A stretch of DNA of 64,000 nucleotides, from assembly GCA_963697165.1 (NCBI GenBank), contig CAVOMX010000018.1, positions 1 through 64,000 on the forward strand. The letters are read 5' to 3'. This document shows, one piece after another, positions 1 through 64,000 of the stretch. The stretch comes from Candidatus Bathyarchaeota archaeon (GTDB taxonomy: Archaea > Thermoproteota > Bathyarchaeia > Bathyarchaeales > Bathyarchaeaceae). How positions within the stretch are numbered: the first letter of the stretch is position 1; the number at the start of each line of letters is the position of its first letter. The notes beneath the pieces are model-generated. The model searched no databases. It saw only the letters and a program-made list of their open reading frames with translations, and was not told the origin of the DNA. The position numbers and the translations under genes were made by a program.

Positions 1-105
1 AGAGTAAAAGAACTGATCAATGTTGAAAAGTAAACCTCAAAACGAGTTCCTTATCTCATTTACTCAAAAAATCTAGTTAATAATCAAAGATAGGGAGTTT
101 AAATT

Positions 106-686
106 TTGCTGATTGTTTTCTTCAAATCGATTCAATTTTTTATAATTGGAATCTTTGTTGTTTTTATTTCCGATTTCAGAAACAAAAGTGGAATGGTGCC
201 AATAATAAATGAAAAAATTACTTCACTACTAAAAATAAGTTATCTTGTACCACTCGGAATTTTCGTAGATATTTTGATTTTTATGGATAATTTGACTTAT
301 TTTACTTTTTTTAGGTCTTATTTCTTACAGTTTTGGGAACAGCAATAACTGTAAAAGCAAAATACGACTTGAGAACCCACCATACTTGGATAGGTTATTG
401 TAGAACTCTTCAATTCTAATAACGACTGGGATATACTCATACATAAGACACCCCCTGGTACACGGGGATTTGCCTATTTATGATAGGAGGATTAATTGCG
501 GCAATCCCTAACACAACATTACTTGTTTCAATTCTATTTACTATCATCATAATTTTCATAATGTCTTTTCTGGCAATTCTAGCCTCAAAAGAAACAAAAC
601 ATTTACAAAAGACAGCAGGAAAAGATTTTTTGCGATATCAAAAAGAAGTTCACCCGGTCTTTCCAATTAAGAAATACTCCAGATGA
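106..686 (+). CDS. Isoprenylcysteine carboxyl methyltransferase (ICMT/PEMT)-family membrane protein, broken by frameshifts
   Basis: ORF pieces 106-348 and 480-686 are hydrophobic; the DNA between them reads TGIYSYIRHP; the C-terminus (KETKHL...GKDFLRYQKEVH) has the family pattern. Confidence 0.6.
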
Positions 687-707
687 TTATATGAAAGCAA
701 ATCTCAG

Positions 708-800
708 AAACGCGCGCATTTTGAACTCACATAATTGATTAAAAGAATCTTTCAAGTTCTATTGTAGTTAGTAGCAAAACAAGGTTTTTGCGCGCGCATC
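708..800. repeat. Pair of GC-rich CGCGCGCAT motifs in an AT-rich intergenic region
   Basis: aaacgcgcgcattt at ~708 and gtttttgcgcgcgcatc at ~784-800; a similar pair lies at ~44192-44308. Confidence 0.5.
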
Positions 801-901
801 AAACTTTTCTTTTTTATTTTCACTATTGTTTATAGATTATTATTCAGTATTCACATGACTTAAATTTTAAGTCAATATTCTTTATTGGTTAGGGAAAATA
901 A

Positions 902-1369
902 ATGGATAAAACAGCAAGGATTCTAATTATCGACGATGATGAGAGAATATGTGAGTCAATATCAACGGTATTAACAGAAGAGGGCTATGTTGTAGAAGTC
1001 GCCAAAAATGGCAAAGAAGCAATAGATTTGTCTTATTCAAGATTCTATAATCTGGCAATTATTGACTGGCGTCTACCAGACATTGAAGGCACAAAACTTC
1101 TAGGGGAATTAAAGGAAACAACACCCAAGATGCCCAAAATAATGCTCACGGGTTATCCTTCAATGTCTAATGCCATTGACGCTGTAAATAATCGTGCTGA
1201 TTCTTTTCTAATGAAACCAGTTCGTATGGAAATATTATTGGAGAAAATCAAAGAACTCCTAAAACAACAAGATGAACAAAACGAATTCAGCGAAGAACAA
1301 ATGGCTAACTTCATTGAATCAAAAGCTAAAATGTTGACAAATAGCACACAGTTAGGTAATGGTCTTTAG
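902..1369 (+). CDS. Response regulator, standalone receiver domain with C-terminal helix
   Basis: ILIIDDD, IIDWRLPDIEG (phospho-Asp), MLTG, FLMKP. Confidence 0.92.
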   Translation: MDKTARILIIDDDERICESISTVLTEEGYVVEVAKNGKEAIDLSYSRFYNLAIIDWRLPDIEGTKLLGELKETTPKMPKIMLTGYPSMSNAIDAVNNRADSFLMKPVRMEILLEKIKELLKQQDEQNEFSEEQMANFIESKAKMLTNSTQLGNGL

Positions 1370-1380
1370 TTTCATGGTCT

Positions 1381-1701
1381 TTGGTGGTTTTTGTGTCTAA
1401 CCACATTAATAATGATCTGATTTTGGACGTTTTTGAGAGAGGACTAGATTCTCTGGGGGAAAGCCCAAAAAAAGCAATTTGGTTTGTCTTAGAAGAACAA
1501 TTTAATGTTAACCGGAACGAAAGCCCAATAAATGTCAAAAAAATTACAGATGCATTAGAAAAAATCTTTGGTTTAGGATACACTTTCTTGGATACTATAT
1601 TAAAACAACATCTCGAAGATTTAACTGGAAAAACTTGCCCAAACAAGTCCTTTGTAGAATCTGTACAAATCCTACGGGTTGAAGCACAGCCTGTTATGTA
1701 G
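1381..1701 (+). CDS. Small helical protein of the type found in archaeal two-component loci (DUF3227-like)
   Basis: GLDSLGE...ALEKIFGLG pattern; lies between the regulator and the kinase. Confidence 0.6.
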   Translation: MVVFVSNHINNDLILDVFERGLDSLGESPKKAIWFVLEEQFNVNRNESPINVKKITDALEKIFGLGYTFLDTILKQHLEDLTGKTCPNKSFVESVQILRVEAQPVM

Positions 1702-1724
1702 CAACGAAATAATTAGTTTATTAC

Positions 1725-3140
1725 TTGACGAATGAACAGATTAAAGAAAACAAGTTTGAACTGAAAATGATTGATTATCTGCTATCTTCAATTCTATGGA
1801 TTGCACTAATTATTTTAGATTCATTTTTAGTAGCCAGATTTGCGTTAATGTATCGCAAAGATCATGATAAACTCAAACTTATGTTTGCCATAGGACTTCT
1901 AATGACCGCACAAATCTATATTATGGCAATAATTGGCATTAACACTTCTCCTCTAACAAAAAGGGTTTATGATTGGAGCTCACTTCCAATTTTATTTACC
2001 TTCATCTTAATTCTATTTCATGACCGGTTTAACTGGTCTATTAATTCAGCCTACAAATTTTTCCTGGGTGTGTTGGCCATTACAATTGTATTATTCTTTC
2101 TACCCGTTCCATTTCCTTCAACCCCCATTTTAATGATAGGTGTTGTATTTGCCACACTTCAAGCAATAATCCAATACACGAAAAAGTTTGACATCTCCTC
2201 TGTAACTTTAATGCTTTCAATGCCAAGTTACGCAATCTGTTTTGCTGCAATTGAGCAGAATTTAATCGAACTGGCTATTTTTTCCGGATTTTCCACCAAG
2301 GCCTTTTTGATATTAGCATTTGAAATTGCAAATAGACAAAGTGGAGCAAAATCTTCGATTCTTGTTCTCAAGCAACAGCTGGATAGGGCAGAAAAAAATT
2401 TTTACAACATTAGGAACAAGCTAGAACTGAATAAAAGAATGGCTGAAATTGGGGAGCTATCTACTATGGTTGCTCATGACTTGAGAAACCCGTTGCAGAG
2501 CATTGCCACTTCGGCTTATTTCTTGAAAAATAATAAGTTTAAAGAAGATGATAGAAAATATGCTTTAATGGTGCAAAATATTGAAGATTCTGTAAATTAT
2601 TCAAATAAAATTGTTAATGAAATTCTTGATTATTCATCAATATTAAACCTGGAGATTACAGAGACGACACCTGAATCAATAATAAATCAAGTATTATCAG
2701 GCATAACCATTCCTGATAATATCGTACTATTGAACAATTCTAAACCTAAACCAGTATTGCATCTTGACGTCAACAAAATTCGGAGGGTTTGTGAAAATTT
2801 AATTAAGAACGCCGTGGATGCGATGCCCGAAGGTGGTACAATAACGATAACAAGTGAAGAAACAAATGACATGTTAGAAATAAGCATTTCTGATACAGGA
2901 TGCGGGATACCAAAAGAAAACCTGAAAAAAATTATGACTCCATTCTTTACCACCAAAGCAAAAGGTATTGGATTGGGATTGGCAATATGTCATCGAATTA
3001 TCGAATCACATATGGGTAAAATACTTGTCGAGAGTGAGAAAGATCACGGAACAATATTTTCTATAATTCTACCAAAAATAGATATTAAAAAAACGAATGA
3101 AAGTAATTCGTTCAAAACATTAAAATTGCAGATGAATTAG
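1725..3140 (+). CDS. Membrane sensor histidine kinase (multi-TM, HisKA, HATPase_c)
   Basis: H-box VAHDLRNPL, N-box NLIKNAVDAM, DTGCGI, PFFTTK, GIGLGL. Confidence 0.95.
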   Translation: MTNEQIKENKFELKMIDYLLSSILWIALIILDSFLVARFALMYRKDHDKLKLMFAIGLLMTAQIYIMAIIGINTSPLTKRVYDWSSLPILFTFILILFHDRFNWSINSAYKFFLGVLAITIVLFFLPVPFPSTPILMIGVVFATLQAIIQYTKKFDISSVTLMLSMPSYAICFAAIEQNLIELAIFSGFSTKAFLILAFEIANRQSGAKSSILVLKQQLDRAEKNFYNIRNKLELNKRMAEIGELSTMVAHDLRNPLQSIATSAYFLKNNKFKEDDRKYALMVQNIEDSVNYSNKIVNEILDYSSILNLEITETTPESIINQVLSGITIPDNIVLLNNSKPKPVLHLDVNKIRRVCENLIKNAVDAMPEGGTITITSEETNDMLEISISDTGCGIPKENLKKIMTPFFTTKAKGIGLGLAICHRIIESHMGKILVESEKDHGTIFSIILPKIDIKKTNESNSFKTLKLQMN

Positions 3141-3293
3141 GATTAGGGCTAGCCAGTCATCAATCTTTCTCGGGGATCGCCTGTGATATCGTAAGGCTTT
3201 TTGCTTTTTTGTGATTTTAAGTTCTTCGTTGAAAGGCAAAAGGTAAATAATTCTTTGTTAATAATTAATACTTACCTAATAGGATGATTTGAT

Positions 3294-4499
3294 ATGACAA
3301 ATTTTAAACCAAATAGAAAGTCTATCATGGTCGCACTGACACTTATAATTATGGCTAGTTTAATCGTAGCCATCCCCGGTCAAGCAAAGCCGACAGTAGA
3401 AAAAAGAGTTGGTTTAGTAAAAACTATAGAGATAGAACCCCTTGGTCAGATTACCGATGCGGTAAAAGATACGTTAGAGTTTGATACTGCCAATGGTGAA
3501 TACCCTAACATCATTTACCTCTCAGGAGATGTATACGCCATAACCTATACGGGTGATGGAAATGATGGATATTTAAAAACGGTAGAGATTGCTACTGACG
3601 GTGAGATGGATATGGTGATAGATACGTTAGAATTTGATACTGCCAATGGTGAGTACCCTAACATCATTCACGTCTCAGATAATATCTACGCCTTAGCTTA
3701 TCAGGGTAAAGGCAATGACGGTTTTCTGAAGACAGTGGAGATAACTCCCAGTGGTCAGATTACCGATAAGGTGATCGACACCCTGGAGTTTGATCCAGTT
3801 GTTGCCACAACACCCAATATCATTCCTGTTTTAGGTAATATATTTGCTATAGCTTATTGGGGTGAATACGGTGATGGTTTCCTTAAGACAGTAGAGATAG
3901 ATACCTCTGGTCATATTACTGATGTGGTAATAGATACGTTAGAGTTTGATACAGTTATGGGCTGGTACCCTAACATCATTCAAATCTCAGATGAAGTATA
4001 CGCCATAACCTATGCAGGCATTTACGAATATGGATACTTAAAGACAGTAGGGATTGCTACTACCGGTGAGATTGCGGATACGGTAATAGATACTTTAGAG
4101 TTCGATTCGACTATTGGCACAACTCCCAATATTATCCATGTTTTAGACGATGTCTATGCTATAGCCTATGAGGGACCCAGTGGCAATGGTTTCCTTTCGA
4201 CAGTAGGGATTGCTACTGACGGGAAGATTGCGGATACGGTAATAGATACATTAGAGTTCGATAATGGCAATTGCAAGTTCCCTAACATAATTTATGTTTC
4301 AAACGATGTCTATGCTATAGCCTATGAGGGACCCAGTGGCAATGGTTTCCTTTCGACAGTAGGGATTGCTACTGACGGTGATATTGATACGGTAAAAGCT
4401 ACTTTAGCGTTCGATTCGACTATTGGCACAACTCCCAATATTATCCATGTTTCAGACGATGTCTATGCTGTAGCATATACCCAAGTATCGAAGGGATGA
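3294..4499 (+). CDS. Secreted protein with seven ~52-aa repeats, probable 7-bladed beta-propeller
   Basis: N-terminal signal peptide; seven copies of KTV.I...G.I.D.VIDTLEFD......PNII......YAI.Y. Confidence 0.8.
   Translation: MTNFKPNRKSIMVALTLIIMASLIVAIPGQAKPTVEKRVGLVKTIEIEPLGQITDAVKDTLEFDTANGEYPNIIYLSGDVYAITYTGDGNDGYLKTVEIATDGEMDMVIDTLEFDTANGEYPNIIHVSDNIYALAYQGKGNDGFLKTVEITPSGQITDKVIDTLEFDPVVATTPNIIPVLGNIFAIAYWGEYGDGFLKTVEIDTSGHITDVVIDTLEFDTVMGWYPNIIQISDEVYAITYAGIYEYGYLKTVGIATTGEIADTVIDTLEFDSTIGTTPNIIHVLDDVYAIAYEGPSGNGFLSTVGIATDGKIADTVIDTLEFDNGNCKFPNIIYVSNDVYAIAYEGPSGNGFLSTVGIATDGDIDTVKATLAFDSTIGTTPNIIHVSDDVYAVAYTQVSKG
4147..4378 (+). repeat. Exact 76-bp intragenic direct repeat (4147-4222 = 4303-4378)
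   Basis: acgatgtctatgctatagcctatgagggacccagtggc...actgacgg occurs twice, offset 156 bp (52 codons). Confidence 0.9.
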
Positions 4500-4997
4500 T
4501 ATTATTTTAGAAAAATAACATCCCGACCTTTCTCTTTTTTGGGATTAAGAAAGTTCTCAAGCTTTTGGACAATTTTTCGAAGTCATTTCCATTGTTTTAT
4601 TAGGAGTTTTAAGTTGTCATAATATCGTTTGTATAGACCGATGTATCCACGTTCGCTGCAACAATTTAACAAAGCCATTTACCGTTCAAAGACTTGAAAT
4701 AAATCGGAATTCGTTACTTCAGTCGAAACAAGAATCATAATATTTGCATCCTTTTGAACTCTGTCTCATAAATTATGATACATTAATCACCATGACTTAG
4801 AAACTCTCTTTTTCTCATATTTAAAATTCATAACATAATGTAGTTATTGAGGGGGTATTTTTCATTTATAGCAAAAATAACTAGTAATAATTTCAGATTT
4901 GTTCATTCTGGCTCATTTTTTTTGTTGGACATCCTAATTTACTAAAGAATGTAACGATTAACTGATGATCAAAAATATGTGGATTTACACCAAAATG

Positions 4998-7139
4998 TTA
5001 TGACCAAACATGTAACATTGTTGCATCAATCGCCCAGCTATCTTGCGTTAAATCGTTTGTTTCGGTTCCACCTTTGAATCTAATAGTAAGCGTTGGAGAT
5101 GTGAGATAGGATGTAATTGTAGCGTTATTCCATCCGTTTGCTAGATCTGTGAACAAATTTTGCCAAGTTGAACCGTTCCATATATCAACTCGAATATTCT
5201 CAGAAGGAAATGCTTCAAAAGCTACATCTGATGAGAACGAATAACTTCCAGATGCAGAGCCATCGCTATTACTAGGTCCAATGTCACTAAAATTATTATT
5301 AAGGTTGAAGTAAGACATTAGATTAGATTCAGATCCATTCACTTCTGTATCATAATCGCTTTGTATTTCCTCCGAGGTTCTATCGATACTCCAGTATCTT
5401 AAATCATCGCCATACCCATCTGTAGGAACTGAACTACCACGTGAATTCATAAAATTATTTTCTGTTACGCCAACGGTTGAAATATTATTCGTCCAAGTGG
5501 AAATATGAGTATCTTCCATCGGAACATTATTTTCATCTCCAACGTAAAGGTATAAATTGTCAGTATCCTCATTCCAAACAATCGCTATGAAATACCAAAT
5601 ATTAGTTTCAAAATTGGTATTACTTTCAATAGTAATGGTGCTTCCCCAATCCACCCAAAGACGATTTTGCACACCTTCTTCAGTTGCATATGTACTGATA
5701 CTTGTTTCCATATTTTCGTGTTGCCCCCAAGGTCTTGGTCTAATTGGTCCGGTACCAAAAGTATCCCATTTTATCCAAAACGATATTGTACCTTTTGAGG
5801 AGCCCCAATCCGGTGTTCCATCTCCAACAATCATGTAACCACCTGTAGCATCAAAGGAATGTGTATTGTTACCCTTTTGGATACTTATTGCCAACTCTTC
5901 ATTAGTTTGGCTAAACTCTACATTTGTCCATTGAACTTCTAAATCGAGCTGATAGTCGTCTAATATGGCGTAGGCAACTCCTTCCGGAGATGTTCCTGGG
6001 CGATCCCAATTGTTTATTTCAGTACCATTGGTATAGTATTCGTAAAGAGAATCTGTAGAGCCACTGACAATCCATAGGTGCCCTGAAACAATATCATAAG
6101 CGATACCCGTAGGATCTGTGAAACTCCAACTGGTTTGAATGTTCCCATAAATGTCTATTTGATAAACTGTATCACTTCCCTCGTCAGTTGCCCAGAGGTA
6201 TGATCCATCCCAGGCCAAACCCGTGCAATAAGAGATGCCACTGTAAGAAAATGATCTTTCAGCAACTGTCGGGTTAGCGGGGTCCACTTGGTAGATTAAA
6301 TCATCACTACGGTCAGCGATAAACCATCTTGAACTATTCCAAGCCAAACCCTCAGCATCACCAGAGTATCCCGAAATACTCCATCGGGTTAGTTCTTCAC
6401 CGGTATTTGCATTAAACTTGATGAGAGAATCAACACCTGATCCTTTATCAACCAAATAGATGTATTCATTTCCATATTCAAATCTATATTCTAATCCATA
6501 CGGATAGGATGTACCAGTATCCCAGCTTAGAATCTCAGTTCCATTAGGATCAGATTTGTTGTGCTTACTAACAAAGTCGTTATCACCAGAAATCCAAATA
6601 TATTCATTAACTCCCAGGAAGCCTTCTTCTGTCAAAATATCGTAAGTTGAATCAGGGCCATATTGTTGGGCCGTAAAATTTGAGTGAACACCTTTATCAG
6701 CAGACCCATCTACGTCACTTGTATTATTGTCTACAAAATCAAACAAGTTGGCAACTGAATCAAGTATTGTCTGAAATATGTTATTGCTTTGTTGTTCGTA
6801 CACATAAGCGTAAGTGATGAATGGTGATGAAAACAATAACAAACACATAATCCAAACTAATGCTCTTTTTTGATTTAACTTCTTTTTATTGTTTCCACTT
6901 AAATTACTTGTTTTTTCCGTTTTTAGATTTCTTATTCCCAAATACAAACAGTAAGCTGAAAAAAAAGAAGCAGTAATTACCAGAAATAAAATAGTAACAA
7001 AATCTGGGAAACGAGAGGGAAACAAGTTCATTTGTATGCCTATTGTATAATCTAAGAAGTTTATTATTGATGCTATCCAAGAGACCATAAGACCTAGAAA
7101 AATGACTGTGAGCGCTTTATTTGGCATAAACTTGGACAT
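4998..7139 (-). CDS. Membrane-anchored surface protein: 3 TM, beta-propeller repeats, LamG/ConA-like domain
   Basis: Three hydrophobic N-terminal segments; GLAW/GIAY/GVAY repeats; TISFWIK...WYFIAIVW...DDLRYW LamG signature. Confidence 0.8.
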   Translation of the reverse strand: MSKFMPNKALTVIFLGLMVSWIASIINFLDYTIGIQMNLFPSRFPDFVTILFLVITASFFSAYCLYLGIRNLKTEKTSNLSGNNKKKLNQKRALVWIMCLLLFSSPFITYAYVYEQQSNNIFQTILDSVANLFDFVDNNTSDVDGSADKGVHSNFTAQQYGPDSTYDILTEEGFLGVNEYIWISGDNDFVSKHNKSDPNGTEILSWDTGTSYPYGLEYRFEYGNEYIYLVDKGSGVDSLIKFNANTGEELTRWSISGYSGDAEGLAWNSSRWFIADRSDDLIYQVDPANPTVAERSFSYSGISYCTGLAWDGSYLWATDEGSDTVYQIDIYGNIQTSWSFTDPTGIAYDIVSGHLWIVSGSTDSLYEYYTNGTEINNWDRPGTSPEGVAYAILDDYQLDLEVQWTNVEFSQTNEELAISIQKGNNTHSFDATGGYMIVGDGTPDWGSSKGTISFWIKWDTFGTGPIRPRPWGQHENMETSISTYATEEGVQNRLWVDWGSTITIESNTNFETNIWYFIAIVWNEDTDNLYLYVGDENNVPMEDTHISTWTNNISTVGVTENNFMNSRGSSVPTDGYGDDLRYWSIDRTSEEIQSDYDTEVNGSESNLMSYFNLNNNFSDIGPSNSDGSASGSYSFSSDVAFEAFPSENIRVDIWNGSTWQNLFTDLANGWNNATITSYLTSPTLTIRFKGGTETNDLTQDSWAIDATMLHVWS

Positions 7140-7254
7140 TTACAATTCTCTCTCATTGTGACATTAGATATAATGCCGATTTGAAATGAATATAAGCACT
7201 ATGAATTATCAATCATGAATCCGAATTCATAATGCTTTATTATGAAAACCTTCA

Positions 7255-7794
7255 TTGTTTTCTATTGTGATGCGTATGCAAAAAAGATTTTCAGGATTAG
7301 CATTCATTGTTCTTAGTATACTAATTGTTTCAGTATCAGCTTATGTGTTTGAATCAGCAAGTCAAACAGTAACACAAACAGTTAAAGACGTTGCCACAAT
7401 AACTATACAAAATTCTGCCTTAGGCAATATCAACGAAGGAGAAACAATTGCATATACAAAAACTGAAGTTTCAGAACTTGGAGACGCAATTAGTATTGTA
7501 ACTACAAGTGCAGAATCGAATGTCTATCTTCACTTGGACAGCGATATAGATAGCCTAAGCAGCTACTATTCAACGTATAATATTGTAGTGAAATTTGCTA
7601 CTGTTGTAGGCAGTACATATTCAGTGGATGACACTGCCTGCACACTATCACTCGGCTCTCCTGACTATAGCTCAATTGACTTAGATGCAGCTGGAACATG
7701 GACTTTTGATTTCGAAATAACAACCACCGCCAGTCAAGTAAGTTCTGACCAACCAACAACAGTAACTATAGTTACCACCGCTGAAAGCACTTAG
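7255..7794 (+). CDS. Secreted Ser/Thr-rich beta protein, candidate fibre/pilin-like subunit
   Basis: Signal peptide ending VSA-YVFE; acidic, Thr-rich mature part; likely start is the ATG at 7276. Confidence 0.6.
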   Translation: MFSIVMRMQKRFSGLAFIVLSILIVSVSAYVFESASQTVTQTVKDVATITIQNSALGNINEGETIAYTKTEVSELGDAISIVTTSAESNVYLHLDSDIDSLSSYYSTYNIVVKFATVVGSTYSVDDTACTLSLGSPDYSSIDLDAAGTWTFDFEITTTASQVSSDQPTTVTIVTTAEST

Positions 7795-8177
7795 TGATGG
7801 AATCTATATTGTTTTCAAAAATTAAAGTGGTGTATGCCACTTTTCTTTTTTCATTTAGCATCTGGTTAATATTAATCTTCATTTATGGTTTTCCTTCGAT
7901 AAATGGAGCGTTACAAGTCGAAATCTTAAGTCCTGCTTTACTAACCTTTTTGGTTGGGTCAGCAATAGTAGCTTCAGTTTCGTGTTTGCTGATTGGACTG
8001 CATATGTTTGGTTTAAAAACTGAAACAAAAAAGAAGGTAACAGAAGAAAAAGACAGCAGTATTAATGATTTAAACTTGCCAACTGAAGAGATTAGAACTA
8101 ATACGTTAAACATAGAAGATGATTCCGCTACAGAACCTGAAAAAACAAGGAAAAAACCAATAATCCCGCATGCTTAA
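7794..8177 (+). CDS. Two-TM membrane protein with charged tail
   Basis: Two hydrophobic helices; overlaps the upstream stop; resembles the N-terminus of 4998-7139. Confidence 0.65.
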   Translation: MMESILFSKIKVVYATFLFSFSIWLILIFIYGFPSINGALQVEILSPALLTFLVGSAIVASVSCLLIGLHMFGLKTETKKKVTEEKDSSINDLNLPTEEIRTNTLNIEDDSATEPEKTRKKPIIPHA

Positions 8178-8339
8178 TGACCTATATTGCGAATTCATAC
8201 ACTTTTAGTTATATTCTCAATTCAGCTTTAACTCTTCTCTCACATTTCCGGTCTAGTTATGAGTATATCCTTTTTACTAAAAGGGTATACACGAATTCCT
8301 TATTGTATTATTACTACTGAATCCAGACTGAATTCTGAC

Positions 8340-8442
8340 TCGTGCTCCTAGCGTAGACGACTTTGTTGAAGAACAGATGAAAAAACTCCACGAACAATAC
8401 GACCGATGGCTGGAACAAAAAGAAGAAGATGAAAAGAGCTAA
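8340..8442 (+). pseudogene. Orphan C-terminal coding fragment (APSVDDFVEEQMKKLHEQYDRWLEQKEEDEKS*)
   Basis: Protein-like, purine-rich frame ending in TAA; no clear start codon identified. Confidence 0.35.
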
Positions 8443-8542
8443 CTTATTTTCAATGAAAATTCATACCTGTTTTTTTGTAGCTACTCTTAAATAGGTCGCT
8501 TTTGGGTATCTCAAGACATTGAGATTTAGAGAAGTGGATTGA

Positions 8543-8890
8543 ATGGAATTTTGTTCAAGTTGTGGAGCACGATTAATCGTCAAATCTAGAGGTAAACTGA
8601 CTCTTTATTGTTCAAAGTGCAAAAAGAAATTTGAGTCATCAGAAAAAAACCTGATGAAAGTTATAGAAAACAATTCTTCATATCCAAAAAATGATCATAC
8701 AGAAGCTATTATTGTAATTGATAAAAAATTACAAAAATTGAAAACTCTTCCAACAGTAGATTCTGAATGCTTTAAATGTAAGGGAAAAAAAGCAGAAACA
8801 TGGACCTTAGATTTAGGATCTGAAGACAATTCACAAGCAATATTCTTTCGATGCACCAGTTGTGGCTATACTTGGCGCGAAACCGATTGA
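8543..8890 (+). CDS. Transcription factor S (TFS/RpoM)-like paralogue with non-canonical acidic hairpin
   Basis: N-ribbon MEFCSSCG...CSKC; C-ribbon LPT...CFKC...FFRCTSCGYTWRE; SEDN where TFS has SADE. Confidence 0.85.
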   Translation: MEFCSSCGARLIVKSRGKLTLYCSKCKKKFESSEKNLMKVIENNSSYPKNDHTEAIIVIDKKLQKLKTLPTVDSECFKCKGKKAETWTLDLGSEDNSQAIFFRCTSCGYTWRETD

Positions 8891-9079
8891 AAGATAAAAA
8901 AAATTAAACTGGTTGGGAGCGTATGGACTTAGGCTCAGAGTTTGAAGTCTTTTAACTATTCCTTTTTTTCTTCTCCCAATATATCACGTACGCTTCCTAG
9001 TGCTTTTCGCGTGCATTTCTGTACCCTCAGTTAACAAATTTTAAAAAAGATTTTGGGTTAAACAAGTTATTGAGCCAAA

Positions 9080-9361
9080 TTGCGTGATCAGGAAAAATAC
9101 ACTTGCGGAAATCCTAGATGCAAACATACATTTGATAATCCAAAGTTAGTACAATATTATATATGTCCTTTCTGTGCATCTAAAGTAGAAACGGAAACGA
9201 TTGAACAGGGATGTTTACATTATTTTGGCTATCTTAGGGAACGTGAAAGTGGTGAACCTATACCAAATGAATGTATAGAATGCAAAAAGAGTGTAGAATG
9301 CATGCTAACAACTCTTACCTCAAAAGATGCGGTTGAAGAAATACAAAAATGGTATAAATAA
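9080..9361 (+). CDS. Small Cys-rich zinc-binding protein
   Basis: CGNPRC, CPFC, CLHYFGYL, IPNECIEC...C. Confidence 0.7.
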   Translation: MRDQEKYTCGNPRCKHTFDNPKLVQYYICPFCASKVETETIEQGCLHYFGYLRERESGEPIPNECIECKKSVECMLTTLTSKDAVEEIQKWYK

Positions 9362-9507
9362 TGGAGAAATTTTCCAAAAGAATTAAATTTCAATCATATG
9401 ATCGAATGTAGATTTCCCTAACCCAATTGATTTTTCGCGAATAATAGAATCTAAGAAAATTGACAATATAAAAAAAGAAAAGAATGAGGAGATTATGGGT
9501 TTAGGAT

Positions 9508-9720
9508 TTAACGTTCTACAGTGAAAGCGATTTTAACATTAACATTATACTCTACAATTTTGTCTTTTGCTACTTTGGCTGTGCATCGTTTAACATGCAC
9601 TCCCTTGATGTTCTTAATGGTTTTCGCTGCTTCTGTTACTGCATTCTGAGCTGCTTCACTCCAGCTATTAGGGGAACTTCCTATCAATTCAATTATTTTA
9701 ACAACCGTCATAAAATTCAC
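9508..9720 (-). CDS. Dodecin family flavin-binding protein
   Basis: KIIELIGSSPNSWSEAAQNAV...YNVNVKIAF. Confidence 0.9.
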   Translation of the reverse strand: MNFMTVVKIIELIGSSPNSWSEAAQNAVTEAAKTIKNIKGVHVKRCTAKVAKDKIVEYNVNVKIAFTVER

Positions 9721-9833
9721 CTCAATTTATTAATTATGTCTTGCTTTTTATTTTTTTATGCTTATGAAGACCCGTAAAAAAAGCCGGTGGTTTCCTATCT
9801 TCAAATAGCATTTCATTCACTATGCTTTCGTTT

Positions 9834-9953
9834 CTAGATTTTAAATCCAGACTTCATCTTGTCCATTCCTTCTTTTGCGTGAGTTTTAGTATGTTCAGCC
9901 ATTTCTTCTTTTGTTGAAAGACTTTTTCCACATTTTGGGCATTTCAAATCCAT
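9834..9953 (-). CDS. 39-aa C2H2 zinc-finger microprotein (absent from the ORF track)
   Basis: MDLKCPKCGKSLSTKEEMAEHTKTHAKEGMDKMKSGFKI*, C-x2-C-x12-H-x3-H, with a GGAGGTG ribosome-binding site upstream. Confidence 0.8.
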   Translation of the reverse strand: MDLKCPKCGKSLSTKEEMAEHTKTHAKEGMDKMKSGFKI

Positions 9954-10024
9954 AGCTATTCACCTCCCAATTTACTGGTATTCTCAAATAATCAAATTAT
10001 GCTGATTTGATTTAAAGTTCTTAG

Positions 10025-10842
10025 CTATTTTCTTTTGGCAACCCAAAGAACTTTCATCTTGTGAACATCACTTTTTGAGGGCTTGTAATTCTCTGTTCCC
10101 TTAAAGTTTGCATAAACCTGTATCTTATCGTCCCAAAAGTCCTTCTGTTTAGCTGTCCAATCAATTACAAAAGTCCCATCATTGTTTGTTGCCCCCGAGA
10201 CTAAAGGATCATCTCTCATGAATGAGCGATCTTTTTCGAAAATATGAACTTCAGCACATCCTACGCCCTCAACTGTATCATGTGTTGTCAGTTTTCCTCT
10301 AAAAGTTACTGTTGAACCAGAAGACACAGAAGCTGGTAAGGAATCCAACAACAAAACAGTATCATTAACGCCAGAAGCGGGTTCTTTGCAAACTTCTTCA
10401 ACACCCTCAGTATCATCCTCTTCTTTGGCAACTTTGGCTACTTCAGCTATTTGGTCTATAGTTAAATCATCGATTTCTGCATCACAACTGTTTTGAACTG
10501 CTTCAATTCCATGTAGAACACCCTGCTTTGTTTCATATGCTTCGCTTGCAGCAATGATTTCTCCATTAGAAGCCTTCAAGTGAAATCTGAACTGCAGAAT
10601 CAATATCCGTAAAAACTTCATACTTTGGATTAGTCAAGTTTTTCCATTTCTATTGTGCGGTCATCAACATGGGAGTTACAGTTGCTTTGAACTGACCTAA
10701 CACCGTTCATGCACCCCGCTTTGCTTTCATAAGCTTCACTTACTGCAACTATTTTATTATTTGCGGCACGAAGTCTAAATCTAAACTTCCCTGCCATATC
10801 TCTATAGACTTGATATTTTGCACTCAAATAATTCATCTCCAA
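10025..10842 (-). CDS. YegP/DUF1508 tandem-domain protein with C-terminal beta-sandwich, frameshifted
   Basis: KFRFRLRAANNKIVAVSEAYESK and QFRFHLKASNGEIIAASEAYETK in adjacent ORFs. Confidence 0.8.
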
Positions 10843-11148
10843 ACTCTCAACATCATTGCTTATATCTCAAAACATTATTTATAGAATAAGTATACGTTGT
10901 ATGCGCTTGTCTTACATGGTCTCGCGATTTTTCACACCATTCTTTGATTTCCCTGTCCGCTGGTACCGATTGTGACAGAATCATAATTAGGAACATAAGC
11001 GGCCATAACACTTTGTCTTACGTTGTATACTGAAACATTATATGATTCTCAGGGAACATCTTATCTGGCTAATAGATTTTAGTCAAGATTTGATACTATT
11101 TGGTAACTGAAGAAGCAAAAAGCGTTAAATTCGATCATAGGCTTAGCT

Positions 11149-11352
11149 TTGCCTCTTGATTTTGTCTGTAAAATCTTGGACGTGAAGAGAAAAGATTTTG
11201 CCTCTCTGGCTATTTCTAATCTCATAGATGAGGAACTTGATTGGATCAAACATAATGATTTTGATACCAATTCTAAAGAAATAAAAAGACACAAAAAAAC
11301 AGTTAATGTTGTAAAATTTGAGGCTAATGAGTGGGTCATAAATAGAAAATAA
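11149..11352 (+). CDS. Hypothetical protein, possibly 5'-truncated by a frameshift
   Basis: Short ORF with protein-like composition only. Confidence 0.3.
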   Translation: MPLDFVCKILDVKRKDFASLAISNLIDEELDWIKHNDFDTNSKEIKRHKKTVNVVKFEANEWVINRK

Positions 11353-11419
11353 ACTAAAAAGCACTCCAGCCAGGGTTCATCTTCTCTTGAATTGAAATAT
11401 TTTTTGAGAGAAAATTGCA

Positions 11420-11998
11420 TTATTTAGGTTTTGTAACTGATCGATTCGGGCTTGAGGTTTTGGGTGATTTTAGATATAGTGTTACTGAGTTTTCTCTTGT
11501 TTCTACTTTCGGTTCTATGTCCAAAATGGATTCGAACATGCTGCGCATATAGCTTCCGAGGTATTGGCTCCATTTGTGGTTCAGTTGATGAGCCAGATGA
11601 ACTCTGTCTTCGCCGTTTACGATGCTTTGGGTGGAGTCAAACCAGTTTCCATATTTTCCATAAACTACGTCTATAAACCAATTGACAGTCTCAAAGTTCA
11701 GTCGTGCTCCCCGTTGTAGAATTGCTTCTTCAGGAATGATTGAGCCAGTTTTTTCTGCTATATCAACCAAATCTTTGTCAGGGATACGCTCCAACATTGG
11801 AGCAAAAGTATTGTATGTGAGGGTAATAGCTGGGACTCTATCAGTAAACCTTGAAACCAATACATACTGTCGTATAATCTGATTCAACAGGGCGCTAACG
11901 CTAAGACCTTGCTTCTCTGCCTCTTCACTCAAAATTTTATCATATTCAGGGTTCATACGAAAAGTTCGAGTAATCATTCTCAATAAAATCACTGGCAT
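11420..11998 (-). CDS. Ribbon-helix-helix DNA-binding protein with C-terminal ligand-binding-like domain
   Basis: TRTFRM...LSEEAEKQGLSVSALLNQIIRQYV RHH pattern; H...KWS motif in the C-terminal part. Confidence 0.75.
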   Translation of the reverse strand: MPVILLRMITRTFRMNPEYDKILSEEAEKQGLSVSALLNQIIRQYVLVSRFTDRVPAITLTYNTFAPMLERIPDKDLVDIAEKTGSIIPEEAILQRGARLNFETVNWFIDVVYGKYGNWFDSTQSIVNGEDRVHLAHQLNHKWSQYLGSYMRSMFESILDIEPKVETRENSVTLYLKSPKTSSPNRSVTKPK

Positions 11999-12185
11999 AT
12001 AATTTGTACATTTCTTAAAATAAATATTTTCCTCAACAATATGTCTTAAGATATGAACGCATTGATGCTGTATTCACTCGTAAGACATTGTGTTACAGCG
12101 AATACGTGCATTTTATTTACATTTTTTGATAAACTAGGATATGACGGGAGAGAGTTTAGTTTTGGCTCAAAATGTGGTGTAGTGT

Positions 12186-12491
12186 TTGTTAGATAATAAT
12201 ACCTTTAATCTTATCATGCGACTGATTGAAGAAAAACGTAGTCTTTCGCGAATAAAAAACAAAAATATCACGAAACCTAGTAACAATAAAGAATGTCGAA
12301 ATTTCTTGAAGAAGTTGGAGAAAAATAAAGAAGAACATATAAAAGACCTGGAAGAAAGCCTAGGAAAAACATCTATTCTAAATCTGGAGATGCAGCCTCC
12401 AAAGAAAATTAGAGCCCTGCTTACAAACCAAGGATACCCCCAAAAAAGGATCAAAGAGTTGTCGAAATGGTATAACATTCCAATAAAGTAG
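12186..12491 (+). CDS. Hypothetical protein (N-terminal half helical, ferritin-like pattern)
   Basis: MLDNNTFNL...EEKRSL.RI...ECRNFLKKLE..KEEHIK.L. Confidence 0.45.
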   Translation: MLDNNTFNLIMRLIEEKRSLSRIKNKNITKPSNNKECRNFLKKLEKNKEEHIKDLEESLGKTSILNLEMQPPKKIRALLTNQGYPQKRIKELSKWYNIPIK

Positions 12492-12644
12492 CATGACGCG
12501 TTACTTTTCTTGTTTCTAGATTTGTTACAATTGTTCCAAAGCAAAAATGAGCAAGACAACGTCAAGATTAAACGGGCTTTTTATGCAACTGCTGTTGTTG
12601 TTTCATTGATATAATTTCTAGACAAAGTTGAAGTTATTATTGAA

Positions 12645-12941
12645 TCAGTCACCTTTACATTCAGGAATTTCCTTCAACTCTACTCTATTTATTTTTAATG
12701 TGATTACATCACCAACTCCCATAATGTGATAGACTGGAAGACAGATTGTAACATGTCCAAGTAACGGTTTTTTGAATCCCAACTCGTTTGTTGCTTCTTT
12801 TGTCAATCTAACTTGTATGTGGGTTATCTTCCAATCCTCCTCCATATTTGCTTCTGAGATTTCACCAACATTAAAAGAATCTTTGGTAATTACCATTTTT
12901 CCCTTTAACTTGCTAATTTCTATCATTAAGTCACCCAACAA
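12645..12941 (-). CDS. PRC-barrel domain protein
   Basis: ISKLKGKMVIT.D...VGEI...W.IT.I...I..VGDVITL. Confidence 0.8.
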   Translation of the reverse strand: MLGDLMIEISKLKGKMVITKDSFNVGEISEANMEEDWKITHIQVRLTKEATNELGFKKPLLGHVTICLPVYHIMGVGDVITLKINRVELKEIPECKGD

Positions 12942-13192
12942 ATATACTATTATTTCAAATTTAGTTATAATATTTTGGTTTTGAGGTTAAAATTTAACCA
13001 AAAACCCAAACTGCAGTCGCTATATTACAATTAGCCATTTACTAATGGTGGGAAAAAAACTGGATATGGAGACTAATATCCAATAATACTCTGTATGCAG
13101 TTTTAATCTCACAAAAAATTGAATTTCAATTCAGATTTTTTTTATAAATGGGAAGTGAGTTGGTGTATCAAGTTACACAGAAAAGACCTTTT

Positions 13193-13882
13193 TCAGTTTT
13201 TGTCTACAAGCTTTGCCTCTTTTATAACAAGAACACCGCTGTTATCTTCATAGTTGGTTTCGGCTTTGATTATTTCAATTCGTTTTTTGAAGATTGGGGC
13301 ATCCAAAACTAGAGACTCGTATTCACCGCCTTCGCCTACTAGAGAAATTTGATATTTTTCGTTAAGTTCCACAAGTTTTTCTAAAGTTTCATGGTTGATT
13401 TCTCTTCCTAGCCACGTTTGGTCTAAACCGTAAGCGTATACTCCGATGATTATTGCCTTAAATTTGAGGTTAATTAGTTCATTCATGATGTCTAGCGGGT
13501 CTTGGTGCCACAGCGGAGTAACCGATTTGATGCCCAACTCTTCACATATTTTCCCAATTCGTTCTTTTTGATACGACGACATTATTGCCCCTGACACAAT
13601 ACCATCCACGTCAAGAGATAAAAGCAACTTCTTGAGATCATTCAGCTCTTTTTCTTTTATTCCAACAGTTTCAGCCGTAACCAACGGAATTTCGAGCGCT
13701 CTGGAGATGTGTTCTGTTAGGTGTATGTTGGGAAAATGAAACATGTAGCTGTCAGAGCGTTTGGGAATCATTGTAGCCAAAACTTCGATTGTGTGCCCCA
13801 TGTTTTGGGCTCGGTAAAGCGCTAAAATTGAATCCTTTCCACCAGTAACCAAAGCAGCTAACCGCATATTTAAAGCACTCAA
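13193..13882 (-). CDS. dph6: Diphthine--ammonia ligase (Dph6 / ATP_bind_4)
   Basis: TGGKDS PP-loop, DSYMFH, GEGGEYESLVLDAPIF. Confidence 0.9.
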   Translation of the reverse strand: MSALNMRLAALVTGGKDSILALYRAQNMGHTIEVLATMIPKRSDSYMFHFPNIHLTEHISRALEIPLVTAETVGIKEKELNDLKKLLLSLDVDGIVSGAIMSSYQKERIGKICEELGIKSVTPLWHQDPLDIMNELINLKFKAIIIGVYAYGLDQTWLGREINHETLEKLVELNEKYQISLVGEGGEYESLVLDAPIFKKRIEIIKAETNYEDNSGVLVIKEAKLVDKN

Positions 13883-13904
13883 TTCTGTTGAGTCAGGTCA
13901 GTTT

Positions 13905-15272
13905 TTACAGGTTTTTAGCTTTCTCAAACACTTGACTAGTCTTCGCTTCCCAATCCTCTAAACCTTCAGGGGAAGACGGATAATTCTTGTATAACTCCTT
14001 AATCTCTTTCATGAGTTTAGATGTAGCATTCAACTTCTTGAGAAGAGAAATGCTTCCAAGCCCCTTGAAGAGCCTGCCAGTCTTTTCAGTTATGTTAAGT
14101 TTCAGGTCCTCGCCCATGCTCGTCTTCAAGAGATCATCGTCCGTAATCAGATGGTGGCGCATACCATAATTCATTTCCTCATTGCTCAACCGTTGAAGAA
14201 GCATACGGAAAATGTCAAGCCCAGCCTGTTTAGCACCATACTCTTTCATGAATATGCCCGTGTATGACCACAAAGTTTCTCGGCTCACGTCATCCTTCTT
14301 TAGTGCTTCTATGATGATTTCTGCCGCTTTCACTCCCCCCATCATTGAAGAGCCAATTCCGCCACCATGAATTGGGTTAACTTGACAAGCAGCATCGCCA
14401 ATAATAATTATGCCATTGGCCACCATAGGACTTATGGGTTTTCTTGTTGGAACCAGACCTCCGCCACCAGTTAATACTCGCGAACCCTTGAAGAGAGGTA
14501 GCGACAAAATCAGTTCATTATACAAATCTTTTGGATTAGGAAAACCCTTTGTCATGGCTACCCCCAAACCCACGTTTACTGTAGTTGCACTTTTGGGAAA
14601 AATCCAGTAATATCCTCCTGGAACACGCTGCAGGTCCAGATAAATTTTACAAAAGCCCGGATCAACAATCGGCTCTGAAAGCTCACGAATTTCGCGGTAA
14701 CAAATCTCTACATCTTCGTCTTTAACTTCTTTTTCTATGCCCATCTCAGCAGGAAGCCTCTTTCTCAAAACTGCGGAATATCCACTTGCATCCACTACAA
14801 CTTTAGCAAGTATTTCGCTGTTTTTGTCTGTTTTGAGGTCTTTAGTTTTGACGCCAACTACATATCCATTCTTTAATATTGGCTCTGTGACAACTGTCGA
14901 GTCAATCAAGATTGCCCCAGCAGCCTTTGCCTCGTTTATTAGTCTCTGACCAAAAAGTAGGCGATTAATTAAGTATCCATGGACGCCTTCCCCTTGGACA
15001 TTGACTTCGGTCTCCATGTCTGGCGAATAAACTTTGATTCCTTTAATTGTTTGATCAAGTTCCGCTCCTGATGGATGAACTATGCCTAAGTTGTCAAAGT
15101 GATGTTTTCCTATTGCATCCCCGCAGACCTTATCGCCTATGTTCTGTTTTTCTTTGCGATCTATCATGCAGACCTTGAGTCCAGCTTCGGCAATAGTTTT
15201 TGCTGTTAGACATCCTCCTGTTCCGGCGCCAACAACTATAACGTCAAATTTATTCAACAGTTTTCTCTCCAA
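13905..15272 (-). CDS. Geranylgeranyl reductase-family FAD oxidoreductase (DGGR-like)
   Basis: GAGTGG, KVCGDA, GGYYWIFPK, GDAACQVNPIHGGGI. Confidence 0.9.
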   Translation of the reverse strand: MERKLLNKFDVIVVGAGTGGCLTAKTIAEAGLKVCMIDRKEKQNIGDKVCGDAIGKHHFDNLGIVHPSGAELDQTIKGIKVYSPDMETEVNVQGEGVHGYLINRLLFGQRLINEAKAAGAILIDSTVVTEPILKNGYVVGVKTKDLKTDKNSEILAKVVVDASGYSAVLRKRLPAEMGIEKEVKDEDVEICYREIRELSEPIVDPGFCKIYLDLQRVPGGYYWIFPKSATTVNVGLGVAMTKGFPNPKDLYNELILSLPLFKGSRVLTGGGGLVPTRKPISPMVANGIIIIGDAACQVNPIHGGGIGSSMMGGVKAAEIIIEALKKDDVSRETLWSYTGIFMKEYGAKQAGLDIFRMLLQRLSNEEMNYGMRHHLITDDDLLKTSMGEDLKLNITEKTGRLFKGLGSISLLKKLNATSKLMKEIKELYKNYPSSPEGLEDWEAKTSQVFEKAKNL

Positions 15273-15491
15273 TCCATTTTATGTTGCCCGAAAAGAGCTT
15301 CATAACCTTTATGATACTCCGAGAACAGGTAAAAGAGTTAATTAAAGTTTGTTCACTTACAATTACTCATTCTTTTCGTTTGATGCCCTTCTCTTCTGTT
15401 ATAACGTTAAAAGCTAGAGAAAAGCATTTAACCTGAACTAGTAAGGTTTTTCTATTTTTGTCAAGTCCGTTCTAAAATAGTGAATCCTTGG

Positions 15492-15971
15492 TTATACCCA
15501 ATCTTTATAGTTCTGTGCTTCCCATACTTTGGTAATTTCAATTTGAATTTCTTTCTCGTAATCGTCTTCGTTGTAGAAGTTGATGTACCAGACCATATCC
15601 ACGTTTTCTGGGTCTACACTCCATTTGACCATTTCATCGTCTGTTTCACATACCCATCTTTGGATTTTTCCAAAAGTGTCCTGTGTTATTCGATGTGGGA
15701 ACCATCCAAGCGTATCCTCAAACATCACTGCAGAATGCGGAGTCCACTTGATAGTTCCGTTTGAAACCTTTATTGACACTTCAAAAAATCCTGCTGGAGA
15801 AGACAAATAGAATCCTCTGAACTTTATTTCGTCAGCACCGATTGTGATGGTGTTAGTATAGACAACTTCTCTTTTTTCGGTGTATGCCACAGCATACATT
15901 AAACTAGCAAGGCTTCCAAGAACTAGCATCACAGCGATTATTACTATATTGATCGCAATTTTCTTCTGCAT
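15492..15971 (-). CDS. Membrane-anchored hypothetical protein
   Basis: N-terminal TM helix followed by a beta-rich domain. Confidence 0.6.
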   Translation of the reverse strand: MQKKIAINIVIIAVMLVLGSLASLMYAVAYTEKREVVYTNTITIGADEIKFRGFYLSSPAGFFEVSIKVSNGTIKWTPHSAVMFEDTLGWFPHRITQDTFGKIQRWVCETDDEMVKWSVDPENVDMVWYINFYNEDDYEKEIQIEITKVWEAQNYKDWV

Positions 15972-16160
15972 TCTTTATCACATCCGCGCAGTTATCCAAA
16001 AAAAGATATTACTTCTTGTGCTATGGTTGATGCGACAGACAACATAATCAAATAAATTTTCTTCTCTAACGCCAAAAAAAGAGGCGCCAAAACTGCGAAA
16101 TAAAGCGCTTTTTTAACTGAAAACCAGAAACACTGAGAAATTAAAGAAAAGCAGAAGGAA

Positions 16161-16971
16161 CTAACATTTTTCATCACATTTTTCTGCTTTGAACTTGTCC
16201 CAACAATGCACTATGTCCCGCATGAGTTCTGGCTGCAGGTCATAGAACTCATTTATTCTTCCCTCTGGAAAGAACATTCTTATCATAACTTCCCGCCCCA
16301 GCCTATCCATGGTTAGCATACTTGCTTCCGGCTTCTTTGGAAGGATGTCCTTGTGTTTTTCGTAGATATTTTTAATAGTCGGCTTGATGCAATTCTCTAT
16401 CAGTCTGCTTATTTGTTCTGTTTTCCAGATGCGGGAATCCCATCTTGAAGGAGTAATCAATTATGTCCTTTTTTCCAGAATAGTTGAGGATTACGCTGTC
16501 CAAAACTTTTCTGTTCGGTATCTCAGTTATGTTGTATGTGGGTGTGTAGATTTTGGTGTAGTTTATGGTTATCTCCTTTACTTCGCCCTCAACATCTCCT
16601 ATCTTAACGTAATCACTCACCATAAACGGTCTCGAAATCATAAGGTAAAGACCAGCCAAAAAGTTGCCCACCGTCTGTGTGGAGGCAAAACCGATTGCCG
16701 CACCAGTCAGAGCTGAGACTCCAAGGAACCAGTCAGTGGGAAATCCGAAGAGATTCAAGATTGCAATTACACCCGATGCAAATACGATTAATCTGGAAAC
16801 TAACCTCAAGATGTTGATTGCATGAGGCTCCATGTCTACCTTTTTTCCGTATTTTGATATTGATCTGCGAATCAGTTTGTCAAGAACAAAAGCCACGCCA
16901 ACGATAACAAGGGCTATGCTGATATGAATAAGGTTGTCAGTTGTTAGGACAGCAGGAAACATGTTACTCAC
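16161..16971 (-). CDS. mscS: Small-conductance mechanosensitive channel (MscS family), one frameshift
   Basis: GAAIGFASTQTVGNFLAGL..RPF.V.DYV.IG..EGEV.EI...YT...IPN. Confidence 0.85.
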
Positions 16972-17092
16972 CGTGACGGACAGTGGGTGACCGAACTGTT
17001 AGAAAAAAACCTTTCTGTATTGTTGTTTGCTACAAAGCAACAGAAATAAGAAATCGAAATGATAACCTGTGATTAAATAGGAGGGTTGGACG

Positions 17093-17415
17093 ATGCCAAA
17101 AACTATTCGTGTGCATACTTGGCAAGGAATTTAAGGAACTAGCCTATAGCAGGAATCCTAAGAGTGTAGTTTACGTTATTGCTCAGAGTATTCCATGCCA
17201 GAAACCACACTGGACTAAAACTCATCTTACCCGTAGACTGTGCGCAGTACATCTTCACCGACACCGCCAAAGGAGACATCATGAGACGAACAGGAATTCC
17301 CATCCACACTGGCAATAAAGGAAATCGCTTCCTCACAGACGAGGACGTGAAACGGTTCCTCAGAACCGAACTAGACATAAAAGATCTGAAGATCTTCTCT
17401 TACTGGACAGCATAA
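17093..17415 (+). CDS. Hypothetical protein, frameshifted
   Basis: GGAGG RBS then ATG at 17093; pieces join as MPKTIRVHTW..EFKELA...LKLILP...YIFTD...RRTGIP. Confidence 0.55.
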
Positions 17416-17519
17416 GCAGAACTTTACTCAAAAAATAGATGAAATAAAAAGGGTGGTGGCCGGGCCAAGTCGACCCGACGCGACATTTTGAACGATATTT
17501 CAGTTATCGTGTAGTCAAT

Positions 17520-17781
17520 TTAGGGCGTGAACATCGACAGCAAAGTTTCGGTATGAATCACGTTGGGATGAGCTTCAACCATCTCATAGATGATGCGTGT
17601 TAGCTGCTTCTGAGTTGTCTGCTTCTATTACTGCGACTGCATCGAACCGTCCTAGGACCGAGTTGGCCATTGTTACGCCTTTGATTTTCCTAGACTGCAC
17701 GATCTCCTCTGACGTCCCGGGCCTCATAATCAAGAGTACAAAAGCCCTAATTTTTTTGGTGCGGAGATCTTTTGAAGCCAA
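17520..17781 (-). CDS. Standalone Lrp/AsnC ligand-binding (RAM) domain protein, frameshifted
   Basis: RAFVLL..RPGTSEEIV...V.GRFDAVAVIEA...HPNVIHTETL. Confidence 0.7.
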
Positions 17782-17797
17782 TTGTTTTCTCTCCTTC

Positions 17798-18028
17798 TTA
17801 GAAGAGTGTGATTGCAGTTTCGGTGTGGACAATGTTTGGGTCTTTTTCGATTACTTTGTATACGAATTCGTTGAGTGTTTCTAGGTCTGGGGCTTCTAAG
17901 ACAACTATGACATCGTGTCGTCCGTAAACGGAGTCAGCATGTAGAACATTTTGGAAACGCATTTTGATGGCTTTGACTACGTCTTCAGATGTTCCGGGTC
18001 GTGTTTCAATTAGTAGATATGCTTTCAT
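17798..18028 (-). CDS. Standalone Lrp/AsnC ligand-binding (RAM) domain protein
   Basis: MKAYLLIETRPG...VYGRHDVIVVLEA...IVHTET. Confidence 0.85.
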   Translation of the reverse strand: MKAYLLIETRPGTSEDVVKAIKMRFQNVLHADSVYGRHDVIVVLEAPDLETLNEFVYKVIEKDPNIVHTETAITLF

Positions 18029-18059
18029 GCTTATTCACCTCTTTCTCCATATCTTATTT

Positions 18060-19534
18060 TTAATAGTCTAAGTATTTCATTATTTCCCATGGAGTTACAT
18101 ATAGACAGTATTGGTTCCAGTCGTTGGTCTTGTAGTCTATGAATGCATCGAATATGTGACTTCCAAGAGTCTTATGGACCACTTCGTCGCTCTTCATTGA
18201 CTCTAGAGCATCTCTTAGGGTTGTTGGCAACTCCTTAACGCCAAGTGCATTTCTGCGTTCAGTGCTCATCTCGTAAATGTCCTCGTCAACAGGGTCACCT
18301 GGATCAAGTTTCTTCTTTATGCCATCAAGTCCAGCCATCAAGACACATGACAGAGCCAAGTATGAGTTGCATGATGGATCAGCGGAACGTAATTCAGCTC
18401 GTTTTGCTGCAGCATGCTCGGGACCTTTGAAGTATACTGGAACCCTAATCATTGCTGATCTGTTTCGGCGAGACCACATAATGTAGATTGGTGCCTCAAA
18501 ACCGGGTACAAGTCGCTTGTATGAGTTTACTGTGGGACAAGTTTATTGCGGTTATTGCTCTGGCGTGTTCTAGCAAGCCTCCGATGAAGTATCTGCCGGT
18601 TTGGCTCATTTCAGCATAATCGTCTTTTTCGTCATACATTGCGTTAGTTTTGCCCTTTCCAAAGAGAAGCATGAACGTGCATGCCGCTGGCGTTGTCAAG
18701 GTAAACTGGTTTAGGCATGAAAGTTGCGATTAATTCATGCTTTTTTGCAACGTTTTTGGCTACGAATTTGTAGAGTAATGTCCTGTCAGCTGTTTTCACT
18801 AGTTCTCCATATTTGAAGTCAATTTCGATCTGTCCTGCAGTTGCAACTTCGTGGTGGTGCATCTCAATTTCTGTGTCAAAGTTTTCTTCAAGTATGTGTG
18901 CAACTTCGTTTCGGTACTCAACAGTTGTGTCTTCTGGTGGTGGTCTGAAATACGCCTCTTTTGGTCTAAGAATGTGAAGCCTCCTGGCGTTGTTTCTGCG
19001 GATTTTGGTACAACTCGTGGTGCTCCCCATGAGTCTCCTGCACCGCCTTTCGGGCTTACCCACATGTCCCAAACAAGGGTTGTTGGATCAATTGATTTGA
19101 AGACGAAGTATTCTAGTTCTGGACCGAAAAAGCTGGTATAGCCCATCGTCTTCTGCTGCTTTTACGGCGTTTCTTGCTACGTATCCTCTTGGATCTACGA
19201 CTGATGGCTTTGTGCCTCCAAAAGCTTCGTAAACGTCTCCTAGGATAATTGCGCTTTTTTGTATTTCGTCGGTTGTCCACGGGATAATGTATAATGATGT
19301 TGGGTCTGGTTTTAGAATCATGTCTGATTCTTCTATGGTTTTGAAACCTCGTACAGATGATCCGTCAAAGCCGATGCCTGCTGTTAGAGCTTGTCCTTCT
19401 GTGAAGTGTTTTGCTGGTATAACTACATCTTGCATTAGACCTCGGATGTCTACGAAGGCTGTATGTACCCATCGTATTTTGTTTTTTTTCAGGGTTTCTC
19501 TAGCTGTTGTAATTGCATCCATGTTATTCACCAT
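18060..19534 (-). CDS. glnA: Glutamine synthetase type I, split by several frameshifts
   Basis: [63 protein letters not shown]. Confidence 0.95.
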
Positions 19535-19683
19535 TCATTCAGTTGAAATTGAATTTATTACACTTTTATATATAAATGTTTCTAATATGTTGAAGGAAAG
19601 CTTATATATATCTTAAGTTAATGAACAAGTATTCATGGTAAAACAGAAAAGTGCAATCTGTTCTATGGTTAAACATTCAATAA

Positions 19684-20163
19684 ATGAGGAAAATGAAAAT
19701 GAGTACCAATTCACACCATAAAGTGGATGAAATTGACCGAAAAATCATCCAATTACTACAAGAAGACGCCAGAAAAAGCTTCAACAAAATTGCTGATAGC
19801 CTAGGTATAGCTGTTGGAACTGCATACAACCGTGTAAAAAACATGGAAGACAACGGAATCCTGAAAGGCTACACCATAATGTTGGATTCAGCCAAACTCG
19901 GCTATGGATTGACCGCTCTCATACTCATCGAAACCGAGGGTCAGTATCTCCCTGACGTTGAAAAAGAGCTTGCACAACTCGACGAGGTCATATGCATCTA
20001 CGACATTACCGGAGACTACGATGTAGCAGTAGTTGCAAGATTCAAAAACAGAAACACACTAAATAATTTTATCAAGTCTGCACTAAAAATGCCACACGTG
20101 ACCCGAACAGTCACAAATGTTGTGCTTAATGTCGTCAAAGAAGACTTCAGAGTCAAAGTATAA
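19684..20163 (+). CDS. Lrp/AsnC transcriptional regulator divergent from glnA
   Basis: DEIDRKII.LLQEDAR HTH plus ITGDYD RAM domain. Confidence 0.92.
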   Translation: MRKMKMSTNSHHKVDEIDRKIIQLLQEDARKSFNKIADSLGIAVGTAYNRVKNMEDNGILKGYTIMLDSAKLGYGLTALILIETEGQYLPDVEKELAQLDEVICIYDITGDYDVAVVARFKNRNTLNNFIKSALKMPHVTRTVTNVVLNVVKEDFRVKV

Positions 20164-20189
20164 TCAATGACTCTGTATTTTTCCTTTTT

Positions 20190-21011
20190 CTATTCTAGTC
20201 TTCTGTAGATTGCTGTGAACAGGAAGATTCCTGCTGCAGTGAAGACTATTACACCACTTGTTGCAACATTGTAGATTGCTGAAAGCAGTATGCCTGTTGT
20301 CATGCTGAACTGTTCCGATGGTTATTGCGACAAGTGTTGTTCTTTTGAATGAGAGATTCATTTGAAGTGCAGATAGTCCAGGCAATACTAGAAGAGCGAC
20401 GACAAGAATTACGCCAATTACTTTTATTGAAAGCACGATTGTGATTGCAACCAGCAAGTTGAAGGCTAAATGACAGCGAACGGACAGGAATGCCAATTAA
20501 CCTGGCTCCTTCTTCGTCGAAGGTTATGGACAGGAGCTCCTTGTAGAATATTCCCAGAATTAGTATTGTTGACATTCCAAGAATAGACACTATGATAAGG
20601 TCTGTTTGGTCTATTGTGAGAATTGAGCCAAACAGAAAACTGAAAAGCTCAACATTGAATCCGCCAGCCAAGCTAATTATGATCAAGCCCGTGGAGAACC
20701 CTACTGCCATCATCACTGCTATTGCAGAGTCAGATTGCGCCAGACCCCTTTCTTCTCATGTATGATATGCCCAAAACTGCTAAAATCGAAACAAGCAAAG
20801 CAGTCAATATTGGGTTGACTCCAAGAAACAGCCCCAAGGCTATGCCCCCAAAGGCAGTGTGCGCTATTCCGTCGCCTATCATCGCTTCTTTTCGTAGTAT
20901 CAGAAAGAGACCAACCCACGCACAAGCCAAGGCTGTTATAGTTCCACCTATGAGCGCATTCTGGAAAAACTGGAACCCAAAAAGCCTGAAAACGTCAATC
21001 AATTCATTCAT
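20190..21011 (-). CDS. znuB: Zn/Mn-type ABC transporter permease (ZnuB-like), frameshifted
   Basis: MIGDGIAHTAFGG, LFGSILT, FDEEGA, GVILVVALLVLP. Confidence 0.88.
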
Positions 21012-21815
21012 CTTCAAACACCCGCTCGCATTTATGTTCATGGAAGACAAAGTGGAAGTGCTCGCCGTAGGCTTTCCTTAGAACCTCATCGGGTTTCAAA
21101 TCTTCATTTATTTCGGCAATGTTAACCAATCGGTTTATGCACATGACCTTGGACATTCTGCAGAAGACCGCTGTCAAGTCATGGGTCACTAACATGATGG
21201 TTATTCCTTTCGCAACATTGAGGTCGCTAAGTTTCTTGTAGAATTTTTCTTGAGTTTTAGCATCCACGCCAACTATAGGCTCATCCAATAGAATTATTTC
21301 GGGCTTTCTTACCAAGGCTTTAGCCACGAAAACCCGTTGTTTCTGTCCTCCAGAAAGTTGTCCAATTCTTCTATCTGCAATGTCAGATATTCCCATGAAC
21401 TCTAGGGCTTCATTCACTGCCTCCCAGTCTGTGCTTTTCAAGGGTCTTCCCAAGTTACCCCTACTTAACTCTACCAAGAGATACAAGTTCTCTTACAGAC
21501 AACGGAAACTGGGAATCAAAATTTACTGCATTTTGAGGAACAAAAGCAATTTTCTCCCAGCTGAGAAAATGATTCTATTTCTTGACCAAAAAGACGAATG
21601 GTTCCTCTTGTTTTAGGTAGGATATTTAGGATGGCTAAAAGAAGAGTTGTTTTGCCTCCGCCATTAGGACCAACTATGCCAACGTAGTCTCCTTGGTTGA
21701 TTGTGAAGTTGGCGTCTTCGATAGCCACAGAATTTGCTCTGTTTACTTGGAGGTTTGAAACCTCCAGCACAGGAGTTTTTTCTTGCATCTCGTTCAATTG
21801 AGTATTATCTGACAT
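21004..21815 (-). CDS. znuC: Zn/Mn-type ABC transporter ATPase (ZnuC-like), frameshifted
   Basis: GPNGGGKTT, LSGGQKQRV, LLDEP, VTHD, C-terminal HEHKC. Confidence 0.9.
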
Positions 21816-21838
21816 TTCATTTCAACTTTCTTATTATG

Positions 21839-22790
21839 TTATGCTTCAAGTCCAATCTTCAGGTTTTCCAAGTTTTTCTCCTGTTGACCAAAATAATCTA
21901 AACCATCCATGTCGCCGAGCATAACGTAGAGCTTCAATATCTGGACATCCTGACCTGACAACCGATTCAGCTCATTCTTGAGGGTTTGGCCGGATTCAGC
22001 GGAGTAAACTGGGTCCACATACACCACGTATGTTTCATGCACTATCATCATTTCTATTAGGTCTGCGTATGTTGAGGCACTTGGCTGCTCGTCTGCGGAG
22101 ATTCCTATAACTCCATGCTGTTCAAAGCCATATCTGCTAGCGAGGTACCCAAAGGCAGAATGGGCAACAAAAATTTCCTCCTTACGTTTAGTTGAGAGTT
22201 CACTTTGGTAGTTGTTGTCTAGTTCTTCGAATCGTGTCTTCAGGTTTTGCCAGCGTTCAGTGTAGTAGTCCATGTGATTTGGGTCCTTCTGGATCAGAGC
22301 TTCGTATATGTTTTGGGCTTGCTGTTTTGCTATGAATGGGCTTATCCATGTGTGAGGGTCATAGATTCCTTCATGCTCATTGCTTCATGATCCTCGTTTG
22401 TTTGTTCTGTTTCTAGAAGCTGTATTCCATCGGTGGTTTCTACGATAATCTTGTTGCTGGAGTCGATGAGGGGAATTACATCGTTCCTTCGAACCAGTGG
22501 TCAAGGGATGCGCCATTGTAGATTATTACGTCCGCTTCGTCTAATGCTAAAATGTCGGCTAATGATGGTTGCCAATTGTGTACTTCGGTGTTGTCTGGTA
22601 TTAGTTGCTTGATTGTCACTTCTTCTCCGCCTATCTGTTGGGCAAAGAATGCGAGGGGATAGAATGTGGCTACAACTTTCAGTTTATCACTTTCTGTTTT
22701 GTTTTGACTTGAATAGAAAACGGTGGCGAAAACTGCCGTTAGGACGATTATTGTTGTTGCGGTCACAAAGAGTTTTTGGCGTTTATTCAT
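21839..22790 (-). CDS. znuA: Zn/Mn-type ABC substrate-binding protein (ZnuA-like), frameshifted
   Basis: VVATFYPL, EVHNWQPS, DPHTWISP in the inter-ORF DNA, HSAFGYLASRYG. Confidence 0.88.
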
Positions 22791-22908
22791 GCGTTGATAC
22801 CTTTTTGCTATTCACTATTTGAACCATATATGTTTATTAAATTTTTGATGTTTTTTAATAAAATATATTTAAGTATACATGTGCAAAGTTAATAACTTGG
22901 TGTGTGTC

Positions 22909-23333
22909 ATGACAATCATCAGCATTTCAGATTCCCGAAAAACTCCTAGAACAAGTAGAAGACTGCAATAAAAGAACAGGGCTTCGCTAACAGATCCGAA
23001 ATTGTCCGGCAGGCTCTAAGATCATACATAATGGAGAGCAGAAATCTAAAAGAGCTTGAGGGAGAAATCTCGGCGTCCATAACAATCATCTACGAAAGAG
23101 GAGCACCAAAGGGACAAATATCCGAAATCCAGCATAGTTTCGGAAACATAATCTCAACATTTCTTCACGCCCACCTCACCGAAGACTACTGCCTAGAGGT
23201 AATCGTGGTTAAAGGAGACGCAGAAACAATCAGAAAACTGGTGGAAGCCTTCCACACCAGCGAATACATCAACCAAATCAAAGTCTCGTTATTAAAAACA
23301 CCAAGAAAATTGACAAAACAAAAAATGGCATAG
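22909..23333 (+). CDS. nikR: NikR-family metal-responsive regulator, frameshifted near the 5' end
   Basis: MTIISIS RHH start, GFANRSEIVRQA, metal site QH...HAH.....CLE. Confidence 0.8.
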
Positions 23334-23589
23334 CTTCACTTCCTTATCGTAGTTCTTAGGATACCCCATCCTGAACTTGGGGTATTTTCCCTTCAGCAGG
23401 GTCTGTTGTTTAAACCTTAAACGCGGTATCATCGTAATTACATCGTTGAGTACAAATTGAAATGCGTAGAAGCGCGATTAAATTTTTAGCACTTTTTTTT
23501 AGTTTCTATTATTGTTAATTGCCCACATGTATGTGTGGAAACCACGCAAGAGCTTGATCATCTACCAAATTCTCGCGAAATTAACTTGA

Positions 23590-23739
23590 TCAACAGCACA
23601 GTCTTTAACGCCAGAAACACTCGAAGCAGAAACACCTGAAGCACCAGTGATAACAACTGAAATAGCCATAATCATAGCTGTTGCCGTAGTATGCATCGTT
23701 GGTTTAGTCAACTTTTGGATAATCGAGAAACGAAAATAA
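23590..23739 (+). pseudogene. Orphan C-terminal anchor of a surface protein
   Basis: TPETLEAETPEAPVITTEIAIIIAVAVVCIVGLVNFWIIEKRK* (linker, TM helix, basic tail), preceded by an in-frame TGA. Confidence 0.55.
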
Positions 23740-23978
23740 CCCCAATTTTTCGAAATTCCTGACTATTCCTCTGTTCTTGTTGGCAACACTGGTGGCTGTC
23801 ATCTTCTACAGAAGACGGCTTAGGTAACATCCAACAATCTGATTTGATTAATCACCAAAAATAATCTTAACCGCTTGAAGTGTCTTCAAAAAGCAATTAA
23901 ACTAGTTTTTCTGGAATCACAAAAGAAATTAAATATAACCCCTCTTTTACTTAACGAAAACTTAGTCCTGAACACTTT

Positions 23979-24947
23979 TTATGACAGTTCCATGGTGCCT
24001 ACAACGCGAAGCTTTCCGCCCTCCAGATACATCAAAACAGCCTTGTCTCCAGGACGGTACACAACATCTTTCTCCAAAATCAAAGTTATCTCTGGTCTGC
24101 GCCAGTCTCCCTGATCGCTAACATATTCAATTTTGCTGTTTAGGAATTGCATCCAGTGCCCCACGTGAATTATCATTCCCGCCTTTAATGGGGCTGACCA
24201 GTATTTGACAAGAGAAGCACGTGACTTTATCTGTTTGGATGTTTTAACTGCAGGGTCGCTTGTCAGCACTGTGCCTCTGTCAACATCTTCTATTTTGACA
24301 TTTTTGAGTGCCATTCCCACCCTATCTCCTTCATATGCCAAGTCAAATTCGTCGTCGTGTTTTTGTATAGAGCGTGGCTGTGTTGTCTTTGTTCCTGGTA
24401 AAACCTTTAGTGTAACGTGCTTCTGGATTATGCCGTCTGCAACTACACCTAAGATAACGGCTCCTACGCCCTTCACGTTGAATGAGTGATCCACGGGCAC
24501 AGTTCCTGAAATTTCACCATTCAACGATGTTGGTTGTTGTATTTTTGCTGCATCAGCTAGGAGAGCCTCTTTTAGGGCATTTGGGTCATCGGCGACAAAC
24601 TCGTAATTTTCAATAATTGTGTCCTTCACGAGCGGTTCAATCTTATCTTTGGGTATATAGTTCCGGAGAACAAAGTAGCCGCTGCTTACTCCACAGCACT
24701 GGAGCATAACAAGAGATTCGCCCAAAGTGGCGTTCAGTTCGTCCACGACAACAATGGCTTTCTTGGCTAAGGAGCATGCATAGAACAGAGGCGCTAGGCG
24801 GTCAGGGTAGCGTGTTGGCTCTATTAATGTTACTATGTCTTCGCCCTTCTTTAGATTGTAAAGTGTGATGTCTGTTGATGTGCCCTTTTTGCCTAAGGCG
24901 TTGCAGTAGTCCAGTTTGCCGAGAACTGAGACCGTCAGGTTTCCCAT
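23979..24947 (-). CDS. Archaeal SelB-like protein (aSelBL) with degenerate GTPase domain
   Basis: GKKGTSTDITLYN, PVDHSFNVKGVGAVILG, RSIQKHD, GDRVGMALK; no GxxxxGKT P-loop. Confidence 0.8.
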   Translation of the reverse strand: MGNLTVSVLGKLDYCNALGKKGTSTDITLYNLKKGEDIVTLIEPTRYPDRLAPLFYACSLAKKAIVVVDELNATLGESLVMLQCCGVSSGYFVLRNYIPKDKIEPLVKDTIIENYEFVADDPNALKEALLADAAKIQQPTSLNGEISGTVPVDHSFNVKGVGAVILGVVADGIIQKHVTLKVLPGTKTTQPRSIQKHDDEFDLAYEGDRVGMALKNVKIEDVDRGTVLTSDPAVKTSKQIKSRASLVKYWSAPLKAGMIIHVGHWMQFLNSKIEYVSDQGDWRRPEITLILEKDVVYRPGDKAVLMYLEGGKLRVVGTMELS

Positions 24948-25041
24948 GGGACGACTTCCTCGTGAATTATCGCATCATGCCGTACGCTGCAGATAAGGGT
25001 TATGGGTGGTCAATTGTCGAATAGACAGCAAAAAGCATTTC

Positions 25042-25551
25042 TTATTTTTGTTTTACTAATTCAATCATGCCACTTTTCCATGCATGTTCTGTCTTTTCTA
25101 TGATTGTTTCTTCATCAAGTTCTGGAAAAATGCCGTGCAGTAATTCATGAAGTATGGTGTACATCAGTTCAAGAACTCCAATTGCTGGAGACACATTCTG
25201 GTTTAGTGTATCTAAGAAGAATTTGTGGGATATGCGCATCTGTCCCTTCTTGTTAATGTGTGCCCCACACTCGTTTTGGCATGCTTCACATGAGCACAGA
25301 TTATAAGAAAAGTATGATGCACGAGTTTTTTGTTCGTTGTCAAGTTGTGGTGTTGAATCTAAAACCACTAATGCAGAGTCGTAAAGCGTTGCCAAAACTT
25401 CTGTTTCGTTGCGTGCAATACTTGAATTGTCCTCTACCAATTTGTATAATGATTCAATATCTTCGTTGATGTCATACTTCTTGCTGTAGTCTTCCCATTT
25501 TTTGTGAAGAAAATCAGCAGCTTCGAATTCAATTTTTTTTAATTTTTCCAC
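25042..25551 (-). CDS. Hypothetical protein with HExxH and Cys cluster (possible Zn metalloprotein)
   Basis: CSCEACQNECGAH and TILHELLHG. Confidence 0.55.
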   Translation of the reverse strand: MEKLKKIEFEAADFLHKKWEDYSKKYDINEDIESLYKLVEDNSSIARNETEVLATLYDSALVVLDSTPQLDNEQKTRASYFSYNLCSCEACQNECGAHINKKGQMRISHKFFLDTLNQNVSPAIGVLELMYTILHELLHGIFPELDEETIIEKTEHAWKSGMIELVKQK

Positions 25552-25637
25552 GTTCCCACTAACTGTTATGTGCTGTCTTGTGTTACATTATCTCTGAGTA
25601 TTGGCTGCTTAATAAATAGGAAACACGGGCTTCTTTT

Positions 25638-25790
25638 TTAACGACGTGCTTTCTCAAGCAGTTCTTTCTCAAAACATTTTGGGCACGTAGAAAAAGGAAA
25701 CGTTTCGCATGAGCCGTCTTCAAGTATAATCTTCATAACATCTTCATCAGTCAAATCCGCGCCGCATCTTTCACACTTTCTTTCACCCAA
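25638..25790 (-). CDS. 50-aa zinc-ribbon microprotein (absent from the ORF track)
   Basis: TTG start; MGERKCERCGADL...TCPKCFEKELLEKARR*. Confidence 0.65.
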   Translation of the reverse strand: MGERKCERCGADLTDEDVMKIILEDGSCETFPFSTCPKCFEKELLEKARR

Positions 25791-26482
25791 AACCTAAACC
25801 CCACAATCTACCAAAACTTTTCAAATCAAGACTATAAACTTAATGCAAACAACCCGCAGTTCCTCGTACGCCTATCGACTCGCTCGCCAAAGGACGAGAC
25901 GTATCCATTGGTTTCTCCTGCTCCTAGTCAGTTTCCTAATATTCGTTTTCTCTCTTTTTGCCAAGGGATTTCATTTTGTTAATAAATTATTATACTGCAA
26001 CTCTAATGATAAAAAAACAAAATGTGGCTAAACTAATATTTTGAATTAGCGAATTTCACTCTATTTGAGAGCCTTTCGGTGTCACGCATCAGGACTCTGA
26101 TATTTTACTTTCGGGTAATCCTGATCTAACATAGCTTTTAGATATGCTTCAAACTCTTCTCTTGAACTTTTTTATAGGCATGGCAATACTATTAAATTTA
26201 GAATGTACTGGACATATACTGCTCATTTCAAGCAGTGACACGTATCTAAAAAAGAAATTTGTGCGTTTCGAGTTTATATTTGAAATAAATTTCCCTAATT
26301 CGTAATATATTTTAAAAATAAATACAGAATTATTTGATGACCTGTGTTAGCAAAATGATTCTTAGAAACAAGAAATCAAAAACTTTTTGCTAGCCTTAAA
26401 CATGGTTGGCATTGTAGCAGAAACAATCAAGGAAATATGTGAATCTGAAAACAAAAAAAGTATAGATTCATGCTTAGACCGT

Positions 26483-26558
26483 TGGTAGCCCGGGGGAGAT
26501 TCGAACTCCCGTCAGAGGATCCAGAGCCCTCCATGATTGACCGCTACACCACCGGGCT
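26483..26558 (-). tRNA. tRNA-Gln(CTG), CCA encoded, no intron
   Basis: AGCCCGG acceptor stem, GAGGG-CT-CTG-GA-TCCTC anticodon arm, GTTCGAAT T-loop, 3' ACCA; 76 nt. Confidence 0.95.
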
Positions 26559-26817
26559 TAGTATTGTCAGTCTGTTAAAGGAAAGTTCTTTTCTCATTAA
26601 TAAATCTCTCACCGCCGGTTTTCAGAAAGAAACTGGATTGAAACGGGGGTTTCTGTACGTATTTCTTCACTTAATGTGAGATAAATGGCGCAAAATCGTA
26701 ATGCTTATATATTAAGACGTAGCCTCAGGGTAAATACGGCGGATTCAGAAGGACGGTTTCTGCGCCTTAACAGGAAGAACAATTCACGTTAATACAGAAA
26801 TTCTCGCCAGAATAATC

Positions 26818-27762
26818 TTGAGGGTAAAAATTACGCAAAAGAAAGGTATTTCCAGAACAACTGAAAAGTGTCCAGAATGTGGAAGCACTAACCTTATCCA
26901 CGATTATGATACGGGAGAAACTATCTGCGGAGGATGCGGTCTGGTTGTCAGGGAACAGATGATGGACAAAGGTCCAGAATGGCGAGCATTCACCCAAGAA
27001 GAAAAGGCATCAAGAAGTCGAGTTGGAGTACCAACATCATATTCTGTTCACGACAAAGGATTATCAACAGCCATAGGACGCGTAGACAGAGACGCTTTCG
27101 GACGAAAACTTCCGCTCTCCACAAGACTACAAATGTGGAGACTCCGAAAATGGCAGATACGATCCCGAGTACACTCTTCAGTAGACAGAAACCTTGCCCA
27201 AGCCATGGCAGAACTTGACCGACTCTCAGACAAATCATACATTCCCGGACCCGTAAAAGAGAAAGCAGCAATCATCTACCGAAAAGCCCTCGACAAAGGA
27301 CTCGTTCGCGGCAGATCAATCGCAGCCATCGCCGCTGCTTCACTATACGCTGCCTGCCGAACAACAGGAACCCCCAGAACTCTTCGAGAAATAGCTGAAG
27401 CCAGCTTCGTGGACAAAAAAGATGTGGCACGTTGTTATCGTCTGTTGCTAAGAGAACTAAATGTCCAGATGCCGATTGCAAATCCTCTAACATACGTTTC
27501 TAAAATCGCAGAAAAAACCAGCATTTCTGGTCCAACGCAGGGTGAAGCAATCAAAATTCTTCATGAAGCTAGGAGAAGACGTGCAGCTGCCGGCAAAGAC
27601 CCTATGGGACTGGCAGCGGCTGCGTTGTATATTGCCTGTCTTTTGAATAGCGAAAAGAAAACACAGAAAGATATTGCTGAAGCTGCAGGTGTAACCGAGG
27701 TTACAGTTAGGAATCGATACAAGAGTTTGAGAAGACAGTTAGGCATAGAGCTACCGGATTAA
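26818..27762 (+). CDS. tfb: Transcription initiation factor IIB
   Basis: CPECG ribbon, GPEWRAF, two cyclin repeats, GKDPMGLAAA, VTEVTVRNRYK. Confidence 0.97.
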   Translation: MRVKITQKKGISRTTEKCPECGSTNLIHDYDTGETICGGCGLVVREQMMDKGPEWRAFTQEEKASRSRVGVPTSYSVHDKGLSTAIGRVDRDAFGRKLPLSTRLQMWRLRKWQIRSRVHSSVDRNLAQAMAELDRLSDKSYIPGPVKEKAAIIYRKALDKGLVRGRSIAAIAAASLYAACRTTGTPRTLREIAEASFVDKKDVARCYRLLLRELNVQMPIANPLTYVSKIAEKTSISGPTQGEAIKILHEARRRRAAAGKDPMGLAAAALYIACLLNSEKKTQKDIAEAAGVTEVTVRNRYKSLRRQLGIELPD

Positions 27763-27989
27763 CCAGTCTCTTCTTTTGTTTGCTCCAGTATTATTGACCC
27801 AGAGTATCCGCATTCTTTGCAGACATACTTTCCAGGAGTTATTCCATACATCCTTGGATACGTGTCCAAGCCTGTGCTAATCACTATCTGATTGCTTCCG
27901 CATTTTGGGCAAAGCTTAGTTGTTTCTTTGCCTACTTTTTTATGTTTCAGTCCTTTTATTACTTCACGAAAATCTGCCAATAATCCCAT
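27759..27989 (-). CDS. Small zinc-ribbon protein
   Basis: CPKCGS...YVCKECGYSG. Confidence 0.75.
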   Translation of the reverse strand: MGLLADFREVIKGLKHKKVGKETTKLCPKCGSNQIVISTGLDTYPRMYGITPGKYVCKECGYSGSIILEQTKEETG

Positions 27990-28009
27990 TTTTTGTTCTC
28001 TCTAAAATG

Positions 28010-28333
28010 TTATTGGACTTCAACATTTGCTTCTGGGTAGCCTTCACGGATAAGGTATATCCTGACCTTGTCTCTGTGGTCGCCTTGAAGAATGATTTCG
28101 TCGTTTTTTGCGGTTCCCCCGCAGGCACAAAATGACTTGAGTTTCTGGCCTAGACGACTTAAATCTGCTTCTTTTTCACTGATTCCGTCGACAATGGTTA
28201 CTGCTTTTCCCCATTTTCTGGTTTCTAAACGCACTCGGATTCGTTGTTGTTCTTTACCGATTTCTTCGCAGACACAAATGTCTGAGGGTAGTCCACATGT
28301 CGGGCAAATTTCAGCCATGATACTCATCATCAT
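28010..28333 (-). CDS. Translation initiation factor aIF-1 (SUI1)
   Basis: CPTCGLP..CVCE, KWGKAVT, CACGGT, LQGDHR. Confidence 0.93.
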   Translation of the reverse strand: MMMSIMAEICPTCGLPSDICVCEEIGKEQQRIRVRLETRKWGKAVTIVDGISEKEADLSRLGQKLKSFCACGGTAKNDEIILQGDHRDKVRIYLIREGYPEANVEVQ

Positions 28334-28513
28334 AGGACACTATTGACCTATATAAAATTTTCAATCTTCTAGATGTTGATTGTTGTTATGATATATAGTG
28401 TAGAATGATATTGTCACTTCAGAAATATTTCAGATTTTTGATGCATGATAGTGACTTAAATAAGTAAAATATTATTTTTAATGAAACAATATAGATGAGA
28501 AAAAGGTAAAAAA

Positions 28514-28887
28514 ATGTATAACCTGAAAACTTTGCTTAAAAAGAATCAGTTTAGAGCAACTGAAGTAATTGGATCATTATTCTTAGTTATCGGAGTAATT
28601 TTCTTCGGATATGCAATATCTGCAATTCAGAAGCGCGAACATATGCTCAACAGCAATACCTTATCCTTTGAATATTCATGGTATACGAAGGATCACTTGG
28701 CTGGTAGAGAAACGCCTAAGTCACAGTGTTTCTTCTTTTGACCGCCCTATTTGTGGAATTAGGCGTCGCTGGTTCGGTTTCTCAGCCACTGTATACCCGT
28801 TTTTATGGCAAAAATGTCCTCAAAAACTTCTCGCAAAAGGTGAAACTTGCTTCTGACGAATTCTTTGAACGACTAAAACTTGACTAA
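28514..28887 (+). CDS. Small membrane protein, frameshifted
   Basis: TM helix in 28514-28741; a second hydrophobic segment follows in another frame. Confidence 0.4.
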
Positions 28888-28927
28888 ACAAATGGTTAGA
28901 AATAAAAAGTTGGATGATCTCCTGTTT

Positions 28928-29167
28928 TTACTGTGGGTGCTCGACCACTATCATCGTTAAGGTTGATCTGACTTTATCTAAACTGCGTAGATTCCAAGTA
29001 ACGATTTCTTTGAGTTTATCCATTGTGCCTGCCTTAACCGTGGCTATAATGTCATAAACGCCGTAAACCATGTACGTCTCTTTTATGGAATCCATTTTTT
29101 TCAGGGTTTCTAAAACGCTATCCACAGCACCTGTTTCGGTAGTTATCAAAACATACGCCATAGGCAT
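28928..29167 (-). CDS. Standalone Lrp/AsnC ligand-binding (RAM) domain protein
   Basis: MAYVLI..E.G...VYGVYDIIA.V...VRSTLTMIV. Confidence 0.88.
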   Translation of the reverse strand: MPMAYVLITTETGAVDSVLETLKKMDSIKETYMVYGVYDIIATVKAGTMDKLKEIVTWNLRSLDKVRSTLTMIVVEHPQ

Positions 29168-29415
29168 AATACAATCTCCAATACATTTCTACCTTGAATA
29201 TAAACATATCAAAATGAGGATAAATACCTTGCCCAACAACTAGTCAAACACAACATAATCGTTAGTCCCCTTTGACCGTTTCATATTATGAGACTAATAT
29301 GGTTAACTAGCAAGCTAACATTTATACTTCATCCGTAGCATACTAAATGTAAAATTAGGAAATTTCTTTTTCTGGCGCAGCTATATAATTTTAGCTTTAC
29401 TTTGTCTTATTCAAT

Positions 29416-30183
29416 TTGAATATCCCAAAAGGCATAAAAACGTTCATACTTATTTCTATTATGGGGGAGACCAAGATTAAATCTGCAAAATTATTGGGTT
29501 TACTTGCTTTGGTAACTTTTGTTACGGTTTTGATTTTTTTATTTGCACAATATCAGATTACTATAATTTTTTCTGTAGCTGCTGTTGGATACCCTCAAAA
29601 TCCGACATATGTTATTATAAATTTCATTTTGATTAGCATCTTTATTTTATTTATTGGGTTCCGAAGAAAACTAGCACGCCTCCCAGCGAGTGTCTATTTA
29701 GCATTCATTATAGCTCTTTATATTGAAATGTACGGTTTTCCATTAACAATGTACTTTTTCACCTGGGCTTTCGGGTCAAGTAGTGTATCCACATTATGGT
29801 ATTTCCTTACTGTAATCACGGGAAAAGAATTATTTTATGCCATATTCATGGGTGTGATAGTACCAACATCTAACCTGATCATCATTACTGGTATTTTACT
29901 GGTTATATTTGGTTGGACAAAAATCTTCAGAGCCAAAACTCAGCTCGTAACAACAGGTATCTACAGTCACGTCCGTCATCCACAATATCTAGGATTTCTG
30001 CTAATAACCCTAGGAATGAATGTTCTTTGGGTCACACTCTCCACTTTGGCATTATGGCCAGTCCTAGCTTTTCTCTATTATCGACTTGCCAAAGAAGAAG
30101 ATAAAAGAATGGAGGAACAATTCGGAGAAGAATTTATACAATACAAAAAAAACGTTCCAAGGTTTATGCCAAAACTACAATGA
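29416..30183 (+). CDS. ICMT/PEMT-family membrane methyltransferase
   Basis: EMYGFPLT, LVTTGIYSHVRHPQY, EE..M...FGEEF..Y...VPRF. Confidence 0.85.
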   Translation: MNIPKGIKTFILISIMGETKIKSAKLLGLLALVTFVTVLIFLFAQYQITIIFSVAAVGYPQNPTYVIINFILISIFILFIGFRRKLARLPASVYLAFIIALYIEMYGFPLTMYFFTWAFGSSSVSTLWYFLTVITGKELFYAIFMGVIVPTSNLIIITGILLVIFGWTKIFRAKTQLVTTGIYSHVRHPQYLGFLLITLGMNVLWVTLSTLALWPVLAFLYYRLAKEEDKRMEEQFGEEFIQYKKNVPRFMPKLQ

Positions 30184-30283
30184 TTATTCTTTTTCTAAGT
30201 GTAAAAACCTAAACGAGTTAATCAAATTTGGAATCTACAAACACATGTACATAATTATTGTGGAATAAATTGACATCTCCAAA

Positions 30284-30484
30284 TTATGTTTTTTCTTCTT
30301 TCAGCATCATTAAACCAATACCTATGAATAGTAATGCTAGAATGCCAGCCATTAAGTATTGATCAATTGCAGGCAAGTGCTCCATCAACGTAAATTCGTT
30401 AAAATAGAAAAGCGCTGTAAAAACGAATATTAAGACACCAATTATTATTAAAATGTAACTAAATAGAAATATTCCCTTCACCAT
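30284..30484 (-). CDS. Small two-TM membrane protein
   Basis: Two hydrophobic helices; AGGA upstream. Confidence 0.55.
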   Translation of the reverse strand: MVKGIFLFSYILIIIGVLIFVFTALFYFNEFTLMEHLPAIDQYLMAGILALLFIGIGLMMLKEEKT

Positions 30485-30705
30485 TTTTTGGCCTTCCTAA
30501 TTGGTTTATTCTATTGTTATGTATACTCAGATCTGAATTTCCATTCTTTAATGTAAAATATGACGATTTGAATTAATAATTAACTGTTAGAACTCGGGTT
30601 AAAATTTTAACCCTGCATTATTTTTCTGTTTTATCTGCTCTTGTTCTGATTAGAAGTTTTTTCCAAAATATGGATTAGATTTTATCCACATTAGATGTGA
30701 CTTAA

Positions 30706-31680
30706 CTATAGACAATAAAGGTTTCCAACACTATTCCATATGAAAGAATTAGGCATTGATTTACGAATTGCATATTTTCCTCGCCAACCTGTACAGTGCA
30801 TCGGTACTATAATTTTGGGTTTTAATTGTTGGAGTTTATAGATTGTTTGATTAATTCTTGGTTCCCAATCTTTCCCTGTCAAGTGAAAACCACCAATTAA
30901 TGCGTAAATTTCTGTAACTCCAGTAATTTGTTGTGCAAAAAGTGTTGTGTTAATAATACCTGCATGAGCGCATCCAGAAATTACCACCAAACCTTTATGA
31001 TTAATATTAAGTATGATCGCTCTGTCATCCCAAATCGATGGATCTGGAACCCATTTTCCGTTAGAATGCTCAAGGTGCTCTGGAAACCCTTTTTCAAAAT
31101 CAGTTTTGCGGGGGATCTCTCCACTAACAAGTATGAGGTCGTCCAATAAGAGAGTAGGGTGTTTTGTTTGCATATACTTGGCAGGAGCTACTTGTTCTCC
31201 AGATGGAAATCTTGGTAACTTTCTTACTGATCCATCTGGATTGATGACGCCGCGAATTTTGAACATGTCATCATGGACAATGATTCGTAGATTTTTTCTA
31301 TTAATGATTTTTGAAACGTTTACCAATCCACCAAAGTGGTCATAATGACCATGAGAGAGAACTATACACTCGACATCGGCAAGTTCTATTCCCATTCTCT
31401 TAGCATTAATTACAACTCCTTCGGGACTTTGACCAGTATCGAATAGGATAGTATGATGATTTTCATTGGATCGTATATTTATCAATACTGAGAAACCGTG
31501 CTCAGCAAAGGGTAGACAGAAATGCTTCTTTGTCCATTCTATACCTTTACGGTTTCTAGTCCATTCTCGGACCGTATGGACCTCTTTGTTTAGATTTGCA
31601 GAATTGAAATCGACAGTATTATCCATTAGGCTTATTATTTCTACACTATCAACTTCCTTAAGCGCAACGCGGTTAGCCAT
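30706..31680 (-). CDS. Metallo-beta-lactamase-fold protein (MJ0301/COG1237-like)
   Basis: AEHGFS, LFDTG, LSHGHYDHFGG, SGCAHAG, GGFH, PMHCTG. Confidence 0.88.
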   Translation of the reverse strand: MANRVALKEVDSVEIISLMDNTVDFNSANLNKEVHTVREWTRNRKGIEWTKKHFCLPFAEHGFSVLINIRSNENHHTILFDTGQSPEGVVINAKRMGIELADVECIVLSHGHYDHFGGLVNVSKIINRKNLRIIVHDDMFKIRGVINPDGSVRKLPRFPSGEQVAPAKYMQTKHPTLLLDDLILVSGEIPRKTDFEKGFPEHLEHSNGKWVPDPSIWDDRAIILNINHKGLVVISGCAHAGIINTTLFAQQITGVTEIYALIGGFHLTGKDWEPRINQTIYKLQQLKPKIIVPMHCTGWRGKYAIRKSMPNSFIWNSVGNLYCL

Positions 31681-31698
31681 TTTTCAATATCTTCCCAT

Positions 31699-32271
31699 TC
31701 ACAACGTTCCTCTATAGTAACTTGCTGCGGGGCAACCAGCACACTCTACATTGTATCTTTTGCAAGTTCGGCAATCAACATTGCATGGTGCTGTTGTTTT
31801 CTCTTTGTGTGTTAAATACTCCCGTATGGATAGAAATGGAGAATAGAGGATATTTCCGATAGGAATAAATTCAGAGCGTCGGATTCCTTTGCTGCTTCTC
31901 AACGAACATTTTTCCATAGAAATGCTTTCTAACGTGTCTTGATCTTCAGCAACCACCAAAGCAATCAAATTATACCTGCCTAGGGTTGTGAATATGTTCA
32001 CTACGCGAGGGCAATCCTTGAAGCGTTCTAGAAGTCTCTCCATGGCTTCGGAGCTTTCAATCTCCATTAATACAAACGCGGCTTGTAAACCTAGTTTCTT
32101 AATGTTAAGAAGCGGTGAAACTTTGAGGACTCCTTTTTCCACGAGTTTATCTATTCTTTTCTTTGTTCCCATGCTTGAAAATCCGACAACTTGTGATAAT
32201 TCTTTTAATGTTGTCCTTCCATCCCGTTGAAGTTGGGAAACGATCTTTCGGTCTACTTCATCCAATTCCAA
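31699..32271 (-). CDS. Lrp/AsnC regulator with C-terminal Cys cluster
   Basis: LDEVDRKI..LQRDGR HTH; PCNVDCRTCKRYNVECAGCPA. Confidence 0.88.
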   Translation of the reverse strand: MELDEVDRKIVSQLQRDGRTTLKELSQVVGFSSMGTKKRIDKLVEKGVLKVSPLLNIKKLGLQAAFVLMEIESSEAMERLLERFKDCPRVVNIFTTLGRYNLIALVVAEDQDTLESISMEKCSLRSSKGIRRSEFIPIGNILYSPFLSIREYLTHKEKTTAPCNVDCRTCKRYNVECAGCPAASYYRGTL

Positions 32272-32284
32272 CCACCAAGTTTAC

Positions 32285-32324
32285 TTTATAAACATAAACT
32301 ATATAATTATGTTTATGTTATAAA
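32285..32324. promoter_or_regulatory. Inverted repeat (operator candidate) in the divergent promoter
   Basis: TTTATAAACATAAAC-11 nt-GTTTATGTTATAAA, perfect apart from one T. Confidence 0.6.
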
Positions 32325-32332
32325 CTTTACTA

Positions 32333-33311
32333 ATGAAAAAATATAACTTAATAAACTCAACTGAGGAGAAGAAGACTTTGAAGGAAGAACTAAACCTAAA
32401 ACATGATTCAAGTTCAAATGTGGATGAAGTCCCTATTTCTGGTAAAACCGCTTTTGATGAAGAAGCTGTTAAACGAAAAGGTAGAATGAGTAAAATTCGG
32501 CATAAGATAGCCGTGATTAGCGGTAAGGGTGGCGTTGGTAAGAGGTACTATTACCGTGAATTTAGCAATGGCATTTGCTATACATGGTTACGCCAACCAG
32601 ATAGGGATACTTGACGCGGACATTACAGGACCATGTGTGCCAAAAATTATAGGTTTACATGGACAGAAACTACAAGTAGGTCCTCCGGGAATTTTTCCCT
32701 CGATAGGTCCTTTAGGAATCAGAGTAGTTTCCATGGCTTTTCTACTTCCAAGCGACGAAGTCCCAGTCATTTGGCGTGGTCCCCTAAAGGGGAGGGCAAT
32801 TAGTCAATTCTTGTCTGACATTGTTTGGGGAGAACTTGAATTTCTTTTTATAGATCTTCCACCGGGAACCGGTGATGAGCCTCTGAGCGTTATGCAACTT
32901 ATTCCTGAATTGGATGGAGTTGTAATCGTCACTTTGCCCTCGGAGGTTTCCCAAATTGTTGTCAAGAAAGCTGTGACTTTTGCGAGACAACTTAACATAC
33001 CTATTATAGGCATTATCGAGAACATGAGCGGTTTCGTCTGTCCAAAATGCGGCGAAAAAACCGATGTTTTCAATATTGGAGGTGGACAGAAAATTGCTGA
33101 AGATTTGTCTGTACCGTTTCTTGGAAATATTCCCATAGATCCTGAAGTCTGTCGCGATTCTGACAAAGGAATTCCCTTCATTATTGAACATAAACATTCT
33201 CCGGCAACAAAAGCATTTATGGAAATTGTCAAGAAAATTGAAGATTTCTTGAATACTACAAAGGAAATAGAAAGCTCCCAAAGTGCTGTTCACATCGAAC
33301 AAGGAAACTAG
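32333..33311 (+). CDS. mrp: Mrp/NBP35 (ApbC) Fe-S carrier ATPase, one frameshift
   Basis: SGKGGVGK, DADITGP, VIWRGP, DLPPGTGD, ENMSGFVCPKC. Confidence 0.92.
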
Positions 33312-33334
33312 AACCTTTTAGAAGGTGAAAATAG

Positions 33335-35680
33335 TTGACCAAAAAAACTACACACATAAAAATAGAAGAATTGAAGACAGATCTTGGCATCATAAAGAAT
33401 CTTGAAGTCTCTATTGGCAACATTGTCGATGAAACTTGGGACGAGCAAGAGGGTCCAACCCCCTTTCCTTCCACAGTTGATCTAAGAGAGTGGGACTTCA
33501 AATTATTGGAGCGTTATAAACCATTTTATCTACCATTCTGCGATGTCTGTTGTCTATGTACTTTCGGCAAGTGTGATCTATCAGGAGACAAACGCGGAGC
33601 CTGCGGATTAAACATGGCTGCTCAACAGTCAAGGATTGTTCTCCTTGCTTGTTGTATTGGAGCTGCTACCCATACGGCTCATGCTAGACACTTAGTTGAC
33701 CATTTGATAGAAAAATATGGACGAAACATTCCTCTTAACCAAGGTGGCTTAAACATAGACATAGATGCTCCTGTGACCTGTCTAGTCTGTGGTATCAAAC
33801 CTAAAATCCTAAAGGACGTGGAAGAAGCCCTAGACTGGGCAGAAGAACAAGTTACACACTGCCTTTCTGCTACACACACTGGACAAGAAGGAGGCAACCT
33901 AGACTTTGAGTCAAAAGCTTTCCACGCTGGGATGGCAGACCAAGTCGGAATGGAAATCGCAGATTTGATCCAGATTTCGGTTCTCGGTTTTCCAAAAGCT
34001 GATCCTGAAGCTCCACTTGTAGAATTGGGGTTTGGAGTAGCTGATGTTAAAAAACCAACAATTCTTGTAATTGGTCACAACGTTCCATCAAGCGTTGGAA
34101 TAATTGATTACATGACAAAAAATAAGCTAATGGATAAAGTAGAAGTTGTAGGAATCTGTTGCACAGCCCACGACCTAACACGATACAATCCTTCAGCTAA
34201 GGTAGTTGGTCCAATTTCTTGGCAACTAAAATACATCAGAAGCGGATTGGCCGACCTTATTGTCGTTGACGAACAATGTATCAGAGCAGACACACTAGAA
34301 GAAGCGCAAAAAGTCAAGACTCCAGTAATCGCATCAAGCCCCAAAAACTGTTTGAATCTCCATAACAGAACCAACGACCAAGTAAAAGAACTTGTAGTTG
34401 ATTTAATTGAAGGCAAGGTTCCTGGTGTGCTCATCTTAGATCCCGACAAGGTTGGAGAAGTTGCTGTTGAAGCTGTTATGGTTGTTGCACCGAAAAGAAA
34501 CAAGTTCAGTATTATTCCTGGCATCGAAGAGATAACAGCTGCAGGTCAAGCGTGCACCGGATGTAACGAATGTATACGGGCATGTCCAAACAATCAACCA
34601 ATTCCTGAAGCAATGAAAGCAGCAGCTGAAGGCAACCTTAAACCCTTTGCTGAAATTTTCGATAACTGTGTAGGATGCGCTCGTTGTGACAGTGCATGTC
34701 CCAAAGATTTTCCTCTTCACAGCTTTATGGTGAAGGCCGGAGAAGACAAATCATTAAGCGAAAAATTCATGATGCGCTCTGGACGGGGAGCTATTCAAGA
34801 CATAGAGATCCGAAACGTTGGAGGCCCAATAGTTCTCGGTGAAATTCCTGGAGTCGTCGCTATAGTAGGTTGTGCCAATTATCCTGATGGCAACGAAGCA
34901 GTTGCAGAAATCGTTGAAGAGTTCGCGAAACGCAGATACATAGTTGTCCTCTCCGGATGTGCAGCTATGTCCGCAGCCATGGTAAAAGATGAAGAAGGAA
35001 AAACTGTTTACGAGAAATATCCTGGCGGATTTGAAGCTGGAGGCGTCCTAAACGTTGGATCATGTGTTTCTAACCCTCACATAGCAGGTGCAGCAATCAA
35101 AATTGCAAGCATCTTTGCGAAACGGAATCTACGAGGTAATTACGAGGAAATCGCTGATTATATTCACAACCGAGTTGGAGCTGTCGGACTCGCTTGGGGT
35201 GCAATGTCCCAGAAGGCAGCGTCAATAGCTGCAGGTTTCTGGAGACTTGGAGTGCCTGTAATCGTTGGTCCACATGGATCTAAGTATAGACGTATGCTTC
35301 TTGGACGAGCAGACAAAAAGGAAGATTGGTACGTATACGATGCCAGAACAGGTGACAAAGTTTACGCCGGTCCAACCCCTGAGCACCTATTCACTACTGC
35401 TGAAACTAAGGAAGAAGCAATTGTGATGATAGCAAAGCTCTGCATGAGACCTAACGACACCACTAGAGGTCGCGGCATGAAATTGACTCACTACATTGAC
35501 CTGCACAAACGCTACTATGGTGTTATGCCTCATGATATACACCTGTTTATCAGAAACAGGATGGACATACCCATCACCATGAAACCTGAAATCCTCAAAA
35601 TCCTCGAAGAAAAGGATTGGAAGGAGACGAGAATTCCAGACCCAACTCTACTAAAAAGAATGATTAGGAAAAGAGGTTGA
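33335..35680 (+). CDS. cdhA: CO dehydrogenase/acetyl-CoA synthase alpha subunit, copy 1
   Basis: CDVCCLCTFGKC, GHN, GICCT, two 4Fe-4S motifs, GSCVSN, SQKA. Confidence 0.96.
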   Translation: MTKKTTHIKIEELKTDLGIIKNLEVSIGNIVDETWDEQEGPTPFPSTVDLREWDFKLLERYKPFYLPFCDVCCLCTFGKCDLSGDKRGACGLNMAAQQSRIVLLACCIGAATHTAHARHLVDHLIEKYGRNIPLNQGGLNIDIDAPVTCLVCGIKPKILKDVEEALDWAEEQVTHCLSATHTGQEGGNLDFESKAFHAGMADQVGMEIADLIQISVLGFPKADPEAPLVELGFGVADVKKPTILVIGHNVPSSVGIIDYMTKNKLMDKVEVVGICCTAHDLTRYNPSAKVVGPISWQLKYIRSGLADLIVVDEQCIRADTLEEAQKVKTPVIASSPKNCLNLHNRTNDQVKELVVDLIEGKVPGVLILDPDKVGEVAVEAVMVVAPKRNKFSIIPGIEEITAAGQACTGCNECIRACPNNQPIPEAMKAAAEGNLKPFAEIFDNCVGCARCDSACPKDFPLHSFMVKAGEDKSLSEKFMMRSGRGAIQDIEIRNVGGPIVLGEIPGVVAIVGCANYPDGNEAVAEIVEEFAKRRYIVVLSGCAAMSAAMVKDEEGKTVYEKYPGGFEAGGVLNVGSCVSNPHIAGAAIKIASIFAKRNLRGNYEEIADYIHNRVGAVGLAWGAMSQKAASIAAGFWRLGVPVIVGPHGSKYRRMLLGRADKKEDWYVYDARTGDKVYAGPTPEHLFTTAETKEEAIVMIAKLCMRPNDTTRGRGMKLTHYIDLHKRYYGVMPHDIHLFIRNRMDIPITMKPEILKILEEKDWKETRIPDPTLLKRMIRKRG

Positions 35681-35685
35681 TAAAA

Positions 35686-36231
35686 ATGAGCGCAAAAGCA
35701 GAACCTTGGCAAACAGCAGAAATTGCAGGGCCACAAAAGGCTCTTGTAATTATGAAACCTGAAGTAGCCGCGGCAATGATAAAACGGGCAAAACGCCCCA
35801 TCATCATTGTTGGGTACTTGGCCACCAAAACTGACAAAGACACTGGCACAATGATCAACTACGCCATTCGCCTAAACAAAGATGCAGGCATCCCAGTTGT
35901 TGCAACCGCACATACGATAAAGGAATTTGTGAAACAAGGATTTGAGCAAGCAACACAGATGAACGCCATGGATATTGGCAACCGACTAAAAGACCCAACA
36001 TGGAATGGCTTAGACGGAAAAGGTCTATATGACCTCGCGCTGTTTATGGGACTACCATATTACATGGAATTCGTAATCTTATCAGGACTAAAACACTTCT
36101 CGACAAATCTTAAGACCATTAGCTTGAATCGATACTATAATCCCCATGCAAGTTGGTCTTTCCCAAACCTCAAAGTCGAAGAATGGACTCAAAGTTTTGA
36201 AACAATAATAAAAAATTTAGGAAGAAAATAA
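35686..36231 (+). CDS. cdhB: CODH/ACS epsilon subunit, copy 1
   Basis: AEPWQTAEIAGP, KRAKRP, W.GLDGKG.YD, ASWSFPN. Confidence 0.93.
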   Translation: MSAKAEPWQTAEIAGPQKALVIMKPEVAAAMIKRAKRPIIIVGYLATKTDKDTGTMINYAIRLNKDAGIPVVATAHTIKEFVKQGFEQATQMNAMDIGNRLKDPTWNGLDGKGLYDLALFMGLPYYMEFVILSGLKHFSTNLKTISLNRYYNPHASWSFPNLKVEEWTQSFETIIKNLGRK

Positions 36232-36234
36232 AAA

Positions 36235-36271
36235 ATGTCAATATTTGAAAACAACCCATATAGATGTCGAA
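36235..36271 (+). pseudogene. Vestigial 5' stub of cdhC
   Basis: ATGTCAATATTTGAAAACAACCCATATAGATGTCGAA resembles the cdhC start ATGTCAATGTTTGATGACATCCCAGTGGATGTTGGA (53837) and occupies the same position after cdhB. Confidence 0.7.
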
Positions 36272-36297
36272 ACAATTTGAGAAGGAGCTGTAATTAA

Positions 36298-36684
36298 ATG
36301 AAAATATGTGTAACATCGGTATCAGGAAACTTAGACGCTCAAGTAGATCCAAGATTTGGTAGATGCCCATACTTCACGATCGTTGATTCTGAGACTATGG
36401 AGTTTAACGCCATTTCAAATGATTCTACTAATGCAGCGCATGGAGCGGGAATTCAAGCAGCTCAGACAGTTGCAAACATGGGTATTAAAGTGGTTATAAC
36501 TGGTAATGTTGGACCCAACGCCTTCAATGTCCTATCAGCAACGGGGATAAAGATTGTAACCGGTGCCTCGGGCAGTGTTAGAGAGGCTGTTGAGAAATAC
36601 AAGAGTGGACAACTCAAAGAGACAGGTAATCCAACTGTTGGCGGCCATTTCGGTATGGGAAAAGGACAGGGTAGAGGACGATAA
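36298..36684 (+). CDS. NifB/NifX-family (Nitro_FeMo-Co) protein
   Basis: VDPRFGRCPYF, HGAGIQAAQ, GNVGPNA. Confidence 0.9.
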   Translation: MKICVTSVSGNLDAQVDPRFGRCPYFTIVDSETMEFNAISNDSTNAAHGAGIQAAQTVANMGIKVVITGNVGPNAFNVLSATGIKIVTGASGSVREAVEKYKSGQLKETGNPTVGGHFGMGKGQGRGR

Positions 36685-36723
36685 GTTTCCGAAAGATTGA
36701 TGTAACAAGGAGGTGCAAGTGAA

Positions 36724-37083
36724 GTGAATGTAAGAATTGTTGTTCCGGTTTCGGATGAAAAAGGTATCGACGCTCATCTTTCTGAGCATTTTGGAAGAAC
36801 ACCTTATTTTGCAGTTATTGATTTAGATGAAAATGGACAAATAATAAAACAAAGTACAGTCTCAAGTTCTGGAGAACACTTTTGTCAAGGACTTGGTTTC
36901 CTCTTGAATCTCAAACCAGATATCATGATTGCACATGGCATGGGACAAGGAGTGGTCCAAAACTTCCAAAACGCAAGAATTGCAATCCTTAGAACAAGTG
37001 CTAACATAGTAAAAGACGCTATTCAACAATACAATAGAGGCGAACTTGTAGAATTAACAGACGGCTGTCATCAAGATCATTAG
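36724..37083 (+). CDS. NifB/NifX-family protein
   Basis: SEHFGRTPYF, GMGQG, C-terminal CHQDH. Confidence 0.88.
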   Translation: MNVRIVVPVSDEKGIDAHLSEHFGRTPYFAVIDLDENGQIIKQSTVSSSGEHFCQGLGFLLNLKPDIMIAHGMGQGVVQNFQNARIAILRTSANIVKDAIQQYNRGELVELTDGCHQDH

Positions 37084-37126
37084 CACTAGAAGAAGGTATG
37101 AGATTCCCTTTTCAGAGAGAAAGAAA

Positions 37127-37546
37127 GTGTCGGGTCAACTAACCGAAGAAAAGATAGAACTTCTAAAGAATGCTGGTTATTCAAAGAAAGCCATCGAGCT
37201 TTATGCTAACAAGGTAAATGTTGGTACAATAGAAGATGCTGATGTGGCACTACCATACACAGGTCCATGTGGCGACACTTGCAAAATTTACTTGAAAATT
37301 AATGATCAGAATATGATAGAAGATGCAAAATTCCAGTATTTAGGTTGTCCAGCATCTGCTATCTGCGGATCAATAGTAACTCAGATTGCAAAAGGAAAGA
37401 CACTACGGGAAGCAGAGAGGATAACCGCTGAAGAAGTAATAGAGAAATTAGGTGGTTTGCCGGGCGATGAATGCCACTGCGCGACACTTGTTTTAACAAC
37501 ATTGTGTAACGCCATTAAAAAATACGAAAATAACAAAAAACGATAA
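37127..37546 (+). CDS. IscU/NifU-N-like Fe-S scaffold
   Basis: GPCGD, FQYLGC, GKTL.EA, HCA. Confidence 0.88.
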   Translation: MSGQLTEEKIELLKNAGYSKKAIELYANKVNVGTIEDADVALPYTGPCGDTCKIYLKINDQNMIEDAKFQYLGCPASAICGSIVTQIAKGKTLREAERITAEEVIEKLGGLPGDECHCATLVLTTLCNAIKKYENNKKR

Positions 37547-37570
37547 AAGAAAAAAGGAGAATCTTTTAAG

Positions 37571-38389
37571 GTGATTATAACAGTAGCCAGCGGAAAAGGC
37601 GGCACAGGAAAAACCACCGTTGCTGTCAACATGGCACTATCCCTAGAAAATGTGCAACTTCTTGACTGCGATGTTGAAGAACCAAACTCCCACATTTTAT
37701 TACAAACCTTGATCACTGAAACAAAACCAGTATGCACCAAGTTCCCAGTAATCTCAGAGGATCTTTGTGATTACTGCGGAAAATGTTCCAAGTTTTGTGC
37801 TTATAATGCCTTGTTTGTGGCTCCAAAAACTGTTATGGTTTTTCCACAATTATGTCATAGCTGCGGTGGATGTACGCTGGTTTGTCCTAAGAATGCGATA
37901 ACCGAAAAGGAAAGGCAGATAGGCGTAATAAAAAAAGGAGAAGCTAAAGGTGTTGAGATTGTTTACGGCGAAATCGATGTTGGAGAAGCCATGGCTGTGC
38001 CGCTCATAAGGGCAGTCAAAAACGAGATGAAAGACGACAAGAATGTTATAATTGATGCCCCACCTGGAACTGCCTGTTCTTTGGTTGCTTCAGTGCACAA
38101 AACTGACTACTGTATCCTTGTAACGGAGCCAACTCCCTTTGGTTTGCACGATCTAAAGATTACGGTTCAGGTCTTAAGAGACCTTGGAGTTCCCATGGGT
38201 GTAATAATAAATCGTGCAGGAATCGGCGACAGAAAAGTCTATGAATACTGCGAAAAAGAGAACATTCCTTTGTTGATGGAGATTCCTTTTGACAAGAAAA
38301 TTGCAGAACTGTATTCTCGCGGAGTTCCATTCGTGACGCAGATGCCTGAGTGGAAAGAAAAGTTTCAGAAAATGTGGGATACAATATAG
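37571..38389 (+). CDS. MinD-superfamily P-loop ATPase with inserted 2x[4Fe-4S] domain
   Basis: SGKGGTGKTT, DCDVEEPN, CDYCGKC..FC, CHSCGGC..VC, DAPPG, EPTPFGLHD. Confidence 0.9.
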   Translation: MIITVASGKGGTGKTTVAVNMALSLENVQLLDCDVEEPNSHILLQTLITETKPVCTKFPVISEDLCDYCGKCSKFCAYNALFVAPKTVMVFPQLCHSCGGCTLVCPKNAITEKERQIGVIKKGEAKGVEIVYGEIDVGEAMAVPLIRAVKNEMKDDKNVIIDAPPGTACSLVASVHKTDYCILVTEPTPFGLHDLKITVQVLRDLGVPMGVIINRAGIGDRKVYEYCEKENIPLLMEIPFDKKIAELYSRGVPFVTQMPEWKEKFQKMWDTI

Positions 38390-38400
38390 AAGGGAATGTA

Positions 38401-39267
38401 ATGGTTAAAGAGATTACCGTGATAAGTGGGAAGGGTGGAACAGGAAAAACAAGTTTAACGGCTTGTTTTGCAGTGTTAACCCAAAATGCTGTGCTAACGG
38501 ACTGTGATGTAGATGCGCCAGATCTTCACATGTTACTAAAACCTGAAGTGTTGGAGCCACAGGAATTCAAAGCATCCAGAGTTGCCGTAATAGATCAAGA
38601 TATGTGTGTTCTATGTGGAAAATGTGCAGAGTATTGTCGCTTTGGTGCCATAGCAGAACAGGTAGTTGATTCTATTCTATGTGAAGGCTGTGGTGTATGT
38701 GCTTATGTTTGTCCTGTTGCCGCAATTGAGCTTGAGAAAAGGGTTTCAGGATATGCATTCATCTCAAAGACTAAGTATGGTACTATGTCACATGCGTTAT
38801 TGAATCCGGGAGAAGAGAATTCAGGTAAACTTGTGGCGTTGGTAAGGCGGAACGCTAAAAAAGTTGCTGAAAAAGAAAACTACGAGTTGATTATTAATGA
38901 TGGCCCACCAGGCATCGGTTGTCCGGTAATAGCTTCTCTGGGTGGAGTTGATATGGGCTTGATAGTTACAGAGCCAACGTTGTCGGGCATCCACGACATG
39001 GAACGAGCCTTAGGTTTGCTCAATCACTTCAAGATACTTGCTCTTGTTTGCGTAAACAAGTATGACATAAACGAAGAAAACACAGAACGGATACTCAACT
39101 TTTGTGCGTCCAAAGGCGTGGAAGTTGTTGGAAAGATACCTTTTGACCCCATCGTTACAGAAGCTATGGTAGCAGGAAAGCCTATAATGGAATACGCACC
39201 AAAAAGCAATGTCTCACAAGCCATTAAAGAGCTGTGGAAAAGAACATTAGAAAAAATCGTTACTTGA
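38401..39267 (+). CDS. Second MinD-superfamily ATPase with inserted 2x[4Fe-4S] domain
   Basis: SGKGGTGKTS, DCDVDAPDL, CVLCGKC, CEGCGVC, ENSGKLV, DGPPGIGCP. Confidence 0.9.
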   Translation: MVKEITVISGKGGTGKTSLTACFAVLTQNAVLTDCDVDAPDLHMLLKPEVLEPQEFKASRVAVIDQDMCVLCGKCAEYCRFGAIAEQVVDSILCEGCGVCAYVCPVAAIELEKRVSGYAFISKTKYGTMSHALLNPGEENSGKLVALVRRNAKKVAEKENYELIINDGPPGIGCPVIASLGGVDMGLIVTEPTLSGIHDMERALGLLNHFKILALVCVNKYDINEENTERILNFCASKGVEVVGKIPFDPIVTEAMVAGKPIMEYAPKSNVSQAIKELWKRTLEKIVT

Positions 39268-39345
39268 GACAATCTGATTGTCTAACATCTATACTGAAGC
39301 CTAACTCATAACAAGTTCTTGGACGGCTTTTTCAAAGCAACTATT

Positions 39346-39537
39346 CTATTTTTGTGTCTTTGTTGGAGAGAGAACTAGCAATACTTTGGGTATGTTGACT
39401 TCTGTGATCGTGTGATTCTTGAACGTCTTTGAGTTTCCCATGATGTCTTTGACGACTACTTTGTTTTCAACCGTTTTTGCGTAAACCACGTTTTCAAAAA
39501 CTACTGCTTCGTCTATTATTACTTTAAGTTCACACAT
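39346..39537 (-). CDS. cooT: CooT-family nickel-binding protein
   Basis: N-terminal MCE, ENVV, DIMG; 63 aa. Confidence 0.75.
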   Translation of the reverse strand: MCELKVIIDEAVVFENVVYAKTVENKVVVKDIMGNSKTFKNHTITEVNIPKVLLVLSPTKTQK

Positions 39538-39571
39538 TTTTTCTCTATACTACCTTGTTAGTTGTTTGAAC

Positions 39572-39880
39572 TTATATGTTGTTAGCGACGGTTAGTGGTC
39601 TTCCTTCGGTTAGGGCTTGGGCTACTTTTTGTCTTGCGCTTTTGACGAGTCTCCAGATTGTTCCTCTTGATACGCCCATTTTTGTGCCTGCCTGTTCTTG
39701 TGATAAGCCCTCAAGGTCTACTAGTCTTAGGGCTTCTAGTTCTGCGGGTTCAATTGTGATTGTGCTGGCTGTTGTTGTTGGTTCTGGGATGAATTTTGTT
39801 ATTTTTGCGGGGTTCGGTATGGTTACTGGTTTGGGGAATCGTCCTCTGTGTCCTCGTCTGTGTCTGTGTCCGTATGCCAT
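39572..39880 (-). CDS. DUF134 HTH protein
   Basis: ELEALRLVDLEGLSQEQAG..MGVSRGT.WR. Confidence 0.9.
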   Translation of the reverse strand: MAYGHRHRRGHRGRFPKPVTIPNPAKITKFIPEPTTTASTITIEPAELEALRLVDLEGLSQEQAGTKMGVSRGTIWRLVKSARQKVAQALTEGRPLTVANNI

Positions 39881-39980
39881 TGTGATCAGTTAATCTAGTT
39901 GTCCGCAACACTTATATATTTTTGTGCATTATCTAATAAATGTAAATTGTGCATAGACACAAAAATAGAGGTGAAAAATT

Positions 39981-40370
39981 ATGCCAAGAGGAGATAGAAC
40001 AGGACCAGATGGCGTAGGACCCATGACCGGAAGAGCAGCAGGATACTGTGCAGGTTACTCTGTTCCCGGATATGTGAATCCCGTAAACGGATATGGACGA
40101 GGATGGGGAAGAGGACGCGGTAGAGGCTTCGGCAGAGGATGGGGTAGAGGTTTTGGAAGAGGAGGGTTCGTGTACCCACAACCCGTAGTAGTTCAACCTG
40201 CTTACCAGCCAGCATATCAGCCAGTAGCACAACCACAGACGCCAGAACAAGAAATCACAGCATTAGAGAACTATCAGAAAAGTTTGGAAGCAGAAAAAGC
40301 AGACCTTGAACAAGAAACGGGCGGCGTCAAAGCAAGAATAGAAGAATTAAAAGCAAAACTCGAAAAGTAA
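39981..40370 (+). CDS. DUF5320 family protein (RGG-rich, coiled-coil)
   Basis: MPRGDRTGP.G.GPMTGR.AGYC, GRG repeats, C-terminal coiled coil. Confidence 0.9.
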   Translation: MPRGDRTGPDGVGPMTGRAAGYCAGYSVPGYVNPVNGYGRGWGRGRGRGFGRGWGRGFGRGGFVYPQPVVVQPAYQPAYQPVAQPQTPEQEITALENYQKSLEAEKADLEQETGGVKARIEELKAKLEK

Positions 40371-40438
40371 ACACAAATCAAACTGGAACGTGAACTTAAC
40401 GAGCAGCAGAAAACATAGTCAGAAGGAGGTGACTGTTT

Positions 40439-40801
40439 TTGGTAAATCTTAGGATAGCCATTGCAACAAACGGAAAAGATGGTTTAGAGGACGTTGTATC
40501 AAAAGTTTTTGGCAGAGCCAAAACCTTTACTATTGTAGATGCTGAAGACGAGAAAATAAAAGGTGTAACTGTAGTAGAAAACCCTGGAGTATCTTACAAG
40601 CATGGTGCTGGGCCTATTGTAGCTAAGATGTTGGTAGATAAAGATGTGGACGTGGTAATCGCTTACGTTCTTGGCTTAGGTGCAGATGAACTGTTAAAAC
40701 AACATAACATAAAGCATATAGCCATAAAACCAAACACCAAAGTTGAGAAGGCAACAAGAGAAGCACTTCGTATACAAAAAGAGGAAGGTGATACCGGATG
40801 A
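40439..40801 (+). CDS. NifB/NifX-family protein
   Basis: IAIAT, FGRAKTF, HGAGP. Confidence 0.85.
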   Translation: MVNLRIAIATNGKDGLEDVVSKVFGRAKTFTIVDAEDEKIKGVTVVENPGVSYKHGAGPIVAKMLVDKDVDVVIAYVLGLGADELLKQHNIKHIAIKPNTKVEKATREALRIQKEEGDTG

Positions 40802-40956
40802 GGTCAGAGAATGAAATCGGAAAAAGGCTTGAAAAACTTACGAAACAAGGATTGACTGGAGGACCATATAGCGAATTGAAGACTATTGCGTGGAATGCAA
40901 CTAAACAAGCTCTTGAGTGGGTTCTTGAAGAAACCGAAAACCCATTAACATATTAA
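40798..40956 (+). CDS. 52-aa hypothetical protein (absent from the ORF track)
   Basis: ATGA overlap with the upstream stop; MRSENEIGKRLE...QALEWVLEETENPLTY*. Confidence 0.65.
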   Translation: MRSENEIGKRLEKLTKQGLTGGPYSELKTIAWNATKQALEWVLEETENPLTY

Positions 40957-41085
40957 TTTGGTGTTTAGAGTTTTCTTTCAATGGTTTGGGTTTGGGGTTA
41001 TAATAACCCGTTAAATAAGCTATACTGGACGCTAATGATTTTGTTTAATATTAAGAACGCCTTTAACATTCTTTTTGTGGAACTA

Positions 41086-43017
41086 TTAGATTGTAAGTAG
41101 CCTGAAAGCTATTCCTCCCAGAAGTAGGGCAAGCAAGATTTCGAAAACAGTGATTAACCCTGCTTTCTTCCAGCCGAACTCTTTGACCATTGCACCTATA
41201 GTTGCTATGCACGGTATGTATAGCATTACCACTAGGGTGAAGACAATCATCTGAGCTGGAGTCATGACCTGAGCAAAATTTGTTGTTCCTAATAGAGTCC
41301 CGAGCATTATCAACGTCAATTCTTTTCGTAGCACACCAAATATTAGAGCTATTCCGGTAACTGCTGGCAATCCCAGCCAAGTAACAGTTACTGGGCTGAA
41401 TATGCTTGCGATTGGCTCTAACAAGTTGGCAATTTCTACGATTTTAATTACTGAGCTGCCTACAATTATTAGGGGAAACGCCATCACTATGAATTCTCGC
41501 AGCCTAAACCAAGTTTGCTTCAAAACCGTTTTCATGTGAGGTATTCTGTAGTCACTCATCTCCATAATCAATTCAGTTGGTTCACCGGGCAGGGCTTTGA
41601 ATGCTATTCTTCCAAGAACGAAGATAATGATCAGGTTGATGATGTAGAGCGCCAGTGCCCATTGGATGCCTACGAACTTTCCGACGAGTCCAAGTATGAT
41701 GACTGATGTTGCAGCGCATGGCACGAGTGTGACAACAAAGGCGGTTAGGAGTCTCTCACGTGTGGTCTCCATTATTCTGCATCCTAGACACCCTGGAACG
41801 TTACAACCGAAGCTAAGCATGACTGGAATGAAGGCTTTTCCATGTAAACCCATTTTGTGCATTAGATTGTCCATCAGAAAGGCGATTCGGCTTAGGTATC
41901 CTGAATCTTCGAATAGGTACAAGATGAAGTAGAACGGAAGAATGTAAGGTAAAGCAACTGTGATGCCTCCAATAATTCCGTCTATGGCCCCTCCCCAGAC
42001 AAGTTCTCCAACGATTCCTGTTCCGAGAAAACTGTCAAAAGTTGGCTTCAAACCAAAAAAGAACTCCCTTAAATGGGAAGATGTGAAGTCTCCGAAAGTG
42101 AATATTGCAATAAAAACTGTGAGTAATGCCGTTAACATTATTGGGTAGCCAAAAATTTTGTGGGTTGTTATTGTATGAAATTTTTCTCGTATGGGCGTCT
42201 TTAGTGGTTCGGTTATCTCCTGAATTTCTTTTGAAATTCTGCTTGCAACGTGGTATCTTTCAGAAGATACAACAGTTGGACAGGAGTGACCATGAATATC
42301 CTCAAGTTCTGCCCTAATCTTTTCAGCATCCACTACGATTTTTGGGCTCACTTCAAAGACCTCTTTCTCAACTTCCTTGTCTTCATCCAGAAGTTTTATT
42401 GCAGCCCATCTAGATGGGTACCTCAACTGAATTTTGCTAAGAAGTTCAACAAGTTCTTCAATTCTTTCTTCGAGCTCTTTTCCATATCGTGGTTTCAAAG
42501 GGTCTGTTCTTCTCTTTTTCTCGATAACTTCGATAGCTGTTTCCAACATTTGGTAGATGCCTTTTCCACTTACTGCAACTGTAGGAATAACTGGCACTCC
42601 TAGGATCCTCTCTGCTTTCTCATAATCGATTATAATCCCCTTTTTCTTTGCCATGTCTACTTGGTTTAGGGCTATGATTAGGGGTGTTTCCAGTTCAAGA
42701 AGCTGGAGAGTAAAAAACAGGTTTCTCTCAAGAAGTGAAGCGTCTACAACGTTTATCACTAAGTCAGGTTTTTCGGTTGCTATATAGTCTCTTGAGATTA
42801 ACTCCTCCAGGGAGAATGTGGATAAAGAATAGATTCCGGGTAGATCTATGACGTCTATTGTGTAGCCTTGGAAGTGGAGTGTTCCTTCGGCTTTTTCAAC
42901 TGTTTTTCCGGGCCAATTTCCAATATGCTGGTGTAGGCCTGTCAACTGATTGAATATAACCGATTTCCCTACGTTGGCATTTCCTGCCAAAGCAACTGTG
43001 AAATGATTGTTGCTCAT
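41086..43017 (-). CDS. feoB: Ferrous iron transporter B
   Basis: GNANVGKS, GNWPGKTVE, DLPGIYSL, FGCNVP, LYIPCIATI. Confidence 0.96.
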   Translation of the reverse strand: MSNNHFTVALAGNANVGKSVIFNQLTGLHQHIGNWPGKTVEKAEGTLHFQGYTIDVIDLPGIYSLSTFSLEELISRDYIATEKPDLVINVVDASLLERNLFFTLQLLELETPLIIALNQVDMAKKKGIIIDYEKAERILGVPVIPTVAVSGKGIYQMLETAIEVIEKKRRTDPLKPRYGKELEERIEELVELLSKIQLRYPSRWAAIKLLDEDKEVEKEVFEVSPKIVVDAEKIRAELEDIHGHSCPTVVSSERYHVASRISKEIQEITEPLKTPIREKFHTITTHKIFGYPIMLTALLTVFIAIFTFGDFTSSHLREFFFGLKPTFDSFLGTGIVGELVWGGAIDGIIGGITVALPYILPFYFILYLFEDSGYLSRIAFLMDNLMHKMGLHGKAFIPVMLSFGCNVPGCLGCRIMETTRERLLTAFVVTLVPCAATSVIILGLVGKFVGIQWALALYIINLIIIFVLGRIAFKALPGEPTELIMEMSDYRIPHMKTVLKQTWFRLREFIVMAFPLIIVGSSVIKIVEIANLLEPIASIFSPVTVTWLGLPAVTGIALIFGVLRKELTLIMLGTLLGTTNFAQVMTPAQMIVFTLVVMLYIPCIATIGAMVKEFGWKKAGLITVFEILLALLLGGIAFRLLTI

Positions 43018-43310
43018 CGTTTGACATCCACGAGTATTCTGCTAGCCATTCCTCTGCCTATGGCTAACCTTGAACCCCTAACACAGATTTCTAGGGGTCC
43101 ATTGAAAGGCGCTGACTTCACCACAGTTACGTTAGTGCCTGGAGTTAGACCCAAATCAGTAAGTCTTTTGACGCAGCGAGAGGTCATAAAATGCTTTTTC
43201 CAGCCTTTTCCTGCTCTATTTCCACACATCGGTTGTCCTTCTGAATTGAGCCCTGTGGAGGTTATGACTCCAGTTTCGCCGTTACTCAACTCTGTTACTG
43301 GCAGTTCCAT
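43014..43310 (-). CDS. feoA: Ferrous iron transport protein A
   Basis: RLTDLGLTPG, APFNGPLEI.VRGSRLAIGRG. Confidence 0.92.
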   Translation of the reverse strand: MELPVTELSNGETGVITSTGLNSEGQPMCGNRAGKGWKKHFMTSRCVKRLTDLGLTPGTNVTVVKSAPFNGPLEICVRGSRLAIGRGMASRILVDVKR

Positions 43311-43993
43311 TAGTTTCTCACCTCTTCACTTTTCTTAACATAGATGATCGATGCTACATCATGGTCGATAGTGCAGATTTTGTTCCTAACCCGGATTGTA
43401 ACAGAATCTCTAGGAACTATGTTTTCGATTTGCACTCTTTCTCCGGGTTTGAGCTTTAGTTTAGTGAGCTGTTGTAGTATCTCAGCTTTTTCTTCAGTTA
43501 TCTTAATAATAACTCCACTAGTTTTGGTGTCGAGTTCAGTGAGGGCTACTGTTTCTTCTTCAAGGATTCCTCCACAATTTGTTGGTATCGGGTTTCCATG
43601 AGGGCATCTTTTTGGGTGGCCTAATGCTTTTTCTAGTGGCTTGATTATTTCTGGTGAAAGGGCGTGTTCTAGTTTGCAAGCTGGGTCGTGGACCTCGCTC
43701 CAGTCTAGATGGAAAAAATCTGTTAATAATCGTTCTGCGAGGCGATGTCTCCTCAGAATGTTTGAAGCGATTTTTCGTCCATTATCCGTTAGCGTTACTC
43801 CTTTGTATGGTTCATGAATTACAAGTCCTTTTCTTTCCAAGTTCTCGATAGTGTTTGTTATTGAACCAGGAACTACTCCCAATTCTCTGGAAAGAGTCAT
43901 GGTTCTGGCGAAGCCTACTTTGCTTTCTAATCGGTAGATTGCCTCTAGGTATTCTTCGGCTTTGTTGGTGACTGCTGTTTCTTCGGGTTTCAT
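43310..43993 (-). CDS. DtxR/MntR metal-dependent repressor with FeoA-like C-terminal domain
   Basis: EEYLEAIY, RRHRLAE, ACKLEH, CPHGNPIP. Confidence 0.92.
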   Translation of the reverse strand: MKPEETAVTNKAEEYLEAIYRLESKVGFARTMTLSRELGVVPGSITNTIENLERKGLVIHEPYKGVTLTDNGRKIASNILRRHRLAERLLTDFFHLDWSEVHDPACKLEHALSPEIIKPLEKALGHPKRCPHGNPIPTNCGGILEEETVALTELDTKTSGVIIKITEEKAEILQQLTKLKLKPGERVQIENIVPRDSVTIRVRNKICTIDHDVASIIYVKKSEEVRN

Positions 43994-44532
43994 GAGTTTC
44001 ACCTGCCTACAATTACGACTTCTCGTAATTTTATTATCAATATCATCATTGATAAACCTTACCTTATACAATTCACTAAAATACCAAAACTATCTGCACA
44101 CAAACCTGTTAAGGCACAATGAGGACCTGCCGAGAAATGGTAACTGCAAAGTATACTACTAGTTAAAACAGTAAATTATATCTCTGAAAACCGTTTTTGC
44201 ACGCGCACGCTGATTGTTTGGAAAGCTTTTCTTCACATCCCAAGCCTTAACTAAAAGAAGCCCTGTTCTGGTCTCAAACAGAATAACTAATACGCCTGCG
44301 CGCGCATCCTTGAAGAAACCGAAAACCCATTAACATATTAACAAGGATTTGGGCACGCATTCTGCATATTTACTTTTATTTACTTACGACCTTCCCCACC
44401 CCCTATAGGGTAAAATGGAAAAGCCTGAGCCGTTCATGTTTTATTTGAACTAAATTTAACATCAACGAGTAAGTTGTAACTTAAGGATAGACTAATAACA
44501 GCTGATTTTTGAAAATAGCCTTTTTTTCAGAA

Positions 44533-45243
44533 TCACGACCGCTTAGCGTCTAGCATTTTTCTTCTGCTGTCCTCGCCAGGCTTCACGGTATCCTCAACCA
44601 GCTTATATTGTCTCTCGTAAATGTGGCAGTTCTTAGAATGGAAAATGAGTTTGCCTGTTCTGATTTCAAGGTTTCCTCTGCTGTTAATCTCTGAAACTAA
44701 TGCCTCGTTGAATAGTTGAATTCCAGCTATGTTGGCAGGCAATCCCGCATAAGCATCCCAAGACCTGAAATAGCATGTTAGGTTCAGTTGGTAATCAAGT
44801 ATTTCGGTGTCGATCAGACTCAGGCAGGGAGGCTCATGTTTCTTGTATTCTCCTAAACTTTTCTTTATGTCCTCTGGCAGCCGAATAACAAATGTGACTT
44901 GCCTGTCTCTCCGCTCTTTTACATAGCGGTTAATGGCTTCTTCCACCTGATCAACTGGTTCTCTCATACGGCTTCCGTAAGTGTATGTTTCTTCTTCGAT
45001 TTCTCCAGACCACAAATACTTCAGGGCATACCACTGAACATACTTCATGGTGCAGGGAGCCATAAAATCAACCAGAGGACGATTGGCAGGATTAGTGATC
45101 TCTATACTCACGTTCAGCTTCTTCGTCTCAGAAGCTTCAGAGCCATACCCAACCTCAAAAATGTCCCCATTGTACCAAATTTCATTCAAAACCTTATACC
45201 ATGCATCTGGACAATCAAAAGCCTTAATCACAGTATATCTCAA
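44533..45243 (-). CDS. thyA: Thymidylate synthase, archaeal type
   Basis: YTYGSR, PPCL, FRSWD, PAN, HIYER. Confidence 0.88.
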   Translation of the reverse strand: MRYTVIKAFDCPDAWYKVLNEIWYNGDIFEVGYGSEASETKKLNVSIEITNPANRPLVDFMAPCTMKYVQWYALKYLWSGEIEEETYTYGSRMREPVDQVEEAINRYVKERRDRQVTFVIRLPEDIKKSLGEYKKHEPPCLSLIDTEILDYQLNLTCYFRSWDAYAGLPANIAGIQLFNEALVSEINSRGNLEIRTGKLIFHSKNCHIYERQYKLVEDTVKPGEDSRRKMLDAKRS

Positions 45244-45287
45244 CAGGAAATCCTCCCGCCTGTCCCGCTAACTATCAAACAACCACC

Positions 45288-45764
45288 CTATAATTGTTGA
45301 TCGATTGATTTGCCTATCCTGCGTTGCCTGTAATTCTCATAGTCTGGTATTATCCTGTCATATTCTTTATCCATTAGAGTTGACGAAACCATGAAATCTG
45401 CAGTGGATCTGTTGCATGCAACGGGAATGTTCCACACAACAGCCATACGCAAAAGAGCCTTCACGTCGGGATCATGAGGAAGAGACTCAAGAGGGTCCCA
45501 GAAAAATATCAGAAAATCTATTTCACTGTTTGCGATCTTGGCTCCAATCTGCATATCCCCACCCAAAGGTCCACTCTTGAGCTTGATTACTTCCAAGCCT
45601 GCTTTTTCAATAATATTTCCTGTTGTTCCAGTCGCATAAAGCTCATGTAAACTCAAAAGATACTTGTTGAACTTCACCCACTCAAACAAATCTTCCTTTT
45701 TGTGGTCATGAGCAACCAAAGCAATCTTCTTTCTTTTTTCCATCAAAACCTTTTCATCATTCAT
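45288..45764 (-). CDS. mgsA: Methylglyoxal synthase
   Basis: [39 protein letters not shown]. Confidence 0.93.
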
Positions 45765-45911
45765 TCTTCTTCACCCTTCCCAACAACCCATTGTTACTGA
45801 ACATAAAAAGAAAAGATTTACTCGCCGCTACTTAGTAAGAATTAATTTTTGGAGATTCTTTTCAACAAAGCTATTGATGGGTATCCGCCCACTACCCACA
45901 CAGTGACCTTG

Positions 45912-48029
45912 CTATTTTTTAATATTGTTACTTTCCGAGAGATACGCCTTCGGCTGGTAAATGCACCATGGATCATCTGCCAAGTAATCGCCCTGCATTT
46001 CTGTTGGTTCATGCAGAGCACCACAAAAGTCCATATGTTCTGTAGTTACACCATATGCCCTAGCGCGACATCCTCCACATATATCACGATGTTCGCATAA
46101 CTTACATTTTCCTTTCAACTGGTCAAAGTCACGCAGAGCATTGAAAACCTTTGAGTTGAACCAAATGTCCTTAAATGACCTTTCACGGATGTTTCCAAGA
46201 CTGACTGGCATGTATGGGCAGGGAGTAACTTCGCCCTGAGGGGTAAATTCGACAGTAATATAGTCCAGCCATGCAGCCTCGAACCCAACGCGACATGTCA
46301 ATGCCCTGATCATTAGCAACACGCATAAACTGAGGGGCACATGAAGGCTTCACATTCAGTTTATACTTTGTAGTTTTGGCTAACGTGTTCGTAATCATTT
46401 CCTCGTACATTTTCGGTGTTATGTCTTCGATGTCTGTTCCTCTTCCTGTGGGCACCAAAAAGAACAAGTGAAAGTTCTCAACGCCCAAGTCTTCAGCCAG
46501 TGCCATTATATCATCTACTTCGTCATAGTTCTGTTGTGTCACTGTGCAGTTAACTTGAACCTGTATGTCGGCCTTTTTGAGTGCTTTGATGGCATTCACG
46601 GCGACGTTCCCAGCAGCCTTTAACGCCGCGGAACTCGTCATGCCGCTCGGGTATGCTCGAGTCTAAGCTGATTGCAACAGTCCACATTCCCGCGTCTTTG
46701 AGTTTTCTTGCAACTTCGTCGTCGATGAGCATGCCGTTGCTTCCCATTCCCATCCTTAAACCGCGGTCTGCACCATACCTGATAATCTCGTAGATGTCTT
46801 CTCTTAGCAGAGGCTCGCCGCCGCTCAGTATTAGTAATGGTCTGCTGACTTCGGTAATCTGGTGTATAAGCATCTTCGCTGCGTCGGTGCTCAGCTCGTC
46901 CACTAGGCTTTGTCTCTTTAGCGTTGATGTAGCAGTGTGAGCACTTCAGATTACACTTTAATGTCACGTTCCAAGAAACAACCAATGGAACATACTTTTC
47001 TGTAGTTGCCGCAGTTGAAGTTGGGCGCAATCCTGATCTGGAACTCGCATTTTCCGTCAGATGCCATTCTCAGCGGTTGAGAAACGCCTATTGGAAATGG
47101 AATAAACTTTTCAAACATGGATTGAGCATGTGCCCTGCAGAAGTTCTTGCAGAAAAGCTGGGATGTTTCACTTTTTTTGTCCAATTCTGTTTCCATGTAT
47201 TTGTGGCTTCCATGGATTGGACAATTCAAGAATCGCATGAATCCTCCCAGATTCTGCATATCCATCTTGTATTCGATGAAGTGGTCACTAAGCATCAGTT
47301 TCTGCAGTTTTTCTTTTGATATTCCAACCTTTAGAGATACGTCAAAGGCGGAGTCAACTGTTTTATCGCCGAAACCTCTTTTGCACGCGACCCATAGTTT
47401 CCGCAATCCGTTCTACACCCAAGTCTTCGGCTAATTGTTCCACAATCAAGAAGCCCTTTATTGTCTCATATTCTTGACGCAAACGCATCTCAACAACATG
47501 CTCAGACCATTCACAAAACAGGATTTGGAGGCAATCTTTGGCTCTGGAGTCTTTTCTGTCAAGCAACTCTTCAACCTTTTTTGTCTCTTCACTTAGCTTC
47601 CTGAATATGTTAATCTTTTCTTCGACACCAAGCACTGGATTCTTAACAGACATCACAACTTTGTCGTCTAACTCTATGATGCCTTCCAACAGCTCCTTAG
47701 TGTCAGAAACAAAATCGCCATAAAATCTCCACTGCGCTATTTCTACAGCGGGGGATTCAACCTCCAGTTCTTCAAGAATAATTCTGGATTCTGCAGACAT
47801 TTTGCTTATCATAGCCATGTGATACAGCAACGATCCTTCCATTCCGGGGTCACTGTTTCTACCAGTGGAGCCATGGAAAACCTCGTCAACCAGCCTTTTT
47901 GCTGTTTCAAAGTCTCCAGAAGCTATGGCTTCTGAGGCGTTGTCTAGTTTTCTTTTTCTCTCCTTTAGCAGAAGAGCCCACTTGTGGCAATGTGCTTCAT
48001 CAAATTTTGTTAAGGCTATCCCTCTCCAT
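45912..48029 (-). CDS. AhbD/NirJ-like radical SAM-SPASM enzyme with a large N-terminal extension, several frameshifts
   Basis: [61 protein letters not shown]; upstream ORFs overlap with no intergenic gaps back to an ATG near 48029. Confidence 0.75.
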
Positions 48030-48179
48030 TCGCAATTTAATGCCGTTAAAGCAATAGACGGTTAATAAGTTATCTGGATTTTCAGAAAAAATCAAAAGAA
48101 CATGTCAATTCAAAATTAATATTGAAAACAGTTTTATCTATAAACAAAATAATGACCAATAAACGGGGGTTGTTCAAAG

Positions 48180-48963
48180 TTGAGTGAAGACGAATCGAAA
48201 TTAGCAGTTAATCTAAATGATGTTTCCAAAAGCTTTGGAACTGTTCAAGCTGTCAAAAACTTAGACCTGCAAATTGATGCTGGAACTGTTTTTGGTTTTC
48301 TTGGTCCAAACGGTTCAGGCAAATCAACAACCATGAAAATGATTATGGGTCTACTGAAGGCAGATTCTGGAAACTTGAACGTTTACGGAATAGACGTTAC
48401 AAATAATCCATGGGAAGTCAAAAAGATTGTGGGCTATGTTCCCGAAAGCCCCCGACTATACGACTTTCTTACCGGACTCGAATACTTAGACTTCATAGCC
48501 GACGTTTACGGCTTAGACGCAGCAACCAAAAAGACTCGAATAAACGAGTATCTTAGTCGCATTTGATTTGGAAAACCGCGAAAACGAAATGATCAGCGGA
48601 TACTCTCATGGTATGCAACAAAAAATTGCAATCATCGCTGCTCTGCTGCACAAGCCAAAACTGTTAATCCTGGATGAACCCTTAAGTGGCTTGGATCCAA
48701 AATCTGCCAGAATTGTAAAAGACCTAATTCACAAATTGGCAACTGAAGGCGTAACAACCATTCTAAGTACTCATGTTCTAGAAATTGCTGATGCAGTCTG
48801 TGACAAGATAGCAATTCTGTATCAGGGAAGTAAACTTGCGGAAGGCAAGCCTGCACAATTACGTAAAGAATCTAAGATGCCTGACTCAACACTTGAAGAA
48901 ATCTTTCTGAAATTAACTGGCACAAACGACATCAAAGATATTGTTCAAGCCCTCGGAAAATGA
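48180..48963 (+). CDS. ABC-2-type transporter ATPase, one frameshift
   Basis: GPNGSGKST, YSHGMQQK, LDEP, STH. Confidence 0.9.
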
Positions 48964-48964
48964 G

Positions 48965-50610
48965 ATGAACATCCTTGAACTTTAAGCTCATATTGCACTT
49001 TGCTAAAATCTTGGCGCTCTCTTCTGTTAGAGCAAAAAGAATGAAAGGCTCTGTTCCCACAGGATTTGCGAAATCTCCAAAAGTAAACCTTATTGTGGGA
49101 CTTAGCCGCTTTTCTGGTTGCAGCGTTTTTAGCAATCAACTTTGCTGGAGCTGTCGTTCTTGAAGACCTAAATGCAAGCATGTTCATGTTGCAGATTTCC
49201 ATTTTTCTTCCATCTTTGATGACTTTGGCGGCAATAATGTATGGGATGCTCTTTGAGTTCAGCCAATCATCGTCTGTTGGTTCATCGGATGTAATCAATT
49301 GGCTTCCCATACATGCTGTAGAGTTTGTTTTAGCCTCGGTGATTTCAATGTTTTACTTTTTAGCTCCATTACTTGGGATCGTTTTTGGTGCAACTTTTGG
49401 TTTATCGTTGTCCACAAGCATGTTGGATGTGGGCTTGTTCAGTTTAGGTGTCAGCACTTTGGGGCTGTTTTTAGGTGCATTCATTTTAGAAATTATACGG
49501 GCAATAACAAATCGTGTATCTTCAACAGTCTACAAACGTAGTGGCAGAACAGCTGTAGTCGTAAGAATGGTCGTGTTCATAATCATGTTTGTTGTTTTCA
49601 TGCTCATATCCAACGTTAATTTTCTCTTTTCCATTCTTGACCAGTTCATGGGTGGAATACAATCATGCGTGGTTCATACCCATACTTTGGCCTTCTCTAA
49701 CAATAATGAGTTATCTAGCAACAGAAACCCTACAATGTGCTAATTTATGCATTACTCAGCATATTATTCACTGGATTGCTTCTTTGGACAAGCGTAAAAC
49801 TTAGAGAAAAATACTGGGTTCCAGCACCATTCGCCATCAAACTTTCATCCTCAAAACCATACACTCCAAAACAAGGTTTCCTTGGAAGCTTTAGGCTTTA
49901 CTGCCGCTGAATCTGCTTTGATTAAAAAAGACTTCCGTGGTTTAACTAGACGTAAAGAGATGCTGGTTTGGATTGCCGTCCCATTGGGTATAAGTGTTAT
50001 ATCCCTTTTTTCAACTCGAATCGTCGTTGGCGTCTGCATCAACTACTTTCGACCGATTAGCGGTTTTCTGGGGTCCATTAATGGGTGTATTCATGTTTGC
50101 ATTTTATCTGTCATTAACTGGCATCGGCCAAGAAGGAAGCGCTTTCCTAAATTTGATGCATTATCCCCTTAAACAGAAAAAGAGCTTATCAAAGCAAAAC
50201 TTACACCAGCACTATTCTTTCAGTTTGTCGCTATGGTTGTTGTCACAATACTAATGCAATTAATTGTGCAACCTCAATTGGAAACTTTAATTGCAATAAC
50301 TGTGACATTATTTGCTGTGCTTTTTGAATGCTCTTTTGTTGGCTTGGCTGTGGGTAGCCGCTTTCCAGACTTCACTGAAATTCCACGAGCCCGTTTCATT
50401 GACCAAAAAGGCGTATGGTTAGGAATGCTTATTATCGCTGGTTGCGTGGGAGTTACATTCCTGCCTCTTTTATTATACACTTTTCCTGTATTAGGAACGT
50501 TTCCAATTCTTGTAGCTCCAATTCTGTCAGCAATCACAAGCATTCCAGTATGTTACATAAGTTATCGGGCAACCTTAGACAGTTTACAGAAACTCATGTA
50601 TCAATCTTGA
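48965..50610 (+). CDS. ABC exporter permease, several frameshifts
   Basis: Chain of hydrophobic ORFs after the ATPase; KKDF...RR, GQEG, RFPDF motifs. Confidence 0.75.
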
Positions 50611-50934
50611 ATATTTTTACCTCAACCTGCTGCAGACTAACTTCAAAAACGCGAACAATAATGGCCTTTAACGCCGTGAATAAGAGGACATTTTCTGTGT
50701 TCTTCTTAGAATCTCTCTGGCTTATTTTTTCCTTGATTTTACGAAGCTTCGTAACTGTTTATTTTTTAACTGATTCATATACGATATTTAATTAATAAAA
50801 ATAGCTCAATAATCCATTTTTGTTTCAAACATTTCTTTTTCGAGTTTAGAAATCCTTTTTCCGAGCGTTTTCGAAAAGTAAATAAGCTTCAAAATGAGTG
50901 AATATTTTCGAACTGAAACTTGAGGTAGCTTAAA

Positions 50935-53280
50935 TTGGCTAAGAAAGGTTTAGTTGTTAAAGCAAAAGAACTGAAAACAGATGTTGCTATAGTAAAGGAT
51001 CTTGAAGTGTCCATCGGCAAAATTGTTGATGACACTTGGGAAGAGCCTATGGGTCCAACCCCTTTCCCTTCAATGACTGATTTGAGAGATTGGGACTTCA
51101 AACTTCTGCAACGCTACAAACCCTTTTATCTACCCTTCTGTGATGTCTGCTGTTTATGCACTTTCGGAAAATGTGACCTGTCAGGAGACAAACGAGGGGC
51201 CTGTGGATTAAACATGGCTGCTCAGCAGTCAAGGATCGTTCTCCTTGCATGCTGTATCGGAGCCGCCACACACATTGCACATGGTAGACATTTAATTGAA
51301 CACTTGATAGAAAAATATGGACGCGACATTTCCCTTGACCAAGGAGGCTTAAACATAGACGTAGAAGCTCCTGTCACTCGTCTAGTCTGTGGAATTAAAC
51401 CTGAAACGCTCAAGGATTTGGAGGAAGCCTTAGACTGGTGTGAAGAACAAGTTACAAATTGTCTTTCTGCAACTCACACAGGGCAAGAAGGAAACAACAT
51501 AGACTTTGAGTCAAAAGCTTTCCATGTTGGAATGGCAGACCAAGTTGGAATGGAAGTAGCTGATATAGCCCAGATTTCGGTTCTCGGTTTTCCAAAAGCT
51601 GACCCTGAAGCTCCACTTGTAGAATTGGGCTTTGGAGTAGCAGATGTCAAGAAACCAACAATTCTTGTAATTGGTCACAACGTTCCATCAAGCGTTGGAA
51701 TAATTGATTACCTGACCAAAAAGAAGCTAATGGATAAAGTCGAAGTTGTAGGAATCTGTTGCACTGCCCACGACCTAACTCGATACAGTCCTTCTGCTAA
51801 GGTTGTTGGTCCAATTTCTTGGCAACTAAAATACATCAGAAGCGGACTAGCTGACCTGATTGTCGTTGACGAACAATGTATCAGAGCAGATGCTCTGGAA
51901 GAAGCACAAAAAGTCAAAACTCCAGTAATCGCATCAAGCCCCAAAAACTGTTTGGGTCTCCAAAATAGGACCAACGACCCAGCGAAAGAACTTGTAGCCG
52001 ATTTAGTGGAAGGCAAAGTTCCTGGTGTGCTCATTTTAGATCCTGACAAGGCTGGAGAAGTTGCTGTTGAAGCTGTTATGGCTGTTGCACCGAAAAGAAA
52101 CAAGTTCAGTATAATTCCTGATATCGAAACGATAAAAGCTGCAGGTGAAGCATGCAGCGAATGTAATGAATGTATACGCGCATGTCCAAACAATCAACCA
52201 ATTCCTGAAGCAATGAAAGCCGCAGCTCAAGGCAACCTTGATCCATTTGCTGAAATTCTCGATAACTGTGTAGGATGTGCCCGATGTGACAGTGCATGCC
52301 CCAACGATTTCCCACTCCACAGCTTCATGGTGAAGGCCGGAGAGAAAAAGTTGTGGGAAGAAAAGTTCATGATGCGATCTGGACGCGGTGCCATACAAGA
52401 TATTGAAATCCGAAACGTTGGAGGTCCTATAGTTCTCGGAGAGATTCCAGGAGTCATAGCCATAGTGGGATGTTCCAACTATCCTGAAGGTGGCAAAGCA
52501 GTGGCCGAAATCGCTGAAGAATTCGCGAAACGCAGATTCATAGTTGTCCTCTCTGGTTGTGCAGCCATGTCTGTTGCGATGGTAAAAGATGAAGAAGGAA
52601 AATCTCTATACGAGAAATACCCTGGTGGCTTCGAAGCTGGAGGTATCCTGAACGTTGGTTCTTGTGTCTCTAACTCTCACATAGCCGGTGCAGCAATCAA
52701 AATCGCAAGCATCTTCGCAAAACGTAACCTACGCGGTAACTACGAAGAAATCGCTGATTATATCCACAACCGTGTTGGAGCTGTTGGACTTGCTTGGGGT
52801 GCTTACTCCCAAAAAGCAGCTGCAATAGCTTCCGGTTTCTGGAGACTTGGAGTTCCCGTAGTGGTTGGTCCACATGGATCCAAGTATAGGCGTATGCTTC
52901 TTGGAAGAGCAGATAACAAGGAAGATTGGTATGTTTATGATGCCCGAACAGGCGACAAAGTTTACGTTGGTCCTGCTCCTGAGCATCTGTTTACAACTGC
53001 AGAGTCCAAGGAAGAAGTTATGGTGATGATGATTAAGCTCTGTATGAGACCAAACGACACCACTAAAGGTCGCAGTATGAAGTTGACTCACTATATTGAC
53101 CTGCACAAACGCTACTATGGTGTTATGCCTGATGACATACACCTGTTTATCCGAAACAAGATGGACATACCCATCACCATGAAAACTGAAATCCTCAAAA
53201 TCCTCGAAGAAAAGGATTGGAAGGAAACAAGAATTCCAGACCCGACTTTACTTAAGAGAATGGTTAGAAAGAGAGGTTGA
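50935..53280 (+). CDS. cdhA: CODH/ACS alpha subunit, copy 2 (main operon)
   Basis: 781 aa, colinear with copy 1, same cluster ligands. Confidence 0.96.
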   Translation: MAKKGLVVKAKELKTDVAIVKDLEVSIGKIVDDTWEEPMGPTPFPSMTDLRDWDFKLLQRYKPFYLPFCDVCCLCTFGKCDLSGDKRGACGLNMAAQQSRIVLLACCIGAATHIAHGRHLIEHLIEKYGRDISLDQGGLNIDVEAPVTRLVCGIKPETLKDLEEALDWCEEQVTNCLSATHTGQEGNNIDFESKAFHVGMADQVGMEVADIAQISVLGFPKADPEAPLVELGFGVADVKKPTILVIGHNVPSSVGIIDYLTKKKLMDKVEVVGICCTAHDLTRYSPSAKVVGPISWQLKYIRSGLADLIVVDEQCIRADALEEAQKVKTPVIASSPKNCLGLQNRTNDPAKELVADLVEGKVPGVLILDPDKAGEVAVEAVMAVAPKRNKFSIIPDIETIKAAGEACSECNECIRACPNNQPIPEAMKAAAQGNLDPFAEILDNCVGCARCDSACPNDFPLHSFMVKAGEKKLWEEKFMMRSGRGAIQDIEIRNVGGPIVLGEIPGVIAIVGCSNYPEGGKAVAEIAEEFAKRRFIVVLSGCAAMSVAMVKDEEGKSLYEKYPGGFEAGGILNVGSCVSNSHIAGAAIKIASIFAKRNLRGNYEEIADYIHNRVGAVGLAWGAYSQKAAAIASGFWRLGVPVVVGPHGSKYRRMLLGRADNKEDWYVYDARTGDKVYVGPAPEHLFTTAESKEEVMVMMIKLCMRPNDTTKGRSMKLTHYIDLHKRYYGVMPDDIHLFIRNKMDIPITMKTEILKILEEKDWKETRIPDPTLLKRMVRKRG

Positions 53281-53285
53281 TAAAA

Positions 53286-53832
53286 ATGAGTGCAAAAGCA
53301 GAACCTTGGCAAACAGCAGAGATTGCAGGACCCCAGAAGGCCCTGGTCATCACCAAACCTGAAATAGCTGCGGCAATGATAAAACGGGCAAAACGCCCAA
53401 TCCTCATTGTCGGATACTTGGCCACAAAAACTGACAAAGACACAGGCAAAATGATAGACTACGCCATCCGCCTAAACAAAGCAACTGGTATCCCAGTTGT
53501 CGCAACCGCACATACAATAAAGGAATTTGTGAAACAAGGATTTGAGCAAGCAACACAGATGAACGCCATGGATATCGGCAACCGACTAAAAGACCCAACA
53601 TGGATTGGCTTAGACGGAAAAGGTCCATATGATGTCGCACTGTTCATGGGACTTCCATATTATATGGAGTTCGTGATCTTGTCTGGACTAAAACACTTTT
53701 CCACAAATCTTAAGACCATTAGCTTGGACAGGTACTATAACCCCCATGCAAGTTGGTCTTTCCCAAACCTCAAAGTTGAGGAATGGAATCAAAGTTTTGA
53801 GACAATAATAAACAACTTTAGGAGGAAATTAA
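53286..53832 (+). CDS. cdhB: CODH/ACS epsilon subunit, copy 2 (indel near the 3' end)
   Basis: Close paralogue of 35686-36231. Confidence 0.92.
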
Positions 53833-53836
53833 AAAA

Positions 53837-55223
53837 ATGTCAATGTTTGATGACATCCCAGTGGATGTTGGAGTAATCTATGAAGGAGAAAGAATCCGAA
53901 AAGACAACATGCAAGTAGAACTAGGAGGACCAAAACAGCCAGCAAAGTTCGAGCTAGTGCGCGCAAAGAAAATGGATGAAGTCGAAGACGAAAAAGTAAC
54001 AGTCATTGGTCCTGATCTCAAAGATTTGCCAGAAGGCGGCAATGTTCCCTTCGGTATTTACATAGAAGTTGCCGGCAAAGACATCGAAGAGGACCTTGAG
54101 GGTGTAACAGAGCGCCGAATCCACGAATACCTTAACTTCATCGAAGGAATCATGCACCTAAACCAGCGCTACGACATCTGGATACGCGTAAGCAAAAAAT
54201 CGTTCCAGAAAGGATTGACCTCTTTCACTCACGTTGGAAAAGTTTTGGCAAGACTCTACAAGAGCGAATTGCCCTTCATCGAAAAAATTCAAATCACCTT
54301 CATAACTGACCCTGCAAAAGTTCAGGAAATGTATGATCAAGCAATGGGAATTTATGAAGCCAGAGACGCAAAAGCCAGAGGAATGAAAGACGAAGAAGTT
54401 GATACATTCTACGGATGCACTTTGTGCCAATCCTTCGCGCCAACACACATGTGCGTAATTACTCCTCAACGATACTCTAACTGTGGCTCAATCAGCTGGT
54501 TCGACGGCAGAGCCTCTGCACAGGTCGACCCGAAAGGTCCAGTTTTCGCTATAGCAAAAGGAGAAATGCTTGACGCAGAAAAAGGAGAATTCTCTGGAAT
54601 CAACGAATCAATCAAACAGAAGACTTTGGGTTCAGTTGACAAAGTATGGATGTATACTGGTTTCGGTTATCCACACACTTCATGCGGTTGTTTCGAAGCA
54701 ATGGCATTCTACATCCCAGAAGTAGAAGGTTACGGAATAGTTGACCGAGGATTCAAAGGCGTAACCGTAAACGGACTAGCCTTCTCAACACTAGCAGACT
54801 CTGGCGCTGGAGGTAGACAAGTAGACGGCTTCCATGGTATCGCAATCGAATACATGAGATCACCCAAGTTCCTGCAAGCCGACGGCGGATGGGACCGCGT
54901 AGTCTGGATGCCACAAAGCATTAAGGACCGTGTCAAAGAATTCATGCCCAAAGAAGCTGTTGACAACGTAGCAACAGAAAACGACGCAAAGACAGTTGAC
55001 GAACTAAAGACTTTCCTAAAAGAAAAGAATCACCCTGTTGTCCAAAGATGGAAAGAAGCTACAGCTGAAGAAGCACGCAGCTGAAGGCGAAGAAGCCCCA
55101 GAAACAACAGTATTTCCAGTATCTACAGCAACTGTTTCCACAGGCGGATTCAAGATAATCTTCAAGAACGCCAAAATCCACGCAGAAAAAGTAATCATTA
55201 AACGGGACAAACCAAAAAGGTGA
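53837..55223 (+). CDS. cdhC: Acetyl-CoA synthase beta subunit, frameshift near 55080
   Basis: YEGERIR, FYGCTLCQSFAP, HTSCGCFE, DGGW.RVVW; C-terminal KIIFKNAKIHAEKVII. Confidence 0.95.
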
Positions 55224-55229
55224 AAATCC

Positions 55230-56437
55230 ATGCCCGAAAGGGCGGAAAAAAACTCTGACCTCAAACTTCCCCCCGAACTCTTAGACCTCCTTACTGGCAT
55301 CGACGAGCTTGAGCTCGAAGATGTCGACATGGCAGTAGATGAACTGGAGTTCGTGTATCAGCCAGGAGTTATGCCTGCTATCCAAAGAATGGTTGCGGCA
55401 TCAAAAGGTAAGCCAACATCACTTTTGGATGCTCCATTCACTCTTCCTATACAGAAGTATCCAGGGCAAATCGTCGAAGTCACGCTTGGAGCCACAAAGA
55501 GCCAAGGTGGAAGCCGAGGAAAATCAATTATTATTGGCGGAGAAAAGTCTCCAGCCTTCTACACTTTTGAGAATCCTACACTCAACGCGCCAGTAATCTC
55601 TCTTGATGTTTTCGACTCCAAAGTGCCCATACCAAAAGCTGTGAAAACCAACTTCAACGATGCAATGGAAGACCCTGTATCTTGGGCAAAATTTGCAGTT
55701 GACAAGTTTGGAGCACAAATGATTACGCTCCATCTGGTTAGCATTGATCCACTAAACCCAAAGCCTTCAACACCTGCTGAAGCCGCAAAAACTGTTGAAG
55801 ATGTTCTTCAGGCAGTTGATGTGCCACTTGTTGTAGGCGGATGTGGTGACCCACAGAAAGACTTGGCAGTCTTTGAAAAGGTAACTGCGGCAGCTGAGGG
55901 AGAACGACTTCTCATAAGCACAGTTACTTTGGACATGGACATAGAAAAGTCAGCTAAACTAATCAAGAAGTATGGTCACGTTGCTTTGGCTTTCTCTCCA
56001 ATGGACCTGAACCAAGCAAGAGAACTAAACAGGCGTCTTCTTGAATATCTGCCCAAAGAGCAAATAATAATGGATACAACAACAGCGGCGCTAGGCTACG
56101 GACTTGATTACGCATACACTATCATGGAACGTGCAAGACTCGCAGGTTTGATGGGAGACCCTGAACTTCAGCAACCCATGTCGTCTGGAACAACCAACGC
56201 TTGGGCAGCAAGAGAAGCATGGCAAACAATGGATCCAAAATGGGGAGACAAAGGTCTTCGTGGACCTTATGGGAAACTGTGACTGGCTTAACTTTGTTGT
56301 TGGCTGGTGTTGACCTGTTTATGATGTTGCATCCTGCAGCCGTCAAAACTCTCCGGAACACTATCAAAAGATTAACAGAAAAAAGCGGTTCCGCGGATAT
56401 TGCAAAGATCGCTAACTGGGTATCAGCGAATTTTTGA
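55230..56437 (+). CDS. cdhD: Corrinoid Fe-S protein small (delta) subunit, one frameshift
   Basis: GGCGDPQKD, ALGYGLDY, NAWAAREAW, WETVTG..LLLAG.DLFMMLHP. Confidence 0.93.
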
Positions 56438-56449
56438 GGATGATTTGAC

Positions 56450-57873
56450 ATGTCAGGAAAAGAAACTAAGGGCGGAATAAAGCAACTTAGTCCAATCGAC
56501 GTTTACATGCTTCTTCCTAAAACAAACTGCAAAGAATGTGGAGAAGACAACTGTATGGCTTTTGCCACAAAAGTGGTGAACCGAGAAGTCAGCATAGATC
56601 AGTGTCCTCCGCTTCTGACCAAAGCAAACGAAAAGAATTACAGTAAACTCAAGGAAATGCTCAAGCCAGCCGTTAAAGAGGTGGCTGTTGGCGTTGGCGA
56701 CCGTGCAGTTAATGTTGGCGGAAAGCTGGTTATGTATCGTCACGAGTTCACATACACTAATCCGACCGCTATTGCCATTGACGTTACCGACGAAATGTCT
56801 GACGACGAAGTATTAGCTAGAGTGAAGAAGACCCAAGACTTTACTTACCTTTACATCGGCAACAACCTGCAGCTTCAAATGATTGCGGTTCGTTCAACTT
56901 CAAACGACGCCGAGAAATTCAAAGCAGCAGTTAAGAAGGTTGCAGAAAACACGAATTTGCCAATAATTCTCTGCTCATTTGATGCCAGCTATCCTCGAAG
57001 GCGGTTTGATGGCGATTCCGAAAGCTAGACCTCTATTGTATGCTGCCACCAAGGACAACTGGAAGGAGATGGCGGAATTGGCGTTGATGTATAACTGTCC
57101 GTTAGCTGTTTCTGCGCCAAACGACATTTCTCTTCTCAGATCACTGGTAAAGACTCTGAACGAATACGGCATCGAAGACCTTGTGTTAGACCCCGGAACT
57201 TTCACCAGTGCAGGTTTAGGCGACACAATCAACAACTTCACCATGATCCGCAGAGCAGCATGCAGCATGGGCGACGAACTACTAGGATATCCTCTAATCG
57301 GAACCCCTATTGTAGCTTGGACTGAACCCGCAAACTCTCCGACAGTGAATGCATGGAAAGAAGCTTACGTTGCATCAATGCTTGTAACCCGCTACGCTGA
57401 CATCCTGATTATGCATGGCACAGAAGGCTGGGCACTTCTTCCGTTGACTGTGTTGAGGCAGAACATTTACACTGACCCCAGAAAACCTGTTGCTGTAGAA
57501 GCAGGATTAAGAACCATCGGAACTCCTGACGAAAACTCTCCAGTGCTGATGACATCCAACTTTGCATTAACATACTACACTGTGGCACAAGACATAGAAT
57601 CCGTCTGGTACATCTGCCTATCTCATAGTTGTTGATTCTGAGGGAACAGCCATAGACAGTGGAGTCGCCGGCAGAAAACTGACTGCGGAAACTGTTGCAG
57701 ACGCCATCAAAGAGAGCAAGCTAGAAGAAAAAGTGAAACACCGAAAACTGATAATACCCGGCAAAGCGGCACGCATCAGCGGAGAAATAGAAGAGTCTTT
57801 CCAACTGGGAAGTCTTGTTGGACCACGAGACTCTTCAGGCATACCCAAATTTTTGCAAGAAAAATGGAAGTAG
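56450..57873 (+). CDS. cdhE: Corrinoid Fe-S protein large (gamma) subunit, frameshifted
   Basis: LPKTNCKECG..NCMAFA, IYTDPRKP, TSNFALTYY, LIIPG, VGPRDSS. Confidence 0.93.
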
Positions 57874-57915
57874 CTTAACCAGCTACTTTTCTCTTTTTGT
57901 TTCTTTTTTGTTGTT
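57868..57915 (+). terminator. Hairpin plus long T-tract after the cdh operon
   Basis: AAGTAGC-ttaacca-GCTACTT followed by a T-rich run. Confidence 0.6.
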
Positions 57916-58051
57916 TTCTCGTTTGGTTTTGTTGATCATGCTGTAATGTACATGCTTTTTTGGTAATTACCGCCGTTTATGAGGTAATATTTTCCAGAAC
58001 TATTTAAATAACTCCAATAAAAGTCATGATTGGTATAAGGCGGATTTAAAA

Positions 58052-58619
58052 ATGCCTAAGCTTGAAGATTCCATCCGAATCGAAAACGTAGTGTCGTCTG
58101 CCACATTGTTTCAGAGTATAGACCTGAACGCTGTTGTTAAGGGAAACCCCTTAGTTGAGTATCGTCCGGAAAAGTTTCCGGGTTTAGTTTTCAGATTAAA
58201 AAAGCCCAAGACTGCAATTCTAATTTTCAGTACAGGAAAAATGGTTTGCACTGGAGCCAAGTCTGAGAATGAATCAAAAAAAGCTGTTCTGAAAGTTGTA
58301 AGAGAACTGAAAAAAAGCGGAATAATAATAACTGGCAAACCCGAAATCAGAGTGGTTAACATAGTTGCCTCAGCGAATCTTTTGGGACGAATAGAGCTGG
58401 AAGATTGCGCCTACTCTCTAGGAAAGAACCATGTATGAGCCAGAACAGTTTCCGGGTCTCATCTACAGAATGAGTGACCCAAAAGTTGTGATTCTTCTCT
58501 TCGCAAGCGGGAAACTTGTTTGCACTGGAGCCACAAAAGAAGAAGACGTTTACAAAGCGGTTGACAAACTTCACAAAGACCTTGAAGAAAAAGACCTCAT
58601 ATACTACGAAGAAGATTGA
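58052..58619 (+). CDS. tbp: TATA-binding protein, one frameshift
   Basis: [41 protein letters not shown]. Confidence 0.96.
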
Positions 58620-58907
58620 ACCTGATTATGCATGACCCGTTTGACGTTTCTGTTATCTATCAATGTCTACTTTTTAGTTGGTACCTAAAATCTGAGTATT
58701 CCCTGATTGGAATTACTAGGAAATATACAGCCAATTTATGCGTAATCTACTTTTTTTGATTCTGTAAACACTGCGCATATGCATTCGTTCTTTGATACCT
58801 GTTTAAGTGTACATGTTCCTACTTTGATACCAGCGTTTGGCATCGTGTAAAAGAAAAAAAGAAAATAAAAAAATTGAATTGACAAAAATAGATGTTAGCT
58901 TATGAGC

Positions 58908-59060
58908 TTAATATCTATTTCTTCTCGGGGGTCTTCGTTTAGCGTAACATTCTCGACAATATACAGGTCTGCTTGAATCTGGCTTGAAAGGAACTTGACA
59001 TTTTTGTCCACATTCACCACAGACTGCATCGTGCATTTCGCGTGGTCCACCATATGACAT
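58908..59060 (-). CDS. CxxC-x17-CxxC zinc-ribbon microprotein, 50 aa (absent from the ORF track)
   Basis: MSYGGPREMHDAVCGECG...VPFKP...RPVYCRECY; GGAGGTG RBS. Confidence 0.88.
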   Translation of the reverse strand: MSYGGPREMHDAVCGECGQKCQVPFKPDSSRPVYCRECYAKRRPPRRNRY

Positions 59061-59427
59061 TCATGATTGCACCTCCTATCTATTCAAGAGAATTAGTTTC
59101 ACAGGGCACTAACTCTAAAAATTCTTACCTTAAAGTTACTTATAAACTTGTGTACAATCAATTAAAATTTCTGCAAGAAAAACGGAAGTATCTCTAGCCT
59201 TTTTTCCTTTTTTCAGAATTAGTTCACATTTTTTAATGGAACACTGTTTCCACATTTTTTACATTTAATCGTAACCTTGCTTATAGACAGTTAGCCTGAA
59301 GGGTGTTAAACGTCCACATTTTTGGCATTTAGACAAACTGTAGTTTTCCCCTGTCTTTTTTGTGAATTGTTTCAACTAACGCCGAAAAAATGTTGTAGTC
59401 TTTTTGATCTGGAATTTCCACAACAAC

Positions 59428-59738
59428 TCACCTCACTAACATTGGGGCTTCAAGTTCTTGTGGTTTCAGAAGGTTTGACATTTCTTTGTAATTTTCGATG
59501 TAATTGTTACCTTTAGCTGTTGTTTCATAGAATTTCTTTCCGTTCTCCACGCGGACTCTGAGGAACCCCATTTCAGTTAGGAAAGAAAGATACTCGTTTA
59601 CTTGGCTAAAACTCAAATTCACCCTATACATGATTCGGGTTTTAAGTTGCTCTTCCTTTTGCAACTTCCATTATTTCCGCTAATATATTGAGCTTGTCTC
59701 TACGTTCCCAAAGTGTTTCAATAGTTATTGCTTTTCAT
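59428..59738 (-). CDS. Winged-helix DNA-binding protein, frameshifted
   Basis: RRDKLNI.AEI...LKTRIMYRVNLSF...YL..L...YETTAKG. Confidence 0.8.
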
Positions 59739-59951
59739 TATTGTTCCTCGCTACGTTAGTTCAGTATTTTTCTTCTATACATCTGATGCCTAAAATACTG
59801 TGTTTCCTTAAGTAACATATTACGAGAAAAAGAATATAACAAAAGTTAGTTCGCTGCAGGTCACCGCTACCTTGAGGAAAGTTTACTGGAACTATGGTTT
59901 TACTGAAGGCTTAGAGCGATGATTTGACGTTTTTGCGAAAAGTTGAGGTAG

Positions 59952-60511
59952 CTAAATGGTTCCTAGATGTTCAAGGAGTATTCTCAGTCCAATAATTACT
60001 AGAATTATGCCGCCTAATGCTTCAACTCTGTTTCGTAGAATGCTACCCGAATCTGCTGCCAATATAGACGCCAAAAAAGATAGAGTGAATGTTAATAACT
60101 CCTGTTACTATTGCAAGCGTTATGATCGAAATGTTCAGGACATAAAGGCTGAGTCCAACGGCTAAAGCGTCAATGCTGGTGGCGATAGATAATATCAGTA
60201 ATACTTTGATGCTGAGTGAGCTGATGATGCTGTTTGATTCCTTTTTGATGGACTCGTAAATCATTCTGGAACCAATAACTGCTAGATAGAATAAATGCTA
60301 TCCAATGGTCAACCTCTGAAATCAAATCTAGAATATGTGCGCCAGCGTACCATCCAATTATGGGCATTATCGCCTGAAAGAATCCAAAAAAGGCCGCTAT
60401 CTTAATTGCTTTTGCGTTTTTGATTTTTTTAGTTGCCAACCCATTTGCTATTGCCACTGAAAAAGAATCCATTGCCAATGCTACAGCAATCAGTAGTGTT
60501 GTTATGTCCAT
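59952..60511 (-). CDS. mntP: Manganese efflux pump MntP, frameshifted
   Basis: ALAMDSFSVA, FGFFQ..MP..GW, DHWIAF, ATSIDALAVG. Confidence 0.9.
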
Positions 60512-60707
60512 TGATCTTCACTTTTGAAAGATGTAACCTTTGAATAATGTTGCACCTAAAAATATTTCTGACCTATATTAAACTGTTAAACAAATAATCT
60601 AGCCATTTTCCTGGCAACCACAAAATTCGAGACAAATAACAGGTATTGTGAGCTATAAATAACAGAACAGAATTCTTTTCTATCACATTAGCGAAGAAAA
60701 TTTTGTT

Positions 60708-61250
60708 CTAGACAACATATCTGTATGCTACGTATCTTCCTGCGGTCTTGCTGTTTCTGATGACCCTAACTAGGTCGCCAGGGTTGCCACCAACAGCTAT
60801 GATGGCTGGGTCGGAAGCGTTGATGCGAGGCAACTGATAAGCTTGCACTTTGTATTCTTCCAGAAATTTTTCTTTCTCATCAGGTGCGAGAAGTTCATGT
60901 TTTGACACGAAATCATGGTCGAAAATTTGGAATGATGGAAAGATTTTGGGAATCAATTCTATTCCGCTTTGTTTAGCGCGGCTCTTAGCTGTGTGAGTGT
61001 ACTTTCCAATGGTGACAACTATTCCTTTTTCAACTTTGTCGTCGTCCATTGCTTTTTTCAGTTGGGTAATATATGCAACTCCCACTGTTCCGTCGGTGGT
61101 AACTGCCCAGAGAATCGCCTTTTCTTTTTCCTTCATTTTGATGTTGTAGCTGATGGCGTTCTTTATCTCTTCTCTACTCGTTACCTTGTAACCACGAAGT
61201 TTTATGAGGACTTTGGTTTTCTTCTCTACCAGTGTTTCTTCAGAACTCAA
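60708..61250 (-). CDS. rpoH: RNA polymerase subunit Rpo5 (RpoH) with N-terminal RPB5-like domain
   Basis: C-terminal HDFVSKHELL, QLPRI..SDP, TAG.Y..YRYVV, plus ~105 extra N-terminal residues. Confidence 0.9.
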   Translation of the reverse strand: MSSEETLVEKKTKVLIKLRGYKVTSREEIKNAISYNIKMKEKEKAILWAVTTDGTVGVAYITQLKKAMDDDKVEKGIVVTIGKYTHTAKSRAKQSGIELIPKIFPSFQIFDHDFVSKHELLAPDEKEKFLEEYKVQAYQLPRINASDPAIIAVGGNPGDLVRVIRNSKTAGRYVAYRYVV

Positions 61251-61332
61251 CTATTCATTCCTCAATCTAGACAAGTATTCAGAGGGAAAACCGTCTGCAA
61301 ACCCTTAAACTTTACGCTAATTTTTACCCTTT

Positions 61333-61560
61333 TTATTGCTCGGTAACTGTGATAATGGATACCGGACAGGAATCTTCTGCATCTCTGGCGTTTTCAATTT
61401 CATCATCATCGAAGACTCCAGAGGATCCAGAAGCGTCAGTTTCTCCACCTATCACTGTTGACTTTCCTTCATCGTCTGGTTCAAAATGAGACGGATCAAT
61501 TGTATAGCATGTACCACATGCGATACATCCCCCACGTTCGATTTCAATTTTATACTTCAT
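61333..61560 (-). CDS. Single-cluster ferredoxin
   Basis: CIACGTC...CPVSII. Confidence 0.88.
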   Translation of the reverse strand: MKYKIEIERGGCIACGTCYTIDPSHFEPDDEGKSTVIGGETDASGSSGVFDDDEIENARDAEDSCPVSIITVTEQ

Positions 61561-61734
61561 TTAGAGTAACCACCTAACGTTAGTAAAGGTTGACGCTTAG
61601 GCAATTAAATTTTTGCTGTCTAACCAAAATCTCTATTCAGAAAGTATAAAGAGACTATACTTGTTTAGATAAACCATACGAAACCATTAATTAGATAAAC
61701 TTGTCCCTACAGTTTCTTAAAGTTGGGTTAAATC

Positions 61735-62473
61735 ATGAAAACTATCAATGTTGCGATGATAGGAGTTAGCGCTGCACTTTACGCTATTGTTGGTGTCTTA
61801 ACAAACATGGGCATCGCGAGCTCCGGCTGTTGGAGTAGTCAAATTTTGGCCAGCAGTTATAGTTCCAGGAATTTTTGCTGTGCTTTTTGGTCCTTGGGTT
61901 GGAGGAATAGGCGCGGCTATAGGAATCTTCGTCAGTGACATGGTTCAGCCTGGACACCAAATTCCTCTGTTAAGCCTAACTGTTGGTAGCACCTCAAACT
62001 TTGCGGGCTTCTATCTTGTTGGCTTGATTTCACGAATGAAACTGAAGTGGCGTGACATACTTGTTCTCTTAACTATCGGAAGTGTAGCATTAACCGGAAT
62101 GATTGGTTACTTGTTCTCCATCAATCAGTTAACCTTTGAAGTTTTACTCATGTTTTTAGGCATCGTCATTGCTTCCGATGCAATAGTAATCGCATTTGGG
62201 TTATGGAAACCTGAATGGAAAAACTATGGCTTCGCATCTGTTATCGGACTTCTTGCGGGAAGTACAATCATCGGTTTCGGTCTTTGGGCATACAGCCAAT
62301 TTCTCGTATTACCTTTAACAATATTCAAAGGTAACGCACCACTGTATGCGAGTTTCTCTTGGCTTGTTTGGACTTTCGCCACAGAAATTCCGTTCCTAGT
62401 AATCATTGTGCCACCTGTTGTAAAAATCTGCTACAGAGCCTTTCCTTTCCTAGCGCCTCCCAATAAAAAATAA
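61735..62473 (+). CDS. ECF transporter S component, one frameshift; substrate possibly pantothenate/pantoate (inferred from context)
   Basis: AALYA, FGPWVGGIGAAIG.FVSD; upstream of CoA genes. Confidence 0.7.
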
Positions 62474-62486
62474 GAGGCCAACTTGG

Positions 62487-63420
62487 ATGCTCAATCGAGC
62501 CCGAGCTTTTAGTCCTGCGGGAATTTCTAGTTTCTTTGAAATCTGTGACCGAACATCTGACGGGAGACTTATCTCTGATCCTGAGCAGATTGGCGCTCGG
62601 GGTGGCGGTTTTTCTCCAGACAAAGGAGTTTCAACCGAGGTTATTTTGGTTGAGGCTGAAGAAAAACGGGTTCAAGTTTTCATTAATGGAGAATGTTGTC
62701 CAGAGGCTAAGACAACCGAATCTGTTGTAGAGTGCTTTGACTGCGAAGGTTTCTGAAACATATTCGGTAACTGTGGTACATTGTGTAGAGGTGCCTGTTG
62801 GAGCTGGTTTTGGTTCTAGCGCCGCTGGTGCTCTTGGTACTGCTTTGGCTCTCAACAAAGTTTTGGGGCTAAATCTTACTTATAATCAATTGGGTAACAT
62901 AGCTCATGTGGCTGAGGTGAGGTGCCTGACAGGTTTAGGAACAGTTGGTCCATTATTGTTTGGGGGCTGCGGATTAACCCTTGAACCCGGTGCACCAACA
63001 ATTGCTCGTTTAGATCGTATTCCTGTTTCTCCTGACCACAGACTAGTTGTAGGCACTTTTAGACCATACCCAACAAAGGAAATGCTTGCTTCCGAAGAGA
63101 AAAGGAAACTAATTAACGAATGTGGACAAAAAACCCTCAGACGCATCCTTGCTAAATCTTCTCTGGAAAACTTTATGGAGGCTTGTAAAACGTTTGCTTT
63201 GGAGACTGGTTTTGCTACGAGCCGTGTCCAAAAGTTGATGGAACTATCCGAGAAGGCGGGAGCTGTTGGTGCAGCACAGAATATGCTGGGCGAGGCTGTT
63301 CACGCCTTGGTTACAGTTGACAATGTGAATGCTGTTTATGAGGCTTTCAGGAAACTTTTGCCTGAAGAAAAGATTATAATATCTAAAATTGACTTTCAAG
63401 GTGCACGCATAATCGGGTGA
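62487..63420 (+). CDS. Pantoate kinase (GHMP family), one frameshift
   Basis: AFSPAGISSFF, PVGAGFGSSAA, AHVAEV...TGLGTV, QNMLGE. Confidence 0.88.
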
Positions 63421-63431
63421 TGAACTAAATA

Positions 63432-63902
63432 ATGGAGAAAAGGTTTGAGACCGTGGCTATTGGCGGAACCTTTGATCTGTTTCACAGCGGTCACTTAGCC
63501 CTGCTGCTGAAGGCATTCGAGGTTGGAAACCTTGTTCTCATCGGTTTATGTTCAGATAATTTCTTGAAAAAAATGAATAAACCTCACAAAGTTGCACCCT
63601 ACGCTCAGCGCCTTGAAGAGCTGAAAAACTTCTTGAGAAAGAAACGGCTTTTGGAACGGGCAGAAATCACGTCCCTAAATGATGCTTATGGAGTCACCTT
63701 GTCTGATAAACGAATTGACGCTATAATTGTGAGCGAGGAAACGGAGCCGCGGGCTCACGAAATTAACGCAAACCGGAAAAGTTTGGGCATGCCGCCTTTG
63801 CCAATTGTAACTGTGAAGATGGTTCTGTCTGAAGACCATTACCCAATCTCGTCTACTCGTATTTGGTTTGAGGAAATCGACAGGGAAGGGCATCTGCTTT
63901 AG
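63432..63902 (+). CDS. coaD: Phosphopantetheine adenylyltransferase, archaeal type
   Basis: GGTFD.FHSGH, IIVSEET, ISSTRI, EIDREG. Confidence 0.9.
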   Translation: MEKRFETVAIGGTFDLFHSGHLALLLKAFEVGNLVLIGLCSDNFLKKMNKPHKVAPYAQRLEELKNFLRKKRLLERAEITSLNDAYGVTLSDKRIDAIIVSEETEPRAHEINANRKSLGMPPLPIVTVKMVLSEDHYPISSTRIWFEEIDREGHLL

Positions 63903-64000
63903 AAGCCCTCTGTAATGATGGTAGAAGTCTTCTTTAATAGATAATAGGCAAATAGTAAAATTCAAAAATAATTATTAATACTGCAAGAAATGAATGCATG

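Follow-up and report, generated by a model that had tools for sequence, protein, structure and literature searches.

The three neighbouring genes described here raise the question of whether they specify a filament on the cell surface and, if so, of which type and with which role for each protein. They were found in a 64,000-nucleotide stretch of DNA (the window) from a member of the Bathyarchaeia, a large, mostly uncultured group of sediment archaea. One gene encodes a secreted protein (A), one a small protein with two transmembrane helices (2-TM; B), and one a large protein (C) that starts like B and carries an internal segment similar to the mature start of A. The initial annotation had read A as the major subunit of a donor-strand fibre, C as a tip adhesin using the same strand and B as an anchor or assembly factor. 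Its observation was confirmed and its interpretation was partly supported. We consider it probable that A is a cannula-type donor-strand subunit forming a filament by strand insertion, with C capping one end and B acting as a membrane helper.

Organization of the locus

The three open reading frames were found at the positions and with the lengths first annotated (Table 1). The start of B overlaps the stop of A (7794). The spacer upstream of A presumably is a promoter region common to C and A-B; a scan with bacterial promoter patterns gave 18 matches compared to 17.1 by chance. The divergent arrangement was seen for 39 of 71 strand hits. Alignments of relatives of A begin at about residue 5–8, so its start is probably Met6 or Met8. 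The signal of A, followed by the N-terminal strand, was recognized from the V-S-A site and hydropathy, which together predict the cleavage point. This signal helix showed unusually high conservation (Gly 94%, Ser 94%; 47 A–C pairs).

Table 1. Positions of the genes and their predicted parts in the window.
Feature	Position	Strand	Remarks
Gene C, fused form, 713 aa	4998..7139	-	B module, signal-like helix, shared strand and cargo
B-family 2-TM module of C, residues 1-76	6912..7139	-	basic linker after it
Hydrophobic helix 3 of C, residues 93-111	6807..6863	-	end T-Y-A; likely internal signal peptide
Shared strand, copy of C, residues 112-125	6765..6806	-	YVYEQQSNNIFQTI
Split host domain of C, piece 1, residues 131-178	6606..6749	-	
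Beta-propeller insert of C, about residues 215-393	5961..6497	-	five ~43-aa repeats
Split host domain of C, piece 2, residues 395-418	5886-5957	-	
Second insert of C, residues 425-645	5205..5867	-	
Split host domain of C, piece 3, residues 646-713	5001-5204	-	
Spacer, 115 bp	7140..7254	.	separates C from A-B, which are divergently oriented
Gene A, secreted, 179 aa	7255..7794	+	putative major subunit; predicted cannula-type beta-sandwich
Signal peptide of A, residues 1-29	7255..7341	+	end V-S-A; cleavage predicted from sequence
N-terminal strand of A, residues 30-43	7342..7383	+	YVFESASQTVTQTV; likely donor strand
Gene B, 2-TM protein, 127 aa	7794..8177	+	helices about 12-30 and 49-67

Segments shared between the three proteins

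Pairwise BLAST comparisons were weak for both the strands of A and C (E 0.004) and the two TM pairs (E 0.008), and both similarities were therefore tested with profiles from which the window's sequences had been left out. A PSSM of 15 columns, made from 58 relatives of A and excluding the signal helix, was compared to 1,042,604 sites in the same genome. The two best sites were A (44.3 bits) and residue 111 of the 713-aa protein (30.3 bits), followed by a third site at 14.8 bits, and no third protein of the genome was found to carry the segment. Thus, the strand first noticed from 17-mers identical at 8/17 positions is common to A and C, and the shared segment comprises 15 residues, the last signal residue plus 14. 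An HMM of the 2-TM genes of 11 relatives ranked residues 12–76 of the 713-aa protein first (E 7.9e-7) and the 127-aa protein second (E 0.002) out of 21,324 reading frames in this genome, the third having E 0.01. The TM pair of C, initially seen to resemble the separate small gene, thus belongs with it to one unnamed family, B. The fusion of B to C is not an assembly artefact: the same fused start was found in the closely related locus L061, whose A is 93% identical, and fusions were also found in L062, L063, L097 and L099.

Among the 47 A–C pairs, identity between A and C was 0.50 in the strand but fell to 0.20 for the signal helix and to 0.08 over the 20 residues that come next, and the shared segment was always located directly after the signal helix. 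Conservation of the strand was 0.67 in A compared to 0.51 in C, the latter value being partly circular because the C genes were collected with A-derived profiles. Ala was present at the predicted -1 position of C in 98% of the pairs. In the strand of A, Gln41 was found in 59/59 close members and Ala35 in 51/59, with Gly in 8/40 rows of a wide alignment. The position equivalent to Ala35 is mostly Gln, Gly, Glu or Arg in C strands, and docking of C may therefore differ in detail from that of A.

Predicted structure of protein A

The AF2 model of A (pLDDT 89) showed a beta-sandwich in which residues 27–46 were unpaired in the monomer, leaving the strand free of A's own body as a donor-strand reading had implied. 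Foldseek and an exhaustive structure alignment against 48,161 chains both matched the model to solved donor-strand filament subunits. Hyper2 was the best match (Z 13.2, rmsd 2.5, 136 aligned; model residues 28–179 on chain residues 1–147), followed by CanX (Z 12.2, rmsd 3.3, 142 aligned), and the best of all other chains reached Z 6.9. The range aligned to the cannula subunits takes in the strand of A, which overlays the cannula donor strand. Weaker matches were the thread subunit (Z 6.9), AbpA (6.4) and TasA (5.6), and the order by Foldseek was Hyper2, CanX, CanA, thread and AbpA, with Tafi at rank 31; AbpX was absent among the structural matches listed. TasA/CalY or AbpA, named initially as the models for this system, are thus more distant (Z 5.6 and 6.4) than the cannula proteins.

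A profile of eight distant relatives ranked CanA first of 177,635 PDB sequences (E 4.9e-4), as did a profile of 14 mixed members including A (E 4.2e-4), and CanX was matched by these two profiles (A3 and A5) with E 0.056–0.46. No cannula protein was matched by sequence with A alone or with the close-relative profiles A1 and A2; A1 and A3 match at 99.7%. This sequence link to CanA depends on the distant members and spans about 67 columns. In the CanA profile alignment, D114 and E97, which are named as calcium-area residues of CanA in PMC12326000, fall on D144 (58/59) and D126 (44/59) of A, respectively; CanA E116 is lost (Ala146 in A), and CanA D57 falls on Asn89, which completes the four residues compared from area BA1 of CanA. 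By position alone, E61 (59/59) and D165 (55/59) are further candidates for calcium sites. By analogy with the cannulae, the conserved acidic residues of A would likely bind calcium.

Mature members of the A family have a median length of 149 and a median K+R of 5, compared to a K+R of 3 in the A characterized here, which has a pI of 4.05 and carries an acidic residue in the fourth position of its strand. No Pfam or NCBIfam family exceeded its cut-off in searches with A, B and C; CBM_6 scored 21.4 bits for A (cut-off 28.9) and was dropped after the fold search. The nearest Pfam-bearing clusters among the atlas neighbours of A were DUF1102 and Peptidase_M73 (both 0.85), which serve as a lead only. 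A class III signal peptide (TIGR02537) was not found in A, B or C, while a control gene taken from this genome did match, and membership of the type IV pilins or archaellins was not supported.

Proteins C and B

C was found to have the anatomy of a cap, with its own strand and, by sequence, no A-type body. The initial annotation had described its cargo as propeller and LamG. The propeller was supported by the repeats and by a single-sequence model of C, which was confident for residues 215–359 and poor elsewhere (mean pLDDT 41.5), so no structural call was made for either the host domain or the second insert. LamG was not confirmed in the second insert, for which no Pfam match, one weak PDB match (E 0.013) and a low-confidence model were obtained; by its motif pattern alone this insert is a putative LamG/ConA-like domain. 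It shares 53–60% identity with cargo encoded by other C genes. The split host domain also occurs in proteins of this genome that resemble type IV pilins. Altogether, 54 C cargos were divided into 10 unrelated groups, and Pfam matches over cut-off were obtained for five of 15 scanned cargos (LamG with DUF2341, 3-keto-disaccharide hydrolase and CBM96).

Members of the B family contain an invariant Trp and a near-invariant Gly. Their outside loop is too short for a groove-bearing anchor, which argues against the anchor role first suggested; B would more plausibly act as a helper within the membrane. No DUF5305 match and, in the atlas search, no neighbour was found for B.

Conservation and distribution of the cassette

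Gene linkage and motif were found to be kept in relatives, as the initial annotation had anticipated. B adjoins A in 56/63 scorable types (77 non-redundant A types), and a strand-bearing C with very variable cargo adjoins A in 27/34 scorable non-redundant types. Among 95 loci, no strand hit was located >2.6 kb from A. Most loci contain one A gene and most C genes are unfused; C or B is lacking in L040, L042, L047, L096 and L121. The SipW-like peptidase that had been expected nearby was not found, as no signal peptidase matched in 113 loci (720 kb; 39 loci of at least 8 kb), nor did these contain a fourth recurring gene beside A, B and C. The sole TIGR02228 gene of the genome is located on a different contig.

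Profile A2 detected no member outside Bathyarchaeia in a 401-genome sample of the phylum, and the distant subfamily profile A3 detected main-family loci only in 391 genomes of the class. No relative was found on viral contigs. The weak loci L059 and L060, both bacterial, were excluded before the counts, and weak hits in genomes G203 and G038 were set aside after checking or because they carried stops.

Comparison with known filament systems

The cannulae of Pyrodictiaceae are hollow tubes with a width of about 25 nm, a positively charged lumen and three conserved Ca2+ sites, and CanA and Hyper2 made in E. coli assemble with calcium. The predicted fold of A, including the extended N-terminal strand, is similar to those of CanX (9H8B), CanA (7UII) and Hyper2 (9BAB/9BAC; PMC12518558). 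Mature length (147–149 in cannula subunits, about 149 in A), a Sec-type signal, a locus without chaperone or dedicated peptidase, an aromatic residue near the strand start and the D114 and E97 equivalents are also alike. The profile match to CanA is weak. In contrast, sequence identity is 15–16% and CanA E116 is not retained; cannulae have many paralogues, whereas the cassette usually has one subunit gene, and CanA contains 12 Lys compared to the family median of five K+R in A. Besides, the strand of A lacks the central Gly of the cannula strands and has Ala at position 35, the likely equivalent; a Gly-to-Ala change in the donor strand cripples Hyper2 assembly (PMC12518558). In that paper, Pyrodictiaceae are the sole family with reported HMM-detectable cannula proteins, and distant relatives are predicted for Sulfolobaceae and Thermocladiaceae. 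The latter CanX-like proteins come from the same phylum and have a distant cannula fold with predicted donor-strand polymerization. The cassette adds a 2-TM protein and a cargo protein with the strand only; the passages on cannulae that were consulted mention neither of them.

The Bacillus TapA-SipW-TasA system resembles the cassette in having a minor protein whose N-terminal strand is homologous to that of the subunit while its body is unrelated, and TasA shares with A the jelly-roll fold of its donor-strand superfamily (Z 5.6), but the cassette loci are without SipW. PF12389 (Peptidase_M73) matched 0/40 members at E 0.1 and nothing in the genome studied. The PF12389 genes of Bathyarchaeia are found at separate loci, several next to signal-peptidase-like genes, and were rejected as A family (best A-profile score 9.7 bits, N-terminal part only). 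AbpA, thread Saci_0406, AbpX and Tafi also form archaeal donor-strand filaments, and A matches thread, AbpA and Tafi far less than the cannula proteins. AbpX shares with A the low pI and the acidic residue at strand position 4. The Tafi and AbpX loci encode predicted variable tip proteins, among them TafC with a laminin G domain; TafC has a pilin-like domain, whereas only the strand was recognized in C. These loci often include a signal peptidase, DUF5305 or a groove-bearing anchor, compared to B only in the cassette. Membership of Tafi/DUF1102 was not supported, with no DUF1102 match in 40 members, no DUF5305 for B and no linked peptidase.

Proposed model and alternative explanations

The structural match to Hyper2 and CanX together with the profile match to CanA makes A a likely cannula-type subunit and C its end cap. 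A and C would be exported and cleaved behind an Ala by what is presumably a single housekeeping signal peptidase, and A would then insert its N-terminal strand into the next A subunit, giving a surface filament. Having a strand and no A-type body, C can occupy one groove and accept none, and would bind A only at the open-groove end. In both A and C the N-terminus of the strand comes after a membrane helix, and the simplest geometry would therefore have the filament growing at its base and moving C outward at the tip. The swappable, often lectin-like cargo, whose variation is evident from the loci, would likely set the target to which the filament sticks. The least certain step is that of B, which might contact the conserved signal helix of A or recruit the peptidase.

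Within this model, a narrow filament or bundle is somewhat favoured over a hollow tube. That Bathyarchaeia of cool sediments build true hollow, calcium-assembled cannulae with strand-tagged adhesin caps and a 2-TM organiser from a three-gene mobile kit is a bolder reading that we regard as doubtful. If true, cannulae would occur beyond the hyperthermophilic Pyrodictiaceae, their sole known source so far, and for the first time a candidate cap and a candidate membrane factor would be available for a cannula. By its modelled closeness to CanX and Hyper2, the A family would extend the range of cannula-type proteins to Bathyarchaeia, which gain a concrete candidate adhesion filament. The assembly logic appears minimal, with one subunit, one 14-residue cargo tag and one small membrane protein, and might be used to display domains on protein nanofibres. 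The cassette also opens the question of how cannula-type polymers start, get capped and stay at the cell.

The same filament could be built with C as a cell-bound nucleator or anchor, its helix uncut and its cargo holding on to the surface of the cell that makes it. TapA sets a precedent, its N-terminus being homologous to that of TasA and the protein initiating filaments while staying at the membrane (PMC10151520), and the fused C of the window and of five other loci has three helices. We find this arrangement unlikely given the Ala at -1, as in a cut signal, the mostly unfused C genes and a cargo that switches among unrelated folds, a pattern more in line with external targets than with a single one on the cell itself. 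It is more improbable that no long filament is formed and that A serves, in one to few copies, as a carrier displaying the cargo of C by one strand exchange. The Ala at the likely central strand position, a change that impairs Hyper2 polymerization, and the minimal cassette with mostly one A gene would fit such an adaptor. However, A retains a complete strand itself, which is more conserved than that of C and unpaired in the model, and the best-matching solved structures are polymers.

Least probable of all, the shared segment might be a non-structural processing or sorting tag that is recognized by B or a peptidase and was inherited through duplication of the beginning of gene A. Its constant location after the signal helix would agree with this, as would the slightly higher identity of cognate A–C strands compared to shuffled pairs (0.512 vs 0.470; 1/5000 shuffles), which common ancestry or gene conversion could produce. 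Yet no dedicated peptidase was seen in the 113 loci and no third protein of the genome carries the segment; moreover, the strand is shared while the signal helices are not, and the segment overlays the cannula donor strand.

Organization and conservation of the cassette

The cassette of three genes is real and conserved. All three ORFs, encoding a secreted protein (A), a protein with two transmembrane helices (2-TM; B) and a cargo protein (C), were confirmed (see table). The initial annotation had noted that A resembles C in an N-terminal strand and that B resembles the transmembrane pair of C. Since pairwise comparison gave weak values (E 0.004 and E 0.008, respectively), both resemblances were tested with profiles built without the window, and both were borne out. 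The own genome of the window (1.99 Mb, 81% complete, with the window as contig C18) was scored at 1,042,604 sites with a PSSM that covered only the strand and derived from 58 relatives of A, giving 44.3 bits for A and 30.3 bits for C (residue 111), with the next site at 14.8 bits. Similarly, the top two of 21,324 frames searched with an HMM from the 2-TM genes of 11 relatives were C (E 7.9e-7) and B (E 0.002).

Coordinates of the cassette genes, the parts of C and related host-domain proteins
Feature	Location	Strand	Remarks
Gene A	7255-7794	+	ORF confirmed, 179 aa
Gene B	7794-8177	+	ORF confirmed, 127 aa
Gene C	4998-7139	-	ORF confirmed, 713 aa
B module	C residues 1-76		2-TM HMM match 12-76
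Basic linker	C residues 77-92
Third helix	C residues 93-111		ends T-Y-A
Shared strand	C residues 112-125		strand PSSM
Split host domain	C residues 131-178, 395-418, 646-713		carries two inserts
Host-domain protein L196	G000:C6:40339-42297	-	pilin-like N-terminus, TIGR02537 above cut-off
Host-domain protein L195	G000:C24:68171-69940	-	pilin-like N-terminus

Named relatives of A belong to Bathyarchaeia, and 14 of 15 full-length A loci in a GTDB scan were titled Bathyarchaeia, Bathyarchaeota or Bathyarchaeum, the other being Nitrososphaerales. The relatives numbered 244 at 90% clustering and 69 at 50%, and sampling of 401 class genomes gave A in 17, including one weak match that proved false. In a first set of 18 loci, a gene with signal helix, strand and cargo adjoined A in 17 (exception L040), and B was found in 17 (no match in L042). 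The second set comprised 95 loci (15 from GTDB and the best 80 of 152 from metagenomes; L059 and L060 dropped), a few of which repeat the first, and showed B immediately downstream of A in 67/75 loci with enough flank and C near A in 33/40 scorable loci. The gene linkage expected in the initial annotation was kept among non-redundant types as well: with A clustered at 90% (77 types), B stood beside A in 56/63 and C in 27/34. Among the seven loci scored without C, a low-scoring C was visible by eye in L054, L055 and L135, L056 has a C gene with 10.4 bits by the strand PSSM, and no C was seen, even by eye, in L047, L096 and L121. All strand matches in the second set were within 2.6 kb of A. C was divergent and upstream for 39 strand matches and downstream on the same strand for 28, and the B-C fusion also occurred in L061, L062, L063, L097 and L099, all of which have a separate B too.

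B was detected in 17/401 class genomes, 15 of them A-positive, a co-occurrence circular on its positive side because the B profile derives from A-positive loci; only two A-negative genomes scored for B, one weakly. Neither a fourth recurring gene nor a signal peptidase, including the SipW-like one sought in the initial annotation, was found in 113 loci (720 kb). In L172 (G093:C176) and L177 (G089:C13), a B-like gene was seen without A over the short stretches covered; the L172 product has a long tail of coiled-coil-like sequence, and its gene is close to that of a secreted protein truncated at the contig end. Besides, genome G394 contained several cassette copies (L036, L038, L039), some with stops or frameshifts, with LamG/DUF2341 cargo.

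Shared strand and exchanged cargo

Across 47 non-redundant A-C pairs, identity reached 0.50 in a 15-residue segment, compared with 0.20 over the 18 residues preceding the cleavage Ala and 0.08 over the 20 that follow the segment; what A and C share is thus the start of the mature protein (14 residues) and not the signal peptide. Gln41 was present in 59/59 aligned A sequences and its equivalent in 17/17 first-set C proteins, the latter partly circular because these were chosen with A profiles. Cognate strands were slightly more alike than shuffled pairs (0.512 vs 0.470 +/- 0.011, relatedness uncontrolled).

Behind the strand the cargo is exchanged: the 54 cargos with a length of 100 aa or more fell into 10 groups with zero matches between groups, and no likeness to the body of A was found by sequence. 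Pfam families above cut-off were detected in 5 of 15 scanned first-set C proteins, namely LamG with DUF2341 (two), 3-keto-disaccharide hydrolase (two) and CBM96 (one). Short ORFs or remnants with signal and strand and little or no cargo, possibly traces of cargo replacement, were seen beside A in L092, L124 and L051, two of them adjoining an intact convergent C.

Of the propeller/LamG cargo previously assigned to C, the propeller was upheld, as the first insert contains five repeats of ~43 aa and models as a propeller; its best matches, glutaminyl cyclase propellers, would not imply enzyme activity. The LamG label of the second insert (residues 425-645), based on a motif pattern and one weak match, was not confirmed; this insert was 53-60% identical to the cargo of four other C genes. 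The host domain was present in two more proteins of the genome, and the N-terminus of one of these matched archaellin/type IV pilin above cut-off. The same cargo is therefore attached to two unrelated filament tags, and cargo appears, judging from these sequences, to have been exchanged between type IV pili and the A-B-C system. The gene of L195 is clustered with three others that, as read from their sequences, resemble a secretion ATPase (one) and membrane-platform genes (two).

Predicted fold of A and relation to cannulae

The AF2 model of A (59 sequences, pLDDT 89.2) consisted of a signal helix, an unpaired segment (27-46) and a beta-sandwich (47-178), for which a cannula-like fold is predicted. 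Foldseek ranked the cannula subunits Hyper2 (E 2.2e-5), CanX (2.7e-5) and CanA (2.9e-4) first, followed by thread and AbpA, with TasA 14th and Tafi 31st; cannula proteins ranked above both AbpA and TasA, the comparisons proposed in the initial annotation. An exhaustive structure search (48,161 chains) gave Z 13.2 for Hyper2 (rmsd 2.5 over 136 aligned residues, with 28-179 of the model superposed on 1-147 of the chain), 12.2 for CanX (rmsd 3.3, 142 aligned), 6.9 for thread, 6.4 for AbpA and 5.6 for TasA. Only Hyper2 and CanX passed Z 8, both alignments including the strand.

Close-relative profiles of A matched no cannula sequence. A distant subfamily of eight (A3: P0166, P0168, P0170, P0175, P0180, P0182, P0188, P0189; strand variant YW.G.Q), matching the close-relative profile A1 at 99.7%, is at the profile level a bridge from family A to CanA, which came first among 177,635 PDB sequences (E 4.9e-4 with A3, E 4.2e-4 with a mixed profile of 14); CanX was weak with the same profiles (E 0.46 and E 0.056). 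D114, E97, D57 and E116 are the acidic residues of the NMR binding area BA1 of CanA (PMC12326000). In the profile alignment, they correspond to D144 (58/59), D126 (44/59), N89 (Asn in 37 and Asp in 4 of the 59) and A146 of A, respectively. The strand of A contains no Gly; its likely central position is occupied by Ala35 (8/40 rows of a wide alignment have Gly there), and Gly-to-Ala in the donor strand cripples Hyper2 (PMC12518558). Together with the few basic residues that mature A offers for a positive lumen, this counts against full cannula membership. Overall, a hollow tube of A is considered rather unlikely.

Proposed assembly and role of B

A probably forms a donor-strand polymer whose far end bears C as a cap. 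Both proteins would be cleaved behind the signal helix, A would polymerize by strand insertion, perhaps using calcium, C would take the tip position and B would act in assembly. Alternatively, C could be a cell-bound nucleator, which we consider unlikely, or A and C could form a short carrier complex, which is improbable; it is slightly less probable still that the strand is a mere sorting tag.

A hint of a membrane partner comes from sequence conservation of the signal helix, which is higher in A than in C (0.48 vs 0.23; Gly 94% and Ser 94% in A; 47 pairs). It is conjecture that B is this partner or, by analogy with the 2-TM DUF5305 of AbpX and Tafi loci, a small peptidase helper. B comprises two helices and a loop of ~18 residues, with an invariant Trp, a near-invariant Gly and frequent Phe/Tyr-Pro in the loop; no family match was found for it. 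B is without an outside domain able to accept the strand and is thus unlike TafF, which argues against a groove-bearing type for the anchor or assembly factor that the initial annotation saw in B.

Comparison with known systems

By predicted fold, the cassette would be an archaeal donor-strand filament type nearest to cannulae, with a working principle like that of TapA-TasA and the tip systems of Tafi and AbpX. It differs from PF12389/SipW loci. Classical PF12389 (TasA-like) genes (L141-L150) were found in 10/401 class genomes, one also A-positive, and several of these genes adjoin signal-peptidase-like genes. As far as sequence indicates, Bathyarchaeia thus have a further fibre system, separate from the cassette; it likely explains the TasA homologues of B26-1 mentioned in PMC9245690. 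A variable tip by itself is not new, since AbpX loci were already described with variable tips (bioRxiv 10.64898/2026.01.04.697558). The term 'Bathyarch' was absent from the main texts of that preprint, PMC12518558, PMC9245690, PMC11821415, PMC12337348 and PMC12326000. Among the papers listed in literature searches, none described family A; Figure 6b (GTDB tree) of PMC12518558 and the AbpX supplements might mark Bathyarchaeia genomes.

Other features of the window

A secreted-looking 401-aa protein with ~54-aa repeats (3294-4499, +), single copy in the genome and convergent with gene C, showed no Pfam or NCBIfam match. A glutamine synthetase-like sequence was spread over three ORFs (18060-19534), and in the region 45900-58500 several other genes looked split or shortened, which suggests that the genome assembly contains frameshifts. 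A pair of genes that, as read from sequence, resemble CO dehydrogenase alpha and epsilon was present in two near-identical copies, at 33335-36231 and 50935-53876.
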